In this document: in pieces, positions 1-58,606 of the stretch
Numbering within the stretch: the stretch's first letter is position 1
Layout of the letters: each line of letters begins with the position of its first letter
IMG/VR virus record: IMGVR_UViG_3300027844_000607
Location: 1 to 58,606 of that record
Origin: a virus
Lineage: Duplodnaviria; Caudoviricetes
DNA length: 58,606 nt
Strand: one strand, 5' to 3'
Notes under the pieces: model-generated
Databases searched by the model: none
What the model was told of the DNA's origin: nothing
The model's input: the letters and a program-made list of their open reading frames with translations, nothing else
Program-made: the position numbers and the translations under genes

Positions 1-399
1 TGAGGTCAACGTCAATCGGCCTTCAGCGACCAAGCCAGTATCCGAACTTGCCACGGCAGTGGAAGCCCAGACAGATCCATCGCTCGTCAATACGTTGCCG
101 GATGTACTGGGCGCTACGGTTGTCGGGGTTCCTGTTCCGGCGCCGACGAGAACACCAGCACTCGTCAACGTCGCAAGACCGGTGCCGCCTTGTGCAACCA
201 CAAGTGGCGTGTTCAACCCACCCGTAAGCGTCACGGCACCAGAGAACGATGCGGCCGCAAGAACCGTCGGTCCGGTTTTCAGCGCCGTCTCAATCGCCAC
301 CACTTCCAATTCAAGGTCAGTGATGTGCGTCGTGTAGATGACGTTACCGGTCGATTTAGTTTCGAACGATTTAATAGTTGTTGGATAGGAAGCTGCCAT
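1..399 (-). CDS. Tail-fibre-like structural protein, paralog A (runs off the window edge)
   Basis: Not in the ORF track because it is truncated. ATG at 399 reads MAASYPTTIKSFETKSTGNVIYTTHITDLELEVVAIETALKTGPTVLAAASFSG..., nearly identical to the N-termini of 431..1516 and 3421..3813. ATAAATA lies just upstream. Confidence 0.75.
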   Translation of the reverse strand, partial: MAASYPTTIKSFETKSTGNVIYTTHITDLELEVVAIETALKTGPTVLAAASFSGAVTLTGGLNTPLVVAQGGTGLATLTSAGVLVGAGTGTPTTVAPSTSGNVLTSDGSVWASTAVASSDTGLVAEGRLTLTS

Positions 400-405
400 A
401 TGCTA

Positions 406-412
406 TATTTAT
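406..412 (-). promoter_or_regulatory. T4-type late promoter (ATAAATA)
   Basis: TAGCATAAATATAGCAT-ATG; the same 17-nt leader precedes paralog B. Matches the gp55-dependent TATAAATA family. Confidence 0.7.
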
Positions 413-430
413 GCTATACTGGTTTAGTTC

Positions 431-1516
431 TTAACCGTCTATGGATCCACTGATTCCGCTTTGCCGAACCGTAGGATTGCCACCGTCACCCCACCATGTC
501 GTCGTGCCAGACGCATGTGAATACTCTAACCACGCGGCAAAATGGTATCCCGCAGCAGGGTATGTCCGCAGGTCGGCAGTAACAAAGACCAGTCTAGACG
601 CTGTTGTAATGTCGATGTTCCCCATCAACGTCCCCGTAGCCGCCGCGGTCGTGGAATCGAGTCCGACCCCGGCACTCAACGTGACGTTAGATGTGCTACT
701 CCTCGTCAGTGCTATCACTATTGCCGTCAGTTCGACTTCTGCGACCCCCACAATAAATGCGAGTTGGTTGGCTGTGCTGCCGTTCGCCTGCCGTATCGTC
801 GCGATTGTGTATGTCCAAGTGTCCGTCGCTTCTAATACGCGCATCGGTCTGCTGACACGGTTGTAATAATTCCATACAAACCGTTTAGCCATTGAGTCCT
901 CGGTCGTGGTCGTCGCCGTGGTATAAAACGTCCCGATATATCTTCGGGTGGTGGCCCCCGTTTTCACTAGGACCCCGTCCTGCGTCGTGAGGGCCGTTGC
1001 CCGTGTGGTATCGTTTGTCCACGCGACTGGCGAGTCAAACGTCACGGTTCCTGAATTATCGTAGGCAAACAAGTCATACGGTTTGGCATCCGTGAGCGTT
1101 CCCAACGCAATCGTAATTTGAGTAAAGGTTCTGATGTTCCAAGCGGATGACCCGTCATACAAGGCGATCTCATTCCCGGCGTATGGGGCAAAATAGATAT
1201 TCGTGGCACCGGTCACGTCGGCCGTTGTGACGGCGGTACCGCTTGTGAGCGTTAAGCGCCCTTCGCAAATACCAGTTAGGCCACCCGCAAGGCCGGTGCC
1301 TCCTTGTGCAACCACAAGCGGCGTATTCAATCCACCCGTAAGCGTCACTGCACCGGAGAATGATGCGGCTGCTAGTACCGTTGGTCCGGTTTTTAGCGCC
1401 GTCTCAATCGCAATTACTTCATCTTCGATGTCAGTAATATGTGAAGCGTAGATAACGTGACCGTGCGCCTTAGTCGAAAAGTTCGACTTAATAGATGTTG
1501 GGTAGGAAGCTGCCAT
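431..1516 (-). CDS. Tail-fibre/receptor-binding-like structural protein, paralog B
   Basis: 361 aa, Thr/Ala/Gly/Ser-rich, shared MAASYPTSIKS N-terminus, 'VAQGGTG' fibre motif, beta-rich C-terminal domain, late promoter upstream. Confidence 0.65.
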   Translation of the reverse strand: MAASYPTSIKSNFSTKAHGHVIYASHITDIEDEVIAIETALKTGPTVLAAASFSGAVTLTGGLNTPLVVAQGGTGLAGGLTGICEGRLTLTSGTAVTTADVTGATNIYFAPYAGNEIALYDGSSAWNIRTFTQITIALGTLTDAKPYDLFAYDNSGTVTFDSPVAWTNDTTRATALTTQDGVLVKTGATTRRYIGTFYTTATTTTEDSMAKRFVWNYYNRVSRPMRVLEATDTWTYTIATIRQANGSTANQLAFIVGVAEVELTAIVIALTRSSTSNVTLSAGVGLDSTTAAATGTLMGNIDITTASRLVFVTADLRTYPAAGYHFAAWLEYSHASGTTTWWGDGGNPTVRQSGISGSIDG

Positions 1517-1522
1517 ATGCTA

Positions 1523-1529
1523 TATTTAT
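1523..1529 (-). promoter_or_regulatory. T4-type late promoter (ATAAATA)
   Basis: 6 nt upstream of the ATG at 1516; same context as 406..412. Confidence 0.7.
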
Positions 1530-1616
1530 GCTATGTGAAGAACGGTGTTACTCGCTTGGCGTAAAGCGCGTCACGCCGACCTGATCGCCGCGATGTCTGC
1601 CATCATCTGCCTCATC

Positions 1617-2078
1617 TTACGGGGCGCCAACCGGGAACGGCTGAGACACCGCGATCATCGCGGCGTAGATGTCGTCCGCTCGCGCTTGCGTCAGGACGCC
1701 CGTCGAGGCGCAGTAGTTCAACAGCATCTCGACTTGCGGGTCTTCGGTCAGGAACGGGTCAGACGCGGCGTCATAGAGGCCGACGCCCCACGCGAGTTGC
1801 GGGTCGGTCTGTGGCCCGAGCATCGCGACGTATTCGGTCGGCGTCAAGATGTCGATGAAGTCGGTCTTCTTGATCCGCAGGACAGTCACGGGCGGCGGCG
1901 GTGATGTCCACGTCTGCGTCACTGGATCATAGATGTCCCCCACCTGCGGCAGTGGCACGGTGTTAGTCGTATCGACAAACAGATACGTGCTATCGGGTGC
2001 AATCGGCAGGTCATCGCCGCCAGACCACGTCCCATAGCACACATAATCGCTGGTTCTCATCTCCGCTACAGTACTCAT
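1617..2078 (-). CDS. Hypothetical protein, possibly tail-fibre assembly/chaperone-like
   Basis: 153 aa with 'VGDIYDPVTQTWTSPPPP', a motif typical of small tail-associated phage proteins; overlaps the upstream gene. Confidence 0.45.
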   Translation of the reverse strand: MSTVAEMRTSDYVCYGTWSGGDDLPIAPDSTYLFVDTTNTVPLPQVGDIYDPVTQTWTSPPPPVTVLRIKKTDFIDILTPTEYVAMLGPQTDPQLAWGVGLYDAASDPFLTEDPQVEMLLNYCASTGVLTQARADDIYAAMIAVSQPFPVGAP

Positions 2079-2695
2079 GCCGTCAACGCTTTCTGCGGCA
2101 CAAGAGCCGCGTGAATGTCTACCGATCCCGCGTCAAGCGCGTTCTGAATGCCGTCTGACACATGCGCTGGCGCACCCGTTAGCATCCATCTCCCGTTCTC
2201 GTGCGTGAGTTGCCCATGCAATGACCCATGAAATGGCGCAAGCGCGGTATCGGTAATGTCGAGCAAGGCTTTCTGCTCAGTCGGGAGAATACGCCGTGAC
2301 GAGCTTTGGTTCGCGTCGATGTATTTAGAAGCGCGGTCTAGCTGGATGTAGTGCCGCATGTCGGGATACTCAATGCCCCCGTCCATCGTGTTCCACTTGT
2401 GGAAATACTGATCGCCCACCGGCCAGTTGAACTTCGTCACATCGACGCAGACCGCACCACCAGCGGGGCAGTCATCCCACGCATGTTGATCCCAGCATTG
2501 TGCGATCACCTCGTACGGTGACCCCATCGGCGTGATGAGCCGCTGCGTTTCGTGCAGCCACGCATTCATGCCGATCATCCTTTGCTCTCCCACTTGCGCG
2601 AGGAGATGCGCTGGCGGGGGTGGGGCATACCCTTTCCACTCGCCGAGCCACTGCCCGTCTTCAAGGCGAAACCACGCGAAATGGCGATCAACCAT
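2075..2695 (-). CDS. Hypothetical protein
   Basis: 206-aa ORF tightly coupled to both neighbours in the same operon. Confidence 0.55.
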   Translation of the reverse strand: MVDRHFAWFRLEDGQWLGEWKGYAPPPPAHLLAQVGEQRMIGMNAWLHETQRLITPMGSPYEVIAQCWDQHAWDDCPAGGAVCVDVTKFNWPVGDQYFHKWNTMDGGIEYPDMRHYIQLDRASKYIDANQSSSRRILPTEQKALLDITDTALAPFHGSLHGQLTHENGRWMLTGAPAHVSDGIQNALDAGSVDIHAALVPQKALTA

Positions 2696-3054
2696 TAGAA
2701 CAACTCCACTAATTCATAAGTGAGCAACGTCCAGTTCGCGTTACCATTTGTAGAGACAAACGTCTGTGTCGTCGTGTTCATTCTCACACGTGCAGCGCCT
2801 TCGAGGAAATTGCCAGACGTTGAACTTGAGCTGATACCACCGAATGAAAGATAGGCCCGTGCCAGCGTGACAGCGCTCACTGTGGCCAGCGAGCTTGTCG
2901 TCCCAGTTAGCAGCTGTTCCGCTCGCTGGATGCTCGACGCCCGCACCGAATAGCTCCCCGCCGTCAGGCTGAAGCCGGTCTTGGTGTTGACTTCGACGAG
3001 CCTATTCGCAACTGGAACCTGCGTCCAGAGTTGGTTTGGTGATATGTGCTTCAT
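2695..3054 (-). CDS. Hypothetical structural (tail-associated) protein
   Basis: 119 aa, Ser/Thr-rich and beta-like, ending 'YELVELF'; overlapping start/stop with neighbours. Confidence 0.5.
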   Translation of the reverse strand: MKHISPNQLWTQVPVANRLVEVNTKTGFSLTAGSYSVRASSIQRAEQLLTGTTSSLATVSAVTLARAYLSFGGISSSSTSGNFLEGAARVRMNTTTQTFVSTNGNANWTLLTYELVELF

Positions 3055-3419
3055 GGTGTGATTCTCAGGACATGACCAGACAGAGTGATCACATTCCCAC
3101 TCGCGGCAAAGGCTTTCACTGTCAAGGCGGTGGAACCGTCGCCCAACAGGATCAACCCATCAACCACGGCCGTGAGTCCAGTCTTCGGCGTGATCGTCTG
3201 CACGATATTTTGGTCGGGTGCCGTGGCACCGCCGAATTCGAGGGTCAGCACTACGTCTGAGGCTGAACTGTTGAATGCAAACACGGTGAGCCTATCCACG
3301 ATGGTGGCGCTTGTGCCCGTCGTGTGGATAAGTGTCCCGGCGGTCGAGGTCGCCACGACCTTGATGCCTTGTCCCTGCGTGCTTGCGGAGAACGGAATGA
3401 TTGCTGTTGCGTTGGCCAT
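3051..3419 (-). CDS. Small virion structural protein
   Basis: 122 aa, Thr/Ala-rich beta-sandwich-like sequence directly downstream of paralog C. Confidence 0.5.
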   Translation of the reverse strand: MANATAIIPFSASTQGQGIKVVATSTAGTLIHTTGTSATIVDRLTVFAFNSSASDVVLTLEFGGATAPDQNIVQTITPKTGLTAVVDGLILLGDGSTALTVKAFAASGNVITLSGHVLRITP

Positions 3420-3420
3420 T

Positions 3421-3813
3421 TTAACTCATCGCCTCTACTTGTAGAATATCCAGGCCGCCCGGTGCAGGTGCGGTGCTGGCCCAGGCGGACCCGGTGCTGG
3501 TTAATAGGTTGCCGGACGTACTGGGCGCTACGGTTGTCGGGGTTCCTGTTCCGGCGCCGACGAGAACACCAGCACTCGTCAACGTCGCAAGACCGGTACC
3601 GCCCTGGGCAACTACTAGCGGCGTGTTCAATCCACCTGTGAGCGTTACTGCACCGGAGAACGATGCGGCCGCAAGAACCGTCGGTCCGGTTTTCAGCGCC
3701 GTCTCAATCGCCACCACTTCCAATTCAAGGTCAGTGACGTCTGTCAGCAGTACATAATCCCCGTTCGCTTTAGCGGGAAACGATTTAATGGATGTTGGAT
3801 AGGATGCTGCCAT
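3421..3813 (-). CDS. Short tail-fibre-like structural protein, paralog C
   Basis: 130 aa consisting essentially of the shared MAASYPTSIKS module; SD-like AAAGGA and CTAAATA upstream. Confidence 0.7.
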   Translation of the reverse strand: MAASYPTSIKSFPAKANGDYVLLTDVTDLELEVVAIETALKTGPTVLAAASFSGAVTLTGGLNTPLVVAQGGTGLATLTSAGVLVGAGTGTPTTVAPSTSGNLLTSTGSAWASTAPAPGGLDILQVEAMS

Positions 3814-3831
3814 CTAATTTTCCTTTGACAT

Positions 3832-3838
3832 TATTTAG
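3832..3838 (-). promoter_or_regulatory. Late promoter (CTAAATA)
   Basis: Intergenic, upstream of the 3813 start. Confidence 0.65.
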
Positions 3839-3843
3839 TGTCC

Positions 3844-5559
3844 CTAATCAGGACCCGAATCCACCATCCTCAACCATTCAGCAAAGCGGCCTGCCGTCTT
3901 GCCCCATCCCGGTATACTCTCTCCTTCTTGCCAGTTTGGACAATTCCGCTTGTCTTTGAATTGATTACGGGACCATCGCGTACTAACCATGTTCGTGTCG
4001 TGCCGAATATCCACATTCGGAAACTCTGAATTGAAGGTGTCCCCTCCACGCGAATCAAATCGCGCATATGGCTTCTGACTGCCCGGCTCAAACCCAGAAC
4101 GTAGATCAAACCCATCACAATCAATACGAGCGATACGCGCACGATAATGATCCAGCAACGCACTCCGATAGGCGACAAGACCAGACACTTGCTTCGTGTC
4201 GTAGTGAATAGCACGTCCATCCTCCGCAGATACCTTCCATGCATTCATGTTGTAGTAGAAGGTGTCGCGGTGCGCGGGATCGAATAAGAAGTGTGACGGG
4301 TGGTACAGCACGTCATGGTCACAGATAAACACGACATCGCAAGTCATGGTTTCCAACCCCGTCAAGAGTTGCCGCATCCACGTTTCATGCCCGCGGTCGC
4401 GTTGCACCGTCATGTTCTTCCCAAACGAGATAGGTTTAAGCGACACTGCCGCAATCGGCAAGTCCATTTCAAGCAACCGATGTTGTACAGCAATGCCGAT
4501 GTCCGTGTCATCCAACAGGTTGTCAGTCGTGTAGAGAATGCCCTTCGTTGGATTTGAGACAACTGGCGCACTGTCGATCATCCGCGGCTGCTCAGGCTGC
4601 GGCGGAGGTGCGGGAACTTCCACATCAGGCGCTCTTGATGGCACATCATGCCAGTCTGGAACCGGACGGAATCGTTCGAGCAACCAATTCAGATCATGTT
4701 TGGCTAATGGCCATTTGTTGTCTATCCACAACGCCCGAGAGTGCTTGCGTGCGCGATCAACTTGCCGCCCAGAGAGCGGGTACGGAAAGCCAAAGTCACC
4801 ACCCTGCGTGCGGAACATATGGGCGAACCACGTTTTCTTGTTGACCACATGCCGACCGCCACTCAACCATGCCTTACACGCGACTTCCACACCAAACTGT
4901 CCCCACGATCCGTGCGCTTCGTCCATGCCACCGAGATCCCAAAACCGCTGACGGTGCATGAAGAAACAGGCCCCGACGCTCGTCATCGTGTCCGCAATAT
5001 CACCCTGAGCATTCGCATGAGTCTTGAACGATCCCCAATACTGAAAGTGCATCGTCTTATCAAACCGTGCGAAGTCTGTTTTACGATTCATTCGTGGTTG
5101 CCAGAGCATGTCGCGAACCACATTCGGACCATTACATCGCTCACACTTCTCTGGTGTTGGGCCCTGATATCGGCGCCAGTCGCAGTCCGTACACAACCAG
5201 TCGAACGCGTGGAGGTTATACATGCGCGGGATGACCGTCCAGTCATAGTCACAGTCCGCCATCAGTTTGACATCAAAGCCTTCATCAACAGAACAGTGCC
5301 CGTCGATCTTCATGATGTATTTGGCGCGAGAGAGTCGAGCGCCTTCATTCATGGCGGCGCGTTGCCCGATGGACTCAGCATGATGGACGAGTCGTACCTT
5401 CGGATGATCGGGGATGACAGGATCCGCCCAGGCGCCATCCAGAATGGCGATGACTTCTGTGTCACCTTGCATGTTCTGAAGGATAGTCTCAATCGTTTTC
5501 GCCAGAAACATTTCGTTGCGGGCGGGAATGACAATGGAAAGATCGGATGCAAACTTCAT
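3844..5559 (-). CDS. Two-domain glycosyltransferase: N-terminal GT-A domain resembling ppGalNAc-T (GT2/GT27) with a CxxC/CxxC insert, Pro-rich linker, second GT-A-like domain
   Basis: LSIVIPARNE start; DGHC (DxH) motif; GACFFMHRQRFWDLGGMDEAHGSWG...KAWLSGG...AHMFR. The C-terminal domain (KGILYTTDN...DHDVLYHPSHF) is paralogous to the next two genes. Confidence 0.8.
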   Translation of the reverse strand: MKFASDLSIVIPARNEMFLAKTIETILQNMQGDTEVIAILDGAWADPVIPDHPKVRLVHHAESIGQRAAMNEGARLSRAKYIMKIDGHCSVDEGFDVKLMADCDYDWTVIPRMYNLHAFDWLCTDCDWRRYQGPTPEKCERCNGPNVVRDMLWQPRMNRKTDFARFDKTMHFQYWGSFKTHANAQGDIADTMTSVGACFFMHRQRFWDLGGMDEAHGSWGQFGVEVACKAWLSGGRHVVNKKTWFAHMFRTQGGDFGFPYPLSGRQVDRARKHSRALWIDNKWPLAKHDLNWLLERFRPVPDWHDVPSRAPDVEVPAPPPQPEQPRMIDSAPVVSNPTKGILYTTDNLLDDTDIGIAVQHRLLEMDLPIAAVSLKPISFGKNMTVQRDRGHETWMRQLLTGLETMTCDVVFICDHDVLYHPSHFLFDPAHRDTFYYNMNAWKVSAEDGRAIHYDTKQVSGLVAYRSALLDHYRARIARIDCDGFDLRSGFEPGSQKPYARFDSRGGDTFNSEFPNVDIRHDTNMVSTRWSRNQFKDKRNCPNWQEGESIPGWGKTAGRFAEWLRMVDSGPD

Positions 5560-5561
5560 AG

Positions 5562-6284
5562 TTAGTCTCGGGACCCGGGTGTTGGTGACGGCGATGCCGC
5601 AGGTGGTATCTCGTCTAGTGTAAAAGTGCCCCAGTAGGGCACGTCGTTTGTTTCAGTCCAGTTCTGACAGGTACTCTTGTCGCGAAATTTGTCCGTGGAC
5701 CAGCGGTTCGCCGTAAGGTTGTGCTTATGACGAATATCCAAATTCGGTAACGCAGACATCCACGTCCCTACGAAAAATCTGTTTTGCCACGGAAGGCGAC
5801 TCTGTTTATGCCCAGGCTCAAACCCCTTTCCGCGTGACCATGTTCCGTCTTGTGTAAACTTGATGCGTTCGCGGTAATGCTTAATCGCATCTTCGCGATA
5901 GATGCAGATGCCACTGACCTGTTGACAGTTATCAACCCACACGGCGTGCCCGTCCTCGGCACGCACTTTCCACACATTCACATTGTAGTAGAAAGTGTCG
6001 CGTGCTGTTGGTGTGAAGTCAAAGTGTGACGGGTGATAGAGCATGTCATGTTCGCAAAAGAACACGACATCTTCCGCGCAGTTCTCCAGTGCGGTAAGAA
6101 TCTGTGTAAACATTGTGAGCATCCCACGTTCTAGTGGTAACACAATGTTATGCCCAAAGTTCGGCACGGGTTTTAGTGTGACAGAGGTGATCGGTAACCC
6201 GATAGACAACAACTGTTCTCGCACACGCCGATTGATGCGTTCGTCTGCCTGATTGTCGGTGTAGTAAATAATGCCCTTCGTCAT
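5562..6284 (-). CDS. Putative GT-A glycosyltransferase
   Basis: KGIIYYTDN...FFCEHDMLYHPSHFDF; clear paralog of the C-terminal domain of 3844..5559. Confidence 0.6.
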   Translation of the reverse strand: MTKGIIYYTDNQADERINRRVREQLLSIGLPITSVTLKPVPNFGHNIVLPLERGMLTMFTQILTALENCAEDVVFFCEHDMLYHPSHFDFTPTARDTFYYNVNVWKVRAEDGHAVWVDNCQQVSGICIYREDAIKHYRERIKFTQDGTWSRGKGFEPGHKQSRLPWQNRFFVGTWMSALPNLDIRHKHNLTANRWSTDKFRDKSTCQNWTETNDVPYWGTFTLDEIPPAASPSPTPGSRD

Positions 6285-6994
6285 GGTTTCTCTTTTGGTT
6301 CATACATTGCCATAAGTTCTTTGGCGGTGCCCCAATACGGCAACTCGGTCGCTCGCCTGTCCGCATGGCGTTTACGTTTGCTGAGATAGCCTTCAAACTG
6401 TAATGCCTCTTCGGTGCCAAACACAATGCTCGCTGTCGGGGCGCTCCAGCGTTCGTGTGTCAATGTCGTGATGCCGAGATGTCCCTCAAACCGGCCCGGC
6501 TCCCCAAAATACCGTATGGGAATTTTATTAGGATTGGGATACTTCGCGAATCGTTCTTCCAACGTATCAATGAGAGCTTGTCGCGAGACGGTGAGACTCG
6601 TCATCGTACGTCGTTCGCGATGTGACATGAGTGGTGGTGTGTGCCATGTAAAGATGGACCACTTGTTGACATCATACGCAAACATATTTGGTGCAGGCTT
6701 ATAGAGATAGTGATCGGGTGAATACAGAACATCATCTTCCGCTGTGGCCACATACTCTGTCTTGGCAGCTTTGGCACCGATGAGTACTTGCTTATAGATG
6801 TTATAGACGGACCGGCCGATGTCACCGACGCAGATGTTTTCACCAAAGTCCATCGGTATATGCGATACGCTGATCAATGGCGTCTTACCAATGACGCGAA
6901 TCAGTTGCGTACGCACCCGGTCAGCAAAACGATCATTGAGAAAATTCGCAGTATAGTAGATGACGGTTAAATTGGGGATGACCAAATCACTCAT
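6281..6994 (-). CDS. Putative GT-A glycosyltransferase
   Basis: VIYYTAN...ATAEDDVLYSPDH (EDD metal/nucleotide-sugar motif). Start placed at the ATG overlapping the upstream stop. Confidence 0.6.
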   Translation of the reverse strand: MSDLVIPNLTVIYYTANFLNDRFADRVRTQLIRVIGKTPLISVSHIPMDFGENICVGDIGRSVYNIYKQVLIGAKAAKTEYVATAEDDVLYSPDHYLYKPAPNMFAYDVNKWSIFTWHTPPLMSHRERRTMTSLTVSRQALIDTLEERFAKYPNPNKIPIRYFGEPGRFEGHLGITTLTHERWSAPTASIVFGTEEALQFEGYLSKRKRHADRRATELPYWGTAKELMAMYEPKEKP

Positions 6995-7638
6995 GTCGCA
7001 TCCTTGTATATACCCTTCGTTGTGCCCCACATTTGCCGTGCGTAGATCGGTGGCGTGAGTCCGTCCGCTTCGTGATAATGCCCAAGTTTTGGATAGAACG
7101 TATACGAGGGTAGAATTTTTATGGCGGAATATTTGGCGCCATGATGACGAGGACGATTATACCACATAAACCGATCCACACAAGTAGTTAGGAGTGTGCC
7201 GCCAATGGTAAAACATGGTGGTTCGATCACGGTAGCACTCTGAATCCGTTGTTGATACGTCAGGAGAATAGGGTGATATGGCACGGTCCCGATTACTCCA
7301 TTGGCAACTCGTTCGTCATACTCAAACACCGCGAAAAAGTCCAACTCCAAAAACGACGCACCCTCAATCGTTTGCCGACAAACGGAATCCGCATCCAAGT
7401 AAATACCACCAAGGCGCAGCAGAATTTCCACTCGCGCAACATCAGCGGCCCCATCATACATCTGCTTCTTCATGAAGCGGTCGTATTTGTCGCGGTTAAC
7501 TAATCCAAAATTATCAATCGCCTGTTCGTCCCATAGCGTAAACGTAAACGACGGATTCTTCTTCGGCCATGTGTCTAACCACTCATTCGGGCGTTGCTTT
7601 GGTCCGATCCAGATCTGGTGGATGTGTGTCGGAATCAT
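6991..7638 (-). CDS. GT32 / DXD-motif glycosyltransferase (Och1/Sur1-like)
   Basis: MIPTHIHQIWIG...ADVARVEILLRLGGIYLDAD signature. Confidence 0.8.
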   Translation of the reverse strand: MIPTHIHQIWIGPKQRPNEWLDTWPKKNPSFTFTLWDEQAIDNFGLVNRDKYDRFMKKQMYDGAADVARVEILLRLGGIYLDADSVCRQTIEGASFLELDFFAVFEYDERVANGVIGTVPYHPILLTYQQRIQSATVIEPPCFTIGGTLLTTCVDRFMWYNRPRHHGAKYSAIKILPSYTFYPKLGHYHEADGLTPPIYARQMWGTTKGIYKDAT

Positions 7639-8168
7639 GTAATAGATCGACTTCCTCTATATTTCGTGACATACTGATTGACGATCTGTCGTACCGTAAG
7701 GCGTGTGCCGGTGATGTTCATGTCGCACGGCCAAGACGGAATGAGTCCAAGCCAGTGATGGAACTCGTCCTTCGCCAGCACATAACGGTAGGCATTCTCT
7801 ATAAGCAAGGGTTGCCCTTCGGCATGTTGACGCCGTAGGTAGTTGATGATCGTGTGTGGGTTGTCACCCCAATCAATCACACCCAACCGCATGATTGTGT
7901 GCTGAAGAAACTGTGAACGAATCAAACACTCCATTGTGCGCTTGTGGTGGGCGTATCGCGTGTCCGCATAGAACACCGACAATGAACTGAAATAAATCAG
8001 ATGCTTTGTCGGGTCTTGTTTCGCGAGTAAATGTGCCTCTCGTTCGTATTCGCTGTCTCGCGTTTCCTGACTGTTACTGACGCCCGATGCGAAGTAGATA
8101 CGATCTGGTCTGTCTAAGTTTGGCACATCCGCAATGGTGGATGCGATATCGCCTCGTCCAATAATCAT
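7635..8168 (-). CDS. Short NAD-dependent epimerase/dehydratase-like protein
   Basis: MIIGRGDIA, IYFASGVSNS, LIYFSS and YAHHK (YxxxK) extended-SDR-like motifs. Confidence 0.6.
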   Translation of the reverse strand: MIIGRGDIASTIADVPNLDRPDRIYFASGVSNSQETRDSEYEREAHLLAKQDPTKHLIYFSSLSVFYADTRYAHHKRTMECLIRSQFLQHTIMRLGVIDWGDNPHTIINYLRRQHAEGQPLLIENAYRYVLAKDEFHHWLGLIPSWPCDMNITGTRLTVRQIVNQYVTKYRGSRSIT

Positions 8169-9091
8169 TTAGTCGCACGTTTCTCATTGAAGGCGGCCAA
8201 GTCCGCTTTCCACGTATCCGTCCATGTTGGCACAGGTGAAAAGTGATCGATGAGCCACTCGAAATCTCGCGTACGTTGTTCCCACTTATTATTCATCCAG
8301 TAGTCAATACAGTAATGACGGCCGTCTTCTTTGTCGGCTTGATGCTCTCTATACTGTTGATTACTGAAACCATAGCCCTTCCCCTTCTTACCTTTGTGCC
8401 AATGAGCATACCACGTTTTCTTGTTGACAACAACGCGCCCACCACTGAACCACGTTTTATTTCCAATCTCTTGCGCTTCCTGCGTGAACATGCCATAACC
8501 ATCTTCTTCCATGTCTCCAATGACCGTATGCCAATGTGATGTCTTCATGAAATAGCAGGAACCCTGCCATGACATTGTATCATCAATAAGGATATCCTTT
8601 CTTTCATAGTGTCGTGATTTCCACTCCGACCCGTGTAACCCGTACTCTATATCGTGCGGCCGCTCAAACGGATTGGCAAGATACATATAGTCAATTGGTG
8701 GACGACCATCTTCAACGACGACCCATTCTTCGGGTTCCAACCGATAGCGGCGTGGAATGACAACCCAATTATCCTCGCAATCGGCTTTGAGCTTGGTGTC
8801 GTAGCCCTGATCGAGCAAACAGTGTTCGTCAATCTTCATCAGGTATTCGCCGGTTGCCAAGGAGACACCTGCATTGATGGCCGAGCGCATTCCATAGTGG
8901 CCGTGTGTTATTCCTTGATGGAGGTGGTGAACTTTGGGATGGTCTTTGGGGATAGTGTCTGGCCAGATACCGTCCAGTACAACTATGATCTCAATGTCGC
9001 CTTCAGCTTTGGCGAGTAGATCATCGATAGTTTTCTGGAGATACTGCGGACTGCGTGACGGGACAATAATGGACAATCGCGATGCTATCAT
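8165..9091 (-). CDS. GT-A glycosyltransferase, ppGalNAc-T-like (GT2/GT27)
   Basis: LSIIVPSR, KIDEHC (DxH), GSCYFM...EIGNKTWFSGGRVVVNKKTWYAHWHK; paralog of the N-terminal domain of 3844..5559; SD AAGGAG. Confidence 0.8.
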   Translation of the reverse strand: MIASRLSIIVPSRSPQYLQKTIDDLLAKAEGDIEIIVVLDGIWPDTIPKDHPKVHHLHQGITHGHYGMRSAINAGVSLATGEYLMKIDEHCLLDQGYDTKLKADCEDNWVVIPRRYRLEPEEWVVVEDGRPPIDYMYLANPFERPHDIEYGLHGSEWKSRHYERKDILIDDTMSWQGSCYFMKTSHWHTVIGDMEEDGYGMFTQEAQEIGNKTWFSGGRVVVNKKTWYAHWHKGKKGKGYGFSNQQYREHQADKEDGRHYCIDYWMNNKWEQRTRDFEWLIDHFSPVPTWTDTWKADLAAFNEKRATK

Positions 9092-9112
9092 AATAACTCA
9101 CTCCTTCGTACT

Positions 9113-9140
9113 TATTTAGAAGATCTGTCGATGCTAAATA
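9113..9140. promoter_or_regulatory. Back-to-back late promoters (CTAAATA on - at 9113-9119 and on + at 9134-9140)
   Basis: Divergent motifs facing the glycosyltransferase operon and gp22. Confidence 0.65.
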
Positions 9141-9220
9141 GAACGACATCCTTTGCGGCGCTCATTTGCTTATGAGTGGGCACTGGAGCCAGATTCATAT
9201 TGCGTCACGTTCGCACAACG

Positions 9221-9227
9221 CTAAATA
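9221..9227 (+). promoter_or_regulatory. Late promoter (CTAAATA) for gp22
   Basis: About 50 nt upstream of the gp22 ATG; SD AGGAGA present. Confidence 0.6.
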
Positions 9228-9276
9228 CGTTATGCGGCGATAGCTTTAGTCCCGCAAATGCACAGGAGATTTTCAA

Positions 9277-10641
9277 ATGAGCGAGATAGTCAACCCAGTT
9301 TCAGCGGCGCAACTGAAGCCGCGCAATCAGGAACCAACGCACCTTGGTGGTTCATCCTTTGAGGACATTGGCGGCACGGAGCTTAACGCCAAGCCGAACA
9401 CCGCAAAGGTTGCCGTCAAGGGCGTGACCACCGATACAACCATTCCCAAGTCTGTGGCTGCGGAACCAACACATCTGAAGGGCGTCTCCGAAGGGGAGGA
9501 AGCCGACGATGATGTGAAGGTTAAGTTCGACGAAGAGGACGATGACGAGGCGAAGCTCGATGAAGCTGACGATCTCGACAAAGCCATCAAGGAAGCCTTG
9601 AACGATAAGCCCATCGACGTGAAGGTCAACGAAGAGGATGATGAGGAAGACGAGGACGAGAAGAAGGCCGTCTCCGAAGGGGAAGATGTCGTTGAGAGAG
9701 ATCCGCGATCAGTCCCGGTCAAGGAAGGTAAGGACGATGAGGATGCTGTCACCGAAGACGATGACGAGAAGCCCGAATTCCTGAAGGGGAATAAGGACAA
9801 GGTCGACGAGGAAGCCGACGAGGACGAGAAGAAGGTTGATGAGGAAGCTGACGAGGATGAGGACGAGAAGAAAGCCGTCTCCGAAGCCGTCAACATTCGT
9901 GTCAAGATGCCGGAAGCGGCGCTCTTCGAGTCTGCCGGATTCAACGCCAAACAGCAGAAGAAGGTTGCGACACTCTTTGAGTCCGCGATCAAAGTCACCA
10001 CCCGTCAGGTTACTGAGAAGCTCAACGAAGCGTACAAGATTCGCACGGAGCGACGTATTGCTGAGTCTGAGCGGAAGCTGACGGAACGCCTTAACACCTA
10101 CCTTTCGGTGGTTGTTGAGCAGTGGGTCGAAGATAACCGTGTGGACGTTCGCAAGTCGTTGCGGTCGGACCTCGCGGAGAACTTCTTGGATGGGCTACAG
10201 AGCTTGTTCAAGGAACACTACATTGACGTGCCGGAAAGCAAAGTTGATGTGGTCGAGACGCTAACGACAGAAGTGGATGAGTTGAAGGCTCAGATTAACG
10301 AGCAGGCGTCTTCCAACCTGAAGTTGCGTCGTCTGGCAGAAGCCGCAAATAAGAAACGTATTATTGCGGAGTTTGCAAGAAACATGAGTGAAACGCAGGC
10401 GGCGAAGCTGGCTAAGCTCGCTGAAAATACTGACTATGTGGATGCTACAGACTTCCGTGAGAAGTTGGGTATGTTGAAGGAAAGCTACTTCGGAGTGTCC
10501 GATAGCAAGAGTGATCTGCAATCTGGTCGTCTTCCCGAAGAGGACGTGCAGATTGTGACGGAAGAGAAGTCAGGTGTGAAGAGCGAAGCCGATGCAGTTG
10601 CAGATGCGATTTCGCGTCAGGTGAAGTCTGACACGTTCTAA
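9277..10641 (+). CDS. gp22: Prohead core scaffold protein
   Basis: KVATLFESAI, YLSVVVEQW, LFKEHYIDVPESKVDVVE and LKESYF motifs; directly upstream of gp23; long acidic N-terminus. Confidence 0.92.
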   Translation: MSEIVNPVSAAQLKPRNQEPTHLGGSSFEDIGGTELNAKPNTAKVAVKGVTTDTTIPKSVAAEPTHLKGVSEGEEADDDVKVKFDEEDDDEAKLDEADDLDKAIKEALNDKPIDVKVNEEDDEEDEDEKKAVSEGEDVVERDPRSVPVKEGKDDEDAVTEDDDEKPEFLKGNKDKVDEEADEDEKKVDEEADEDEDEKKAVSEAVNIRVKMPEAALFESAGFNAKQQKKVATLFESAIKVTTRQVTEKLNEAYKIRTERRIAESERKLTERLNTYLSVVVEQWVEDNRVDVRKSLRSDLAENFLDGLQSLFKEHYIDVPESKVDVVETLTTEVDELKAQINEQASSNLKLRRLAEAANKKRIIAEFARNMSETQAAKLAKLAENTDYVDATDFREKLGMLKESYFGVSDSKSDLQSGRLPEEDVQIVTEEKSGVKSEADAVADAISRQVKSDTF

Positions 10642-10667
10642 CTAGCTAGTTAGAACAGTTGGCTTTA

Positions 10668-10674
10668 CTAAATA
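10668..10674 (+). promoter_or_regulatory. Late promoter (CTAAATA) for gp23
   Basis: In the gp22-gp23 intergenic space. Confidence 0.7.
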
Positions 10675-10731
10675 GTTTCTACGCAGTGTCAGACAGACAA
10701 GACACGCATAACTTTCAGGGAGATTAGTACA

Positions 10732-12075
10732 ATGGCAGAATTTCTGACCGAAGACGTAAAGAAGAAGTGGGCAAAGGTTCTCGATCACCCGGATCTTCCA
10801 CCGATCAAAGAGTCATGGAAGAAGAAGGTCACTACGGTGATGCTCGAAAACACGGCCCGCGAGATGCAGAAGGCGGGCGAAGTCATGACAGAAGCCGCTC
10901 CTGCCAACCAGTCTGGTGTGTTCCCGTCTGCGACGAACCTAAAGGGATTTGATCCGATTCTCATCTCCTTGATTCGTCGTGCGATGCCGAACTTGATCGC
11001 ATACGATTTGTGCGGCGTCCAGCCAATGACTGGTCCAACCGGCCTCATCTTCGCGATGAAGTCTACGTATACCACGCAGGGTGGAACCGAGGCGCTCTTC
11101 AACGAGGCTAACACTGGGTTTGCGAACTATTCGGGCGGAACCCAGAATGGTAGCGCACCTGCTGGTAATACCTCGCAGTTGGCGACTGATACTGGCGCGG
11201 GAGGTACTTACGAGTACGACTACGTTGGTGGTTCGACCACGTTGCAGGGTGAGTCATGGGGCTCAACGGGATGCACGGCCATTCCCGAGATGGCGTTCTC
11301 TATCGACAAGGTTACGGTTACTGCGAAGACCCGTAAGCTGAAGGCAGAGTATACTATCGAAATCGCGCAGGACTTGAAGGCGGTTCACGGACTCGACGCA
11401 GAGACGGAACTTGCTAACATCCTGTCAGCGGAGATTCTTGCGGAGATTAACCGCGAGATTATTCGTACGATTTACGTGAGCGCCGTCGCGGGTGCGAACA
11501 CGAACACCACAACGGCTGGTGTGTTCGACCTCGACACGGACTCAGACGGACGCTGGATGGTTGAGCGATTTAAGGGGCTCTTCTTCCAGATTGAACGCGA
11601 TGCGAACGCCATCGCGAAGGCGACTCGTCGTGGTAAGGGGAACATCGTTCTCTGCTCGTCAGATATTGCGAGTGCCCTTGCTGCTGCGGACTATCTCCAC
11701 TATGATAGCGCCTATGACGGTAAGCTACAGGTAGATGACACGGGTTCAACCTTTGTCGGTACCTTGCAGGGTCGTTACAAGGTGTACATTGACCCGTATG
11801 CTGCGATTTCCGCAGACTCTAGCACGGCTCAGCACTTCGTGGTTGGGTATCGTGGTAGCAGCCCGTATGACGCAGGACTTTTCTACTGCCCGTACGTTCC
11901 GCTACAGATGCTCCGCGCTCAGGATCCGAACAGCTTCCAGCCGAAGATCGGATTCCAGACGCGGTATGGTGTCGTTTCTAACCCGTTCAGCAACGCGGCT
12001 GGGACGAGCGATGGTTCTATCACCGCTCGCGCTAACCAGTACTACAGGGTTGTGAACGTTCGCAACTTGATGTAA
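10732..12075 (+). CDS. gp23: Major capsid protein
   Basis: DPILISLIRRAMPNLIAYDLCGVQPMTGPTGLIFAM, LAQDLKAVHGLDAE-like segment, FYCPYVPL and FQPKIGF motifs; probable maturation site VMTE/AAP. Confidence 0.98.
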   Translation: MAEFLTEDVKKKWAKVLDHPDLPPIKESWKKKVTTVMLENTAREMQKAGEVMTEAAPANQSGVFPSATNLKGFDPILISLIRRAMPNLIAYDLCGVQPMTGPTGLIFAMKSTYTTQGGTEALFNEANTGFANYSGGTQNGSAPAGNTSQLATDTGAGGTYEYDYVGGSTTLQGESWGSTGCTAIPEMAFSIDKVTVTAKTRKLKAEYTIEIAQDLKAVHGLDAETELANILSAEILAEINREIIRTIYVSAVAGANTNTTTAGVFDLDTDSDGRWMVERFKGLFFQIERDANAIAKATRRGKGNIVLCSSDIASALAAADYLHYDSAYDGKLQVDDTGSTFVGTLQGRYKVYIDPYAAISADSSTAQHFVVGYRGSSPYDAGLFYCPYVPLQMLRAQDPNSFQPKIGFQTRYGVVSNPFSNAAGTSDGSITARANQYYRVVNVRNLM

Positions 12076-12107
12076 GTTCGCTTAACGATTCGCTACCGTT
12101 AGGATTG

Positions 12108-12140
12108 CCCCTGAGAGGTTCGCCTCTCAGGGGTTTTTTT
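12108..12140 (+). terminator. Rho-independent terminator after gp23
   Basis: CCCCTGAGAGG-TTCG-CCTCTCAGGGG perfect 11-bp stem with UUCG loop, followed by a T7 run. Confidence 0.92.
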
Positions 12141-12142
12141 GT

Positions 12143-13507
12143 CTATGGCCATGACTCTAGTAGATGATCAAAGTGCGTTTCCGCTTCGCCATAAAACTTA
12201 AAGATTGACAGCATAACAAAGGTGTTTTTTATTGATTGTAGTTTAGATGGGGTCATGGGATTCACATCATCAAAATACACGCCAATGTTATTGGCATAGG
12301 GAATGAAAAAGAAAATAAAAAACTTAAAAGCCGTCAGATAATTAAACGTGATCCTCGAATTGATTAAAATAGTGCCTCTCGCAAATTTATGTTTCATCAA
12401 AAACATGAATGTCTCCGAGGATACCGCTATGTCATACGAATCCTCTGGCCCAAGTTCCACAAATCTTCGTGACGATAAATGTATTTCAAACACTTTGTGT
12501 AGATCTGACACCAAGACCTTGAGAGAAAATTCATGTTTATTTTTTGGCAGGGTATTGTTGGTGAGCAAACTGTCATGAAACGCATAATATGATTGTTCAA
12601 GATCAGAGATATTTGAAATCGTGTTCGTGGTATGTTTAATTTCGACGGCATCATGGAGATGCGACCAATACGCGATAGACTTTTTGCTGTTCAGATGGGT
12701 GTGTTGTGCATCAAGTTCTCTGGATAAATCGAATGCCTCATTCGGCATGGGCACAATTGGTATCACATCGTTGTTCAGGTTTTTGATCGTGTCATAGGCA
12801 TGGTGAATATACTGATTGTCATTCCAATAAAAATTCTCTTCGTGTGAAAAGAACACATAGCTGGCAAACAATAAACACGACTTTGGATTGAGCGTCTGTA
12901 CGATGTATTTATTTTTTTCATCTATTAGTTTTTGCTGACCAATTGATATCTTTTGATCCCCCGGATTCCCTGCCCAGTTCGCATACGAAAATTGAAAAGA
13001 CACCATATCAAGTTTTCTATTATGTAAGTGAGGAAGGATTTCTTTTTCTAGGGCGTTGTTTACATCGACTCTTGCATCATTCACATTTAAGAAGGAATGA
13101 CCATTTTCGAATAAGCACAAGATAGAGGAATCATAACCATCAGACACAAATGAAACTATCTGGAGATCATCGATAGTCACGTTTTGGTTATGAGGCAGTT
13201 CAATGACTTGATGTCCTTGAGATTCAAGAAAATTCTTAACTTTTTTATCTACGGTTTCCTGATATAAAAACTTTGTTTTTGTATGCAGGTCTTTCAACGT
13301 AGGTATTGAAAAATGATCTGGATGCTCATGTGAGATCCAGATATAGTCAAAGTCTACGTTGTTGATATCATGAGAATTTTCACATAACAACGACCATCCA
13401 TCTTGAAAGGCCGTGCCTTTGAACCACGGGTCGCAGAGGATTTTTATTTCATTGGTTTCAATGATTAGGGAAGCATGATTCAAAAATCGTACGTTGCTTG
13501 GGTTCAT
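12143..13507 (-). CDS. MBL-fold metallo-hydrolase (UlaG/CMP-Neu5Ac hydroxylase-like)
   Basis: FLNHAS, CDPWFKGTAFQDGW and ISHEHPDH (HxHxDH); visibly more AT-rich than its flanks. Confidence 0.7.
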   Translation of the reverse strand: MNPSNVRFLNHASLIIETNEIKILCDPWFKGTAFQDGWSLLCENSHDINNVDFDYIWISHEHPDHFSIPTLKDLHTKTKFLYQETVDKKVKNFLESQGHQVIELPHNQNVTIDDLQIVSFVSDGYDSSILCLFENGHSFLNVNDARVDVNNALEKEILPHLHNRKLDMVSFQFSYANWAGNPGDQKISIGQQKLIDEKNKYIVQTLNPKSCLLFASYVFFSHEENFYWNDNQYIHHAYDTIKNLNNDVIPIVPMPNEAFDLSRELDAQHTHLNSKKSIAYWSHLHDAVEIKHTTNTISNISDLEQSYYAFHDSLLTNNTLPKNKHEFSLKVLVSDLHKVFEIHLSSRRFVELGPEDSYDIAVSSETFMFLMKHKFARGTILINSRITFNYLTAFKFFIFFFIPYANNIGVYFDDVNPMTPSKLQSIKNTFVMLSIFKFYGEAETHFDHLLESWP

Positions 13508-13608
13508 GTTGTCTATGTTAGAGAGTACACCCCGTACAGGCGGACCAACTAGCGTAGGTGAAGATCGCGAGTGATACTAAGATTATGGCCCATCGTATTG
13601 ATTGCATA

Positions 13609-15264
13609 TTATGATTTCCAAAACACATGTACAGGTTCATATTTCATAATTTTTCCATTCTCTAGTTTGAGATAATTCTTCGCTGTTGCTTTGCCGTCTT
13701 CCGTCACACGATTCGCTCCGGGCATGTTCATGAGTGCCATGAGAATAGTTTCCTTGTATTCAAACCCAAGTTCTTTTGCAATCGCAATGCTATCCTGCTC
13801 CAACGGTAGATACGTCTTTCCTACCTTCAAGTCTGCAATGTTCCAGAGCATATACCGTTCGTGGTTCAGGAAGTCATACGCATTCTGCAACGTCGGGCGC
13901 AGGAAGTGATCACGCCATTCACCGTAGGTTGTATACTTCTTATAGCTCTGGTTCTCATCCTCGCTATACGCCTCACGATTGAAATACGGTGGTGACGAGA
14001 ACACCAAGTCGCCGCGGCCCTTGAGCAGCTTGAAGGCCGGCGTCGTGTGGAAAAGCTCACTCCCAAGTTGGTACACATGCGACCGATGCTCTTTTTCTTC
14101 GTCCTTATACAACGACCCATCACCCGTCGATGACTCGATGCGTACTTTGTTATATGCGTCGGCAATAACACGATAGATACTCGTACCGTCTTTATAGAAG
14201 GCGGGATTCGGATCAGTGCCGACATAGTTCAAATGTTGCATGTCACCATTCGGTAGCTGTTGGTTGAATGACATCGCACCAATAAGGCGCCCCGCCCAGC
14301 CCGCCGAGGGATCCCACACGTTGACCGCTTGCGCCTTGACGTGCTGGAGGAACGTTTGATAAAGCAGCTTCGCGGTCAACGGTGGGTAGTTTACCGCATA
14401 CTGACACATCGAAATACGAAAGCTCCGAAACAGATTCGGAAACAACCGTTGTCCCTTGTCATAAATGCGGATATGGAATTCGTGTTCTGAATTCTCATGT
14501 TTCGGAAGAATGTTTCGACGTGTGATCAATGGCAACCAGCCGCGTGATAACGCATTACTGAATTCGTCAAACGACAACGCCATCAGAGTTTCAGTTCGCA
14601 TTTTATCATTGTAACCGGAATATTGCGTTTCTTTATTCACGGGCTTCGCTTCTAACAACAACTCTTGTTCGCCATACTTTCGTTCATGCACATGAAACAA
14701 TTCAACGAACTGGATAGCGGTGGCGGGTACCACCTCAGAGCGATGTTTCAGCGCCGTACCGCCCGTCACGGTCAATGCACACATGTAGAAGCTATCACGC
14801 AAGAAATGACGACGAGCGTACGGCAAATATCGTTTGAACAACTCTGGACTCGCGAAGAAATTGTAAATACTCCGGCCGTCATCTTTCGCCGTGTAATTGA
14901 TGCGAGTCTTGTACATCTCCGAGGCGTGCCAGGCGTTCACCGCACTCCCCGTGCTAACGTGCGTATTATGAATGACTCGCCGGTTAGTCAGTGTGTCGTT
15001 CTTCCAGAACTTCCCCGTAACAAAACCCGCCAGCTTCGAGAAGTCCTTGTCAATTTCACCTAGTGTCCACCCGCGGCGTGGCGGAATGCTCTCTTCGTCC
15101 CAAGACTTCAAGAAGGATTCCCGCATATGAAACACATATGCCTCAAACTCCTTATCTGACATAGCCAGAATATCATCGAACGTGCAGTTCACGGTCGGGT
15201 CGTCTAACAGCGGATGGAGACGTGCTATCGGAAAGATGTCGGTCGTCGTTTCAATAGCTATCAA
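13609..15264 (-). CDS. Large amino-type DNA methyltransferase (probably m4C, possibly m6A)
   Basis: SAM-binding WDPSAGWAGRL followed by catalytic FSSPPYF; 551 aa. Confidence 0.75.
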   Translation of the reverse strand: MIAIETTTDIFPIARLHPLLDDPTVNCTFDDILAMSDKEFEAYVFHMRESFLKSWDEESIPPRRGWTLGEIDKDFSKLAGFVTGKFWKNDTLTNRRVIHNTHVSTGSAVNAWHASEMYKTRINYTAKDDGRSIYNFFASPELFKRYLPYARRHFLRDSFYMCALTVTGGTALKHRSEVVPATAIQFVELFHVHERKYGEQELLLEAKPVNKETQYSGYNDKMRTETLMALSFDEFSNALSRGWLPLITRRNILPKHENSEHEFHIRIYDKGQRLFPNLFRSFRISMCQYAVNYPPLTAKLLYQTFLQHVKAQAVNVWDPSAGWAGRLIGAMSFNQQLPNGDMQHLNYVGTDPNPAFYKDGTSIYRVIADAYNKVRIESSTGDGSLYKDEEKEHRSHVYQLGSELFHTTPAFKLLKGRGDLVFSSPPYFNREAYSEDENQSYKKYTTYGEWRDHFLRPTLQNAYDFLNHERYMLWNIADLKVGKTYLPLEQDSIAIAKELGFEYKETILMALMNMPGANRVTEDGKATAKNYLKLENGKIMKYEPVHVFWKS

Positions 15265-15311
15265 AAATAATCACCACACTTGGAAAAGGCGCAGATTGCG
15301 CGACTCCTGCT

Positions 15312-15340
15312 ATTGTATCACTTGTGCGTCGAAACTTCAA
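15312..15340 (-). promoter_or_regulatory. Sigma70-type early promoter
   Basis: TTGAAG-17 nt-TACAAT with extended TGn, upstream of the methyltransferase. Confidence 0.7.
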
Positions 15341-15354
15341 GCGTTGGCCGCGCA

Positions 15355-17058
15355 CTATTTTCTCAGCATGGTGAAGCCGCGATCTTTAATAAAATGTAAC
15401 ACATGATGAAATTTGTCAATCAACTGATCCGTCTTGTGTGAAATGACAAAGACGTTCGCCTTCTCCAACGATTGAATGATCTTCAAGAACTCTTCGGTGC
15501 CGGACGCGTCTAATGAAGAGTCGAAGACCTCGTCGAGTACGAGTATGTTACACGCGGCACTGTTCTTCATTCGCGCCACCGCTCGCCATGTGAGCAGCAA
15601 CGCCAAGTCAATGCGCTTCTTCTCTCCTTCGCTGAACGAGTCATAAGCAAACTCTTCACGGTGGCTCGACTGGATATGTTCATTAAACTCCGTGTCAAGC
15701 GTGAAGTGAATGGGAAAGTCCATTGATGTCAGATAGAAATTGATCTGCTTGTTAATGATCGGCAAATAGTGTTTGATGATCCGTGACTTGATACCGCTAT
15801 CCTTGAGCAGCGTGTTTGCCGTGTCTAAAATGGCGCGACGGCGGGATACACTTTCATGCTCTACTGTCACCTCGGCAATGCGGGCCACGATCTCGCCAAT
15901 GTCTATCGTCTTGGTCGCGGTCGGTGTTTGTACCGCGGCGTGTTCCGCTTGTAGCTCCGACAACCGCCGTGTGTGCATCGGCGTCTGCACCGTCACCGTG
16001 TGGAGTTCCTGACTTAACGTGTTTGCTTCCTGCAAGTCGTTGTCGTATCCTTGCACCAGCAGGTCATACTTCTCCACCAACCCACGACACTGATCCACGG
16101 CCGTCTGCGTGTCTGTTTCTTTACGAGTGAGGCGTGCGTATTTGCTGTCCTTGAACGTTTCAGTAATCGGCTGAGCGCACGTCGGGCATTCATCGTGAGA
16201 CTCATAGAAGTTTCGTTCTTTGGTCAACTTCTTTGCGCGTGTTTCGATTTCTTTGCGTGTCTGCCGAAACTCCCGTGCCTTGACCGATGCTTTGTCTACG
16301 GCATCTTTCACCACATCAAACACGGCAATAGATTCACGCAACGCCTCGGCACGGTCTTGTAGTTCCACCAACGTGGCCTGGGTTTTCTGAATAGTAGCAT
16401 CGATGTTCGCCAGGCGCTCGTCAATGTCTTCCTGCGCCTGCGCCGTGAAGTTTTCCGACATGCGTTTCTGTTCATCGAACAACGTTCGCTGTTGCATCAG
16501 GCTATCGATTTTCGTTTTCACTGTCGCAAGTTCGTCTTTCGTCAGCGACGCCATCGCAGAGAAGATTTCAATGTCGAGCAGGTCTTCAACGATTTCACGA
16601 CGCACTGTCGGCGACAAGCGCATGAACGGCACATAGGACGCGCTCCCGAGAACCACAATCTGAAGAAAGGATTTGTGGTTCATGCCGATAATATGATCTT
16701 CTAACATCCGCTGATAATCGTTTAACGATGCGGGTTGTGGTAACAACACGCCATCCTGATGAATCTCAAACACATTTGGTTTGATACCACGCCTGATGTA
16801 GTAGGCATGTTCGCCCACATTAAACCAGAGTTCCACCACGGCGTCGCGTTTATTAGTTGTATTCACAAGCAGCGGTTTGTTGATGCTCCGCAACGCCCGA
16901 CCGAACAAGGCGAAGCACACGGCTTCCGTCATCGTGGACTTGCCCGCACCGTTGCGGCCGACGATCAACGTCGAGGCGTGTCGGTTCAACGGCACCTCTA
17001 TCGGAACGTTGCCTGTCGCTAGAAAATTTTGGTATTTCACGCGATCAAAAATAATCAT
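15355..17058 (-). CDS. gp46: Recombination endonuclease ATPase subunit (SbcC/Rad50-like)
   Basis: Walker A GRNGAGKST, zinc hook CPTC, signature FSEGEK, Walker B LVLDEVFDSSLD. Confidence 0.96.
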   Translation of the reverse strand: MIIFDRVKYQNFLATGNVPIEVPLNRHASTLIVGRNGAGKSTMTEAVCFALFGRALRSINKPLLVNTTNKRDAVVELWFNVGEHAYYIRRGIKPNVFEIHQDGVLLPQPASLNDYQRMLEDHIIGMNHKSFLQIVVLGSASYVPFMRLSPTVRREIVEDLLDIEIFSAMASLTKDELATVKTKIDSLMQQRTLFDEQKRMSENFTAQAQEDIDERLANIDATIQKTQATLVELQDRAEALRESIAVFDVVKDAVDKASVKAREFRQTRKEIETRAKKLTKERNFYESHDECPTCAQPITETFKDSKYARLTRKETDTQTAVDQCRGLVEKYDLLVQGYDNDLQEANTLSQELHTVTVQTPMHTRRLSELQAEHAAVQTPTATKTIDIGEIVARIAEVTVEHESVSRRRAILDTANTLLKDSGIKSRIIKHYLPIINKQINFYLTSMDFPIHFTLDTEFNEHIQSSHREEFAYDSFSEGEKKRIDLALLLTWRAVARMKNSAACNILVLDEVFDSSLDASGTEEFLKIIQSLEKANVFVISHKTDQLIDKFHHVLHFIKDRGFTMLRK

Positions 17059-17063
17059 CTAAT

Positions 17064-18161
17064 CTATTGTACTCGGGCAGATTGTGTCACCGACATGGCA
17101 TCGCGATAGACATCTTGTAGATACCGTTGGAGTTCTTTCTTGTCACACGTTACGGATAAACTATCCACGTAATCTTCCATCAAGGTGAGCGTATCAATAT
17201 CCGTCGAAAGATCATCGGCCGTCGCCTCTTGTGTCATCAACGCCACGTCATCCACGACCATTACATCTTGAGCATTCACTTTCGCCAATGCGTCCATTAA
17301 CAAGTCAAACCAATACGGTTGTGCCTTGGACTTCACGACAACTTTCACATAGGCATCGTGGTGTGGTGACGCCGGATCCATGACCGTTTGAATGAGCTTT
17401 TCGATATACTGCGGGGGCTGATCCGCGTCATCATACATCATTCGCACAAACATGCTGTACGGGTTCTCGATGAACGTGAGAACGCACGTCTCCGTGTCGA
17501 ATAAATGGAAGCCGCGGGGGTCACGGTAATCACTCCACATCATCGAATATGGTGCGCCAAGATACTGTATCGGGTGCCGTGATGACCGATGATGAAAGTG
17601 TCCTGACATGACAAGCCCAAACCGATCAAACAACGCAGGATCCATTCCCTCATGAGCGGGCATGCCGCGGTACATCAAAAAGCCTTGCATTTGCATATGT
17701 CCAAGGACAACAGCACACGCAGAGGTTTCGATCAGCCGCATGGATTCCTCACGATTGCTCTCACAAATCCACGGAAGCAGAAGAATCCCACGGCCGTCAA
17801 CATCGATTTCCACGGGCCGACTGTGGATGCGAATTGTGCTATCGTGTCGGTACAATTCTTCTACAGAATTGATCTCGGTACTCTCACGAAGAAAGCAATC
17901 ATGGTTGCCAACGATCACGTCCTCAACAATACCACGCTGCCGCAATGGTACACGATACGATTCTTCGACGAACCGTGCGGTCGCAAAGTTAATATACTTT
18001 CGACGGTCGCCATAATCACCCCCGTGCAAGACGCGAGTAATGCCGTGCGTATCCAACGTTGGAAAGAATACGTGGTCAAAGAATTTCTTCTGTGACATAC
18101 GCATGGCGTCGCTATCGTTTCGCACACCGAAATGGGTGTCCGTGATGATCGCTACGTTCAA
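17064..18161 (-). CDS. gp47: Recombination endonuclease nuclease subunit (SbcD/Mre11-like)
   Basis: ITDTHFG, GGD, VGNHD, LGH and SGHFH phosphoesterase motifs; adjacent to gp46. Confidence 0.96.
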   Translation of the reverse strand: MNVAIITDTHFGVRNDSDAMRMSQKKFFDHVFFPTLDTHGITRVLHGGDYGDRRKYINFATARFVEESYRVPLRQRGIVEDVIVGNHDCFLRESTEINSVEELYRHDSTIRIHSRPVEIDVDGRGILLLPWICESNREESMRLIETSACAVVLGHMQMQGFLMYRGMPAHEGMDPALFDRFGLVMSGHFHHRSSRHPIQYLGAPYSMMWSDYRDPRGFHLFDTETCVLTFIENPYSMFVRMMYDDADQPPQYIEKLIQTVMDPASPHHDAYVKVVVKSKAQPYWFDLLMDALAKVNAQDVMVVDDVALMTQEATADDLSTDIDTLTLMEDYVDSLSVTCDKKELQRYLQDVYRDAMSVTQSARVQ

Positions 18162-18697
18162 GCAACCACCGATTTTTTACTCACGCGGCGCCGGTCCCGC
18201 CGCCTGTCCGTATACTCGTCAAACTTCCGAATAAATTCCTGTACGTTTTCAAACGACAGTAGTTCTGTATCGATATGAAAATGTCCGGCGCCATCCGGTG
18301 AGGTTTGTGTGGTCCCCGACACAATCGCGTTCTCAATCAGTTTATATTTTAGATAGGTATGTTTGCGTTCGCGTTGAATACGTCGGACGAAGGCATAGTA
18401 GATAACCGAGGTGAAATAGCCGAACGGATTCTTCGATTTGCGTGGATTGAAATTGTGCATATACATCAAACAATTTTCCACGCCATCGCTGACCATATCT
18501 TCACGAAATGTGTAGTTGATGAAGTTCGGTCGATACGACAGATGGGTCGCAATTTTCAGAAAACATTCGCCAACAAATTCAGGAATGGGTGGGTTCTTTC
18601 GTCCGCGCTTTTTCGTCTTAAAGCACGCACTTCGGAATTCCGTCAATGCTTTTAGGAATGCCTTGTTGTCGATGTAGTGTTCAGTGGGTTTCGCCAT
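18158..18697 (-). CDS. gp55: Late-transcription sigma factor
   Basis: HYIDNKAFL...FLKIATHLSYRPNFINYTFREDMVSDGVENC...NPFGYFT; SD GGAGG before ATG 18697. Confidence 0.95.
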   Translation of the reverse strand: MAKPTEHYIDNKAFLKALTEFRSACFKTKKRGRKNPPIPEFVGECFLKIATHLSYRPNFINYTFREDMVSDGVENCLMYMHNFNPRKSKNPFGYFTSVIYYAFVRRIQRERKHTYLKYKLIENAIVSGTTQTSPDGAGHFHIDTELLSFENVQEFIRKFDEYTDRRRDRRRVSKKSVVA

Positions 18698-18741
18698 AGG
18701 CCTCCAAATGTGAAACAAAATTTATACAAAACAAGATCTCT

Positions 18742-18770
18742 ATAGTAACAGACGGCCGCCTCTCTGTCAA
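18742..18770 (-). promoter_or_regulatory. Sigma70-type promoter for gp55-gp47-gp46
   Basis: TTGACA-17 nt-TACTAT with extended TGn. Confidence 0.8.
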
Positions 18771-18801
18771 CTCATGCACCAAAGTTTGCCAACCCAAATT
18801 T

Positions 18802-18836
18802 GGGAAGAGGGGGGGGATAAAGGGGGGGGAGATGGG
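18802..18836 (+). other. G-tract element (G3-G8-G8-G3), G-quadruplex-capable
   Basis: GGGAAGAGGGGGGGGATAAAGGGGGGGGAGATGGG in non-coding DNA. Confidence 0.55.
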
Positions 18837-18858
18837 TCTTAATTATTATTAGGCCTTT

Positions 18859-18909
18859 ACTAGATCTAAATAAACTAGAACTTAAGAAACCAGATCTAAA
18901 GAAACTAGT
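18859..18909. repeat. Tandem 15-bp AT-rich repeats (3 full + 1 partial), iteron-like
   Basis: ACTAGATCTAAATAA / ACTAGAACTTAAGAA / ACCAGATCTAAAGAA / ACTAGT. Confidence 0.75.
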
Positions 18910-19115
18910 GCCCGTAGGGAAACTCGCGGCATCGCTACGCGTCGTTTTAGGCGGCTCAAAATACGCTACCCTTAGCTGACTATACATGCGTGTCTGTTTT
19001 TGCGCCTAGCGAGCGGCTAAGACGGTCTAAGACATACTCCACACATTTATTCAACCCCATAAAATGACTTCAGCTACATCAGACTGGATTTTTGGAATAT
19101 CGGCATACTTGTCCA

Positions 19116-20579
19116 CTAGTGTTTTTTTTCCTTTGAAATAGTATGCATCCATTGATCAAGATCGAGTTGGAGCAACGTATATGGAAATTCCTCTGCGGCG
19201 TAATACTGCACCCGCTGTTCGGCATGTCGAAATGTGTGATTGACGGATGCGCCGATCCGGAGGTCATCTACAAAATCAATTAAGGTGGCATAAGATTTGG
19301 TGGCATGCAACCGCAAACTCCGACCAATAGACTGAAGAACCCGAATCTTGCTTTTTGACGGGCTAGCGAATATAATCATATGAAGGTTGGGAATGTTAAC
19401 ACCGGTTGCCATGGTCCCATATGACGCCACAATAATTTGTTGTTCTCCATTGGTGACCCATTGACGAATTCGTTCACGTTCATCCGCAACCACTTCACCC
19501 GAAACAAAATGCACACCGCGGTCTGGTGCCAGTTCTTGTATACGTTGATACAACGGCTTCCCATGCTTCTCGACAAAGTTGAAAAGCACCAACACATTCC
19601 CTTTGGCATTCGCTGCCATCTGCGACACGATCTCCAAACGTGTGGGATGCGTGACCAGAAATTCTACCTCATCCTGATACAACGATTTTCGAAAATCTTT
19701 ACACACATCAGGTGGATATGTCAACACACACATTTTCACTCGCAACGGCGTCAGATCTTTACTTGCGACCAAGTCTTTGGTGGTCGTAACTTTCGTCACA
19801 CTGCCAAAGAGGCCTTCCAGAATAAGTCTATGCGCTTGTGTGTCATCCAACGTGCCGGTGAAACCGAAACGGTACGGCGATTGCGTACACTTTTCCAACA
19901 ACCCCGTCAACGACTTGGCTTTTGCTAGATGGACCTCATCCACAATGACACAACGGAATTGGCCGAAATAGTTTTGGGGCAGATCGTAAATGGATTGCCA
20001 TGTAGATACTACGACCTTTGCGGTCACGTCTTTTGAACGACCGCCTTGAATAGTTTGTACCTCCGCAACATCCATGCCGTAAGATGCGAAGTCCGACACC
20101 ATCTGTGCCACAAGCCCGGTGGTTGGGACCACAATCAACGTGGGTTCATCCAACATACGCATCAATAAATAAATGATCAAGGACTTGCCACTACCCGTAG
20201 GGGACAAGACAATACCACGTTTGTCCCGTAGCATCGCCTCAATCGCTTGTAGTTGATAGACCCGTGGGGTTAGGGGTAACTCATGCACCAACGCCTCAAG
20301 CGCACTGTGGACGAGATCTGACGGGGTGTGTGGTACGTCGTTGGTAACAGGGTAACTACGTTGTTGAGCAAACTCTAACACACGCGGCAGCAAACCACGA
20401 TAAATGAGATGTCCCCGAAGTTTGAAGAGGTGGATCTTGCCCGTCCAGTGCCGCTTCTTGAATGCAGGCATGAACTTGGCGCCCGGAATTTCATATGAAA
20501 AATAATCACTCAATTCGTGCGCGATGTGGTCATCACAATCAATGCGGATCCACACATCATTCACGGGCACAATATTCAT
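19116..20579 (-). CDS. uvsW: SF2 RNA-DNA/DNA helicase
   Basis: SPTGSGKS, VDEVH, GFTGT, VLQSIGRSLR; ATAAATA at 20585-20591 just before ATG 20579. Confidence 0.95.
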   Translation of the reverse strand: MNIVPVNDVWIRIDCDDHIAHELSDYFSYEIPGAKFMPAFKKRHWTGKIHLFKLRGHLIYRGLLPRVLEFAQQRSYPVTNDVPHTPSDLVHSALEALVHELPLTPRVYQLQAIEAMLRDKRGIVLSPTGSGKSLIIYLLMRMLDEPTLIVVPTTGLVAQMVSDFASYGMDVAEVQTIQGGRSKDVTAKVVVSTWQSIYDLPQNYFGQFRCVIVDEVHLAKAKSLTGLLEKCTQSPYRFGFTGTLDDTQAHRLILEGLFGSVTKVTTTKDLVASKDLTPLRVKMCVLTYPPDVCKDFRKSLYQDEVEFLVTHPTRLEIVSQMAANAKGNVLVLFNFVEKHGKPLYQRIQELAPDRGVHFVSGEVVADERERIRQWVTNGEQQIIVASYGTMATGVNIPNLHMIIFASPSKSKIRVLQSIGRSLRLHATKSYATLIDFVDDLRIGASVNHTFRHAEQRVQYYAAEEFPYTLLQLDLDQWMHTISKEKKH

Positions 20580-20613
20580 ATGCTTATTTATGGGTGGACT
20601 AACTACGTCATAT

Positions 20614-21411
20614 ATGAAAATCTTTGATTGCATTACGTTTTATCGCGAACTTGAATTACTTGATCTTCGACTTATGGAACTCTATGACGTGGTGGATCAT
20701 TTCGTTATTGTCGAAGCAACTCGTACGCATCAAGGTCGACCTCATGAGCCTGTGTTTCATACTCACCGAGAACGATTCGCACCCTATCTCGACAAGATCA
20801 TTCATGTGCTTGTCGAGGACTTGCCTGTTTACAAACATCAAACCAAAACGGTGCGTTCTCGGACTGGTTATGTTCCGTATGCGGATTGGCGCCCGGAACA
20901 TTTCAGCCGGAACGCCATTCAACGCGGACTTGACCGAGGCGGTGCCGCGTTCGGGGATCGCATTCTCATTTCAGACTCAGATGAAATTCCCTCTCGCGAC
21001 ATGGTGCTGGCCGAAGCGCCACGGCCAGAAAACGTAGCGTTCATTCATGATCTCTATTACTATTATATCAATACCAAGTGGGTTGCGGATCAGTGGCACG
21101 GAACAGTGATGGTCACATACGGCAGCGTTCCGTCATGTCAATATGCACGGGATCATAAACGGAAGATGCGACGAAAGGTGCTAGACGGCATTCATTGTTC
21201 GTATGCGGGTGTTGTTGAAGAGATCACGGCGAAGTTGGAGAACTTTACACACGCTCACGAATATGGATCGGCCGAGAAAACGAAACTCGCGCAGCGCCGC
21301 GCTGCTCTGATTGATCCACTGGGTCGCGGACCATTAACCGTCGTGTCGCCACCCGCATTTCACGCGATGCCTGCGTTCACAGAGAAATACCCGCACTTTG
21401 TTTATCGCTAA
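20614..21411 (+). CDS. GT17-family (MGAT3/GnT-III-like) glycosyltransferase
   Basis: MKIFDCITFYRELELLDLRLMELYDVVDHFVIVEA...TH, ISDSDEIP and HCSY are family hallmarks; start reassigned to ATG 20614. Confidence 0.8.
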   Translation: MKIFDCITFYRELELLDLRLMELYDVVDHFVIVEATRTHQGRPHEPVFHTHRERFAPYLDKIIHVLVEDLPVYKHQTKTVRSRTGYVPYADWRPEHFSRNAIQRGLDRGGAAFGDRILISDSDEIPSRDMVLAEAPRPENVAFIHDLYYYYINTKWVADQWHGTVMVTYGSVPSCQYARDHKRKMRRKVLDGIHCSYAGVVEEITAKLENFTHAHEYGSAEKTKLAQRRAALIDPLGRGPLTVVSPPAFHAMPAFTEKYPHFVYR

Positions 21412-21817
21412 TTTCGCTTTCGCTTTCGCTCTCTTCCGCTTGCTTCTTCTTGTAGTTGTCAATCGCGGCCTTGATCGCATCTTCGGCAAGCACCGAGCAA
21501 TGAATTTTTACTGGCGGGAGTGCTAGTTCGGTAACGATGTCGGTGTTCTTGATGTCCATTGCCTCTTGGACGGTTTTGCCCTTGAGCCACTCTGTCGCCA
21601 GACTGGAACTGGCAATTGCAGAACCACACCCAAACGTCTTGAACTTTGCGTCATCGATGATGCCCGTCTTTGGATTGATCTGCACCTGTAGCTTCATGAC
21701 ATCACCGCACTCTGGCGCACCAACTAAACCGGTGCCCACGTTCATGTCATTCTTTGGAAGCGAGCCGACGTTGCGCGGATGCTCGTAGTGGTCAATCACC
21801 TTATCTGAGTAAGCCAT
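21377..21817 (-). CDS. iscU: Fe-S cluster scaffold protein
   Basis: MAYSDKVIDHYEHPRNVG, APECGDVM, FKTFGCGSAIASSS, LPPVKIHCS. Confidence 0.96.
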   Translation of the reverse strand: MAYSDKVIDHYEHPRNVGSLPKNDMNVGTGLVGAPECGDVMKLQVQINPKTGIIDDAKFKTFGCGSAIASSSLATEWLKGKTVQEAMDIKNTDIVTELALPPVKIHCSVLAEDAIKAAIDNYKKKQAEESESESEISDKQSAGISL

Positions 21818-21837
21818 GTCTTTGTTTCCCTCTGTCG

Positions 21838-22650
21838 TTAATTAGGTTCGTCATCCGGCGCGCCGCGGGAAAGTATGTGAACGGGTCGAGCATAACGGAC
21901 CCCGCTGCTGCTGCCTTTGTGGAGAAGTATCCATATTTCATCTTTCGTCAACCACTCAATACCCTCATTCGCGACAAGCACATTGTTGCGAATGTTCTCA
22001 TCATAGATCGCCGTCGCTTTTGCGTGGGCCTCCTCGCGTGTTAGCTGAAGGCGATAGTGTTCGAGTTTTTGCTTCCACGGCGTACGAATCATATCCAACA
22101 TGTTGTCTAGATCGTACGTGCCCTGTGTCAGCCCGCGGCGTAACAGTCGCAACAGGAGATCTTTATCTTCTCGGCCGTAGAATTCGAACCTCTCGTCAAA
22201 GCCGCCTGCTGCGTATAACAAGTCACGTCGAGTGGTGAATATTCCGATGTATCCCGTGGTTTGTGACCGCAGCAGATCACATTGTGTTTCCATCAAGCGT
22301 GTGCGAATGGCTTGAAAGAAGTTCTCGCGGGGGAGAATGTCCGTTGCGCTAAGGATGACGTATTCACCATCGGATACCCGTAACGAAAGGTTTCGAGCAT
22401 TAGCCATGTGGTAGTGGTCACGGTCGCGATAGATGACATGGACAAATTGATTTGGTGCGTCCAATTTATGTAACCACGGCGAGAGCATCGGTGCGAGTGA
22501 TGGCTGCTTACCGTAGTCTACAATTATGATCTCTACGGGCGGGCTCGCGTTCGCCGCAGTGATGATGTGCGGAAGCGCCTGTTCTAAATCATCCTCGCGT
22601 TGATGACACGGAATCGTGTAACTAAGTAGCGCGTTCGTAGTATTTATCAT
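21838..22650 (-). CDS. GT2-family glycosyltransferase
   Basis: SYTIPCH, IIIVDYG, ARNL, GGFDERFEFYGREDKDL. Confidence 0.8.
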   Translation of the reverse strand: MINTTNALLSYTIPCHQREDDLEQALPHIITAANASPPVEIIIVDYGKQPSLAPMLSPWLHKLDAPNQFVHVIYRDRDHYHMANARNLSLRVSDGEYVILSATDILPRENFFQAIRTRLMETQCDLLRSQTTGYIGIFTTRRDLLYAAGGFDERFEFYGREDKDLLLRLLRRGLTQGTYDLDNMLDMIRTPWKQKLEHYRLQLTREEAHAKATAIYDENIRNNVLVANEGIEWLTKDEIWILLHKGSSSGVRYARPVHILSRGAPDDEPN

Positions 22651-23257
22651 GAGGATGACGCTGTGGTTCCGCCGTGCGCTTCATGGTGTTATTGGCGAGA
22701 CATATTGGACAGGTGTGCGATGACATTGGCGACAGGCGAGTTTCCGGATCCGGCATGGTGTGTCCCTGTTTACACACATAACCCATAATGCGAGCGGGGT
22801 TACCGCAAACGAGCGTATGCGTTGGAACAGAACGTGTCACAACCGCCCCTGCCGCGATCATCGCATATTCACCAATAACTATGTTGGCGAGGATGGTAGA
22901 GTGGGCTCCCAGTGACGCGCCTTTCTTGACAGTGGTGTATGCGGGTTCCCAGGGCCCAAATGCGCGTGGCGTGAGGTCGTTGGTGAAGGCGACGTGGGGA
23001 CCGACAAAGACATCATCTTCTAATATCACACCATTGTAGACAGACACGCCGTTCTGAATTTTACAGCGATCACCGATCACTACACCGGTATCAATGTAAG
23101 CGTCTTTACCAATAATACACTCTGCACCTATTTTTGCTCCCGCACGAATATGTGCGAAATGCCAAACGTGCGTGTTCTCACCAATGGTAGCGCCAGATTC
23201 GACAATCGCGGTAGAATGAATTGCCATTTGTGCTTTTAACCATTCCAATGTTGACAT
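22622..23257 (-). CDS. Hexapeptide-repeat sugar N-acetyltransferase (WbpD/WlbB-like)
   Basis: IHSTAIVESGATIGENTHVWHF, CKIQNGVSVY, FTND, GNPAR; start reassigned to 23257. Confidence 0.88.
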   Translation of the reverse strand: MSTLEWLKAQMAIHSTAIVESGATIGENTHVWHFAHIRAGAKIGAECIIGKDAYIDTGVVIGDRCKIQNGVSVYNGVILEDDVFVGPHVAFTNDLTPRAFGPWEPAYTTVKKGASLGAHSTILANIVIGEYAMIAAGAVVTRSVPTHTLVCGNPARIMGYVCKQGHTMPDPETRLSPMSSHTCPICLANNTMKRTAEPQRHPHDKYYERAT

Positions 23258-23259
23258 TA

Positions 23260-23694
23260 TTATGTTCCGTGCTTGAACCGTAGGAAGTCGATACAGTTCT
23301 TGATATGATAGTTTCTCTGATGAATCTGTTTTAGAACATCTTCGATGAACCGCAGAACCTCTTCCAAATACACTTTCTTCTTTAGTGCATCCTGTATACC
23401 GGCGTCGCCTTCGATGTAGATCCCGACATTTTGTGAGAGAATTTTTAGCGCCAATGGCGGCCACCCGAGCGTCTCGCGTTCGGCGTCATCCATCTTGCCA
23501 AGAAAGTACTCCCACTTCTGCCGGTAGATTACCTTGTAATCGCTGTCGAGCTTCTTAAACCGCAGTCGTTCGGTGGTGTAGTATCTCCACCATTTGGCGT
23601 GAAGGAGCGGTACGTTTCGCGCCGACTCATCAAGCGCAGATAGGTCAAGCACGGCGTCATCTTTCCATGTATCAAGATATTGATCGAGCGTCAT
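23260..23694 (-). CDS. uvsY: Recombination mediator
   Basis: WKDD...ESARNVPLLHAKW...KWEYFLGK...RNYHIKNCIDFLRFKHG. Confidence 0.9.
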   Translation of the reverse strand: MTLDQYLDTWKDDAVLDLSALDESARNVPLLHAKWWRYYTTERLRFKKLDSDYKVIYRQKWEYFLGKMDDAERETLGWPPLALKILSQNVGIYIEGDAGIQDALKKKVYLEEVLRFIEDVLKQIHQRNYHIKNCIDFLRFKHGT

Positions 23695-23706
23695 GGGTAT
23701 ATGATA

Positions 23707-24273
23707 TCACATAAACGTCTTAACTTCAAATGATGAACAGGAGAACGTACAGGTCGTTGTGAGTATTGGCGAATCGCTCTCGCTGGTGCTGAACTCTACT
23801 GCCGACATTCCCATTGGGAAGAGTTCTTCAAGTAAAATTTCTGCCACTATCGCACCCGTATCTGGTTGCAATATTATTAGTGTTCCCCGAGTCTTTTCCA
23901 AGTCAACCGCATGGGCCCGTGGATTGCCCTGTAATGTGAGTTGCTGGGCACGAAAGTTCTCGACTTCTTCAAAGTTGTGAGGAAATCCAACCCCCTTCAT
24001 CCAGTAGTACAGGCTGAAGTAGTTCTTAAACTTGGCATCAATGAGATAGGTAACCTCGACGCTGCCGTAGGTCAGTTGGGTGCCAGGATGATGAATCGCG
24101 TGGAACGGATTGGGTTGTGTGGCCACCCCAAGATCCACATTCGGAATACTCACCTTCTGCACAAAGAACGACAAGTCCGGCAACCGTTCAATTTCAAACT
24201 TGAAATGGTTGGCGTACAGCGTATTCTGTGTTTGTTGAAACTCCGAGGGGGTGTATGTTTGTGCTACTTCCAT
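23707..24273 (-). CDS. gp3: Tail tube terminator / tail completion protein
   Basis: FKFEIERLP...FFVQKVSIP...PG..LTY...YLIDAKFKNY...WM; next to uvsY as in related phages; CTAAATA at 24280-24286. Confidence 0.8.
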   Translation of the reverse strand: MEVAQTYTPSEFQQTQNTLYANHFKFEIERLPDLSFFVQKVSIPNVDLGVATQPNPFHAIHHPGTQLTYGSVEVTYLIDAKFKNYFSLYYWMKGVGFPHNFEEVENFRAQQLTLQGNPRAHAVDLEKTRGTLIILQPDTGAIVAEILLEELFPMGMSAVEFSTSESDSPILTTTCTFSCSSFEVKTFM

Positions 24274-24290
24274 GTATGATATTTAGTTGA

Positions 24291-24644
24291 TCATAGCAAT
24301 GTCGGTGTGCCCTTCACGTATTTGATTTTGCGGTTAATATATCCCCACGGACAGGCATCCGTGTGCCCCTGCGCTCGGAGCATCTTACAGTGCCAACATC
24401 GGATGTTTCCTTCCGACACCAATCCCTTTTCTAACTTCTCCACCACATACGGTGATTCTGAGTCGTGTAGATGGAAGTGTCGAATAAGTTGGTCAATATG
24501 GACCGTCATCAAATTGTATTGGCGCTTCTGTTCATCGTAGTCGAGACGAAGTGGTGTAATTTTTTGCCACAGCACACATGCTGCGATGCCCAACCCAATT
24601 GATGTTACAAGTAAGAGCGAAGTAAGACTAATCCATCCCCACAT
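24291..24644 (-). CDS. Hypothetical membrane-anchored protein with Cys/His cluster
   Basis: N-terminal hydrophobic helix, CWHC...HTDAC; SD AAGGA. Confidence 0.55.
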   Translation of the reverse strand: MWGWISLTSLLLVTSIGLGIAACVLWQKITPLRLDYDEQKRQYNLMTVHIDQLIRHFHLHDSESPYVVEKLEKGLVSEGNIRCWHCKMLRAQGHTDACPWGYINRKIKYVKGTPTLL

Positions 24645-24656
24645 ATATTATCCTTA

Positions 24657-24696
24657 AAAATATGTCGTGACAGCCAGAAGGCCGCCACGACATATG
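24657..24696 (-). terminator. Rho-independent terminator after gp32
   Basis: Minus strand ATATGTCGTGGCGGCC-TTCT-GGCTGTCACGACATAT-TTTT. Confidence 0.8.
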
Positions 24697-24724
24697 TAGT
24701 CACCGTCTGTTCGTGTAAACGAAC

Positions 24725-25675
24725 TTACTCATCATCATTCAACACATCAGCAAAGAACTTCTTCACATCATCATCATCGTCATCCGCTACCGCGGCTTTT
24801 GGCGCAACGGCTTGCGTGGTTTTTCCCACGGTTGTCGAGGCGCTCTTGGGTTGTACCGCCGGTTTAGAGACTGGGAGTTCGGCGTCTCGCTCGATGGAGT
24901 CTTCGGCGGTTCGGGGGGCGTTTCCGGTGTCACCGAAGAGGGTTCGGTTGAATCGCTTTTCAAGCTCGCTGTAGTCTTTGAACTGCGATTCGTGAGTGAA
25001 CTCCGTGAGTGAGTGTTCCCCCTCCCACGTTGTTTCTTTCTTCGCATCGTCGCCATCAAAAAGTTCAATCGGCTCAGTGAACTCTGACTTGTCATAGTTC
25101 TGATATCCTGCAACTTTCTGAGATTTCAGTTTGAAATCGCATCCTTCCCACAGATCGAACGGGTTTGCCGGCTTCTGATCAGGAAACTGTGGTTCCAAAA
25201 GTTCCATGATCTTCGTGTGGATTCTCGGGCCGTACTTGAACAGAAACGCCGAGCCGTTATTCTCGGGGTGTGCGTCGTCTTCAATAACCAGAATGTTACT
25301 GATGTAACTCTGCTTCCGCTTACGGTCACGGGCGATGCTCTTGTCGGACTCTACACCAGAGTTCCAGAGCTTGTTGTTACCCTTACACACAGGGCACGGC
25401 CGATCCGACAATGTCGTTGGGCAGTTCTCGATGAACCACGATCCCGATTCCGACTTGAATCCGTGAGCAAAGAGACGCGCCCATGGAATTTCTTCACCCT
25501 TTGGGGCAGGCAGAAAGCGAATCTTCGCGAATCCGATGCCCGTCTTGGCGTCTACCGACAGCTTCCAAAAGCGTTCGTCGGCACTACGTTTGGTGCTGGT
25601 TTTCTTGACTTCTTCGGCGAGCTTGGAGAGGAGATCCTTGCGGTTGTTGCGGAGGGTCGTAAAGTTTGTAGCCAT
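24725..25675 (-). CDS. gp32: Single-stranded DNA-binding protein
   Basis: DERFWK, IRFLPA, HGFK...WFIENCPTT..CPVC, NPFDLWEG, NYDKSEF, acidic tail; CTAAATA at 25728-25734. Confidence 0.97.
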   Translation of the reverse strand: MATNFTTLRNNRKDLLSKLAEEVKKTSTKRSADERFWKLSVDAKTGIGFAKIRFLPAPKGEEIPWARLFAHGFKSESGSWFIENCPTTLSDRPCPVCKGNNKLWNSGVESDKSIARDRKRKQSYISNILVIEDDAHPENNGSAFLFKYGPRIHTKIMELLEPQFPDQKPANPFDLWEGCDFKLKSQKVAGYQNYDKSEFTEPIELFDGDDAKKETTWEGEHSLTEFTHESQFKDYSELEKRFNRTLFGDTGNAPRTAEDSIERDAELPVSKPAVQPKSASTTVGKTTQAVAPKAAVADDDDDDVKKFFADVLNDDE

Positions 25676-25734
25676 AGTATCCTTTTCGTTATATTTTCTG
25701 TGTACGGTGTATGACGTATTGTATCATTATTTAG

Positions 25735-26430
25735 TTACGAGAACAACTGGTATTCTTCCTGCTCTGGCGTGAGTGACGATAGCCGATACGACGCCCAGAA
25801 CGCATCGGCAAGTTTGTGTGTCATCTGCCGCCATGATGGGCGTACCAGATTGAGGAGTTGATCTGCTTTACGAAGGCGCGTCAGCCATGGCATCACACCT
25901 AGTGACGATTTCTTCCCCTCGCGGCGCTCCCAATACACTGGCCAATTATATCCCTTGTCCGGTTGTGGAATCAAGAGCAGGAGACACGCAAGATCCAACG
26001 GCAGGATTCGGCTCATCACTTCGCTGAGACTGGTTGGCATCACGGATCGCTGCCCGTCAATCATCGGTGCGTACAGCCATTCATCCAGCAACCGTGGTTT
26101 CAGGCGTTTCCGCACCTCATAGAGATCGTGTTTCAATACCGTAATCCCGTTCTCTGCGCGAGATGATAACGCAATGCCCGCATCTACCGCCTCGGGCGTG
26201 ACAACATCAGTGATGTACGCAGTTGGCTTGAAGAAGTGTGTCATCAATAACGTGGCATGGATCTGCTCATCGTTGAGCTTGGTCGAGAGTCTGTAGTAGA
26301 ACTGCCTGTCCCGCTGTTGAATGAGCGGGCCGGTTTTGATGTGCCCTCGGTATTTGATGAAGTCGTAGGTGTCGGTGCTGAAGTACATACGGTACGCCTT
26401 CGCCAACGTGAAGACATGTTCTGGCGACAT
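25735..26430 (-). CDS. gp59: Helicase loader
   Basis: YDFIKYRG...RDRQFYYRLS; canonical position between gp33 and gp32. Confidence 0.75.
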   Translation of the reverse strand: MSPEHVFTLAKAYRMYFSTDTYDFIKYRGHIKTGPLIQQRDRQFYYRLSTKLNDEQIHATLLMTHFFKPTAYITDVVTPEAVDAGIALSSRAENGITVLKHDLYEVRKRLKPRLLDEWLYAPMIDGQRSVMPTSLSEVMSRILPLDLACLLLLIPQPDKGYNWPVYWERREGKKSSLGVMPWLTRLRKADQLLNLVRPSWRQMTHKLADAFWASYRLSSLTPEQEEYQLFS

Positions 26431-26666
26431 TAACCGGGCAATTCATTGTTTTTCGGAATCAGGTGGAGCCGTTGGGCATCTTGTGTCAGCCCATATTTGA
26501 TTTTATCACCAATCAATGGCACGACGGCGTCTACGTCGAGTTGTCGCGACTCGCAGTAGTATATGATCGCGTCGATGTACGAGAGCCGTTTCTCAGCCAC
26601 AAGATTCTGAATGTGGAGGGTGAGTTGTTCGGACGTAAGATGTGTCACTGCCATAATGATTCTCAA
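26430..26666 (-). CDS. gp33: Late-transcription co-activator
   Basis: LSYIDAIIYYCE...LIGDKIK...DAQRLHLI; upstream of gp59. Confidence 0.85.
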   Translation of the reverse strand: MRIIMAVTHLTSEQLTLHIQNLVAEKRLSYIDAIIYYCESRQLDVDAVVPLIGDKIKYGLTQDAQRLHLIPKNNELPG

Positions 26667-26669
26667 AAA

Positions 26670-27077
26670 GGTGCTGGTTTCTGTTGCCAGGAGAGCCAGC
26701 GTCCCCGCTACACTATTCCTAGTCTAGCAATTTGCGACCAACTAGGCCGCGAGTGCGAACTGGTTATCAGTTCTGTGTGTCTCTGTTTTACGACAGCGAC
26801 TTGTCGATAGCCTCCCCGCGTTCGCACAGTTCCCGTCGAATCTATTTCGCCCCCATCAAAAAAAGATTAGATAAACTACGCCGCTGAGGAGAAATATATC
26901 CGCGCAAATGGACCATACCATATATGCTCTGAGCAGCCACTTGCTTACCTCTTGGGCTAGGGGGTTCTTCATTGTTAAGCCCCTGTAGTTCTTTTTTCAC
27001 GCTAATCTCCTTTTGGTGGAGGCGGCCGGTACTGCCCCGGCGTCCGAAAACCGTTGTCCGCGCTTCAACGACTACAG
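26670..27077 (-). ncRNA. ssrA: Circularly permuted (two-piece) tmRNA gene: acceptor piece ~27077-27014, intervening segment 27013-26855, coding piece 26854-~26670
   Basis: On the minus strand GGAC-GCCGG-GGCAGTA-CCGGC-CGCCTCC-A-CCA comes BEFORE GGGGGCG-AAATAGATTCGAC. The two form a 7-bp acceptor stem with G3-U70. Tag frame 26771-26742 reads (T)DNQFALAA-stop, and the coding piece ends CCTGGCAACAGAA. Outer ends are approximate. Confidence 0.92.
26856..26972 (-). CDS. 38-aa putative membrane peptide inside the tmRNA intervening segment
   Basis: Translated by hand (below the ORF-track cut-off): MKNPLAQEVSKWLLRAYMVWSICADIFLLSGVVYLIFF; stop falls 1 nt before the tmRNA 5' G. Confidence 0.55.
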   Translation of the reverse strand: MKNPLAQEVSKWLLRAYMVWSICADIFLLSGVVYLIFF

Positions 27078-27082
27078 AAGTA

Positions 27083-27111
27083 ATTATATCACACGCGACG
27101 ACAAATGTCGA
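27083..27111 (-). promoter_or_regulatory. Sigma70-type promoter for the tmRNA gene
   Basis: TCGACA-17 nt-TATAAT with extended TGn. Confidence 0.8.
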
Positions 27112-27116
27112 GGCAC

Positions 27117-27287
27117 CTAGTGTCGGAATACCTCCTTATAAAGCGGCAAGTCTTTGGTACGTTGCTCGACAAGCTCTGCCAATGTGCCATGCGCGGCGTC
27201 CCGCTCAGAGAGAAGCGGAGACTCTACACCTTGCAGATCCGTTCGTTCGGCGTGCAGATGGGTGGTGTCGGGTTTCTCAGCTATCAA
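27117..27287 (-). CDS. Small hypothetical protein (56 aa)
   Basis: TTG-start ORF MIAEKPDTTHLHAERTD...KEVFRH fills the gap between the exonuclease and the tmRNA promoter. Confidence 0.35.
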   Translation of the reverse strand: MIAEKPDTTHLHAERTDLQGVESPLLSERDAAHGTLAELVEQRTKDLPLYKEVFRH

Positions 27288-27293
27288 TGGTAA

Positions 27294-27962
27294 TTACGCC
27301 ACAGATACCGTGGCATGTGTGTAGAAGTAGTTAATCGCTTCGCGCAGTTGATCATAATAGTCCATTGGACGAATTGTAAACACTTGTAACCCCTCTGGAG
27401 ACGCGACAGGAAGCACGACCTGTTTGCACTTCATTCCCGTGCGTTCATACAAGGCGAGTGCGTAGAACGCGCCCTGTACGCAGTAGGACTGAACATACGC
27501 TTCCTTCTTCGGTTTGTTGGATTGCTTGAAGTCTACGATAGACAACACGCCGTCCACTTCCGCAATCAAGTCGGTACGTCCTGCCACCAAGAGTTTGTCG
27601 GAATAGAGATCAACTTCCTGCTCGTAGACGCCGGTAATGTTCGCGTCGAGCCATGGATGGAGGTGTCGCCAGAGTTCCATCACATGTGGCTCGACATCGT
27701 CGATGGGTAAATTGCCGAGATATTCCTCGGCGAGTGTGTGGAGTTTGAGGCCACGCCCTGATGCCGTTTTTGAAACCTGCGCGGCTACCTTTTTCCCGAC
27801 ACGCTTCTGCCATGCTATGAGTTCCGGTTTCGGTTTCGCTCCGAGAACACGCGTGATAGAAGGATAGACCAGTTCAGTGCCTACAACAGAATACACACGA
27901 CCGGTGGTCGAGTTATGCTGTTTGAGCTTGGGGAGTCCGAGCGGCGTATGATGATGAAACAT
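27294..27962 (-). CDS. PD-(D/E)XK exonuclease
   Basis: YPSITRVL, RGLKLHTLAE, AGRTDLIA, IVDFKQS, Q...Y. Confidence 0.88.
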   Translation of the reverse strand: MFHHHTPLGLPKLKQHNSTTGRVYSVVGTELVYPSITRVLGAKPKPELIAWQKRVGKKVAAQVSKTASGRGLKLHTLAEEYLGNLPIDDVEPHVMELWRHLHPWLDANITGVYEQEVDLYSDKLLVAGRTDLIAEVDGVLSIVDFKQSNKPKKEAYVQSYCVQGAFYALALYERTGMKCKQVVLPVASPEGLQVFTIRPMDYYDQLREAINYFYTHATVSVA

Positions 27963-28222
27963 TACTCTGGAATCTGTATGGTTGATCCGCGATTTCTTTT
28001 CTTGATGTCGCGGAGCATGTCCTTGAATGTCTCTGGTGTTTTCAGCCCACCTCGGTTGATGGTGTAGCTCACGCCTGGCGCGGCGATTACACGCTCAAGT
28101 GTGCCTTCCTTTTTACACGTCGGGCACGGTTGTGTGGTCGGATAGTCACGTTCGGCAATTAAAAATTGCACGTCCTCTATCCTAAAGTCACAAGCATTAC
28201 AGGCGTAGTCATAACGTGGCAC
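27962..28222 (-). CDS. FmdB-like zinc-ribbon protein
   Basis: MPRYDYACNAC...CPTC. Confidence 0.8.
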   Translation of the reverse strand: MPRYDYACNACDFRIEDVQFLIAERDYPTTQPCPTCKKEGTLERVIAAPGVSYTINRGGLKTPETFKDMLRDIKKRNRGSTIQIPE

Positions 28223-28233
28223 AAAAACACTCC

Positions 28234-28572
28234 TTAGTGGATATACGTATTTGAGGAATACAGCCTGGGATTTTCAAATCGTTCATCGGGCCCGACCGAG
28301 TTCGGTAGATATGTAAGCACGCCCAATGAGGCACGAACAACCTGTGCAATGTCATCGTAAAAGTTACTATGTTCGGGTGGAACTAAGCTCGCCCGCATTT
28401 CACAAACGTTCGCCAGCACTAGCAGACAATCCATAGCAGACTCTTGTGATGTCTCATCCATCATTGCCTGTGCGAATTCCTGCATTGCTTCCACTTCTTC
28501 TTCTTTACTTTCGAATATCGATGACATTACCGTGTCTTTGCGGTATCGAATCTTAGGTGGCGTCGGATTCAT
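28234..28572 (-). CDS. Hypothetical protein
   Basis: 112-aa ORF in a co-oriented run. Confidence 0.55.
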   Translation of the reverse strand: MNPTPPKIRYRKDTVMSSIFESKEEEVEAMQEFAQAMMDETSQESAMDCLLVLANVCEMRASLVPPEHSNFYDDIAQVVRASLGVLTYLPNSVGPDERFENPRLYSSNTYIH

Positions 28573-28909
28573 TATGCGACTCCTTCTCAGATGATGTCGA
28601 AGTTTCCTCGGACATCCACCGTCGAACGCGTGCTATTGAATCAGGCGTCAACCGGCGGACCAGCGGGCTGCCCATCGTCGCCCGTATGTAAACACAGAGC
28701 GCACCTATTCCCAACACTATATCCCCGAATGAATCCGCCGCCGGAAGATTGTATATAGCAATCGCGAGAGCGGACAGCGCGATGCCGATGCGAATTGCTT
28801 TATCGAATTGTAGGGTAGTTTCGCACTCTAGTTTAAGCTGCGATGCAACACGCTGCGAGACGGATTCGCTAAGGAGGTCGTTATCTTCGCTGCTCATTGT
28901 CTTTTCCAC
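28553..28909 (-). CDS. Hypothetical membrane protein (2 TM)
   Basis: Two hydrophobic segments; co-oriented. Confidence 0.5.
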   Translation of the reverse strand: MEKTMSSEDNDLLSESVSQRVASQLKLECETTLQFDKAIRIGIALSALAIAIYNLPAADSFGDIVLGIGALCVYIRATMGSPLVRRLTPDSIARVRRWMSEETSTSSEKESHNESDAT

Positions 28910-29088
28910 TCGTCATAGTCTTCAAACGCTTCCGTGTCGTTATTCTTCACCGCATGGCGCAACTCTGTTTCTATCCGTTGCTTGGTTGGTACCTTGACGA
29001 TCTTATCGGTATACGGGCTCAGTTCTCGCTTTCGGTTTAAGTTTTTGTACGCGGAGACTTTTTTTCTCTGACGTATTCCGTTAGACAT
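28894..29088 (-). CDS. Small hypothetical protein
   Basis: 64 aa, basic N-terminus and acidic C-terminus. Confidence 0.5.
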   Translation of the reverse strand: MSNGIRQRKKVSAYKNLNRKRELSPYTDKIVKVPTKQRIETELRHAVKNNDTEAFEDYDEWKRQ

Positions 29089-29106
29089 GATACTTTCATT
29101 AACCTC

Positions 29107-29589
29107 TTATCGAAGAAATTTAATAGAGACCGGGCGTTCCAACAAGCCAGGAAACGCCGCATCAACGATTTTCTTTGGCACTCGATAGGCATTGACAAAC
29201 TTTCCGTCCTTCGCCGCCACGATCATCGCCGCTTCAGTTGGGTGGATGCGCTCAAGAAGTTGTTGGAACAACACTTCACGTCGCCGTGGCGCGAGTCCGT
29301 CGTTGCCGCCACGCAAATAAAGGTACATGGTTCGCATCTCCCGCATCAGGTTTGATGGCGTCAATCCATGTGCGCCCTTTTCGGCTTTGTGTGGCGGCGT
29401 ACCTTCGGGTAACAACCACTCAACATCCGAGTGCGCCAACTTCAAGAAATACAGTAAGGCCTGTGAGTTATTCTCGCGGAGGTTCTTGACCTTGTCCGCT
29501 ATCTTGATGAGTTTCTGTTGCCGTTCGAACACTTCCCCGAGACTCCGAAGGTGCCGTGAATGCTTTATCCTCATGATTGGCAGTGCCAT
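29107..29589 (-). CDS. Conserved T4-like phage hypothetical protein
   Basis: WLLPEGTPP...RREVLFQQLLERIHPTEA...KD...VDAAFPGL pattern familiar from T4-like phages. Confidence 0.7.
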   Translation of the reverse strand: MALPIMRIKHSRHLRSLGEVFERQQKLIKIADKVKNLRENNSQALLYFLKLAHSDVEWLLPEGTPPHKAEKGAHGLTPSNLMREMRTMYLYLRGGNDGLAPRRREVLFQQLLERIHPTEAAMIVAAKDGKFVNAYRVPKKIVDAAFPGLLERPVSIKFLR

Positions 29590-29818
29590 TCTCCGATAAT
29601 AGGTGACAGACTTGTTTCAATAAACGCACGATATCGACAATTGGCTGATCACACGCCGTATTCCATCGACCCGTACTCTCATAGTATTGTATCATACTTT
29701 TCAAACGAGCGAGCGTTTCTTCTTCCAGCTTTTTATATACTTCTGCCGATGATAGGTTATCAACGACGGGTTGTACGTAATCACTCCGCGGCGTAAAAGG
29801 AATAACGTTTGCAGTCAT
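29468..29818 (-). CDS. Hypothetical protein
   Basis: MTANVIPF start overlaps the upstream stop; 3' end overlaps the next gene. Confidence 0.45.
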   Translation of the reverse strand: MTANVIPFTPRSDYVQPVVDNLSSAEVYKKLEEETLARLKSMIQYYESTGRWNTACDQPIVDIVRLLKQVCHLLSENGTANHEDKAFTAPSESRGSVRTATETHQDSGQGQEPPRE

Positions 29819-30786
29819 TCAATAACCAACTTCTGTACTGGCGTGCCTTCGCTAATGACCGCCTTCAACAGATGCTTCCATGATTCCACACGTCCTTCAA
29901 ACGAGTAGAACTGTTGATAGTAGATGCTCTGGAGCTTGAGGATGGTGTGAATGTGTTCATCATCATAGGTGTCTATCGCTCGACGCATACACCCCAGCGT
30001 ACGGGTAATCATCACTTCGGGGCGTTCATCGAATTCGAACATCCAGGCCCATTCCGCCGCGGTTTCCGGCAGCGCACCAAAGTTTGTGGTGATTGCCAAG
30101 CAGCCCGACATGAGGGCTTCCTGAATCGCCATACATGAGGTTTCCGCGTAGATGGACGGATAGACAAACACATGTGAGTCCATTAGTGCGCCACGCACGA
30201 TGCTGTTCTCCTGTGTGCCGTGATAGACGACACACGGGTTCGCCTTCAAGGCGTCGAACACGGGCTTGAACTGCTCGTCTGCGTTTTCCCATCCGTAAAT
30301 CTTGAAGGACGAATAAACGTGAAGTTCCCAATCCTGGCGTTCCTTTGCGAGTGCAGCCGCGGCCGCCGTCAAGATTGCCAGGCCACGATGCGGGGTGGAC
30401 GTATACATAAACCGCAGTTTTCCATCCTGCTTTGGTTTGGGAAGCACGGCCGCCCGATGCGGCACACCATTTTTGATGACGAGGCCTTCGCTATACGGAA
30501 TACCGAGATACTGATTATACTGCTGTTGCTGCCAATGAGAGACAAACACAATGCGATTGAACTGTGTACGATACGTCGGGTCACGCAAGACAGCACTGGC
30601 GGGATCTTGCGGCAAATCTTGAAGAATAAGAACACGCGGCTTATCTTCAAAGGTGTAATTCTCTGGGCGAGACATCATAATTTGAACTTGGTCAGTCAGT
30701 TCTGGCAGCGCCTTCCGAATATTCGCTTCCAGTAATTCTGTGCCGCCCATGGGCTTTGCGTTGGGGTCGAACGCGTCGTCACTCAT
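29815..30786 (-). CDS. GT-B (GT4-like) glycosyltransferase
   Basis: MGGTEL, VFVSHWQ, YTSTPHRGL, YPSIYAETSCMAIQEA (Ex7E), GALPET. Confidence 0.85.
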   Translation of the reverse strand: MSDDAFDPNAKPMGGTELLEANIRKALPELTDQVQIMMSRPENYTFEDKPRVLILQDLPQDPASAVLRDPTYRTQFNRIVFVSHWQQQQYNQYLGIPYSEGLVIKNGVPHRAAVLPKPKQDGKLRFMYTSTPHRGLAILTAAAAALAKERQDWELHVYSSFKIYGWENADEQFKPVFDALKANPCVVYHGTQENSIVRGALMDSHVFVYPSIYAETSCMAIQEALMSGCLAITTNFGALPETAAEWAWMFEFDERPEVMITRTLGCMRRAIDTYDDEHIHTILKLQSIYYQQFYSFEGRVESWKHLLKAVISEGTPVQKLVIE

Positions 30787-30792
30787 TGAGTA

Positions 30793-30987
30793 TCATCCTT
30801 TTTTAGAGTATCGGTTTTGGGCGTTGTAGCCTTTGATAATGAAACTGCTGACGCTGCTGAGTCTTTCAATCGTCTCACCCGCGCCGCCGCATTCAGGACA
30901 CGCAACTTCTCCAAGATTTCGGTAGGAGTGAACATACTGTTGGAAATGTTTTTCGCAGTCATGGCAAATCAATTCATAGAGTGGCAT
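30793..30987 (-). CDS. FmdB-like zinc-ribbon protein
   Basis: MPLYELICHDC...CPECG. Confidence 0.78.
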   Translation of the reverse strand: MPLYELICHDCEKHFQQYVHSYRNLGEVACPECGGAGETIERLSSVSSFIIKGYNAQNRYSKKG

Positions 30988-31861
30988 GTTTTGGTTTTGG
31001 AACCACCGCTTCGACTATGTCTTTCGTATCAAGAATACCTCGTCGAATAGACCAGTTATAATCGACGGCCGCCTTTAATGTTGCGAAGTCGTATCTCATG
31101 AGATCGCAGGCATGGAGCAACGCCGCGGTATCTTTGGGGAAACAGAAGCCGCCCCAGCCACGCTGTTGTGTGACGGTCGTGTGGTTAGCACCAATATCGT
31201 CACGCATGATGAGCAGCGACCGGACAACGTCGAAGTCCAATCCCTGCCGTTGACACAGATCGAAGATGTGATTGAAGAAGCTCACCTTCACTGCCAGAAA
31301 ACCGTTCGACGCATACTTCATCATGATGGCTTCCTTGACCGCGCACTGGTGGATGTGAGCTTTGGGTAGCACCGTGTTGAAGTACTTCGTCCATGTGGCG
31401 TCAGGCGTATCATCACCAAGCACCACAAAATCCTGTGCGGCAAAGTCTGCGGCCGCGTCGGCCGCCTTTAGGAATTCGGGGGAGTATGTTATCTTCATGT
31501 GTGGACGCTGCGCCTTGATCGTGTCCCAAGATCCAAACGTGAGCGTACTCTTGATAAGCACCGGCACGTCAGGGTACTGGTGTGCAACACGCTTAAGTAC
31601 GTCTAGAACGTTGTCGATATTACAACTACCATCGGGTGCCTGCGGTGTGGAGACACAGACGATGATACCATCGACCTCAACGAATCGCTTCGAACTGACA
31701 ACGAGACCGCCAAGCACCGTATCCGTTTGCGTCGTGCTGTGAAGAAGGTCCCACGAACCACGTTCGGGAAATTGGGGATCGATAATGTAATGGGGAAGGC
31801 GCTTCGACGCGGTGTTGTAAAGGGCAGAACCAACATAACCAAATCCAGCAATAACGTACAT
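30974..31861 (-). CDS. ugd: UDP-glucose 6-dehydrogenase-like protein (lacks the C-terminal domain)
   Basis: GFGYVG, VCVSTP, IKST, SPEFL, KYASNGFLAVKVSFFN, catalytic GWGGFCFPKD; only 295 aa. Confidence 0.82.
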   Translation of the reverse strand: MYVIAGFGYVGSALYNTASKRLPHYIIDPQFPERGSWDLLHSTTQTDTVLGGLVVSSKRFVEVDGIIVCVSTPQAPDGSCNIDNVLDVLKRVAHQYPDVPVLIKSTLTFGSWDTIKAQRPHMKITYSPEFLKAADAAADFAAQDFVVLGDDTPDATWTKYFNTVLPKAHIHQCAVKEAIMMKYASNGFLAVKVSFFNHIFDLCQRQGLDFDVVRSLLIMRDDIGANHTTVTQQRGWGGFCFPKDTAALLHACDLMRYDFATLKAAVDYNWSIRRGILDTKDIVEAVVPKPKHATL

Positions 31862-31915
31862 GCACTAATCTCCCATTAAAATTCTAGCCCGAAGCATTTG
31901 TTACCGTTAATTATA

Positions 31916-32206
31916 TCACAGATCGGGAGGCGGGGGAAGCTGCACGGTCACTGCGGTCATGAAAAACTTTCGCATTTCCCTCTCCACAATCTTATCGTCT
32001 CTGTCCCGCGCTTCCATATTCAAAACACACCAATCATCCATCGCCCCCTTTACCTCTCGGCTTCCCTGCCCACTTCCGGCGGGGAATGTTGAGGAGGCGT
32101 AGAACCCGTTGACGCATTCCACCAACATGCTTATTTGCATTGTGGTTGGAGGGGCGTCGTAAAAAACCCCCAACAACATAAAAGATGTGGCGATAGATAG
32201 AATCAT
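31916..32206 (-). CDS. Hypothetical exported/membrane protein
   Basis: Hydrophobic N-terminus; co-oriented. Confidence 0.45.
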   Translation of the reverse strand: MILSIATSFMLLGVFYDAPPTTMQISMLVECVNGFYASSTFPAGSGQGSREVKGAMDDWCVLNMEARDRDDKIVEREMRKFFMTAVTVQLPPPPDL

Positions 32207-32215
32207 TAACCTACG

Positions 32216-32464
32216 CTAAAAGCTTGAATGAGTCAGTGTGTCTGTAGTCCACCCCTCCACTAGTAGCCCAACATTATTCGAATGCGTGACTAACGTATCG
32301 TGTTTCAAACACACATCACACATAGCGGTGTGGTACTCTGCAATGGGTAGCGGTTTCTGTTCCTGTACCCACGTACTATATTTAGTCGCGCAGCGCCGAC
32401 ACACTGCCGTTGGTTGTTCCTGTGCAATCTTGTAGTCTGCCACAGTTCTATTGGTCCTTGCCAT
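32216..32464 (-). CDS. Small zinc-finger-like protein
   Basis: CRRC...CDVC. Confidence 0.5.
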   Translation of the reverse strand: MARTNRTVADYKIAQEQPTAVCRRCATKYSTWVQEQKPLPIAEYHTAMCDVCLKHDTLVTHSNNVGLLVEGWTTDTLTHSSF

Positions 32465-32473
32465 TTCGAATGA

Positions 32474-32695
32474 TCATCGTCCCGTGGATTGATAAGATTG
32501 CTTATTCCACACCGCGTCCTCGGAATGTGCGTCTCGCCGTGGTCGTTGCGGCCGCGTTGGTGTAATCCTAACGGGGTTCAACTGTTCTGCCTGATGTGTT
32601 GCCCGAGCGCGTTCTTTGATAAGACGCTCCGGTGTGACCTCGCCGTAGAGGGTAGTCTTGATGGTGGTGGTGCCGACGGTAGTTGTAAATGTCAT
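32474..32695 (-). CDS. Hypothetical protein
   Basis: Probable start MTFTTTVG at 32695 after SD AGGA. Confidence 0.45.
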   Translation of the reverse strand: MTFTTTVGTTTIKTTLYGEVTPERLIKERARATHQAEQLNPVRITPTRPQRPRRDAHSEDAVWNKQSYQSTGR

Positions 32696-32703
32696 AATGT
32701 TTC

Positions 32704-33618
32704 CTAGAACGTTACACTCACGACGAACCCCGTTTGATTGATGGTCACACCAGTTGTCGTGCCGACATACGGTGAGAACCACAAGTTCGTCAACGGTTGG
32801 CGCGCCAGCGACCCGAGGTTGAATGAGATCGGCGCAATACCAACGCTCTGTTCTTCTTTGGACAGTGCGACCATAGGTGTGAGGAATGCCCAACGGGTAT
32901 CTTCGGTTGCTGTCGTGTTACCACGTTTCAACCACGGAGTTGCGAAAAAGATTCGCTGCTCACCGCCCGCGTGTCCGACACCACCCTGTACCGTCAGCTT
33001 GGTGTAGAAGTGCGGCGTGTTGCCTGTAACCGCAACCGTTGTGGTTTCCGTTGTGGGAATCAGCACACGCTCGTCATTTGGGCCGATCTCATATAGACGA
33101 ATGAGGTTCGTTGGGACATTGTCTTTGTCGCGCCCAACGCTATTGACGATGGAGAACTTCTGTGTGAGCGTGTAGTTCGCGATATTATTTTCTGCGGTGA
33201 AGTCCAGTCGCCAGTCTTTGAACGTCACGGTCGCCACGGCGGGTGCTGTCTCTGTCGGTGGAACCACAGTAGTGACCGCAACGCCGGTGCCACTGCTCTG
33301 TGCTTCTGCCAACGACACCGACAGTTGTTCGACCCGTATCTTCAACTCGTCGTTTTGTTCCAGCAAGGCGAGCGCCGCGGTTTGATCCTCTATCTCAATA
33401 TATTCGACCACGACCCTCTCAGTAATGACCTCGACGGGCACCTCTATGGTGACAACATTCGGCGCGGGCTGACTGATGGTGGCGGTTGTTTCGGGTGATG
33501 GACGTTGCAGGTAGCCAAAGAAAAACGCAGCTACAACCAATATGGTAAGAAATACCGTCACCATTTGTCCACCGCATATGCGCTTGAGTGTGGCGATAAG
33601 TTTATTCAATATATGCAT
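32704..33618 (-). CDS. Late membrane-anchored coiled-coil protein
   Basis: N-terminal TM helix, coiled coil, beta-rich C-terminus ending in F; CTAAATA at 33627-33633. Confidence 0.55.
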   Translation of the reverse strand: MHILNKLIATLKRICGGQMVTVFLTILVVAAFFFGYLQRPSPETTATISQPAPNVVTIEVPVEVITERVVVEYIEIEDQTAALALLEQNDELKIRVEQLSVSLAEAQSSGTGVAVTTVVPPTETAPAVATVTFKDWRLDFTAENNIANYTLTQKFSIVNSVGRDKDNVPTNLIRLYEIGPNDERVLIPTTETTTVAVTGNTPHFYTKLTVQGGVGHAGGEQRIFFATPWLKRGNTTATEDTRWAFLTPMVALSKEEQSVGIAPISFNLGSLARQPLTNLWFSPYVGTTTGVTINQTGFVVSVTF

Positions 33619-33660
33619 CTTACGGCTATTTAGCTCACCAACGCACTTCTTAAAGAAGGA

Positions 33661-34635
33661 TCAGTTGGCGACGAGCCTCGCGAGGCCCTCTGGCGTTGAC
33701 GATGTAAAGTAATCAATAGTCTTCTGAAGGCCCTGTTCAAGTGTGACGGACGGTTCCCATTGTAACATCGTTTTGGCAAGCGTGATGTCTGGTTGTCGTT
33801 TTTTAGGATCGTCCACCGGAAGGGGACGAAAGACGATGCGACTTCTGGAATTAGTCAACCGGATTACCGTGCGGGCGATTTCCTCCACCGTGACCTCATA
33901 TGGATTGCCAATGTTGATTGGGTCGCTCCAACTCGCATCTAATGCCATCAACCGCATCACGCCCTCGACGAGATCCGTTATGTAACAGAAGCTCCGCGTC
34001 TGACTACCGTCACCGAAGACCGTCACATCTTCATTGTAGAGTGCCTGAGATATAAACGCTGGGATAGCGCGGCCATCCTTGGGCCTCATATGTGGACCGT
34101 AGGTGTTGAAGATACGTGCAATCTTTACGTTGAGTCCGTGGGAACGATGATACGCGAGCGTCAGTGCTTCAGCAAATCGCTTCGCTTCGTCATACACACC
34201 ACGTGGTCCAGTGGGGTTGACGTTGCCCCAGTACGTTTCCTTTTGTGGATGTTCCAGTGGATCACCGTACACCTCAGACGTTGACGCGAGGATAAATCCC
34301 GCATTTTTCGCTTTCGCGAGTCCTAGCGCATTGAGTGTTCCAAGAGAACCGACCTTGAGTGTTTGGATCGGCAGTTCAAGGTAGTCCTTTGGGCTTGCGG
34401 GACTCGCCCAGTGTAGCACGAAATCAACCGGGCCATCGATGTCGATGGGATGGGTGACATCATGCCGAATGAAGTAGAACGAATCATAGAGTTCAAACTG
34501 CCGTAAATTGGCAATGTTCGCAAGACTACCAGTCAGGAGATTGTCGATACCGATCACCTTATGTCCGCGATTTAGCAGCGTCTGACTGAGATGAGAGCCG
34601 ATGAATCCGGCCGCACCCGTAACAACTATTCTCAC
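33661..34635 (-). CDS. uxs: UDP-glucuronate decarboxylase (UDP-xylose synthase family)
   Basis: [76 protein letters not shown]. Confidence 0.92.
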
Positions 34636-34844
34636 GACGACGCTTTTTTTAGCTCTTTCTGATATCGCTGACGTTGTCTTACGGCGCCAATACCTTTCCC
34701 CAATCGCCGATCTAGGTCATCGAGCTTATGCTGTGTCGTGAGTTCGTCCCAGCGAGCAGTGCGCTCGGCACCCTCTTTGATTCGCTCTACCTTGCGATCA
34801 GGGCGTGGCGTGTTTTTCTTTCCGCTACCTTTAAGTATAGTCAT
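34632..34844 (-). CDS. Small basic hypothetical protein
   Basis: 70-aa co-oriented ORF overlapping the uxs start. Confidence 0.5.
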
Positions 34845-34853
34845 TTCACGTTC

Positions 34854-35135
34854 CTATTGACGGTTACGTTTGCGAGAACTTTTTGCTAATTGCGCCTTGC
34901 GACGGTTCTTCGCTTTCGTCTTTGCTTTACTCTTGACTCGCAATACACGACGTTGCTCTACTTCGACCATCTGTCGCAAAATTGCGAGTTTCTTGGCCTG
35001 CAGTTCAGCTTCGGGTACCGTGATCCGTTTCGGTGTCGTGTCTGTCGTGTCGCCTTCGGGTGCGCCGGTAATTTCATACTCGACAGGTTCGGTAGGTGCA
35101 ATAAGAGTTGGTTCTTTGTCCATTAGACTCCCCAT
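34854..35135 (-). CDS. Hypothetical protein with basic tail
   Basis: Ends KNRRKAQLAKSSRKRNRQ. Confidence 0.55.
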   Translation of the reverse strand: MGSLMDKEPTLIAPTEPVEYEITGAPEGDTTDTTPKRITVPEAELQAKKLAILRQMVEVEQRRVLRVKSKAKTKAKNRRKAQLAKSSRKRNRQ

Positions 35136-35593
35136 TCATCTGGATGGGCGATAGGCGACCATCCCATATTACGAAATGTGTCACGAACTTCGTCAGTGAC
35201 AACACCCTCTTCGACCGCACCTTCGAGGCATCCCATACCACTACAATACCAATGGACGTACGTTTCTATAACGTCGGGGTTCTCTGTCTTGTTATAAAAC
35301 TCGTTACGAATCAGTGCGATGATTTCTGCGGCTTTGCGCCATGAATACGACACCTTTATTGGATCCGCGCCTGTTGTCAATTCCTCTACACGAATAAACT
35401 GTTGATTGCAGAGTGCCGCATACACATGCTGGGCAAACACTTCGTCTCTTCCAATACGTTTACAAATATCGGTTTGTGCCCACAAGTCCGTTTTTAAGAC
35501 ATCATGAATGTCATCGGCATAGTTTTGCTCGTCGGTGGCGAAATGCTTGACCATCTCTTTTTTTGGTTTCATGTGGTCCATTATATCATACAA
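35123..35593 (-). CDS. Conserved phage hypothetical protein
   Basis: FAQHVYAALCN...SWRKAA...YVHWYCSG...EGVVTDEV...GW. Confidence 0.7.
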   Translation of the reverse strand: MYDIMDHMKPKKEMVKHFATDEQNYADDIHDVLKTDLWAQTDICKRIGRDEVFAQHVYAALCNQQFIRVEELTTGADPIKVSYSWRKAAEIIALIRNEFYNKTENPDVIETYVHWYCSGMGCLEGAVEEGVVTDEVRDTFRNMGWSPIAHPDEWGV

Positions 35594-35597
35594 TCAT

Positions 35598-35682
35598 TGG
35601 CGGAGAGTGCCGGAATCGAACCGACTACCCGATCACCGAGCGACAGTTTTCAAGACTGCTTGCCACCGTTGGCCTACTCTCC
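35598..35682 (-). tRNA. tRNA-Ser (anticodon UGA), CCA encoded
   Basis: GGAGAGT/ACTCTCC acceptor stem, discriminator G + CCA, anticodon loop CTTGAAA, long variable arm, GGTTCGATTCC T-arm. Confidence 0.9.
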
Positions 35683-36132
35683 CTGTGTTTGGCACGGATA
35701 TTCATAGTTGTCGGACTCCTGATTAGTACTGAGTACTTTCGCCCCGTTCGCCAAATGAAAATCGCGAGCCATGTCTGTTATTGGTGAGAGCGTGACAACT
35801 CGCGTGATTTCACTGTGCGCGGCCATGATGTGCTTCAGTGCTGCGGATACCATCTGGCGACCTGAGCCACGCACATACGACCACACGGAGTAGAGAGTCA
35901 CAATTGGCGCGCCGAGACTCATTGTCATGTCGGACAGTTCTGCCATCGTGCGAGGTACTGCCGAGACATACGCTACACAGAGAACCGCGAGAATAACACC
36001 GTCATTGTAAAGCCCGTAAACTTCTCGTCCGTCTGCAATTCGAAATTCCATCGGGAGATGGCGGCGCACCTGATCATCCCGAATCAATGGGCATGACAGG
36101 TCGTTAATTTTTTGCAGATAATTCATTGCCAT
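35674..36132 (-). CDS. GNAT-fold / malonyl-CoA-decarboxylase-C-terminal-like hypothetical protein
   Basis: YSVWSY..GSGRQM, VVTLSP..MARDFHLANGA; start reassigned. Confidence 0.55.
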   Translation of the reverse strand: MAMNYLQKINDLSCPLIRDDQVRRHLPMEFRIADGREVYGLYNDGVILAVLCVAYVSAVPRTMAELSDMTMSLGAPIVTLYSVWSYVRGSGRQMVSAALKHIMAAHSEITRVVTLSPITDMARDFHLANGAKVLSTNQESDNYEYPCQTQGE

Positions 36133-36388
36133 GTTGATACTCGCGAACACGTGGCATGATCTTCTCTCCGCGTTCACGACATTCAAGCATCTCTGTCCAA
36201 AATGCAACACGATCACGTACAATTTTAAGTGACGAACTCCAGAGTGTCGGCATATTATTCTCGTTGATATAACCTTCGTAGACGGTGGCAGATTTCTGAA
36301 AGTGGGTAATGATGCCACGAATGTCATCGAGTGTGATTATGTCCGCCCACTGTGGGTGAAGGGGGCTGGCCTTGCGATATTTAGGCAT
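36104..36388 (-). CDS. Hypothetical protein
   Basis: MPKYRKAS start 6 nt below the promoter at 36395-36423. Confidence 0.5.
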   Translation of the reverse strand: MPKYRKASPLHPQWADIITLDDIRGIITHFQKSATVYEGYINENNMPTLWSSSLKIVRDRVAFWTEMLECRERGEKIMPRVREYQHGNELSAKN

Positions 36389-36394
36389 GTGCAT

Positions 36395-36423
36395 ATTATA
36401 GCAAACTCCTTCTGTCGTAGCAA
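36395..36423 (-). promoter_or_regulatory. Sigma70-type promoter
   Basis: TTGCTA-17 nt-TATAAT with extended TGn. Confidence 0.7.
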
Positions 36424-36434
36424 TAAAAATCGTG

Positions 36435-36959
36435 TTACGGTACTGGCATGTGGAGCCATTCTGGCGCGTCACGTCGCTTCCATGTGTCTGACTCGATAGT
36501 GCTGCCGCCGTAATACTTCCGATACGCATTAACGGTGGCGTCCCATGTGTTACCGCCAGCATCGGCCGATCCGGTAATTTTGTAAATATCCGGTATACAT
36601 TGCGGTGGTGGCGTATCAGTCTTGAGACTGGGTATCTTGGGTACTCGCGCAAGAGCGCGCCGCAGGCGACTGGATGCGTGTACCTTTCCGGTGCGATATG
36701 TGTATTCCTCCCATGTCGCACACGCAAGCTCATACAGCCACGCATAGTGGAGTGGATGCGTACGCGCCCATATTGTCGTTGGATGATGCTCTTGTATCAT
36801 TTTGTATAGACCCACCAATGCCGGTTCTTCGGGGTGCGAACAGGCACGGTGGGCTGATGAGAGAAGTTGGGCATATTCGATAGACTGTTGGCGCACATGC
36901 TTATCGGTGTGCATCTTTGCCGCTTCTTTCGGGTCACGGTGAAGGACAAAAATATTCAT
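36435..36959 (-). CDS. Pyrimidine-dimer DNA glycosylase (DenV-related family)
   Basis: MNIFVLHRDPKEAA...DKHV...EYAQLLS...HPTTIW...EEYTYRTGKVH...AYRKYY. Confidence 0.75.
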   Translation of the reverse strand: MNIFVLHRDPKEAAKMHTDKHVRQQSIEYAQLLSSAHRACSHPEEPALVGLYKMIQEHHPTTIWARTHPLHYAWLYELACATWEEYTYRTGKVHASSRLRRALARVPKIPSLKTDTPPPQCIPDIYKITGSADAGGNTWDATVNAYRKYYGGSTIESDTWKRRDAPEWLHMPVP

Positions 36960-37390
36960 TAGATACCGTATCCCGCTGCTTTCATTCCCGCCGCCGTTTG
37001 CCATGGCACACTCGGCCGGAGATGATTAACAGTCTCATCTGTCTCGCCCTCGATGCGATAGTCCACAGTTTCCAAGTTAGACAATAACTTGTTTAGGGCA
37101 GCGGCCGCGAGTCGGCGCGCCGCCTCAGGCGCCAGCGTTTGCCCGTGGACATGAGCGTAGTGCCCAGCGACTTGCCAGAAGGTGGCATACCCGTGGTAGT
37201 TCAACCACTCGTTCAGTCCGTCCATGTCGGACGAGTGAAAGTCGAGCGCCCTATCGGCGTAGTGCATCGAGTTTCTCATGTGAATATGATCGTTTCCACT
37301 AACAACAGTCACCCAATTGCCAGAACGCACTGCCCAGACGGCAGCCGTCCAATACATCTTATGCAGACTTATCGGAAGTGTGACTGGCAC
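36959..37390 (-). CDS. Putative M15/LAS-type Zn peptidase (cell-wall hydrolase-like)
   Basis: SMHYADRALDF (H-x6-D) and HVH (HxH). Confidence 0.6.
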   Translation of the reverse strand: MPVTLPISLHKMYWTAAVWAVRSGNWVTVVSGNDHIHMRNSMHYADRALDFHSSDMDGLNEWLNYHGYATFWQVAGHYAHVHGQTLAPEAARRLAAAALNKLLSNLETVDYRIEGETDETVNHLRPSVPWQTAAGMKAAGYGI

Positions 37391-37401
37391 GCGCAGGCCC
37401 T

Positions 37402-37671
37402 CTACCGCAATGGCTGAGGGCCACCCTGCGGGGGGAGTATGAACCCGTCCCTCGCCAACAGGTCGGTTTGCGTTTCATGGACTTTAGCTACCGCTTCAAG
37501 TGCCGCGGCAAGTTCACCATTGATAGCCACAAGCGTTTCCTCATGTCTGTGCGATTCGATGAGACAGATGCCAATCATGACAAAACACACGATCCATGGC
37601 CCGAATTTGTCGATGACTGCGTTGAATACATCTAACATTGATATTGCTCCTTTTACGATACTGTTAAACAA
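37402..37671 (-). CDS. Small membrane protein
   Basis: One TM segment followed by a coiled coil. Confidence 0.5.
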   Translation of the reverse strand: MFNSIVKGAISMLDVFNAVIDKFGPWIVCFVMIGICLIESHRHEETLVAINGELAAALEAVAKVHETQTDLLARDGFILPPQGGPQPLR

Positions 37672-37676
37672 ACACT

Positions 37677-37705
37677 ATTATACCAGATCTCTGGGTACCG
37701 TGCAA
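37677..37705 (-). promoter_or_regulatory. Sigma70-type promoter
   Basis: TTGCAC-17 nt-TATAAT with extended TGn. Confidence 0.7.
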
Positions 37706-37706
37706 A

Positions 37707-38270
37707 TTATTTTCCGGTGGTCGTGATGAGGGGATCTGATTCGCTGGACACGCCATATTTGGCGATCCAGTAAGCATCTGCCAAGTCAGAAAGCGGGGCC
37801 TTGGCACGTGGCGTTGTGGGCGAGCGGGGGAAGAACGTACTACACCAACTCTGCCCATTGGGGTAGTCCTTGAGGAACGCGGATGTCATGCGTATTTTGT
37901 CGGCGTTACCTTTTCCAGTCGCAAACTTCTTGACGACCGTGGGAGGTACAGCATACACGGGGTAATCGGCTTTCCAGAGTAAGTACTTGAGAATGCCGGT
38001 ATGTTCGCCAATATGAAAGACACGCCCCGTTGCGCTGAAGGCGTAGTTCTCCAATAGTACGGCACGAACATCCGAATGATGCTTCAACCACTCAATGAGT
38101 GCAATGGCAGTTGCTTCGGCTCGTTGCGTCACGTCGAGTGTTGTGATCTTATGCGTCGAGATCGAGGGAAGTGACGCATAGGTTCGTTGACTGGCAAACC
38201 AGAATTGTGGTGTGTCATAGGGAATACACGCCGCCGGGCACGTCATAGAGTAGTCCACACCCGCGATCAT
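37707..38270 (-). CDS. RuvC-like Holliday junction resolvase
   Basis: AGVDYSMTCP, LENYAF, IGEHTGILK, PTVVKKFATGKGNADK, DLADAY. Confidence 0.88.
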   Translation of the reverse strand: MIAGVDYSMTCPAACIPYDTPQFWFASQRTYASLPSISTHKITTLDVTQRAEATAIALIEWLKHHSDVRAVLLENYAFSATGRVFHIGEHTGILKYLLWKADYPVYAVPPTVVKKFATGKGNADKIRMTSAFLKDYPNGQSWCSTFFPRSPTTPRAKAPLSDLADAYWIAKYGVSSESDPLITTTGK

Positions 38271-38467
38271 TCATCGTCCCGGTTGAAATCTGCATCATCG
38301 TCATACACGTCTTCAAAGAATTCCTCGCGGCCGGGTTTGTCATACGGCATTGGAACTGCCTCGCTACAGAATGGACAAAATTGTACAAGCTCCACATTCT
38401 GACCGGTGATGGTACAGGTGTATAGACAGGACGCACATTCAATAACGATTCGTTTCTTGGACGACAT
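38267..38467 (-). CDS. Small zinc-ribbon protein
   Basis: CASC...CPFC with acidic tail. Confidence 0.7.
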   Translation of the reverse strand: MSSKKRIVIECASCLYTCTITGQNVELVQFCPFCSEAVPMPYDKPGREEFFEDVYDDDADFNRDDE

Positions 38468-38499
38468 ATATCAACTATCCTTTTTCGCTGGTTTATTAT

Positions 38500-40452
38500 T
38501 TATCGCGGAATGAGATCCACAATTTCACAAACACCCGCACTACAGGCGAGTTCCTGTGTACCAGATGTATGGTCTGTCTTTTCATAATCTCCGAGCTTCG
38601 TCCAGTCCACATTTTTAGGCATCTTCTTCAGCCACTCCTCATATTCAGTCTTGGTGATGTCCTGATATGGTGCCTGCTGGTAAATGTGTTCTGAGTTTGG
38701 GAGGAACGACAGCCCAGATACCTTGTCGAAGTTGCGATAGATCCACGCACCAACATCGAGCCACTCATCTTCCTTGACATAGATCGTGGCACTGGGTTTA
38801 TGCTCACACCAGCTATCCTGATAGGTGCGCCAGAATTCCAATTGTTCGACCGCATCTCGCTTGTTGCGTGTGATGCACCCCTTCGGCGCTTTCTGTGGAA
38901 ACGAAAACACCCACGTATGATCGGGGCGCATCACATCCGCTTCGACGGGAAAGCCCGCATCGATCATCATCTTCGCCAACGGGTCTTTCTTATCCGCCCG
39001 CACTGTTCGAATATAATACTCTGCGTGTCGTGCGTGAATACCCGACGCACTATCAACAAGGTTCGACACGGTGCCTGAAGGCTTCACACAAGTGATGGCG
39101 ACGCTCTGTGGAATGCCGATCTTCTTCGCCCACTCTGCGTTTGTCGCGACAGTGATCGCCTTCAATGCTTCCAGTCGTTCAGCTAATCCTTTGCTGCCGC
39201 CGTTGGTGAGTGCGCTATCCATGATGCCCGTGAGGGAAACACCAAGCAACCGCTCTTCGTCGCAGTTCTTCTTCCAATCTTTACTCACGTAGCTAAAGTT
39301 CGTCAGGGTTGACTGGAACGTGCCGAGGATGGTCGCGAGACGCACCTTCGCCGTCAGCGTCTCCTCGGTATCATCGACGCGCACCACCACTTCGCTCAGG
39401 TTGCAGAACTCTCGACTCCGCAGAATAATCTCCGAGCATGGATTCGTGCCGAAGTCATGGTCTGTGTTTCGGCGCCCGGTTTTCTCCGATTGGATCTTTG
39501 CACCGTAACGGGAAAAGACGCCACGCTCACCGCTCTTGCTTTCGTAGAGAGCTTTCCATTCATCGAGGAAGGTAGATAGTGTCGGACGTTCCTTCTGCGC
39601 CACATAGCTGTTGTTGGACAACGCCCGCTGGGAGTTCATGTTCCACCACTCCCCGTTCTTCGCATGGCGCATTCTGTCATCATACAAATCTGAGAGCGAG
39701 ATCAGCGCACTGCGACGAACGCCACCCACGACAACAATCTCCGCGATCTTACAGACAATGTCATGACACTCTAGTGTGGTCAATCTTCGTCCGGCCGCCG
39801 CACGAAAGGTTCGAACGCAGAACCGAAACAGTTCTACCAGCGGTTCTGGTCCTGACGCCCGCCCACCAAACGTCTTGAGCGGTGATCCGGCGGGCCGCAC
39901 TTTGGTGACATCCCACGTTGGGATTTGCCCAGCATAGAGCATCGCCAGTAGTTCCTTTAGCGCCTTCGCCCAGCCGAGTTTGCTATCTCGCACGTTGATA
40001 CAGGTATCCGTGTCGTGAAAGTCTTCGGCGACGCGGGGCAACTGTGATGTGTGTTGTGACTCCACTGAGAACCCGACGCCCGTGCCGTTCATAAGAATAT
40101 AAATGATCTCATCAAACGCCCGCGGCGAGTCAATTGCCACGTACGAACAATTATAACCAGCGATGTTCTCGCGCTCCAGCGCCTCCCCTGCTGTCATAAG
40201 ACATCGCATGGATGGCATAACTTTCAGCGTCAGTACCGCCTGTTCCAATTCTTTTCGAACGTTCTTCGTGAGCGTGAAACTGTTGTTCTCTTTCAGATGC
40301 TTTTCAAAGAAGTCAAAATATCGACCAACAGTTTCCGACCATGTTTCACGTCGGTTCTCTTCGGGCAGCCACCGCGCATAGCGTGAAATATGAATGAACT
40401 TCATATAGTCCGTCATACCGAATACGTCGCGGTCGAGTCCGTCTACTGCCAT
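38500..40452 (-). CDS. nrdJ: Class II (adenosylcobalamin) ribonucleotide reductase, monomeric type
   Basis: SRYARW, PSMRCL, YNCSY, GGVRRSALISL, TNPCSEI, CNLSEV, TCVKPSGT, C-terminal CSAGVCE. Confidence 0.93.
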   Translation of the reverse strand: MAVDGLDRDVFGMTDYMKFIHISRYARWLPEENRRETWSETVGRYFDFFEKHLKENNSFTLTKNVRKELEQAVLTLKVMPSMRCLMTAGEALERENIAGYNCSYVAIDSPRAFDEIIYILMNGTGVGFSVESQHTSQLPRVAEDFHDTDTCINVRDSKLGWAKALKELLAMLYAGQIPTWDVTKVRPAGSPLKTFGGRASGPEPLVELFRFCVRTFRAAAGRRLTTLECHDIVCKIAEIVVVGGVRRSALISLSDLYDDRMRHAKNGEWWNMNSQRALSNNSYVAQKERPTLSTFLDEWKALYESKSGERGVFSRYGAKIQSEKTGRRNTDHDFGTNPCSEIILRSREFCNLSEVVVRVDDTEETLTAKVRLATILGTFQSTLTNFSYVSKDWKKNCDEERLLGVSLTGIMDSALTNGGSKGLAERLEALKAITVATNAEWAKKIGIPQSVAITCVKPSGTVSNLVDSASGIHARHAEYYIRTVRADKKDPLAKMMIDAGFPVEADVMRPDHTWVFSFPQKAPKGCITRNKRDAVEQLEFWRTYQDSWCEHKPSATIYVKEDEWLDVGAWIYRNFDKVSGLSFLPNSEHIYQQAPYQDITKTEYEEWLKKMPKNVDWTKLGDYEKTDHTSGTQELACSAGVCEIVDLIPR

Positions 40453-40454
40453 TA

Positions 40455-41375
40455 CTACTCCGATTGAGAACAAGTTTGTTCAAGAAAAAATTTGAAGTCT
40501 GCGTATTCACGATCTGTCATACCGTATGAATTTTGTGGCCATGAATGATTATTATCTATTGTGCGAAGCGCAGCGCCGAGCATTTTACATTCTGCGGCAC
40601 TAAGCGTGTAGCTATTCCGCACATAATCTTCCCATGCCTTAAAAGCATGTGGGAAGTATGGTTTCGCACATGCATACATCGCGTTCGCATAATCACGCAC
40701 TTCCCGTTGGGCGTGATCGTCCATTCGCAGATTGAGAAAGTGCATGAAATTGTGGAGGTCACATTTCCAGTACAGTTCTGTGTAGGCACCGACGGGCGTG
40801 ACAACCCGCGCTAGTTCACGGGCAACATTGTGATCTTTCAACAAGCGTCCATATGTATCAAACGCGTTCTGCTGCGCCTGTACGAATTCCATTTGGATTT
40901 TCTCGTATTTGTCATCCCCCACTTTCTTGCCGCGCCCTTGCTTGTTGTTCGTAGACTGCTCACTCAAATGTGAGCGCCCGGGCAGATAAAAGTCATCTGA
41001 GAGTTCCGAGTACCTCGCACTATACTCATTGACGTTCGCGGTACGATGTCGAATGATTTGCCGTACAACGAAGATGGGCGCCCGGAGAAAGAAGGTGACC
41101 TCTGCTTGTTCCAACGGGCTCGTATGTTTGTGTCGTACCAAGTAACGAATCAGCGCCGCAGGACTTCGCTTTTGTGTCGTACCTTTCCCGTATGACACGC
41201 GGGCGGCATCGACGATTAACTGATCGCTCCCATATGTCGCCAGCAATGATACGTATCCGTTGTCGTGTAATGGTAATGACGCCAGTGCAGTATCTTCATT
41301 CGTCGGCCGTGCGCCAAACTTGTCCGCAACATGTTCGCACCGCAAAATCCCATCATCATTTATTATTTCCGCCAT
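40455..41375 (-). CDS. thyX: FAD-dependent thymidylate synthase
   Basis: AARVSY, HTSPLE, RHRTANVNEYSARY (RHR-x7-S), ELAR, HAQRE. Confidence 0.95.
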   Translation of the reverse strand: MAEIINDDGILRCEHVADKFGARPTNEDTALASLPLHDNGYVSLLATYGSDQLIVDAARVSYGKGTTQKRSPAALIRYLVRHKHTSPLEQAEVTFFLRAPIFVVRQIIRHRTANVNEYSARYSELSDDFYLPGRSHLSEQSTNNKQGRGKKVGDDKYEKIQMEFVQAQQNAFDTYGRLLKDHNVARELARVVTPVGAYTELYWKCDLHNFMHFLNLRMDDHAQREVRDYANAMYACAKPYFPHAFKAWEDYVRNSYTLSAAECKMLGAALRTIDNNHSWPQNSYGMTDREYADFKFFLEQTCSQSE

Positions 41376-42373
41376 CGTTGTAGCTCCAGTTCCGCGCCGA
41401 GTCCTTGATATGTATGAGCGTTAACTAATGACAAAACTGAATATCCACCAGCGTACATGTCATTCAAATCTTTCGGGAGTCCGTCCGGCCAAATGACGAC
41501 CGATTTTCCCCCCTTCACGGCCCGAGCCACAAAAGAAGTGATCTGTGAATTGCGAGGTTCATTGTCCCAAATGAGGGTACACTTTGTCAAGTCAATATCA
41601 GAACGTGTAAGAGTATCTAGTCCCCCGCACAAGTCTGACCCACACATCGCGATGGCGTTCGGCAAACACAGTGAATCTAGTGGTCCTTCCACAACATAGA
41701 CGTGCTGTGTCGTGTCAAGTGCGTCAAGTCCAAACACACGTAACTGATCGTGCCCCCACCGAAATGTGATGTATTCTTTGCGCGTGAGCAAACGAAACTG
41801 GGCACCATACCATTCGCCGTCCGTGAATCGCAATGGAATAACGAGATACGGCAACCCGTCCTTCACCCGTTCCGCCTTGTCACCAACGAGTGGCGCCAAA
41901 AAGCTATGGGCGCGGGTGGTACCATAGAGTTTGGCCAGCGCGGATTTCGGCAACTTCCGCTCCACCACATAGTCTGCAATACCGAGCATATCTGCCGGCA
42001 GATCTGCTGACGATAACTGGTGCATGTCAGAATGTACGACGAGCGTCCGTGTGGGAGGGGGTATAGACACTGCTGGAGACGGCCTAGGCGCATTGCCCTG
42101 CTCTTGGAACCTCTCCATCACATATTCGTTGAACAATGCGCGAGAGTGACGCTGGAGGAATGCTCCGAAGGGCAGTGCCACTCCACAATCGTGGCATTTA
42201 TAGAGGTAGGTTTGTTTGTTGAGGAAGAAGTAGCCCCGAGCTTTGGTTCGACTCTTTTCAGAATCGCCGCAGATGACGCATCGGCAGTTTGCGACGGTGT
42301 CCGATTTCCAGGCGAATCGGGGCAACTGGCCGGAGATGAGATTGATATATTTTTTGTCTAGCCAAATGGACAT
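41363..42373 (-). CDS. gp61: DNA primase
   Basis: CVICGDS...CHDC zinc finger; VVEGPLDS, WDNEPRN and KDLND TOPRIM motifs. Confidence 0.95.
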   Translation of the reverse strand: MSIWLDKKYINLISGQLPRFAWKSDTVANCRCVICGDSEKSRTKARGYFFLNKQTYLYKCHDCGVALPFGAFLQRHSRALFNEYVMERFQEQGNAPRPSPAVSIPPPTRTLVVHSDMHQLSSADLPADMLGIADYVVERKLPKSALAKLYGTTRAHSFLAPLVGDKAERVKDGLPYLVIPLRFTDGEWYGAQFRLLTRKEYITFRWGHDQLRVFGLDALDTTQHVYVVEGPLDSLCLPNAIAMCGSDLCGGLDTLTRSDIDLTKCTLIWDNEPRNSQITSFVARAVKGGKSVVIWPDGLPKDLNDMYAGGYSVLSLVNAHTYQGLGAELELQRWRK

Positions 42374-42420
42374 ACTCTGGAATTATAACACACTGTGCGT
42401 GGAAATTGTCGGATTAGGTA

Positions 42421-43077
42421 CTACTGTTCAGCCCAGAACTGTTTCGTGTGTTCGTAGATGAATTGTGGCGTAAGACTATAACCCGTTTGAGCATTGCTGC
42501 TTGTCGCTACGCCAACGACTTTACCGGCATAGTCCACTACAGGTCCGCCAGACATTCCTCCGACAAGTGCATTATCGAAGCCTACGAATGGGCTCCCATT
42601 ATCTGCTAGGTCTAGTATTGATACAACGGCCGTGCGGAAGGAGGGGGTCGGTCGTCCGCGAGCAAAGCCAAGCACGGCCACCCTCGTTCCAAGCCCCACG
42701 GGGTTCGGCCGTATCTTTAACGCAGGCCGCCGTGAGGTAATCTTGACCACTGCAAGGTCTAGGTCAACATCTTCGTAGAGTATCTCAAGATCTTGTCCAT
42801 CAATCTGCGGGACATCTTCCTCTTCTTCTGCTTGGGGGATGTGAAGACAATGGGACGCCGTGAGGTAATGTCCCTGCGCTCTATCAATAGAAAACGCGGA
42901 GCATGTGATACGTTGGTGAAGTGAGCATTGAATAGGTACTGTGGCGAGACGCACGGATGGTACAATGCGCGTCCAATCGACAGCTTGCGCTGGCGTTGCC
43001 CGAGCGGGCAGTAGACTTACAGTGAGAAGGAGAAGTGTGCAGATTATTAGCCGCATATGCGCCGAAAGGTGTGACAA
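42421..43077 (-). CDS. Secreted trypsin-like (S1) serine protease
   Basis: Signal peptide ending AQA; TASHC, DLAV and GMSGGPV catalytic triad motifs. Confidence 0.85.
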   Translation of the reverse strand: MSHLSAHMRLIICTLLLLTVSLLPARATPAQAVDWTRIVPSVRLATVPIQCSLHQRITCSAFSIDRAQGHYLTASHCLHIPQAEEEEDVPQIDGQDLEILYEDVDLDLAVVKITSRRPALKIRPNPVGLGTRVAVLGFARGRPTPSFRTAVVSILDLADNGSPFVGFDNALVGGMSGGPVVDYAGKVVGVATSSNAQTGYSLTPQFIYEHTKQFWAEQ

Positions 43078-43104
43078 TAAGCATAGAAATTATTGTCGAG
43101 TGTT

Positions 43105-43593
43105 TTAAGGGACGCTGGAAAGGGCGTTGCTCCAGTTGCGAATCGACAGGCTTAAGAATTGAATGACGATCCACATGATAACGACGCCACCACCGACAAT
43201 CAGCCAGCGCCATTTTTCAAGGCCTGTAACACGCTTGTCGATTCGGACAAACTTCGTATCCCATTTTGTATCCAATTTATCAATGGATTTGTCGAAATGC
43301 TGGGCGATTTTTTCCGATTGTGTGTCGATTTTTTTTGAGAGGTTCTCTTCCACAGTTTGAATCCTAGTATTGAGATACATGTGATCTGTTTGTTGTTTAT
43401 CACGTAACTCTGAGGACACTTTATCAATCTTCCCCATGATTTTGTCCTCACTGTTTTCAACCTGCTTATTGATTTCAACCAGCGTTTCTAGTGTGGTCGC
43501 GCCGCGGCCATGCATACCTACGATGTCGCAACGCTCCGCGGCATGATCATCATCGGCCAATTTACTAGACTCTTCTGGTTGTGGTTGTGGCAT
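43105..43593 (-). CDS. Coiled-coil protein with C-terminal TM helix
   Basis: RVTGLEKWRWLIVGGGVVI; type commonly seen upstream of primase in T4-like phages. Confidence 0.6.
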   Translation of the reverse strand: MPQPQPEESSKLADDDHAAERCDIVGMHGRGATTLETLVEINKQVENSEDKIMGKIDKVSSELRDKQQTDHMYLNTRIQTVEENLSKKIDTQSEKIAQHFDKSIDKLDTKWDTKFVRIDKRVTGLEKWRWLIVGGGVVIMWIVIQFLSLSIRNWSNALSSVP

Positions 43594-43599
43594 TGGGTA

Positions 43600-44016
43600 T
43601 TATTGCGCTACTATCAGCATGTACAAGCGGGTTTCTAATACTTGTATTCTGGTTTTTATTTCTCCCAGTTCTCTCTCATGGGCAGACAATGCCGTATTCT
43701 GCACATGGTCAGATGAGATGGGCTTATCTTGATTTTCCGTGATGTCCGATTCAATGGCGCTAATTTTTTCTGCGTGCGTTGTAGTTTGATTCTGGACAAT
43801 GGATATTCTGGCATCCAACTGCGAATACCCCCACACGGCAATGATGACCGTTCCCAAAATTTGAATGAGGAAGCTCATCGAGAACTGGACCCCCGCTCGT
43901 TCATTTACTTGGTACGATCCGTTGTCTTTGGGCGTAATCTGCTGTGTTGCTGGTGTGCGGAACTTCGGCGGCCGCGGTATACGAATATCGTCCTCTCCTA
44001 TTTTGTGTGATCGCAT
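43600..44016 (-). CDS. Membrane-anchored coiled-coil protein (possible lysis accessory)
   Basis: TM segment then coiled coil; directly downstream of the transglycosylase. Confidence 0.5.
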   Translation of the reverse strand: MRSHKIGEDDIRIPRPPKFRTPATQQITPKDNGSYQVNERAGVQFSMSFLIQILGTVIIAVWGYSQLDARISIVQNQTTTHAEKISAIESDITENQDKPISSDHVQNTALSAHERELGEIKTRIQVLETRLYMLIVAQ

Positions 44017-44702
44017 TCAACTAACCCTGGCAGTATTGCATCCTCGGGCACGTCAGTTGGTGCCGCCGGAGGAGGCTCTGGAGGCGCGGGCGGCTCACAA
44101 GAGATGCCCAATCCCCACGACAAATAGCGAGGTTGAAGATCCAACAAGATGCGGACCGGATAATTCCGATTTTCTCTGATAGCCCAGTCAGCGCGGTCAC
44201 TATATTCTTCGACATTCCCCCACCATAAGGTTGAATCCTTGCCATCGGCTGTCGCGAGCCTTCGATCACGATTGACCCAGCCCGCGCCACCGTTATAGCC
44301 CGATAGCGTAAACGCCCACCGATCACACTCCCGTGTTGCGAAGGACATCCTGTCGTAAAGGTATTTATCATATCGCGCAAGGGCACGCAATGCCCATTCC
44401 GGTTCATAGGGTTGGTTTGCTCCAAGGTAGTCCGAATACCTCATGGAGATCCAGTCGGCGGTGTCTGGTGTGAACTGCGCGAGTCCGCCGGCGTATGGTG
44501 ACTGCGCGTCTGGACGCCATGCGGACTCTTGATGTATCTGTGCCGCCATCGTTGCGATAGGGGCATTCAAGCCCCATACAAAACGGGCGTTTCCGATTAA
44601 AGCGCGTTGATAGGTATAGGCGCGTTGTGGAATCTGCGCTGCGGCCGGAGCAGCAACGCCGAACAACACGAACAGCAACAGAAGGGAGGACAGAACACGC
44701 AT
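43998..44702 (-). CDS. Lytic transglycosylase (SLT) endolysin with signal peptide
   Basis: QIHQESAW, GLAQFTP, YNGG, ENRNY. Confidence 0.9.
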   Translation of the reverse strand: MRVLSSLLLLFVLFGVAAPAAAQIPQRAYTYQRALIGNARFVWGLNAPIATMAAQIHQESAWRPDAQSPYAGGLAQFTPDTADWISMRYSDYLGANQPYEPEWALRALARYDKYLYDRMSFATRECDRWAFTLSGYNGGAGWVNRDRRLATADGKDSTLWWGNVEEYSDRADWAIRENRNYPVRILLDLQPRYLSWGLGISCEPPAPPEPPPAAPTDVPEDAILPGLVECDHTK

Positions 44703-45026
44703 TTAGATACCAAGGGTCAAGCCAGCGATTACCGCGAGGACAACAATAGCACGTGCCAGGATACGTGCGGGTCCGAGTGAGGAGTTCTCTAAGGTTTCAT
44801 CCACAGCAACGGTGTTGCTGAAGAGTGTGCGGTCTGCAAGATACGCGAGAACGATGGCATTGATGACCTGCAAGTTCTTGAAGACAAGAACGGGAATCTG
44901 CTGAAGCGCGATATAGCCCACCACACCAAGCGCGACGACGAGCAACACCCATAGAACACCGTTACGCTTGATTGCCGCAGTGGTGGCGCCGGTCTGATTT
45001 TTGACGAATGCAATAATTGAACTCAT
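44703..45026 (-). CDS. Putative holin
   Basis: 107 aa, 3 hydrophobic segments, AYLADRTLF; immediately upstream of the SLT gene. Confidence 0.7.
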   Translation of the reverse strand: MSSIIAFVKNQTGATTAAIKRNGVLWVLLVVALGVVGYIALQQIPVLVFKNLQVINAIVLAYLADRTLFSNTVAVDETLENSSLGPARILARAIVVLAVIAGLTLGI

Positions 45027-45035
45027 ATAATCTCC

Positions 45036-45344
45036 TTAGTGGGTTTTATCTTTCGTAGGGTCTTTATGCCAAGATTGTTTCCGCAACCATGTCATGGCGC
45101 CGGTTTTACTATCGCGCAGGATAATGTCGCGTTTACTTTTCCGAGCGTGTAGACGAATTCGTTCACCCTCTTCTTCTACGCCTACATACTTAGCGTAGCG
45201 TTCCCACCGACGTTTCGGTGCTTTGGTCGCCATTACGCCGTCCATATCGGTTTCGAGTACGTCTGCACCAGCGAAGGTATCTTCGTATAGTTGTACGAAT
45301 TCTTCTTCGGTGTAGGTAGCTTCGTCGATCTGCTTACGCGTCAT
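45036..45344 (-). CDS. Conserved hypothetical protein
   Basis: RRWERYAKYVG...IILRDSKTGAMTWLR. Confidence 0.6.
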   Translation of the reverse strand: MTRKQIDEATYTEEEFVQLYEDTFAGADVLETDMDGVMATKAPKRRWERYAKYVGVEEEGERIRLHARKSKRDIILRDSKTGAMTWLRKQSWHKDPTKDKTH

Positions 45345-46227
45345 CGTCTTTTTTCTTTCTTCTCAACCCTATTCGAGGCGGACCGCCGGGTTCACCTTTC
45401 GGTCCGACACCTAAGCCAGCAACTTCACCACCACCGACAGCATTAGCTGAAGCGTCCTCGATACGCATCCGCATGACTTCGGCCTTTTCCAAGATGGCTG
45501 CGTTGAGCGCCATCTTCTTCATCTCTGGCTTCTCCACCGTGCCGTATTGATGTTTCGGAATCTTGTTCGGTGTCCCGTATCCCTTGATACCGTAGATTTT
45601 TCCATCAGACTTGTCGATCATAAAGACGCCGCGTCCCCCGTGCGAGACTCCGCCCTGCACGGCATCGATATTGATATATTTCGATTTGTCCTTGATCGTG
45701 AGTTTATCTCGGTCTTGTTTGGGGGTACGCGTATATTCACCGCTTTGGTCTTTGGCTTTAGCGAGAATTTTATTCAGCTTGTCCACCAGCGGCTGCACAT
45801 CACGGGCGGTGACGTTCAACGGAAGTTCCCGTTCTTGTAATGACTCCTGTAACTCTGGATGACCCGTCATCAACTTCGTCATATTCCTTATATCTGGCGC
45901 CTGCACCGTGCCGTATTGGTGGCTCGTATTCGGTTTTCCATATCCTTTGGCACTGTAGATCTTTCCATTGGACTTGTCAACCGTGAAGATGACCTCGCGG
46001 CCGCGATGGCGCAGTCGGCCTCCCGACCCAACAACCGTGATATCGATAAAGGTTGTTTTTCTGGGGTCGCGAGCAAAAGATACTCCGAGTTCACTATGTA
46101 TGTTCTTATTAAGCGCGTGAAATTTTTTATTCAGTGTGACCAACACTGATTCAACGTCTCGCCAATCGACGGCGCCGCGGCCTTTAGCTTCATCCAACTG
46201 ACGGAGAATTTTCTGAAACAATGACAT
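45334..46227 (-). CDS. Putative internal head protein with an internally duplicated domain
   Basis: Leader MSLFQKILRQLDE/A; two copies of F.(V/I)DKS.GKIY..KGYG.PN...QYGTV separated by LQESLQE; tail IED-ASANAVGGG. Confidence 0.55.
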   Translation of the reverse strand: MSLFQKILRQLDEAKGRGAVDWRDVESVLVTLNKKFHALNKNIHSELGVSFARDPRKTTFIDITVVGSGGRLRHRGREVIFTVDKSNGKIYSAKGYGKPNTSHQYGTVQAPDIRNMTKLMTGHPELQESLQERELPLNVTARDVQPLVDKLNKILAKAKDQSGEYTRTPKQDRDKLTIKDKSKYINIDAVQGGVSHGGRGVFMIDKSDGKIYGIKGYGTPNKIPKHQYGTVEKPEMKKMALNAAILEKAEVMRMRIEDASANAVGGGEVAGLGVGPKGEPGGPPRIGLRRKKKDDDA

Positions 46228-46230
46228 ACT

Positions 46231-46626
46231 CTATAGCTCCTGTAATCGCCGGACGATACGCGCATCAGTCGGGATAGTGTCGGTCACAATATCATATCCA
46301 TCGATACCGACGATCACTGATGGCATTACCATCAGATACTCTAAAAAAGGTTTGAGGACACGATACGACTTCTCATCGTCGCTTTTGACGAATAAGAGTC
46401 GCACCATGGCTTCTGGTCCAAAGACGTTGAGCAGTCCGATCAAATGATTGAGAATCAGCCGCTCGCTTAACTGCCGGGTCGTCAGATATCGACGACAGAG
46501 CCGTTTGACGTATTTGAACCGTTTATAATCTTCCGCAAACTCGCTAATACTGACACACTGCGGGTTGTCGTAAGATCGCGTAGCGTACAAAAGCGCGTTC
46601 TTTGATGTCAGATTAACAAACTCCAT
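46231..46626 (-). CDS. Conserved T4-like hypothetical protein
   Basis: YDNPQC....EFAEDYKRFKYVKRL...ERLILNHLI.LLNVFG. Confidence 0.75.
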   Translation of the reverse strand: MEFVNLTSKNALLYATRSYDNPQCVSISEFAEDYKRFKYVKRLCRRYLTTRQLSERLILNHLIGLLNVFGPEAMVRLLFVKSDDEKSYRVLKPFLEYLMVMPSVIVGIDGYDIVTDTIPTDARIVRRLQEL

Positions 46627-46628
46627 TG

Positions 46629-46847
46629 TTACACAGATGGTGGCGGTTGTGTATCACCCTCACCTTTGGACAAACCCTCAAGCACTTCAATAGCTCCTGC
46701 TACACGATGATACTGTTCGAGGCCAAGCTGTTTGGCTCCTTCCAAGTCTTCAAGTTCTTTAACGATCCGCCCCTGAAGTTCTTTCAATTCATCCAGTTTT
46801 GTGTTCATCCAATCCCTCTCATGTTGTTCGTACTGTCCGTCAATCAT
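46629..46847 (-). CDS. Small coiled-coil protein
   Basis: SD GGAGG; CTAAATA at 46874-46880. Confidence 0.6.
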   Translation of the reverse strand: MIDGQYEQHERDWMNTKLDELKELQGRIVKELEDLEGAKQLGLEQYHRVAGAIEVLEGLSKGEGDTQPPPSV

Positions 46848-46876
46848 ACAACCTCCATTGTGTTTTCTACCGGTAT

Positions 46877-47395
46877 TTAGATCAATTGATGAACTACCTT
46901 TTTCACCTGTGCAATGTCACCGTCCTGATAGACAACTCCAACACCACCGGCTTGCTGCCATTCGTTAATGTTCTTTGCGAAGTCGTCGATGAGGATGTTC
47001 GCTGTGCCATCTCGTTGCTTGGCAAACCGTCGCTTTTCTGAACGACGCACCGCGTGAAATTTGTTCATGGATGGGCGAAAATTGTGAAGATGGCGCTTAC
47101 ACCAGATGAGTTTGCCAGTTCCAGCGGATGGCCAATTAGACGGTGTAGCGGTGAGAATAGACGAATGGAGCGGACCGATCACACTCCACAACTGCTGCGC
47201 GTGTGATAGCATAGGAAGATCCATCCAGAACGTCGGCCATTCCTTCGCCAGACGTGCGGATCCTTGGGGGGAATCCCATAATTTTTTGAAGGTGGCGTCG
47301 CTGTGTCCTCTAATATCTACCTCAAAGAAGCGTTCTGCTGCCTCGACAAAGTTGGCTAATACACCGTCCATGTCACAATAAATTTGTGGAGTCAT
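46877..47395 (-). CDS. HAD-family 5'(3')-deoxyribonucleotidase-like phosphatase
   Basis: IYCDMDGVLANF, ILTA, ILIDD...NINEWQQAGG. Confidence 0.85.
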   Translation of the reverse strand: MTPQIYCDMDGVLANFVEAAERFFEVDIRGHSDATFKKLWDSPQGSARLAKEWPTFWMDLPMLSHAQQLWSVIGPLHSSILTATPSNWPSAGTGKLIWCKRHLHNFRPSMNKFHAVRRSEKRRFAKQRDGTANILIDDFAKNINEWQQAGGVGVVYQDGDIAQVKKVVHQLI

Positions 47396-47422
47396 TGTAT
47401 CTGTAGAGGGGGGTTATATTCT

Positions 47423-48184
47423 CTACGTCCCAAGTTTTCTTTCAGAGGAATGCTCCGTGGAGGGATAGAAGGTCACCTCGTCGTTCTTCGTGTTATGCCT
47501 GTGAAGCAAATCGTCCTGCACTTTGTCATCCGCTTTCGCACGAAGTTTCTTTTCCCGTTCAGCTTCTTTTTGTGATGACGATTTCTTCGTTGGATTAAAA
47601 TTGCCAGACGGCGTGTCGTCTTCCTGCGCCTTCTCCGGCGCCTTCTCCGGCGCTTTGGCGACCGTGTCCTTCTTACGATTCATTTCAGCATTACTTACCG
47701 GACCCTGAAACGATTCTAACCCGAAGGGCAGATCATCTTCATCGAGTGACTCCCGGTGTAGATCGGAAAATTTCTTTCCCTTTCGGAAGTCCCTATACAG
47801 TTCCTTCTCCAATTTTCTCCAAGAAGCCATGGACGATTTTTCTTTGTCCGTCTGGGGACGACCCGAATGCGCCATTTTAGACCGTCGATCCGCGGCCCGC
47901 TGATCCCACGGCTTCACTTCATTAGGAGTAGCTGTAACAGCCCCGAGACGATAGCGAATACGGTTAGGTGGCCAAACGTCTGGCTTAAGGTTAATCTTTC
48001 CGTCAGGGTGTATAAACATGACCATGTGCTTAACACCCTTGTGCGGGCCCTTGTCCACCGTTACAGCGTCGCCCTTTTTGTAGCGGCTTTCGTGTATCGT
48101 TTCCAAGGTGTCAGACACCTCGTTAACTAACTCGGATGAGACACCAAAGAGGTCACACAGGTCTTGTTTGAGCGTTGGTGACAT
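47423..48184 (-). CDS. Putative internal head protein with a KOW/SH3-like domain
   Basis: Start reassigned to MSPTLKQ (SD AAAGGA). Acidic leader ending IHE/S, then YKKGDAVTVDKGPHKG, later LDE. Confidence 0.55.
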   Translation of the reverse strand: MSPTLKQDLCDLFGVSSELVNEVSDTLETIHESRYKKGDAVTVDKGPHKGVKHMVMFIHPDGKINLKPDVWPPNRIRYRLGAVTATPNEVKPWDQRAADRRSKMAHSGRPQTDKEKSSMASWRKLEKELYRDFRKGKKFSDLHRESLDEDDLPFGLESFQGPVSNAEMNRKKDTVAKAPEKAPEKAQEDDTPSGNFNPTKKSSSQKEAEREKKLRAKADDKVQDDLLHRHNTKNDEVTFYPSTEHSSERKLGT

Positions 48185-48202
48185 AGAATAATCCTTTGAG
48201 AC

Positions 48203-48246
48203 AAACAGAAAATGGCAGTTGGCGTCCGAAGACACCAACTACCCAT
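48203..48246 (-). terminator. Rho-independent terminator with C(UUCG)G loop
   Basis: Minus strand GGTAGTTGGTGTC-TTCG-GACGCCAACTGCC-ATTTTCTGTTT, after the Ser-rich gene. Confidence 0.85.
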
Positions 48247-48262
48247 GATGTTACCGCCGAGT

Positions 48263-48703
48263 TTAGCTCGGCGAGGTCGACGCGGACGGACTTCCCGAAG
48301 CTGAAGCCGAACTCGACGGACTGGTCGAAGTTGACGGACTGACCGACGCAGACGGACTCTGCGACGCAGATGGACTCTGCGACAAGCTGGTTGAGCTTGA
48401 CGGACTGTACGAACTCGACGGGCTCTGCGAACTCGACGGACTGTTCGACTGCGAACTCGACGGACTGAACGATGCAGATGGACTATTCGACTGCGACGAA
48501 GACGGACTATATGACGGTGACGGACTCTGTGATGCAGAGTTCGCGGTAACCTGTCCGCCTATCGCAACAATAATCTCTTCACCCCACGGGTGTCTAAATG
48601 TCCAACCCTGTTCAGTGGCATACGTGTTTGCAGCGGCAGCGTTATTCGGCTGCCCCCATGTTGGCTTATTCGCGTCAGTTGGATCTGATCCCCATCCAGA
48701 CAT
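48263..48703 (-). CDS. Small virion-type protein with a mucin-like Ser/Pro tail
   Basis: N-terminal MSGWG...KPTW...YATEQGW...EIIVAIGG domain followed by ~90 aa of SPSxSx repeats; SD AAGGAG; own terminator. Confidence 0.75.
   Translation of the reverse strand: MSGWGSDPTDANKPTWGQPNNAAAANTYATEQGWTFRHPWGEEIIVAIGGQVTANSASQSPSPSYSPSSSQSNSPSASFSPSSSQSNSPSSSQSPSSSYSPSSSTSLSQSPSASQSPSASVSPSTSTSPSSSASASGSPSASTSPS
48266..48540 (-). repeat. Degenerate 18-bp coding tandem repeat (AGT CCG TCN NNN TCG NNN = SPSxSx)
   Basis: Repeated GACGGACT / GAACTCGACGG on the + strand, mostly with 18-nt spacing. Confidence 0.85.
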
Positions 48704-48718
48704 ATTCGTACTCCTTGA

Positions 48719-51055
48719 TTAAGATGATGCCGGCGAGGCGGCGCTCTTCGGTTGATTAGCCTTGGCTTGCTGCTCGCGAGCCTTCTGTTGCACATCCCGA
48801 AGTTTTGCCGCCATCATTGTGTTCGCTTGACGGGTCTTGAGAGCGATCAATTCTTGCTGTTGCGTCGTTCGCAATTTCTCCGTTTCGGTTGGAGGTTTTA
48901 TTACAGCCGGTGGGGTAGCAGCTTCCTTTACCCACTGATCGTCCTTTTCCACCATCACATACTTGCGAGGTGCTTTGATAATACGATCACCCCACTTGGA
49001 ACCCGGCTCCGGCCCTAGATTCACATAGATCCAATTACCATCGATGCGTTCCACTGTCCCGTCAAATCCCGCGCCTCCGCGAACGCGAAGGCCGGCGCGA
49101 ACCTTATCACCAACCTTGACGTGCTGGTCAGGGTTGGCGGCGAAGCCCGACCGGGCCGGTGCTTCGTTTATACCGTAACCTTTAGGAGTTACGTCTTTCA
49201 CATTAAACTTGGCTTTACCCTTCGCAACTCTATCCGCGGCATCCTTTGTCAAGTTGCCGTCTCGATCAAAGAGTTTTGCAAGATGTGGCGGGAGTTTAAT
49301 TTTAGATGCTTCGTCCATTTTCATGGCTTTGCGGGTTGTCGGTTTCAGTAACTTCTGATCCCATTTGATGCCTAGCTCAGTAGCTCTGTTCAGCATCTGG
49401 CCAGCGAGGTTCCATGCTTCAACGGAATGACTATTATTCAAGAATATTTTTATCGCAGCATTAACGCTAGCCGCGGGCGTTGTTTTCTTCAAAGGATTCT
49501 GACCTCGACCCAGCGAATTGCTGATAATCCTTGCGGCGCGCCTCTGATCTGCGGAGCTTGCGGGTCGGCCGCCGAGGCGGTTGGAAGAAGGAAGAGTCGC
49601 CTCGTCCATTTGTTCCCCGGCTTCCTCTATCTGCTCGACATCTTCTTTCACCACGTTGTGTGCCGGAATTTTCTCCGACTCATACTTACCAACGTCGATG
49701 ACGTAAAACGGACTGCCGTGACGGTCGCCTTTATCGTAACGAACAACTTTCCCCCGACTTGAGCGGCTCGGCGAATCGCTAATCTTTACCCATGTACCGG
49801 GATCGAGGACGAGACCGCGGTTCGGATTGACGCGTAACGTGCCATGTTTAGCTATGATTTTCTCAATCGCCTTGTTATATGCACGTTGGGACGCGGCCGA
49901 AACGCGCTTGCCTTCTTTCACGTAGGACTCCCCAGCAACAATCACTTTGTCTGCGCTAACTTTATCTTTACCGGCCGCACCAAAATCCACGATGTAATAT
50001 GCGTCTCCAGCATACGGACCTGAGGAAGCTGCTGGGCGATTCGGTCGAGGCGCTAGGCCGCGCGCAGGGTGGTAACTAACAACTCTCCCTTTCGCGAGAT
50101 CGCCTCCGGTCGCGCCGCGGGCCCGCGCCCGGTCGAATCCACTGATCTTTACGCGTGTACCGGGCTTCAGATTCCGTAGCGACCAACCGAACTTTTTAGT
50201 CGAAGTTGACAACTCAGCCAATCCTTCTTTATACTGCTGACCTGGTTTGATAACACTCACCACGCGACCACGAGCATTCTCAATAGAAAGAGTGGCCTTT
50301 GGGTGGTCGCGTTGGAAGTTTTGGACCCCATAGGGGAGTTCCATCTTGCTGACATCCCACTGTTGATCCACCACCTTATTATTGACAATGGCTACAATAG
50401 TAAATGTCTGTGGAGCCTCAAGCAACCCGATATTAAATTGTCCTTCGCTGAGATTAAACATTTCGCGTAGCCCCATATGTCGTCGTACTTGGTTAAACAA
50501 GTCTTTTGCTACCTTCTGTGGCACATGTGACGGAATCCCCGCCCCAAATGCCTTAAAGTCGTTCGCTTTCGCGAGTGCCCGCATCTTAGATGCCGACATC
50601 CCCGACACATCGTCTGCGTCGGGATCGCGATTACCAGGCACCGCAATAACCTGAAAGTGGTCAATGTCAATATGCTTGGCTGCATTATATTTAGGAGATT
50701 TGCGAGGGACAAGATATTGTGCGAACTTTTGGAAGTCACGCACACGGTCACTACCGACGATCATCAGAATTCGACGATAGCCGAGAGAGGACACCTCCGC
50801 AAACGCATCAACTGGCGTTCGTACTGACACATTGCTACTAACGAACAGTTTTGGAAAGAATTTCCGCAGAAACGCGACCTTGTTTCTGAACGGCAGTGGG
50901 TTCTTTCGCGAATCTTGAGTCTGCGAGGGGTACACACGCACATCAGCACTATTGCGCTGGGCAATCTGATTGACGAAGTTAACGAGTGCGCCGTGCCCAG
51001 TGGTCGGTGGATTGAAACGACCGAAAACGAGAACGACGGTGCGAGATGATGGCAT
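48719..51055 (-). CDS. HxGH nucleotidyltransferase (cytidyltransferase-like) fused to a string of small basic domains; putative polyprotein
   Basis: FGRFNPPTTGH, KNPL, IVGSDR and RDPDADDVSGMSASKMR in the first ~195 aa, then modules separated by hydrophobic-X-E sites; CTAAATA at 51072-51078. Confidence 0.8.
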   Translation of the reverse strand: MPSSRTVVLVFGRFNPPTTGHGALVNFVNQIAQRNSADVRVYPSQTQDSRKNPLPFRNKVAFLRKFFPKLFVSSNVSVRTPVDAFAEVSSLGYRRILMIVGSDRVRDFQKFAQYLVPRKSPKYNAAKHIDIDHFQVIAVPGNRDPDADDVSGMSASKMRALAKANDFKAFGAGIPSHVPQKVAKDLFNQVRRHMGLREMFNLSEGQFNIGLLEAPQTFTIVAIVNNKVVDQQWDVSKMELPYGVQNFQRDHPKATLSIENARGRVVSVIKPGQQYKEGLAELSTSTKKFGWSLRNLKPGTRVKISGFDRARARGATGGDLAKGRVVSYHPARGLAPRPNRPAASSGPYAGDAYYIVDFGAAGKDKVSADKVIVAGESYVKEGKRVSAASQRAYNKAIEKIIAKHGTLRVNPNRGLVLDPGTWVKISDSPSRSSRGKVVRYDKGDRHGSPFYVIDVGKYESEKIPAHNVVKEDVEQIEEAGEQMDEATLPSSNRLGGRPASSADQRRAARIISNSLGRGQNPLKKTTPAASVNAAIKIFLNNSHSVEAWNLAGQMLNRATELGIKWDQKLLKPTTRKAMKMDEASKIKLPPHLAKLFDRDGNLTKDAADRVAKGKAKFNVKDVTPKGYGINEAPARSGFAANPDQHVKVGDKVRAGLRVRGGAGFDGTVERIDGNWIYVNLGPEPGSKWGDRIIKAPRKYVMVEKDDQWVKEAATPPAVIKPPTETEKLRTTQQQELIALKTRQANTMMAAKLRDVQQKAREQQAKANQPKSAASPASS

Positions 51056-51094
51056 AGTTTTCCCTATAGACTATTTAGAGAAAATGTGTTCCCA

Positions 51095-52324
51095 CTATTG
51101 CCAATCTTTTGGTGCGAGGAAGTTCAATCGGGAGAACTCCAGACGGTCTACGAGCTTTATCGTCTTCCCCCCGTGGGAGGTTGCCACAAAGCCCTCAGGG
51201 CCTGTAACTCGAAACCCACTCGCTGTTGGCACGAACGTGCTGATACGGGAAACTTGCGCCAACTTTCGCACGATGATCGTTTTAGCGTTCATGACGGCTT
51301 GATGAAGCTGAAACCAATTCAGGTACCCGCGAGCGTTGCCACGAATCTGTTTCATGACCGCGTTGAACTTCGCTTCCTGATCCGTTTTGCCCCTCTCGGA
51401 GCCTCGCTTCCCGGCTTCCTTGTCTCGACGTGCAGCTATAAACTCCATCAGTTCGGTGACGGTCGACGCAGACACCCTGTTGCTACGCACACGCTGGTTG
51501 ATAAACATCTGTACCAGCATATGCAGGGGTTCGTGTGTCATGACTTCGTACACAGATGACGCAACCTGACTCTGTAACGCAGTGACGTGCGACAGAGCAA
51601 GCGTAAAGTCGCTTTGTTCCGCGTTAGTGAAGGTGACGGTACCGGACAGATCGTCAAACGAAGCATCCAGCACAACCGCGCGGCCGGACTTGCCTAAGGA
51701 CGCAAAGGCGCCAGGGGTAATGGGTGAAGCGGTGTAACTGTCAATTGTTGAACCGCGGCCGCTATACATGGTATGTACGACAATGCCCAGATGAGCGCGA
51801 CTGATCTGTTGCCCGAGGTTACTGTTTGCTTCGACCGCATAGAGAATAGTGTTAGGACGGAAGGTTACGTAGGACTTCTCGTCTATGGTCTGTGACTTGA
51901 TATCGTCAGTAAAGAGCAAGTCACCCTGAAGAATCTGCTTTGAGTGAAGCGGTTGTAGTTCCTTAAGGCACGCCTGGAGTTTCGCACCAAGTCCACTACT
52001 GCCATAGGTCGCGTTAATCTGTGCCTTCGACTTCATGAGCTTCGGGTTCTTGGCGAACGCGGACTTCGTTGCGACAAAGAATTTGTGATCGGCGGGATCA
52101 GGACCAAACACCACCGATGGCGCACCATCCCATTTCGTTGTGACGTTCATCGAGCGAGACACACCACCGTGTTCCAGCATGTGCCCGAAGTTCTTGAGGA
52201 CATCCAGTGCAAACGTCGCACCTGAGGCACCGTCATCCAACATCAAATCTTCAAGATGTTGAAGATGCGTCAGTTTACCGGCCTTAGATTCTTGTAGATG
52301 TCGTGCAAATGAAATTAGCGGCAT
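51095..52324 (-). CDS. Conserved T4-like protein, probably head-associated; ligase-like KxDG motif
   Basis: Start reassigned to MPLISFARHLQE/SK; THLQHLED, TKWDGAP, FFVATKS, LQGDLLF, PEGFV, KLVDRLEFS. Confidence 0.7.
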   Translation of the reverse strand: MPLISFARHLQESKAGKLTHLQHLEDLMLDDGASGATFALDVLKNFGHMLEHGGVSRSMNVTTKWDGAPSVVFGPDPADHKFFVATKSAFAKNPKLMKSKAQINATYGSSGLGAKLQACLKELQPLHSKQILQGDLLFTDDIKSQTIDEKSYVTFRPNTILYAVEANSNLGQQISRAHLGIVVHTMYSGRGSTIDSYTASPITPGAFASLGKSGRAVVLDASFDDLSGTVTFTNAEQSDFTLALSHVTALQSQVASSVYEVMTHEPLHMLVQMFINQRVRSNRVSASTVTELMEFIAARRDKEAGKRGSERGKTDQEAKFNAVMKQIRGNARGYLNWFQLHQAVMNAKTIIVRKLAQVSRISTFVPTASGFRVTGPEGFVATSHGGKTIKLVDRLEFSRLNFLAPKDWQ

Positions 52325-53097
52325 CGTATCTCCAAGCGAAGCGATTTGTAAAACTCGGGGTGTGCGACTATCAAATCCCACCACATTTTGATCTTCCGAT
52401 GAAACACTGGCAGCGCAGCGTGTTTCGGTGTCGTCTTGAACGCTCCTGTATATACCGTATACGTGGATTTCGCGATAAACGGCCACGGAAGAATTTCGGT
52501 TTTCATCTGTTTCAACGCATCACGGTAATTAAGATCGCCATATATCGCCCACATCTCTAATGCTACGTCGTGCGAGTACGCTTCGATTTCGTCATAGTCA
52601 CCCAGATAAGTTTGTTCCGCCTTCAGATCGATACCATCCGCCTGAGAACGATACACACGGGCATTGGTCTCTTCTCCCTTAACACTCCGATACACATCTT
52701 GATGTCGATGAACCAATTCGTGTAGCAGGTATGACCAAAAATAGAAACGGCGTATGGCCCACGTTTTGCGCGACCATTGCTGCCGTCGCCCCCCTTTAGT
52801 TACATGCCATTCAAGTCGCACATCAGCCGAAGAATGTTGAAGCGGAAGAAGTTCGTTTGGCAACCATTGTGCCGTGATCAGGACGGACTTCTTGGGTATA
52901 CCCTTTTCACCACTGCCGACAACATTTAAGACACCATATTCCTCCGTGACGGCATTAAGACGGTCTAAAAATGACGCCAAATTAAACGCACGTCCTCGAT
53001 AACAGTCCGGCCGTTTCACCGGAAAGACATCTTTCACCGCATCCTGTAATACCACTGCGTCCATTATTACTCGGCGTTGAAGTGCCTCGACTTGCAT
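52315..53097 (-). CDS. Putative zincin metallopeptidase-like protein
   Basis: LLHELVHRHQ (HExxH) and YLGDYDEIEAYS; SD AGGAGG before ATG 53097. Confidence 0.6.
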   Translation of the reverse strand: MQVEALQRRVIMDAVVLQDAVKDVFPVKRPDCYRGRAFNLASFLDRLNAVTEEYGVLNVVGSGEKGIPKKSVLITAQWLPNELLPLQHSSADVRLEWHVTKGGRRQQWSRKTWAIRRFYFWSYLLHELVHRHQDVYRSVKGEETNARVYRSQADGIDLKAEQTYLGDYDEIEAYSHDVALEMWAIYGDLNYRDALKQMKTEILPWPFIAKSTYTVYTGAFKTTPKHAALPVFHRKIKMWWDLIVAHPEFYKSLRLEIRCR

Positions 53098-53111
53098 TGT
53101 GCCTCCTATTT

Positions 53112-53142
53112 TATTTAGGGGGAACAAAGGCACCCCTAAATA
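53112..53142. promoter_or_regulatory. Palindromic divergent late promoters
   Basis: TATTTAGGGG-11 nt-CCCCTAAATA, a perfect 10-bp inverted repeat with CTAAATA in each arm. Confidence 0.75.
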
Positions 53143-53147
53143 GGACT

Positions 53148-53837
53148 ATGCAATCCTTTCGCGAACATTGCCGGGATATCACAGAAGCTCTCGACAAACC
53201 CTACCCGTACCGCGTTGTCAACAGCCGGGGCACGGGAAGCGGCGATGGCCCCGGTGTTTTTGAGGCCGAGTTTACCGTGGCCACTTCCGGCTTGAAGTAT
53301 AATGTTCACTTTGCGAAACGCGTAGAGCAAAATATTCCTCGCACCAACGGCCGCGGTCAAGTGATCGAGCCACGGTGGGAGAGTGTAGAAAAGCCGTGGG
53401 AGTTTACGTTCGCGCTTAAGCGCACACACGGAAGCGGCGCCCCCGGTGATCCGAAAACCGATACGGAGACGTATGGCGTCTCGCGCACCGGACATGCGTT
53501 TAGTGTCTTTGCGACCGTGATTGCTGTGATGAAAGAGTTCATTACCAAGTATCATCCCGCCCTCATCTACTTTAGTGCCACGGAAAGTTCTCGCGCAAAA
53601 CTCTACGACCGTTTCATGAAGCTCGTACCCCGTTCCGTGTCGGGTTATGCGGGACACAAGTTGACTGGACAATCACGACGTAGCGCGGCCGCGCTCGGTG
53701 ATTGCCACCGGGGTTCCGGTTTTCTGCGCGATCCCGAACAGAAGTGTCACGCCGATTGGATTGGCCCGGGTAACTTTGTAGTCGCAAGACGCGACGTACC
53801 CCTCACGGCCATTCTCGCCGTGACTCAGGCCCATTAG
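53148..53837 (+). CDS. Putative internal head (ejected) protein with a capsid-targeting leader
   Basis: MQSFREHCRDITE/A resembles T4 internal-protein leaders (MKT(F/Y)xEF...E); start reassigned to the ATG 5 nt after CTAAATA. Confidence 0.6.
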   Translation: MQSFREHCRDITEALDKPYPYRVVNSRGTGSGDGPGVFEAEFTVATSGLKYNVHFAKRVEQNIPRTNGRGQVIEPRWESVEKPWEFTFALKRTHGSGAPGDPKTDTETYGVSRTGHAFSVFATVIAVMKEFITKYHPALIYFSATESSRAKLYDRFMKLVPRSVSGYAGHKLTGQSRRSAAALGDCHRGSGFLRDPEQKCHADWIGPGNFVVARRDVPLTAILAVTQAH

Positions 53838-55228
53838 TCATCAGTTTTCAAGTGTGCAAGTGGTCGCCGAGCGGTGCGATCACGAAATGGCTTGGTAAGA
53901 TTGGTTGCGACAAATTGGTCTGGTGTCGGTGCAGTCTGTATCTGCTTCGGATCATACAGCTTCATACGAGAAGTATCAATACCCAGAATGAACTTCTGAA
54001 AACTCTGTCGTTTGGCATATCGATTCTTTAATACATATGCCTGTATCTGATTATTCTTATCCAAGTCATCGCTTGTGGTCAAGGCAAAGATGAAGTCCGC
54101 CGTCTGTGCGATGGCAAATGACTCACTAATCTTTTCTAACCCCGGCGCTGTCGAGGACGCCCCATCACGATTGAACTGCGCGGCCGTAAAGACGGGAATG
54201 TTCATTTCCACCGCCAACCCACGCAACTCTTCCGCAATAGATTTGTTATAAGTGTAGCTGTTGACGGCATTGCCCATCTTTATGCGCGAGGACGCACAGA
54301 TCGACAGGTAATCCACGAACAGAATGTCCGGCGTGAAGTCCTGCTTGAGCTTCAATTCGTGGAGCAACGCACGGAAGTGCCCTGTGTGTGCAGCCGCTGT
54401 CGGATACTCCTTAATGATCATTCGCCCGGTGCTGGTTTGCTGAAGTGTTTTCAGTTTCTTGAGATATCGATCCCGCGACAACGCGATCACATCATCAATC
54501 GGAATGTCCATGAGGTTTGCATCGACACGTTCAGCAATGCGTTCTTCCGCCATCTCCAATGTGATGTACAACACCTTCTTACTCATACGGGCACACGCAG
54601 CCGCCATATGCACAAGAAACAAACTCTTTCCGACATTCGTACCTGCCAGCACCACATTCAATGTCTTTCTAGGAATGCCATTCTTGGTCATGGTGTTGAA
54701 CACGTCGAGATCAAACGGAATCCGCGCTTCCGCACGATGATAGAAGTCGTACCGTTCTTCCGCGTCACCGAAGAAATCGTGGCCGACGTGTGTATCGAAT
54801 GAAACGGCCAACGCTTCTTTGAGAATGTCGGGAATTGCGTGAGGGTTCTCTTTCGGGTTGTCAAGCATTCCGACACTATGACGTAGAGCGATATACAACG
54901 CTCGTTCTTGACAGAACTTCTCCGTCTCTGCGATGAGAAATTCGTGCTGTGATGAATCTTGTGGTTCGGTCTGTTCAAGCTCGTCGATGACCGTGTTCGC
55001 CTGTTTCGCTTCCGCCTCACTTAGATTCGGGACATCATCCAGCATTAACCGTAGAACCGACACCGAAGGAAGTTGGTGGTATTCATCGAAGAACTTTTGA
55101 TACACACCAAAGACGGTCGCACATTCTCCAGTCGGAAAATATTCACCCTTGAGATACGGCGCCGCCCGCTCGGCATAGCTTTGTGATGCGTACAATTGTC
55201 GAAGCACTGTTCGCTCAAACAAGAGCAT
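53834..55228 (-). CDS. gp41: Replicative DNA helicase
   Basis: AVSFDTHVGHDF, LAGTNVGKS, ITLEMAEE, IKEYPT, VDYL, IAEELRGLA, KNRY. Confidence 0.96.
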   Translation of the reverse strand: MLLFERTVLRQLYASQSYAERAAPYLKGEYFPTGECATVFGVYQKFFDEYHQLPSVSVLRLMLDDVPNLSEAEAKQANTVIDELEQTEPQDSSQHEFLIAETEKFCQERALYIALRHSVGMLDNPKENPHAIPDILKEALAVSFDTHVGHDFFGDAEERYDFYHRAEARIPFDLDVFNTMTKNGIPRKTLNVVLAGTNVGKSLFLVHMAAACARMSKKVLYITLEMAEERIAERVDANLMDIPIDDVIALSRDRYLKKLKTLQQTSTGRMIIKEYPTAAAHTGHFRALLHELKLKQDFTPDILFVDYLSICASSRIKMGNAVNSYTYNKSIAEELRGLAVEMNIPVFTAAQFNRDGASSTAPGLEKISESFAIAQTADFIFALTTSDDLDKNNQIQAYVLKNRYAKRQSFQKFILGIDTSRMKLYDPKQIQTAPTPDQFVATNLTKPFRDRTARRPLAHLKTDD

Positions 55229-55560
55229 CAGTGAACGCCTTTCGTCTCCGAACTGAGAAGCGCATCAAAATTTGATAGCGAAATATAGCTTAACCACGCC
55301 ATCAACACCTCACCACAGAAATAATCGAAGTCCTCTGTGACATGAAACCCTTTAGGCGACTCATATACTTCCGTCTCAAACTTTGTCGGTACCATACCGT
55401 CCGGGCCAACTTTCTTCGAAACACGAAACGTTTTGAAGGAAAATACGACACCACGATACGGACCGGCTATGATTTCTAGACCTAAAATAGCTTCGCCCTT
55501 CTTCTGTGGAATCAATCGGGGCATGATCATTTCGAGAATGTTTGATTCTGATTCACTCAT
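55228..55560 (-). CDS. gp40: Head vertex assembly chaperone-like protein
   Basis: 110 aa between uvsX and gp41 (canonical position); GLEIIAGPYRGVVFSF. Confidence 0.6.
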   Translation of the reverse strand: MSESESNILEMIMPRLIPQKKGEAILGLEIIAGPYRGVVFSFKTFRVSKKVGPDGMVPTKFETEVYESPKGFHVTEDFDYFCGEVLMAWLSYISLSNFDALLSSETKGVH

Positions 55561-56620
55561 CGGCCGTCACCTCATCTGTAATATTCACAACCGGTTCGCC
55601 TGTATAAAGGAACGTCGCCTTCATGTGCGGGGCCAAGTCCTGTAGGAGGCTGTCCGTAAAATATTTAGTAGGCTTAGCGTAAACCTGTGATTCGAACGCC
55701 TTCATGTCGCCAGGGAACACATACTTGTTTCCGACCTTCGTCACCAGCCCCGAGTTCACCGCGTGCGGCAGCAACCCATAATACCGATCCAGTCCCCCGT
55801 CAAACAGGATGCGCGTCTCCACCACTGACTCTTCTTTCGTCATACGGGATTTGACCATTTTCGCCTTGACAATGTTTCCAATGATTGTCTTGTCGCTATC
55901 CCGCTCTTTCTTCTTGCTGAGAAACACGATGGTGTCTGCGGCATACTTCGCACCTGAACCGCCCGCCATTTCCTTGGTTGGGAAATACGCGCCGATCACA
56001 GCATAGGTGTGGGTCGTAACGATCATCGGTACTTGCACCTTCGCCATTTTCAGACGCAACACACGAAACGCACCCTTGATCAACTGACTCTTCGTCATGT
56101 CACGGGTGTCTTTGCCCTCTGTCATGTCACCGATTTCCTTGCCACTCGGTAGCGCAGACAGAGAATCGAGAATGATCAGAAACGGAAACCGATCTTCTTC
56201 TGGGATGTTCGCATAGGTATCCAACATCTTCAATGCAACGGTGCGGAACCGTTCAATGGATTCCGGCTCGGACTTCATGACACGTTCAGGATCAATACCC
56301 CGTGAAGAAAACATGGCATTCGTAACCGCTGATTCTGTATCGAAGTATGCGACCCGTGCTTTATCATTGGCTGCCAAGTATTGCGACATAATAGAAAGCG
56401 CAAAAAAAGACTTCCCTACTGCCGGGTCACCCGCGAGGACTAACGCTTTATTATTGGGGAGACCACCAAACATATCTCCCGATAACGCGGCGTTCAATAT
56501 GTAACTGCCGCTGTCGATGAACCCCGTAAATTCAGCCGCACTCTTGCCGTCTGATGCCAATGCAGTATCGGGATCGCCGATGTCCACAACGAACTGCCTA
56601 AAAAGGTCTACTTTGGCCAT
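55553..56620 (-). CDS. uvsX: RecA-like recombinase
   Basis: DSGSYILNAALSG, GDPAVGKS, YFDTESA, ILDSL, RDMTKSQ, GGSGAKYAA. Confidence 0.95.
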   Translation of the reverse strand: MAKVDLFRQFVVDIGDPDTALASDGKSAAEFTGFIDSGSYILNAALSGDMFGGLPNNKALVLAGDPAVGKSFFALSIMSQYLAANDKARVAYFDTESAVTNAMFSSRGIDPERVMKSEPESIERFRTVALKMLDTYANIPEEDRFPFLIILDSLSALPSGKEIGDMTEGKDTRDMTKSQLIKGAFRVLRLKMAKVQVPMIVTTHTYAVIGAYFPTKEMAGGSGAKYAADTIVFLSKKKERDSDKTIIGNIVKAKMVKSRMTKEESVVETRILFDGGLDRYYGLLPHAVNSGLVTKVGNKYVFPGDMKAFESQVYAKPTKYFTDSLLQDLAPHMKATFLYTGEPVVNITDEVTADE

Positions 56621-56678
56621 GATAATTTCAAGCTCCTGTCTTTATTCATATTAACTATTTTATCACACTTTCGCGATA

Positions 56679-57731
56679 TTATTCAACAGAACGGTCGCGG
56701 CGGACGCGGACGGCACGTCTACCGAGACGTATAGACTTTGGGCGAATGGCGTCCAGTGTCGTATTTTCTAATGACGGTTCCGCCAGTGTTTCGGTGTCGA
56801 CCGCGGTATCCACCCACGCCTGAGCCTTCAGTATATCCACTGGTGTATCTGGTGGGACACTATTAGGTTTCTTCACGGCCTTCTTCGCAGTTTTCTTCAC
56901 AGTCTTCTTTACCTGTGGTGATGTATTCTGGTCAATGTCCGGTACGCTACTCGGCGTAATGCGCTTACCGGGAATTGACTGCGAGGCAAGCAACAACGCA
57001 ATGGCCATTGGATCGAACACGGAGATGATGATAAGAATGAACACGGTCACGACGTGATCAAGAATATTGATATCGGTGCTGCCATACCATGCTTGCGCCA
57101 CAAACATCAACGGGCCCACATCAACGGACTGCTCTTGTGTACGCTGATTCACCGCCAACAATTCCTGCTCTGCGATCTGGAGTGCTTCACCCGAGATATT
57201 CAATTGCGTTTGAAGTTCTTGTTCAAGGACTTGCTGCTCTCGTAACACATTCACCGCACCGTTGATGCTGGTGAGTCGGTCGTTCACCACAAGTCCCCCG
57301 ATAACTTGATCCGCGAGATCGCTGCTTGTGAGCGTGGTGATAGCTGTTGCGCGGCGAGTATAGACGACGTTCGCTAACTCAACATTCCGTTCTGCTGCGG
57401 AACGTTCTGCGAGTAGTTGCGCCATCGGTGCTTGCTGTGTCAGGTACGCCCGCGAAAGATACCCGAAGATACCGATACCCGTGATCACTATCAACACAAA
57501 GACGCCGACACTCACATAAGCGACTAACGGTTTCGGTGAGGTGCGCCAATACCGGAATACCCACGACGCGCCGACGAGCTTGGCGACTTCGAGTGTACCT
57601 CCCATGATTACAATAGGCCAGAACACACTCACAAAGATGTATGCTAATCCGGTAACTGAGTAGAACGCGGCGATGCTAGAGAGGCCGATGCCCGTCACAA
57701 AAAGCATTATCCGCATAAAGGTAGACGACAT
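56679..57731 (-). CDS. Conserved multi-TM / coiled-coil phage protein
   Basis: SSIAAFYSVTGL, MGGTLEVAKL, GIFGYLSRA, VGPL, VFDPMAIALLLA. Confidence 0.7.
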   Translation of the reverse strand: MSSTFMRIMLFVTGIGLSSIAAFYSVTGLAYIFVSVFWPIVIMGGTLEVAKLVGASWVFRYWRTSPKPLVAYVSVGVFVLIVITGIGIFGYLSRAYLTQQAPMAQLLAERSAAERNVELANVVYTRRATAITTLTSSDLADQVIGGLVVNDRLTSINGAVNVLREQQVLEQELQTQLNISGEALQIAEQELLAVNQRTQEQSVDVGPLMFVAQAWYGSTDINILDHVVTVFILIIISVFDPMAIALLLASQSIPGKRITPSSVPDIDQNTSPQVKKTVKKTAKKAVKKPNSVPPDTPVDILKAQAWVDTAVDTETLAEPSLENTTLDAIRPKSIRLGRRAVRVRRDRSVE

Positions 57732-57739
57732 GTGTACTC

Positions 57740-58606
57740 CTAATCGAATAGTGTGGCGTTACGCCGAGGTTCAAAATTAGTAATTATTACTTCATCGACA
57801 GATACCGCGTCTCCGCGACCCGCCGTGTACGTCGCAGCCACTTGGTGTATCTGTGTGGCCGGGAAGTGGGTAATGTAGAAGGCATCACCAATCACTTTAT
57901 TTGAGTATGCATACGGTCCGTTATGTGTGGTGAGAAACTTCGCCAAGTGAACGTGATTGCTTTCTTCGAAATTGCACTGATAGTCCACAGACGAACTTCG
58001 ATACGGTGGATCGGCGTACACGTAGTCGCCATCGCGAAGCGTTACGTCTGCATACGATCCACAATGAATGTCTGCATGGCGCAATACATCTGCCACTGCA
58101 TGAATATTGTCAGTTGTGAAAAACTTCTCACCTTGCGTACAAGTGCCCGGCGGCGTCGAGTACCGTTTCTCACATATGTTGTATGCTTTCCATATACCAT
58201 TGAAATTCACACTCAACATGAACAGTAGCATACCCGACAAGTATTCAGCCGACTTATCCTGATGTGCGAGGCAGTAACCTTTGCGTAGCTTATAGTAATA
58301 CGGCTTTCGTGCTTCGGGAGTCAGCTTTAGCCACCCATTCACACATTCTTGCCATCGATCAATGACACCTGTGGTATTTTTCGCGAGTGTTTGATAGAGC
58401 AGGATAAGTTCCTTGTTGGCATCATTGATGACAAGCTGGCATGAGGGATAGGTTTCCGCCATCCACAATGTCGTGGTCAATGCGCCCGCAAACAAATCGA
58501 CAAACCGCGTTGGTTCCACCTTGGGAAAGAAGTATGGTTCATACAGGTTCAGCATTCGCTGTTTACTGCCTGTCCACTTAAAGAGGGGTTGAATGCGTGT
58601 ACGCAT
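57740..58606 (-). CDS. dam: DNA adenine methyltransferase (Dam/D12 class)
   Basis: PLFKWTGSK, DLFAGA, INDAN, YADPPY; ATG coincides with the window edge. Confidence 0.88.
   Translation of the reverse strand: MRTRIQPLFKWTGSKQRMLNLYEPYFFPKVEPTRFVDLFAGALTTTLWMAETYPSCQLVINDANKELILLYQTLAKNTTGVIDRWQECVNGWLKLTPEARKPYYYKLRKGYCLAHQDKSAEYLSGMLLFMLSVNFNGIWKAYNICEKRYSTPPGTCTQGEKFFTTDNIHAVADVLRHADIHCGSYADVTLRDGDYVYADPPYRSSSVDYQCNFEESNHVHLAKFLTTHNGPYAYSNKVIGDAFYITHFPATQIHQVAATYTAGRGDAVSVDEVIITNFEPRRNATLFD

Follow-up and report, generated by a model that had tools for sequence, protein, structure and literature searches.

GT27-like glycosyltransferases travel with serine-repeat proteins across many uncultured phages, and the marine T4-like phage examined in this study encodes both. 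The window, the whole stretch of 58,606 nucleotides that was analysed (IMG/VR record IMGVR_UViG_3300027844_000607), comes from a contig that is only 33% complete. It contains an operon read here, with a probability of roughly 0.68, as a soluble cytoplasmic O-glycosylation pathway whose product most likely decorates the particle. No published description of the pairing of enzyme and Ser-repeat protein was found in the literature searched.

Two of the operon products carry a D-x-H motif. The 571-amino acid protein (3844..5559, minus strand) has a type-a GT27-like catalytic domain at residues 1-305 (4645..5559, minus strand), with DGH at 86-88, His247, and a CxxC...CxxC insert at 123-142, and a C-terminal domain here called par. 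The 308-amino acid type-b GT27-like GT-A enzyme (8165..9091, minus strand) has DEH and lacks the cysteine insert; it is 35% identical to the N-terminal domain of the first enzyme, and both fall in the generic Pfam family PF00535 (type-b at 4.5e-11). The original prediction had described two such enzymes and likened them to GT27 polypeptide GalNAc-transferases (ppGalNAc-Ts); the motifs KIDGHC, KIDEHC, and GACFFMHRQRFWDLGGMDEAHGSWG...KAWLSGG...AHMFR were all found as it gave them, and the likeness was borne out by single-sequence, profile, and structure searches. With phmmer, the 571-amino acid protein matched 17 PDB sequences, 14 of which, occupying all of ranks 1-14, are ppGalNAc-Ts (best 3e-5), a count that includes the Toxoplasma GalNAc-T3 entry 8uhv, deposited as "Glycosyl transferase." Positions 6-263 of a 35-sequence profile align to residues 31-288 of GalNAc-T1, its whole catalytic domain (E 3.2e-11), pairing lDaHC with LDAHC, E..K.wLsGG with E..R.WQCGG, and faH with vGH; beyond its first ~100 positions, the profile has no match in other GT2 structures. 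D86, H88, E225, and H247 are invariant in 35/35 aligned sequences of both enzyme types. For the model of the 571-amino acid enzyme (pLDDT 90.9), the Foldseek search of the PDB lists 29 rows down to rank 50, and every one is a GT27 structure (E 1e-15 to 2e-13, TMq 0.54-0.67). Identity is only 15-20%, however, and GT-A enzymes of comparable fold also use lipids, sugars, and small molecules as acceptors. Among the matches listed, the closest structural relatives of this enzyme are the animal enzymes that initiate mucin chains, and the best matches are GT27 peptide enzymes rather than LPS, capsule, or DNA glycosyltransferases. These searches support the assignment of the D-x-H enzymes as GT27-like, with a metal site of D-x-H and a distal His.

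The remaining operon products are less conventional. The three paralogous par domains have in common an EHD/DHD/EDD motif, with E78 nearly invariant and D80 invariant, and belong to a GT-A family without assignment: the C-terminal domain of the 571-amino acid protein (3844..4545, minus strand, DHD) follows a Pro-rich linker of low model confidence (pLDDT <50 at 307-317); protein B (240 amino acids, 5562..6284, minus strand, EHD) is 47% identical to that domain; and protein C (249 amino acids, 6281..7030, minus strand, EDD) was placed by paralogue alignment. A GT-A fold of the par domains is shown by computation, in the predicted structure of protein B (pLDDT 88.9), which has a GT-A/nucleotidyltransferase fold (Z ~12.8) and a best Foldseek match in the PDB at E 6e-6. 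In BFVD its best match is an uncharacterized protein (E 1.3e-14) and the later named rows are viral GT-A glycosyltransferases. Protein B has no Pfam family match, and a Pfam domain was present in 0 of the 120 relatives listed among at least 3185; the par domains are proposed to be an undescribed GT-A family with an ExD motif. The 215-amino acid GT32-like glycosyltransferase (6991..7638, minus strand, DAD) matches PF04488 at 1.1e-8, above the family cut-off. The 177-amino acid protein with YAHHK (7635..8168, minus strand) resembles a miniature short-chain dehydrogenase/epimerase (mini-SDR) and likely acts on a nucleotide sugar; it has no Pfam, NCBIfam, or PDB sequence match, but an ESM Atlas feature score of 0.97-0.99 and a TM of 0.85 to PF01370 clusters, mostly viral, provide a lead, and its homologues adjoin glycosyltransferases in two other loci (L119 and L121).

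The arrangement of these genes agrees with the earlier description of six tightly coupled genes back-to-back with the capsid genes under a CTAAATA motif, as judged from the open reading frames and the motif position. The operon consists of six translationally coupled minus-strand genes (9091..3844), with junctions of 4-base overlaps and one 2-base gap; taking the listed GTG at 7030 as a start gives one 40-base overlap as well. Its first ATG is preceded by a GAAGGAG ribosome site and, 22 nt upstream, by the late-type promoter motif CTAAATA (9113..9119, minus strand). The operon is divergent from the gp22 scaffold and gp23 major capsid genes (9277..12075, plus strand; PF25623 at 6.5e-53 and PF07068 at 2e-142), each of which also has CTAAATA ahead of it. 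The window holds 18 copies of the motif, 3.45 being expected, and 0/100 shuffles reach 18; 10 of the 18 fall in intergenic DNA, which makes up 5% of the window, and lie 7-137 nt upstream of co-oriented starts, including those of gp22, gp23, the operon, the first fibre gene, and a gene for a 778-amino acid protein. A motif search did not find TATAAATA in the window. By analogy with T4, and from its position before gp22 and gp23, CTAAATA would indicate late timing. Contigs from four seawater RNA libraries (at least 99% identical) cover pieces of the operon, gp22, and gp23, although strand, start, and timing are not readable from such contigs and DNA carry-over is possible.

The acceptor of the enzymes is strongly supported as a protein by a two-way co-occurrence with Ser-repeat proteins, the check across relatives that had been suggested with the original prediction. 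In the forward direction, an open reading frame with a Ser/Thr-alternating repeat is present in 23 of 30 viral enzyme loci (19/25 without near-duplicates), always on the strand of the enzyme, and in 0/65 enzyme-less control loci (one podovirus lineage, 768 kb). Three of the seven enzyme loci without a repeat are only 4.6-6.7 kb long (L026, L027, and L001, this phage's own 6.7-kb fragment), three come to a contig or stretch end just past the enzymes (L017, L023, L029), and one has the enzyme near one end (L030). Among genome contigs, the repeat is found in 13/20 full-length loci versus 0/27 loci that match the generic GT2 N-terminus only. In the reverse direction, with records picked solely by a coding stretch for (SPSASV)2SPS, a full-length enzyme homologue is present in 35 of 68 viral records, 29 of which have two or more, and in 0/49 control records (0/8 near-complete); one known positive, additional to these, was recovered. 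Records at least 90% complete carry the enzyme in 10 of 14 cases; since the other four near-complete Ser-repeat phage records are without it, the repeat does not strictly need the enzyme. The Fisher p-values (3e-16, 6e-7, and 5e-11) overstate the evidence because the loci are not phylogenetically independent.

The acceptor first proposed was the set of Ser/Thr-rich fibre genes directly downstream of the operon, and this part has to be revised. The fibre-like cluster (1..3813, minus strand; CTAAATA at 3832..3838, minus strand, 19 nt upstream of its first gene) comprises 3421..3813, 431..1516, and 1..399, with paralogous MAASYPT... N-termini, and four small open reading frames; the label "fibre" is based on the three paralogous N-termini and one C-terminus with a 32% match to an annotated tail spike. 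Its S+T content (0.25-0.28) is above the window mean (0.144, sd 0.054, 79 open reading frames), but these proteins are only moderately rich and an SPSxS-type repeat is not present in them; they are possible secondary acceptors through S/T/P-rich stretches. It is the Ser-repeat protein that accompanies the enzymes across loci, and its sole gene in the window (48263..48703, minus strand) lies ~39 kb from the operon, behind another CTAAATA, unlike most other loci, where it adjoins the enzymes. Its 146-amino acid product, inferred to be the primary acceptor in this phage, has ~50 globular residues without a recognised virion domain, followed by an SPSxS-type repeat that fills the remaining ~95 residues (S+T 0.44). 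The gene has an AAGGAG ribosome site, mixed TCN/AGY Ser codons, and imperfect DNA periods of 18-42 nt. It is preceded by, and probably co-transcribed with, the gene for the 778-amino acid protein (48719..51055, minus strand; CTAAATA at 51072..51078, minus strand, 17 nt upstream), whose N-terminus matches cytidyltransferase-named PHROGs (phrog_3041, 1.3e-48); this protein has no Pfam, PDB, or par-profile match.

Glycosyltransferase gene clusters in marine T4-like phages are usually taken to alter the host's surface polysaccharide (LPS, capsule, or S-layer glycan) during infection, and a 2025 cyanophage paper reads its 13 glycosyltransferases in this way (PMC12801897). For the present enzymes this is improbable, even though both D-x-H enzymes belong to the generic PF00535 and genes for a GT4, a nucleotide-sugar dehydrogenase, and an epimerase/dehydratase also occur in the window (29815..34635). 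Pfam searches of ~100 neighbours in viral loci returned DegT aminotransferase, epimerase/dehydratase, UDP-glucose dehydrogenase, acetyltransferase, sulfotransferases, radical SAM enzymes, methyltransferases, and more glycosyltransferases, but no flippase, polymerase, initiating phosphoglycosyl transferase, or ABC exporter was found among them or in the window. By sequence and by fold, the phage enzymes match peptide-modifying enzymes best, and they are tightly linked in both directions to Ser-repeat genes. Their genes lie within structural modules, behind the motif of the capsid genes; in 6/6 PHROG-annotated loci from unrelated phages, they run in the same direction as the head, portal, and tail genes around them.

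A sugar coat on a phage protein is the most likely outcome, and that protein could also act outside the particle: released by lysis or exposed on the infected cell, it might serve as a decoy, promote adhesion, or block superinfection. Two Patescibacteria chromosomes have the cassette beside tatC in a cellular context without phage genes, so the cassette is for protein glycosylation and is not virion-specific, and an exported cell-surface product is suggested there; the acceptor in the window likewise has no recognised virion domain in its short non-repeat part. This role is nevertheless unlikely, since the repeat proteins of other phages (230-1650 amino acids) are encoded on the same strand among tail and head genes, several with a Laminin_G_3 domain, and here the acceptor gene comes after a CTAAATA-preceded gene. 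A third reading, in which the enzymes glycosylate modified bases of the phage DNA, is very hard to credit. T4 has such a modification, and phage glycosyltransferases of several folds reportedly hypermodify DNA (Pyle et al. 2024, as cited in PMC12619734); a base-modifying enzyme could also lie elsewhere in so incomplete a genome. However, the sole thymidylate-synthase-like gene is ThyX (TIGR02170, 8e-55), the contig has no PF00303 match, the fold searches point to peptide GalNAc-transferases, and the Ser-repeat association would be left without explanation.

In the proposed O-glycosylation pathway, the type-a and type-b enzymes, with their D-x-H and distal His metal site, would put the first sugar on Ser of the repeat protein and possibly on the S/T/P-rich stretches of the adjacent fibre proteins. 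The three par GT-A domains and the GT32-like enzyme would then extend the glycan chain, with the mini-SDR also helping to extend or tailor it. The product would be made alongside the particle, as the operon and the acceptor gene both lie behind CTAAATA, like gp22 and gp23, and most likely would form a mucin-like brush on it. Which protein is the acceptor in this phage, which sugar is donated, in what order the enzymes act, whether expression is late, and whether the product sits on the virion are the inferential parts of this scheme.

Several known systems resemble parts of this pathway. Eukaryotic GT27 enzymes (GalNAc-T1, T2, T10, and Toxoplasma GalNAc-T3) have the same GT-A domain, D-x-H, distal His, and E...GG over ~260 aligned residues, are the sole top structural matches among those listed, and act on mucin-like Ser/Pro-rich repeats of the kind predicted as acceptors here; however, at 15-20% identity, the phage enzymes have no membrane anchor or ricin-type lectin domain and are soluble and presumably cytoplasmic, and in type-a the catalytic domain contains the cysteine insert and is fused to a second GT-A domain. 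Gram-positive bacteria have serine-rich repeat glycoproteins (GspB/Fap1) whose long tracts likewise carry Ser at alternate positions and are O-glycosylated in the cytoplasm, as proposed here, by dedicated enzymes (GtfA/GtfB, with accessory Sec). The initiating enzymes of that pathway have a GT-B fold, in contrast to the GT27-like GT-A enzymes of this phage, and no accessory Sec genes were found in the window. One of the weaker PDB matches is GalT1 (5hea), a follow-on enzyme of the same pathway. Chlorovirus capsid glycosylation (PBCV-1 A64R, PDB 2p6w) likewise uses virus-encoded soluble GT-A enzymes on a virion protein, but the likeness is one of general fold only (2p6w is a weak Foldseek match of the par domain, rank 34, E 6e-5), and the virus realm, acceptor, and linkage are different. 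Virion glycosylation in actinobacteriophages has reportedly been described by Freeman et al. in Cell Host Microbe in 2023, with phage-encoded glycosyltransferases beside structural genes that presumably modify virion proteins. No homology to that system was detected: a tblastn search of 50,697 cultured phage genomes, a set whose mycobacteriophage content is unchecked, gave neither D-x-H enzyme a full-length match. Text citing that work places the actinobacteriophage glycans on capsid and tail-tube C-termini, whereas the enzymes described here are paired with a dedicated Ser-repeat acceptor.

The window represents a T4-like phage, 33% complete according to CheckV, and its 58.6 kb carry gp22, gp23, gp46/47-like nuclease subunits, the gp55 late sigma factor, and gp32, along with genes for helicases, primase, UvsX, ribonucleotide reductase, and ThyX. 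The capsid protein shares 58% identity with those of Pelagibacter and Methylophilales T4-like phages. Between 9091 and 3844 the minus strand carries six genes, successive ones overlapping by 4 bases or separated by tiny gaps, and the sequence CTAAATA is located 22 nt upstream of the first ATG. This motif is found 18 times in the window against 3.45 expected, and no shuffle reached 18. Ten of the 18 copies are intergenic, where intergenic sequence makes up 5% of the window, and each of these lies 7-137 nt 5' of a co-oriented start, including those of gp22, gp23, a tail-tube-like gene, and gp32. Because of this enrichment and placement, CTAAATA is very probably the version of the T4 late promoter used by this phage. 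The late-type promoter originally proposed for the operon is consistent with both the enrichment and the position before gp22 and gp23, with its timing assigned by analogy.

Two of the operon products, a 571-aa protein (type a; 3844..5559, minus strand) and a 308-aa protein (type b; 8165..9091, minus strand), are placed by Pfam only in generic GT2, with PF00535 (Glycos_transf_2) scores of 52.3 and 43.4 bits and a curated cut-off of 23.3. A single-sequence search of the PDB with the 571-aa enzyme returned 17 sequences, and ranks 1-14 are all ppGalNAc-Ts (best 3e-5), a count that takes in the Toxoplasma GalNAc-T3 entry 8uhv; the 308-aa enzyme alone matched generic GT2 N-termini only. A profile built from 35 homologues of both types aligned with GalNAc-T1 over positions 6-263 at 3.2e-11, pairing DxHC, the E...GG segment, and the distal His; other GT2 structures were matched over the first ~100 profile positions only. 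The metal motif is DGH in the 571-aa enzyme and DEH in the 308-aa enzyme, and its D86 and H88, which align with LDAHC of GalNAc-T1, are invariant in 35/35 sequences. E225, G234, G235, and H247 are also invariant in this alignment and pair with E..R.WQCGG and vGHvFR of GalNAc-T1. In GT27 enzymes the distal His is the third metal ligand and WGGE...CGG...GH.FR the Gal/GalNAc-T motif segment; here the WGGE core is altered, to WGQFGVE for type a and ..EAQE for type b. For the AlphaFold model of residues 1-325 of the 571-aa enzyme (mean pLDDT 90.9), the Foldseek search of the PDB lists 29 rows down to rank 50, every one of them GT27 (E 1e-15 to 2e-13, TMq 0.54-0.67, 15-20% identity).

A ricin-type C-terminal lectin domain was found by Pfam in neither enzyme. 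In the 571-aa enzyme the C-terminus is a second, putative GT-A domain, and the 308-aa enzyme stops once the catalytic domain is complete. The model of the 571-aa enzyme enters its first beta strand at residue 7, and therefore there is no space for a type II membrane anchor. A zinc-ribbon-like CxxC...CxxC insert at residues 123-142 of the 571-aa enzyme (5134..5193, minus strand) is kept in all type-a and missing from all type-b members of the 35-sequence alignment. By all tests run, the two enzymes would work like GT27, yet they appear to be atypical members of the family. The profile match to GalNAc-T1, the uniformly GT27 Foldseek rows, and the invariant D, H, E, and H residues agree with the GT27 likeness initially read from the motifs.

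The 240-aa and 249-aa operon proteins and the C-terminus of the 571-aa enzyme are paralogous domains with a nearly invariant E (E78) and an invariant D (D80) across their EHD, EDD, and DHD motifs. These domains have no Pfam or PHROG family, and none of the six operon proteins could be placed in PHROGs; at least 3185 relatives are present in metagenomes, all unnamed or "hypothetical." The model of the 240-aa protein (pLDDT 88.9) appears to have the fold of a nucleotide-sugar transferase. VIA-align gives a tie, at Z ~12.8, of GT2-type enzymes with IspD-type cytidylyltransferases, Foldseek gives weak GT-A matches in the PDB, and the best BFVD match is an uncharacterized protein, followed by rows that, where named, are viral GT-A glycosyltransferases. 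The N-terminus reads IIYYTDN, without the Gly-rich loop that is presumably a mark of nucleotidyltransferases, and the profile found one chance-level match among PDB sequences (E 0.09). The domains are read as a putative, undescribed GT-A family, which would extend the glycan. The 215-aa protein (6991..7638, minus strand) matches PF04488 (GT32-type) at 36.1 bits, with a cut-off of 23, and has a DAD motif. The 177-aa protein resembles a Rossmann-only epimerase/dehydratase relative in the ESM Atlas, which is a lead only, and its homologues adjoin the enzymes in two other loci.

As for glycosylation of phage DNA by the enzymes, no base-hydroxymethylating enzyme was found on the fragment, where ThyX is the only thymidylate-synthase-like gene. 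The search for PF00303 was empty on this contig; as the contig is 33% complete, a hydroxymethylase may be encoded elsewhere. DNA glycosylation is improbable and is also at odds with the fold matches.

Glycosylation of protein is favored by the distribution of the enzymes. The family has 6122 matches; the listed ones are mostly 530-590 aa long and built of the same two domains, and some, of ~930 aa, have a fused methyltransferase. Among 50,697 records of cultured phages, tblastn found nothing for the 571-aa enzyme and a single partial match (31% coverage), none full-length, for the 308-aa enzyme; megablast of the operon against cultured phage genomes gave none. In 30 loci from viral contigs, both enzyme types and extra genes for the paralogous domains are nearly always together. 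The enzymes are co-directional with head, portal, and tail genes in all six of the PHROG-annotated loci, which come from unrelated podo- and sipho-like phages. Adjoining ORFs of 230-1650 aa have Ser at every second position, for example SPSASVSPSVSPS..., SESPSESPS..., or SSTPSSTPS..., and an S+T fraction of 0.30-0.64.

With a fixed criterion, a Ser-repeat ORF is found in 23/30 loci, always on the strand of the enzyme, and in 19/25 after removal of near-duplicates. Three of the seven loci without one are short (4.6-6.7 kb), namely L001, which is the window phage's own fragment, L026, and L027; in L017, L023, and L029 the contig or fetched stretch stops just past the enzymes, and in L030 the enzyme is close to one end. 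In a podovirus lineage with 72 loci, the Ser-repeat ORF is present in 0/65 enzyme-less loci and in 4/4 enzyme-bearing loci with enough flank. In prokaryotic genome contigs, it is present at 13 of 20 loci with a full-length enzyme versus 0 of 27 with a generic GT2 N-terminus only. The reverse count starts from 68 viral records chosen on no other basis than a coding stretch of (SPSASV)2SPS (L216 and L229 left out): 35 have a full-length homologue, and 29 of the 35 have two or more; the homologue is present in 10/14 of the picked records that are near-complete (at least 90%) and in 0/49 control records. The loci are not phylogenetically independent, so Fisher p-values for these associations are indicative only. 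The pairing of enzyme and Ser-repeat protein nevertheless recurs in different lineages and collections. In four near-complete phage records, G003, G028, G036, and G060 (two of them 174 kb and 217 kb), (SPSASV)2SPS stretches occur with no GT27-like enzyme at E<=1e-20; a different enzyme may act in these phages, or the repeat may stay unmodified.

Among ~100 neighboring proteins, Pfam identified sugar-tailoring enzymes and no lipid-carrier export machinery. Remodeling of a host glycan by the enzymes is unlikely, as no carrier or export genes were found among these neighbors or in the window and the link to Ser-repeat proteins would be left unexplained. Comparative genomics gives good support to the operon as a putative protein glycosylation variant, and the two-way co-occurrence with controls at zero strongly supports the protein-directed activity first proposed. 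A small SAM-methyltransferase is beside the enzymes in 16/30 loci (within L002-L025) and is fused to them in the ~930-aa forms, and sulfotransferases, radical SAM/B12 enzymes, and aminotransferases recur in the same viral loci, which implies heavily tailored glycans; no methyltransferase is encoded in the operon of the window.

Only one ORF in the window belongs to the Ser-repeat class. It is located at 48263..48703 (minus strand) and encodes 146 aa, with ~50 ordinary residues and then ~95 residues of SPSxS-type repeat up to the stop; none of the other window ORFs, 79 in all with this one, reaches its S+T of 0.44. An AAGGAG ribosome site, mixed TCN and AGY serine codons, and imperfect DNA periodicity point to selection on the protein. 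The gene comes after one for a 778-aa protein, which has CTAAATA 17 nt before its start. This 778-aa protein and the 177-aa operon protein gave chance-level matches only against PDB sequences, and hhalign showed no relation of the former to the profile of the paralogous domains (probability 0.1%). The original prediction pointed to the adjacent fiber genes. The fiber cluster starts 19 nt past another CTAAATA directly behind the operon, and its proteins have S+T of 0.25-0.28, ranking 2nd, 4th, 5th, and 6th of the window ORFs. The core of that prediction, a GT27-like and protein-directed system behind a late-type promoter, is retained and its acceptor corrected: the comparative data predict the distant 146-aa Ser-repeat protein, not the fiber cluster, as the main acceptor, with the fiber-cluster proteins as possible secondary ones. 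Three paralogous genes at 1..3813 (minus strand) share a near-identical 70-residue N-terminus (MAASYPT...GGTGLA) and differ in their C-termini, one of which is 32% identical to a tail spike of Pseudanabaena phage Pam5; the layout resembles exchangeable fiber tips on a common adaptor. A Ser-rich frame at 9423..9944 (minus strand) was rejected as a gene, being antisense of gp22, whose plus-strand gene has Pfam and PHROG matches.

Mucin-type O-glycosylation counts as a eukaryotic trait. The closest published system is virion glycosylation by phage-encoded enzymes, so far reported in actinobacteriophages; those enzymes are not detectably related to the ones in the window, there being no full-length tblastn match in the 50,697 phage records. 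The serine-rich repeat glycoprotein system differs in having a GT-B initiating pair (GtfA/B) and an accessory Sec (aSec), none of which is among the annotated genes of the window; the one GT-B-type gene in the window (29815..30786) is unlinked to the operon. Outside of phages, two Patescibacteria MAG contigs (L111, 744 kb, and L112, 917 kb) contain the same cassette, made up of GT27-like enzymes, genes for the paralogous domains, Methyltransf_24 genes, and Ser-repeat proteins (562-1546 aa); tatC follows immediately downstream, and the surroundings include no phage genes. The cassette suggests a cell-surface mucin-like glycoprotein in Patescibacteria, and its setting, which is a caveat for the virion reading, makes this a protein-glycosylation module of both cells and phages. 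An Anaerolineaceae locus is a prophage, and a locus from the PVC group carries a baseplate gene.

Taken jointly, soluble GT27-like enzymes and Ser-repeat proteins may constitute a mucin-type O-glycosylation system that is widespread among prokaryotic viruses and Patescibacteria, with no cultured phage known to have it. In the recurrent seawater T4-like phage of the window the system would build a mucin-like glycan brush on the particle, and its enzymes would be the nearest prokaryotic-world relatives of the animal mucin-starting enzymes; we hold this whole reading tentatively, with a probability of about 40%. A virion location in the window phage is suggested by the timing motifs and by the placement in structural modules elsewhere. 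A full-text literature search found no description of GT27-like enzymes or Ser-repeat acceptors in phages, and here the family is tied to dedicated, putative Ser-repeat acceptors across numerous uncultured phages, unrelated to one another, and some Patescibacteria. If the reading is true, a glycan brush could alter how marine virus particles adsorb, stick, are grazed, and decay. The 146-aa substrate and the two soluble enzymes would be a testable enzyme-acceptor pair, the brush would be a new class of phage surface structure, the system would offer a possible evolutionary link to animal mucin glycosylation, and the compact soluble enzymes would be usable in glyco-engineering.

DNA of the window recurs nearly unchanged (97-99% of sampled words) in no fewer than 15 runs of seawater or marine metagenomes, dated 2017-2025, one of which may be the source of the record. 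In contigs from four seawater RNA libraries, with at least 99% identity, gp22 and gp23 are covered in full and the operon in pieces. Many operon bins are without cover and depth cannot rank genes, and no meaning is attached to these gaps or to the lower values across the operon; the contigs are compatible with transcription, while strand, start, and timing are not resolvable from them. The gp22 contigs of three of these libraries begin at 9158, 9159, and 9164, ~20 nt after a plus-strand CTAAATA (9134..9140), and one has a sequencing adapter directly before its start; these starts are a weak hint of a transcript start. The gp22 coding region has different inserted or skipped stretches at ~9499-9868 in the RNA contigs of the four libraries, so strains differ in the length of this part of the scaffold protein.

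Two genes at 12143..15264 (minus strand) lie between gp23 and the gp46/47 genes. One, in a patch of low GC (0.40), encodes a 454-aa protein of metallo-beta-lactamase fold, and the other a 551-aa protein with a weak DNA-methylase C-terminus. A second sugar cluster at 29815..34635 (minus strand) has a GT4-type glycosyltransferase, a shortened nucleotide-sugar dehydrogenase, a 304-aa protein of unknown type behind CTAAATA, and a dTDP-glucose-4,6-dehydratase/epimerase-like gene, and could supply donors.

Follow-up and report, generated by a model that had tools for sequence, protein, structure and literature searches.

Comparative evidence for a small-protein gene within the intervening segment of a permuted phage tmRNA gene

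Annotation takes tmRNA genes to specify RNA and nothing else, and regards the spacer of the permuted form as waste. In SgrS/SgrT and in RNAIII/delta-haemolysin, a functional RNA and a small protein come from a single transcript, the same mature RNA doing both jobs. In type I loci of the hok/mok/sok kind, a small hydrophobic peptide is combined with an overlapping upstream leader ORF and with a long-range 5'/3' pairing that buries the ribosome-binding site. Intervening sequences of the S23p type are found in the 23S rRNA of Leptospira as well as in that of Coxiella. The one in Coxiella burnetii carries an S23p ORF, and the parts of the study covered here describe a protein that appears not to be made in vivo, a decaying ORF, excision by RNase III and rapid degradation of the excised RNA (Warrier et al. 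2016, PMC4990558). Within tmRNA genes, self-splicing group I introns in the T-loop carry selfish LAGLIDADG homing-endonuclease genes (36/883 intron forms); the same paper names, as special cases, permuted genes whose spacer holds a tRNA-Ala gene or a repeat element, and the words 'open reading' occur in it 0 times (PMC11915505, 2025). The description of the OM43 phage Melnitz treats ssrA as an RNA gene only and, in the parts covered, makes no mention of a spacer ORF (Buchholz et al. 2022, PMC9004378).

The permuted tmRNA gene and its surroundings

The window (the whole stretch of DNA analysed, 58,606 nt) represents part of the genome of an uncultured marine T4-like myovirus. Together with its leader and trailer, a circularly permuted (two-piece) tmRNA gene of the alpha type occupies 27115-26670 on the minus strand. 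The Rfam covariance models recognise it both as alpha_tmRNA (RF01849, 27115-26670 on the minus strand, 81.5 bits vs a gathering score of 50) and as tmRNA_permuted (RF04321, 93 bits vs 47, with the match beginning at 27076); ARAGORN misses the permuted tmRNA at 27115-26670 altogether. The acceptor, or tRNA-like 3', piece (27014-27076, minus strand) ends in ...GCCUCCACCA according to both the Rfam alignment and direct reading, with ...CGCCUCCACCA at 27024-27014 and the CCA itself at 27016-27014. The coding, or mRNA-like, piece (26670-26854, minus strand) opens with GGGGGCG (26854-26848; G1 is 26854), and its tag frame ends ...TDNQFALAA-stop at 26742. The covariance scores, the gene order (acceptor piece with CCA, intervening segment, coding piece), the G3:U70 pair of the acceptor stem and the proteolysis-type end of the tag all agree with a permuted alpha-tmRNA. 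Since the CCA end lies at 27014 and G1 at 26854, the intervening segment (IVS) that is removed on maturation comprises 27013-26855 on the minus strand, i.e., 159 nt.

Directly downstream of the tmRNA lies a gene for a gp33-like late-transcription coactivator (26430-26666, minus strand), followed by a gp59-like gene (25735-26430) and by the gp32 gene (24725-25675). The order PD-(D/E)XK nuclease, tmRNA, gp33, gp59, gp32 is shared with the OM43 phage Melnitz and the pelagimyophages (PMC9004378). The tmRNAs of Melnitz and of the window belong to the same Rfam families, and both have an early-type promoter directly upstream. They differ in the glutamine riboswitch that follows the tmRNA in Melnitz, which is absent from the window (Rfam), and in the spacer, which in Melnitz holds a different, unannotated ORF family.

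The promoter in the window is of the sigma-70 type with an extended -10 element (27083-27111, minus strand; TCGACA-17 nt-TATAAT with TG before the -10; 11/12 hexamer matches). Its position predicts that the precursor starts near 27076, where the RF04321 match also begins. Two RNA-library contigs, at 26568-27060 and 26566-27029, show no differences to the window and bridge the IVS together with both processing sites; they reach up to 27060 and 27029, and none extends further upstream. These are assembled contigs that may include DNA and from which strand, ends and level are not readable, and coverage gaps in the tmRNA region carry no evidential weight.

The IVS is closed by a stem of 12 bp, two of them G-U, which appears in the minimum-energy folds of the IVS alone and of the whole precursor, at the positions given in the preliminary description of this locus. 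Its 5' strand, AAAGGAGAUUAG (27002-27013, minus strand), holds the Shine-Dalgarno sequence AAGGAG (27012-27007). Its 3' strand, CUAAUCUUUUUU (26859-26870, minus strand), doubles as the final four codons (L-I-F-F) of the peptide gene described below. Over 35 distinct sequences (alignment A1), 97.9% of the cells of the stem are paired, with covariation. At A1 columns 18-156 the pair exchanges among U-A, U-G and C-G, and an I/V change at codon 36 of the peptide gene co-varies with the 5' strand of the stem. In a sample gathered by peptide similarity, 49/50 distinct IVS start with AAAGGAGA directly after CCA, and 45/50 retain 11-12 of the 12 pairs.

Coding evidence for the nested reading frames

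The preliminary description had placed a protein-coding gene inside the IVS, and the comparative data bear this out. This gene, ORF2, has 38 codons (26856-26972, minus strand), an ATG start and the predicted membrane peptide MKNPLAQEVSKWLLRAYMVWSICADIFLLSGVVYLIFF as its product. Direct reading confirms that 1 nt separates its stop codon (TGA, 26858-26856) from G26854, where the mature coding piece starts, as had been described. Taken from the single sequence, the frame is only mildly unusual: an ATG ORF of at least 38 codons arose in 80/5000 dinucleotide shuffles. It is the comparative data, and not ORF length in one sequence, that put ORF2 far above chance. ORF2 is intact in 65/65 distinct homologous IVS, drawn from 88 loci; its start ATG is invariant among homologues, and its stop lies 0-1 nt from G1 in 64 of the 65. 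The frame is kept in IVS length variants from 120 to 304 nt. Among the 35 distinct IVS of 159 nt, the entropies at the three codon positions are 0.51/0.18/0.89, a three-base periodicity, and the other two frames are open in 0/35 and 7/35. The 595 pairs of these sequences give a pooled pN of 0.125 and pS of 0.590 for ORF2, that is, a dN/dS of about 0.12. The homologous spacers thus show both a conserved frame and purifying selection.

One could suppose that the spacer is conserved for an RNA structure or a processing signal and that the ORF is incidental. The closing stem is indeed a real conserved RNA element, and the shuffles of the window sequence do produce ORFs of this length. We consider such an origin of the conservation extremely improbable, because the periodicity and the low dN/dS at this pS already contradict it, as do the intact frames and the invariant start codon. 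Copies of the module that lie outside the IVS (see below) also keep the frame intact, and the fold energy of the IVS is no better than that of shuffled sequences (z -0.51). By the standards of comparative sequence analysis, ORF2 is therefore confirmed as a genuine protein-coding gene under strong purifying selection.

Potential ribosome-binding sites precede ORF2. In the window, GGGG (26980-26983, minus strand) lies 7 nt before the ATG and is a possible second site of this kind; the 177-nt class has AGGAG; and in the 120-nt class, which is without a leader ORF, a Shine-Dalgarno sequence directly precedes the ATG of the peptide. According to the fold, the GGGG of the window can pair with the CCCC of ORF2 codons 4-5. 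The resulting helix is 89.7% paired and almost invariant, and its covariation support is therefore weak.

A GTG ORF of 52 codons behind the stem-held AAGGAG had also been put forward. Its position stands, but its rank as a second protein gene does not, and we class it as a leader ORF (ORF1; 26842-27000, minus strand). It starts 6 nt after AAGGAG and runs across the start of ORF2, with respect to which it is in the -1 frame. Its length is 18-23 codons in 33/35 of the distinct 159-nt relatives. The long form is found only in the window and in one 97%-identical contig; in the window an AGT>AGC change, silent in ORF2, destroys the ORF1 stop. The amino-acid sequence is free, with a dN/dS of 0.99 over the 35 distinct IVS of 159 nt. 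What all 35 share is an NTG at IVS position 14 (GTG 21, ATG 11, TTG 3) and a frame that is open up to the ORF2 ATG; column shuffles gave a mean of 24.4 open sequences and a maximum of 32, with 0/2000 reaching 35. The four peptide modules located outside the IVS retain the leader ORF as well. We considered a programmed +1 frameshift that would join ORF1 to ORF2, and rejected it because the ATG of ORF2 is invariant, the sequence of ORF1 is unconstrained and the 120-nt class lacks ORF1.

The product of ORF2 has an amphipathic front and a transmembrane-like C-terminal part (Kyte-Doolittle 19-residue maximum of 2.09 at residues 19-37), so that hydropathy supports the character first ascribed to it. 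Residues Y17, W20, S21, A24, D25 and G31 are invariant (a Y-WS-AD-G stripe), and on a helical wheel they occupy the sector from -60 to +80 degrees, i.e., one face. We predict that the peptide is tail-anchored, spans the membrane once and has one invariant polar face (Y17, W20/S21, A24/D25, G31). The peptide has no match in the Pfam, PHROGs or PADLOC families, and having no Pfam family it does not group with S23p, the protein of 23S rRNA intervening sequences. Phage holins are expected in a lysis cassette beside an endolysin; here the neighbours are the nuclease, gp33, gp59 and gp32, and a PHROGs match is absent. For a type I toxin, an antisense RNA antitoxin is expected; a crude consensus scan of 26300-27500 found no promoter-like site on the opposite strand, both promoter-like sites being on the tmRNA strand.

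Distribution and linkage to tmRNA genes

A peptide-based search found homologues of ORF2 on 286 viral contigs. Among the best 80 of these, 74 have the gene inside a tmRNA IVS, between the permuted halves, where homologues had been proposed to lie, and 2 are cut by the contig end. The remaining 4 (L387, L408, L410, L411) have it just upstream of the tmRNA gene or in its 5' leader. Hence in all 78 judgeable contigs of the best 80 the module lies in or directly upstream of the tmRNA gene, in the same orientation, and Rfam confirms a tmRNA in 7/7 loci sampled from this search. Relative to the tmRNA there are three arrangements, the module lying within the IVS, in the 5' leader or a short way upstream of the promoter. 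The four copies outside the IVS imply that the closing stem is not needed for the gene to persist. At L404/L405, two modules stand in tandem in one 380-nt IVS.

At the protein level, a profile search gave 87 representative protein clusters, of which 18 reach E<=1e-10. When 5.8 billion proteins were searched by word index with a 48-residue natural homologue as the query, 6 clusters came up, one named 'hypothetical protein' and the rest nameless. Some database proteins have long N-terminal extensions, which we rejected as domains; they resemble gene calls made too long, or read-through that enters the coding piece of the tmRNA. This spacer gene thus represents a hidden family, present in hundreds of marine phage contigs and almost always missed by gene callers. 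Among 50,697 phage records, 701 nt of the window gave no blastn match, and tblastn with the window peptide and an AT-rich homologue gave nothing at E<=10 with the low-complexity filter on; no cultured carrier of the peptide is therefore known. A scan of genome contigs with a 17-nt junction pattern returned at least 120 loci, and among the matches listed one carries the peptide family (L303, a 6-kb metagenome-bin contig); the others listed are chance matches and have no bearing on hosts. A genome-derived record, L048, was considered as a bacterial tmRNA and rejected, as it is a T4-like phage contig.

Across 104 distinct IVS of related phage tmRNAs, length varies between 4 and 277 nt. Where the IVS has 120 nt or more, 60% or more of it is taken up by a sense ORF in 28/29 cases, vs 5/29 for the antisense strand. 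These small ORFs are unrelated to the peptide family, and they are as compatible with a permissive 'slot' as with a regulatory design. ORF2 might accordingly be a real gene that is a mere passenger in a well-transcribed, insertion-tolerant spacer: the stem would serve solely for tmRNA processing, the Shine-Dalgarno sequence would sit there for economy of space, and there would be neither a meaningful coupling to maturation nor a link to trans-translation. Besides the widely differing contents of related IVS, the unrelated ORF in the same place in the cultured phage Melnitz, the tandem modules and the four copies outside the IVS all favour this account. Yet the linkage in 78/78 judgeable contigs is tighter than a free slot requires, and a Shine-Dalgarno sequence exactly in the stem in 49/50 distinct IVS of the unbiased, peptide-based sample, together with a stop 0-1 nt from G1 in 64/65, is a precision hard to call an accident. 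We regard an uncoupled passenger as possible but rather unlikely.

The same linkage, holding in three arrangements, could also be taken as a sign that the gene is integrated in a circuit with ribosome rescue. The transcript might then sense free ribosomes: with its Shine-Dalgarno sequence captured it would give peptide and a delayed tmRNA, and otherwise it would fold, be cut and give more rescue RNA. Or the cut RNA, with its stop 1 nt from the 3' end, might be a near non-stop message, and the tmRNA itself would tag what is made from it. The position of the stop next to the processing site fits this, as do the IVS ORFs of Melnitz and of locus L057, which have no stop before the processing site. 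However, the stop position is also forced by pairing with the purine-rich Shine-Dalgarno strand, the unrelated genes in the slot of other phages argue against a specific partnership, and the tagging and the ribosome sensing are conjecture throughout. We hold such a circuit to be very unlikely.

A model of translation against maturation, and its parallels

The reading we favour, and think probable, is that the IVS holds a genuine small-protein gene module for which the tmRNA precursor is the messenger, translation and maturation being gated against each other. Its first part follows from the conserved peptide gene: with such a gene in the excised spacer, a precursor thought to be RNA-only would also serve as a messenger. 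The module has three components: a Shine-Dalgarno sequence on the 5' side of the stem, a leader ORF of free sequence and the overlapping 38-codon ORF, whose last four codons and stop fall within or beside the 3' strand. This anatomy suggests that the stem and the leader ORF may gate translation against tmRNA maturation. The precursor would be transcribed from the early-type promoter at 27111-27083. Ribosomes would gain access to the Shine-Dalgarno sequence only before the stem has formed, while the transcript is nascent and the 3' strand, about 145 nt later, has yet to be made; the leader ORF would carry them through the GGGG/CCCC hairpin onto the start of the peptide. A ribosome finishing the peptide would cover the closing stem and the acceptor stem, so that translation and tRNA-type processing would be mutually exclusive on one transcript. 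After folding and cleavage, the excised RNA would be a closed hairpin with its Shine-Dalgarno sequence buried, and hence silent. The peptide would most likely act in the host inner membrane early in infection, through helix-helix binding to itself or to a host membrane protein.

A bolder version, which we think unlikely, makes the precursor a switch that responds to ribosome availability: captured while nascent, it would give the peptide and block maturation of the tmRNA; folded and cut, it would give the rescue RNA, and the spacer would be silent or a near non-stop message. Were this switch real, it would let the phage couple how much of a membrane effector is made to the state of translation in the infected cell, and perhaps pass the peptide into its own tagging system. 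The favoured reading has wider consequences of its own. It would mean that phage stable-RNA precursors can double as messengers, with a family of small membrane proteins hidden there, and the overlap of a Shine-Dalgarno sequence, a processing helix and a stop codon would provide a compact model for translation vs RNA processing on one transcript.

Our literature searches found no description of a peptide gene in a permuted-tmRNA spacer, in agreement with the preliminary description, which knew of none; they point to two precedents, the ORFs of 23S rRNA intervening sequences and the homing-endonuclease genes of tmRNA introns. As far as the covered parts of the Coxiella paper go, the phage IVS has in common with that 23S rRNA IVS an ORF in a stem-closed segment that is cut from a stable-RNA precursor and absent from the mature RNA. 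It differs in that the ORF is under strong purifying selection, that the RNA is a tmRNA, cut by tRNA-type enzymes, and that the peptide has no similarity to S23p. The LAGLIDADG introns, as presented in the covered parts of their source, likewise place a protein gene within a tmRNA gene, in a stretch that the mature RNA lacks; unlike theirs, the phage gene occupies the spacer of a permuted gene, and its product is a 38-residue membrane peptide instead of a nuclease. The likeness to hok/mok/sok, read from sequence alone, includes the small hydrophobic product, a leader ORF that apparently delivers ribosomes and an end-to-end pairing over the ribosome-binding site. Unlike in those loci, neither an antisense RNA nor, by the crude consensus scan, an antisense promoter was found at the phage locus, sequence similarity is lacking and the fold-back doubles as the processing helix of the tmRNA. 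With SgrS/SgrT and RNAIII the contrast is in the placement of the message, for the phage encodes its peptide in the piece that is lost on maturation.

The permuted tmRNA gene and its surroundings

The minus strand of the window carries, at 27115-26670, an alpha-type tmRNA gene in circularly permuted form (Rfam RF01849, 81.5 bits; RF04321, 93 bits), which was not called in an ARAGORN run on the window. The acceptor piece terminates ...GCCUCCACCA, with the CCA at 27016-27014, and the coding piece starts at 26854 with GGGGGCG, which implies a G3:U70 pair. The tag frame has the C-terminal ...TDNQFALAA and then a stop. Since the CCA ends at 27014 and the coding piece begins at 26854, the intervening segment (IVS) spans 27013-26855, i.e., 159 nt vs about 35 in the Rfam consensus. 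At 27111-27083 there is a promoter-like site whose -10 is extended (11 of 12 matches).

The preliminary description placed three elements in this segment: a 12-bp closing stem (27013-27002 with 26870-26859), a 38-codon ATG ORF (ORF2, 26972-26856, minus strand) ending 1 nt before G26854, and a 52-codon GTG ORF (ORF1, 27000-26842, minus strand) downstream of an AAGGAG (27012-27007). Both ORFs are present as described, and the stem is found by reading the sequence and in RNA folds. An ORF as long as ORF2 arose by chance in 80 of 5,000 shuffles of the window IVS, and the case for a gene thus depends on its relatives.

The neighbouring genes, all on the minus strand, encode T4-type proteins: a PD-(D/E)XK exonuclease (27294-27962), gp33 (late-transcription coactivator, 26430-26666), a gp59-like helicase loader (25735-26430), and gp32 (24725-25675). 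The order nuclease, tmRNA, gp33, gp59, gp32 is also that of the Methylophilales phage Melnitz. The window gp32 is at most ~50% identical to those of Melnitz and marine cyanophages. A 56-codon ORF (27117-27287, minus strand) separates the nuclease gene from the tmRNA promoter and matched no family in Pfam or PHROGs; in Melnitz, two small hypothetical genes occupy the matching place. The sequencing runs containing this stretch are seawater and marine metagenomes, and the IMG/VR virus record (58.6 kb) is about one third complete. The sole tRNA given by ARAGORN is a tRNA-Ser (anticodon tga, 35598-35682, minus strand), and the G+C content is 0.40 at 12001-14000 vs ~0.50 in the rest of the window.

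Distribution and location of the nested ORF

We scanned viral contigs using the tmRNA T-arm and acceptor end as query, which gave at least 120 loci (IVS of 4 to 277 nt among the matches listed), and using the junction between the acceptor end and AAGGAG, which gave at least 116. The peptide family was recognised in the pooled loci by the core W[ST][IV]x[AG]D and was present, among the matches listed, in 88 loci representing 65 distinct IVS. ORF2 is unbroken from ATG to stop in all 65, and its stop lies 1 nt (62 IVS), 0 nt (2), or 12 nt (1) ahead of the GGGG of the coding piece. The reading frame is preserved in length variants with IVS of 120 to 304 nt. Where the spacer of a phage tmRNA gene is long, it usually has a sense-strand ORF: this holds for 28 of the 29 spacers of at least 120 nt among the matches listed, whereas the antisense strand has one in 5 of 29. 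Spacers of 82-86 nt contain almost purely hydrophobic micro-ORFs of 21-23 residues, which sit behind the same AAGGAG as ORF1 and terminate ...VFF-stop or ...VFL-stop inside the 3' strand of the closing stem. One genome-derived record was considered as a bacterial tmRNA and rejected, being itself a T4-like phage contig.

A peptide-pattern scan, independent of any tmRNA sequence, produced 301 stretches, 286 of which were confirmed by tblastn. We located the best 80 of these 286, and 74 lie between the two tmRNA halves, in an IVS (71 were found by pattern; one has a variant acceptor end; two belong to 380-nt IVS that hold a second gene too), as the preliminary description would lead one to expect. 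In two others, the contig end truncates the upstream side and the coding piece comes after the stop. The remaining four are outside the IVS and retain ORF1: locus L387 has its leader-plus-peptide module (1500-1640) immediately before the tmRNA promoter, and the modules of L408, L410, and L411 are in the 5' leader ahead of the acceptor piece (about 1440-1540). The spacers of L408 and L410 have merely 10 and 47 nt. Rfam confirmed the tmRNA at all seven peptide loci sampled. In this unbiased peptide-based sample (best 80 of 286), 49 of 50 distinct IVS begin AAAGGAGA immediately past the CCA, and 45 of 50 form 11 or 12 of the 12 closing-stem pairs. In the 380-nt IVS of L404 (1239-1618) and of L405, the peptide module is the second of a tandem pair of gene modules, the first being an unrelated ORF. 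Their second ...CCAAAAGGAGATTAATGTGG junction, similar to that of the acceptor end, suggests insertion at this site by duplication or recombination.

Selection on ORF2, the leader, and the peptide

Coding potential was analysed in a gap-free alignment of the 35 distinct IVS that measure exactly 159 nt. Where ORF2 is clear of both ORF1 and the stem, column entropy is 0.51, 0.18, and 0.89 for the three codon positions. Pooled over 595 pairs (Nei-Gojobori), ORF2 has pN 0.125, pS 0.590, and dN/dS 0.12. Stops close the two other frames in 35/35 and 28/35 sequences. Conservation of the IVS for its RNA only does not fit this codon periodicity, purifying selection, and closure of the alternative frames, nor a window IVS fold energy that is no better than that of shuffles (z -0.51). 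We regard with high confidence the nested protein-coding gene proposed initially as real. The closing stem is itself conserved (97.9% of cells paired), and one of its positions swaps U-A/U-G/C-G, toggling Ile/Val at codon 36. A further helix could form between a GGGG ahead of the ORF2 ATG and the CCCC in codons 4-5 (89.7% paired); it is weakly supported because it hardly varies.

ORF1 has a different profile. An NTG occurs at IVS position 14, 6 nt past AAGGAG, in 35/35 sequences (21 GTG, 11 ATG, 3 TTG; the TG is invariant), and the frame is open as far as the ORF2 ATG in all 35, a value reached in none of 2,000 column shuffles (mean 24.4, maximum 32). Despite this conserved start and open frame, its dN/dS is 0.99. 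It usually has 18-23 codons and ends within ORF2 (33/35). The long form is restricted, among the 35, to the window and one 97%-identical contig, where the ORF1 stop TAA became CAA through an AGT>AGC change that is silent in ORF2. We reinterpret the GTG ORF as a leader rather than as a gene for a second protein. The 120-nt IVS class lacks ORF1, and the peptide ATG comes directly after the Shine-Dalgarno.

The peptide has six invariant residues in 59 sequences (Y17, W20, S21, A24, D25, G31); its conserved residues share one helix face, and its top 19-residue hydrophobic window is 19-37 (Kyte-Doolittle 2.09). Searching 1.84 billion representative proteins with a profile gave 87 matching clusters, 18 at E<=1e-10, of 23-118 residues with the domain mostly C-terminal; the longer members appear to result from gene calls extended too far or from read-through into tmRNA. 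No family matched in Pfam, PHROGs, or PADLOC, and tblastn of the window peptide and an AT-rich homologue against 50,697 phage records (low-complexity filter on) found no cultured phage carrier.

Expression and comparison with known systems

Two RNA libraries, each from a different study, gave contigs that match the window without differences (26568-27060 and 26566-27029). These contigs run through the IVS and its two processing sites, and 27060 is the furthest upstream position reached. Such coverage agrees with a precursor transcribed from the predicted promoter, but is weak evidence since the contigs lack strand and ends and DNA may be present. Those of both libraries stop inside gp33 (26566/26568) without loose ends, which weakly hints at a transcript end, or else a variable site, within that gene.

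We infer a regulatory coupling of translation and tmRNA maturation. The Shine-Dalgarno, in the 5' strand of the closing stem, would be accessible only until the 3' strand is transcribed, ~145 nt later, so ribosomes would load on the nascent precursor, and ORF1 may hand them over to the peptide start. A ribosome terminating ORF2 would sit over the closing and acceptor stems, making translation and tRNA-type processing mutually exclusive on one molecule. The excised IVS would be a closed, silent hairpin, and the peptide a putative tail-anchored membrane helix working via its conserved face. The layout resembles the fold-back control of hok/mok, but a crude consensus scan for promoters (26300-27500) revealed none on the antisense strand.

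Two-piece tmRNA genes were published for Melnitz and pelagimyophages (PMC9004378), in an account whose relevant passages make no mention of a spacer ORF. The Melnitz spacer (L232, MZ577097; 142 nt, 1364-1505) has an unannotated ORF behind GGAG (MFKWLSKTRLVV...IPKYLSG...), of a different family from the window peptide, lacking a stop before the processing site and continuing through 42 nt of the mature coding piece. This family also occurs in L057, with a shorter form in L101. Locus tags _87 and _88 are missing from the Melnitz record numbering. Directly past its tmRNA, Melnitz has a glutamine riboswitch aptamer, as published (RF01739, 52.8 bits; L232 1687-1735), unlike the window, where Rfam gives no match of this type. 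A 2025 tmRNA database paper (PMC11915505) reports a tRNA gene or repeat in permuted-gene spacers and homing-endonuclease genes within tmRNA introns; the words 'open reading' do not occur in it. The preliminary description knew of no account of this arrangement, and our full-text literature search found none of an ORF in a tmRNA spacer. ORF2 belongs to a broader kind, genes within the discarded part of a stable-RNA precursor. Its nearest precedent comes from Coxiella, whose 23S rRNA intervening sequence contains the S23p ORF, reported to be decaying and apparently untranslated (PMC4990558).
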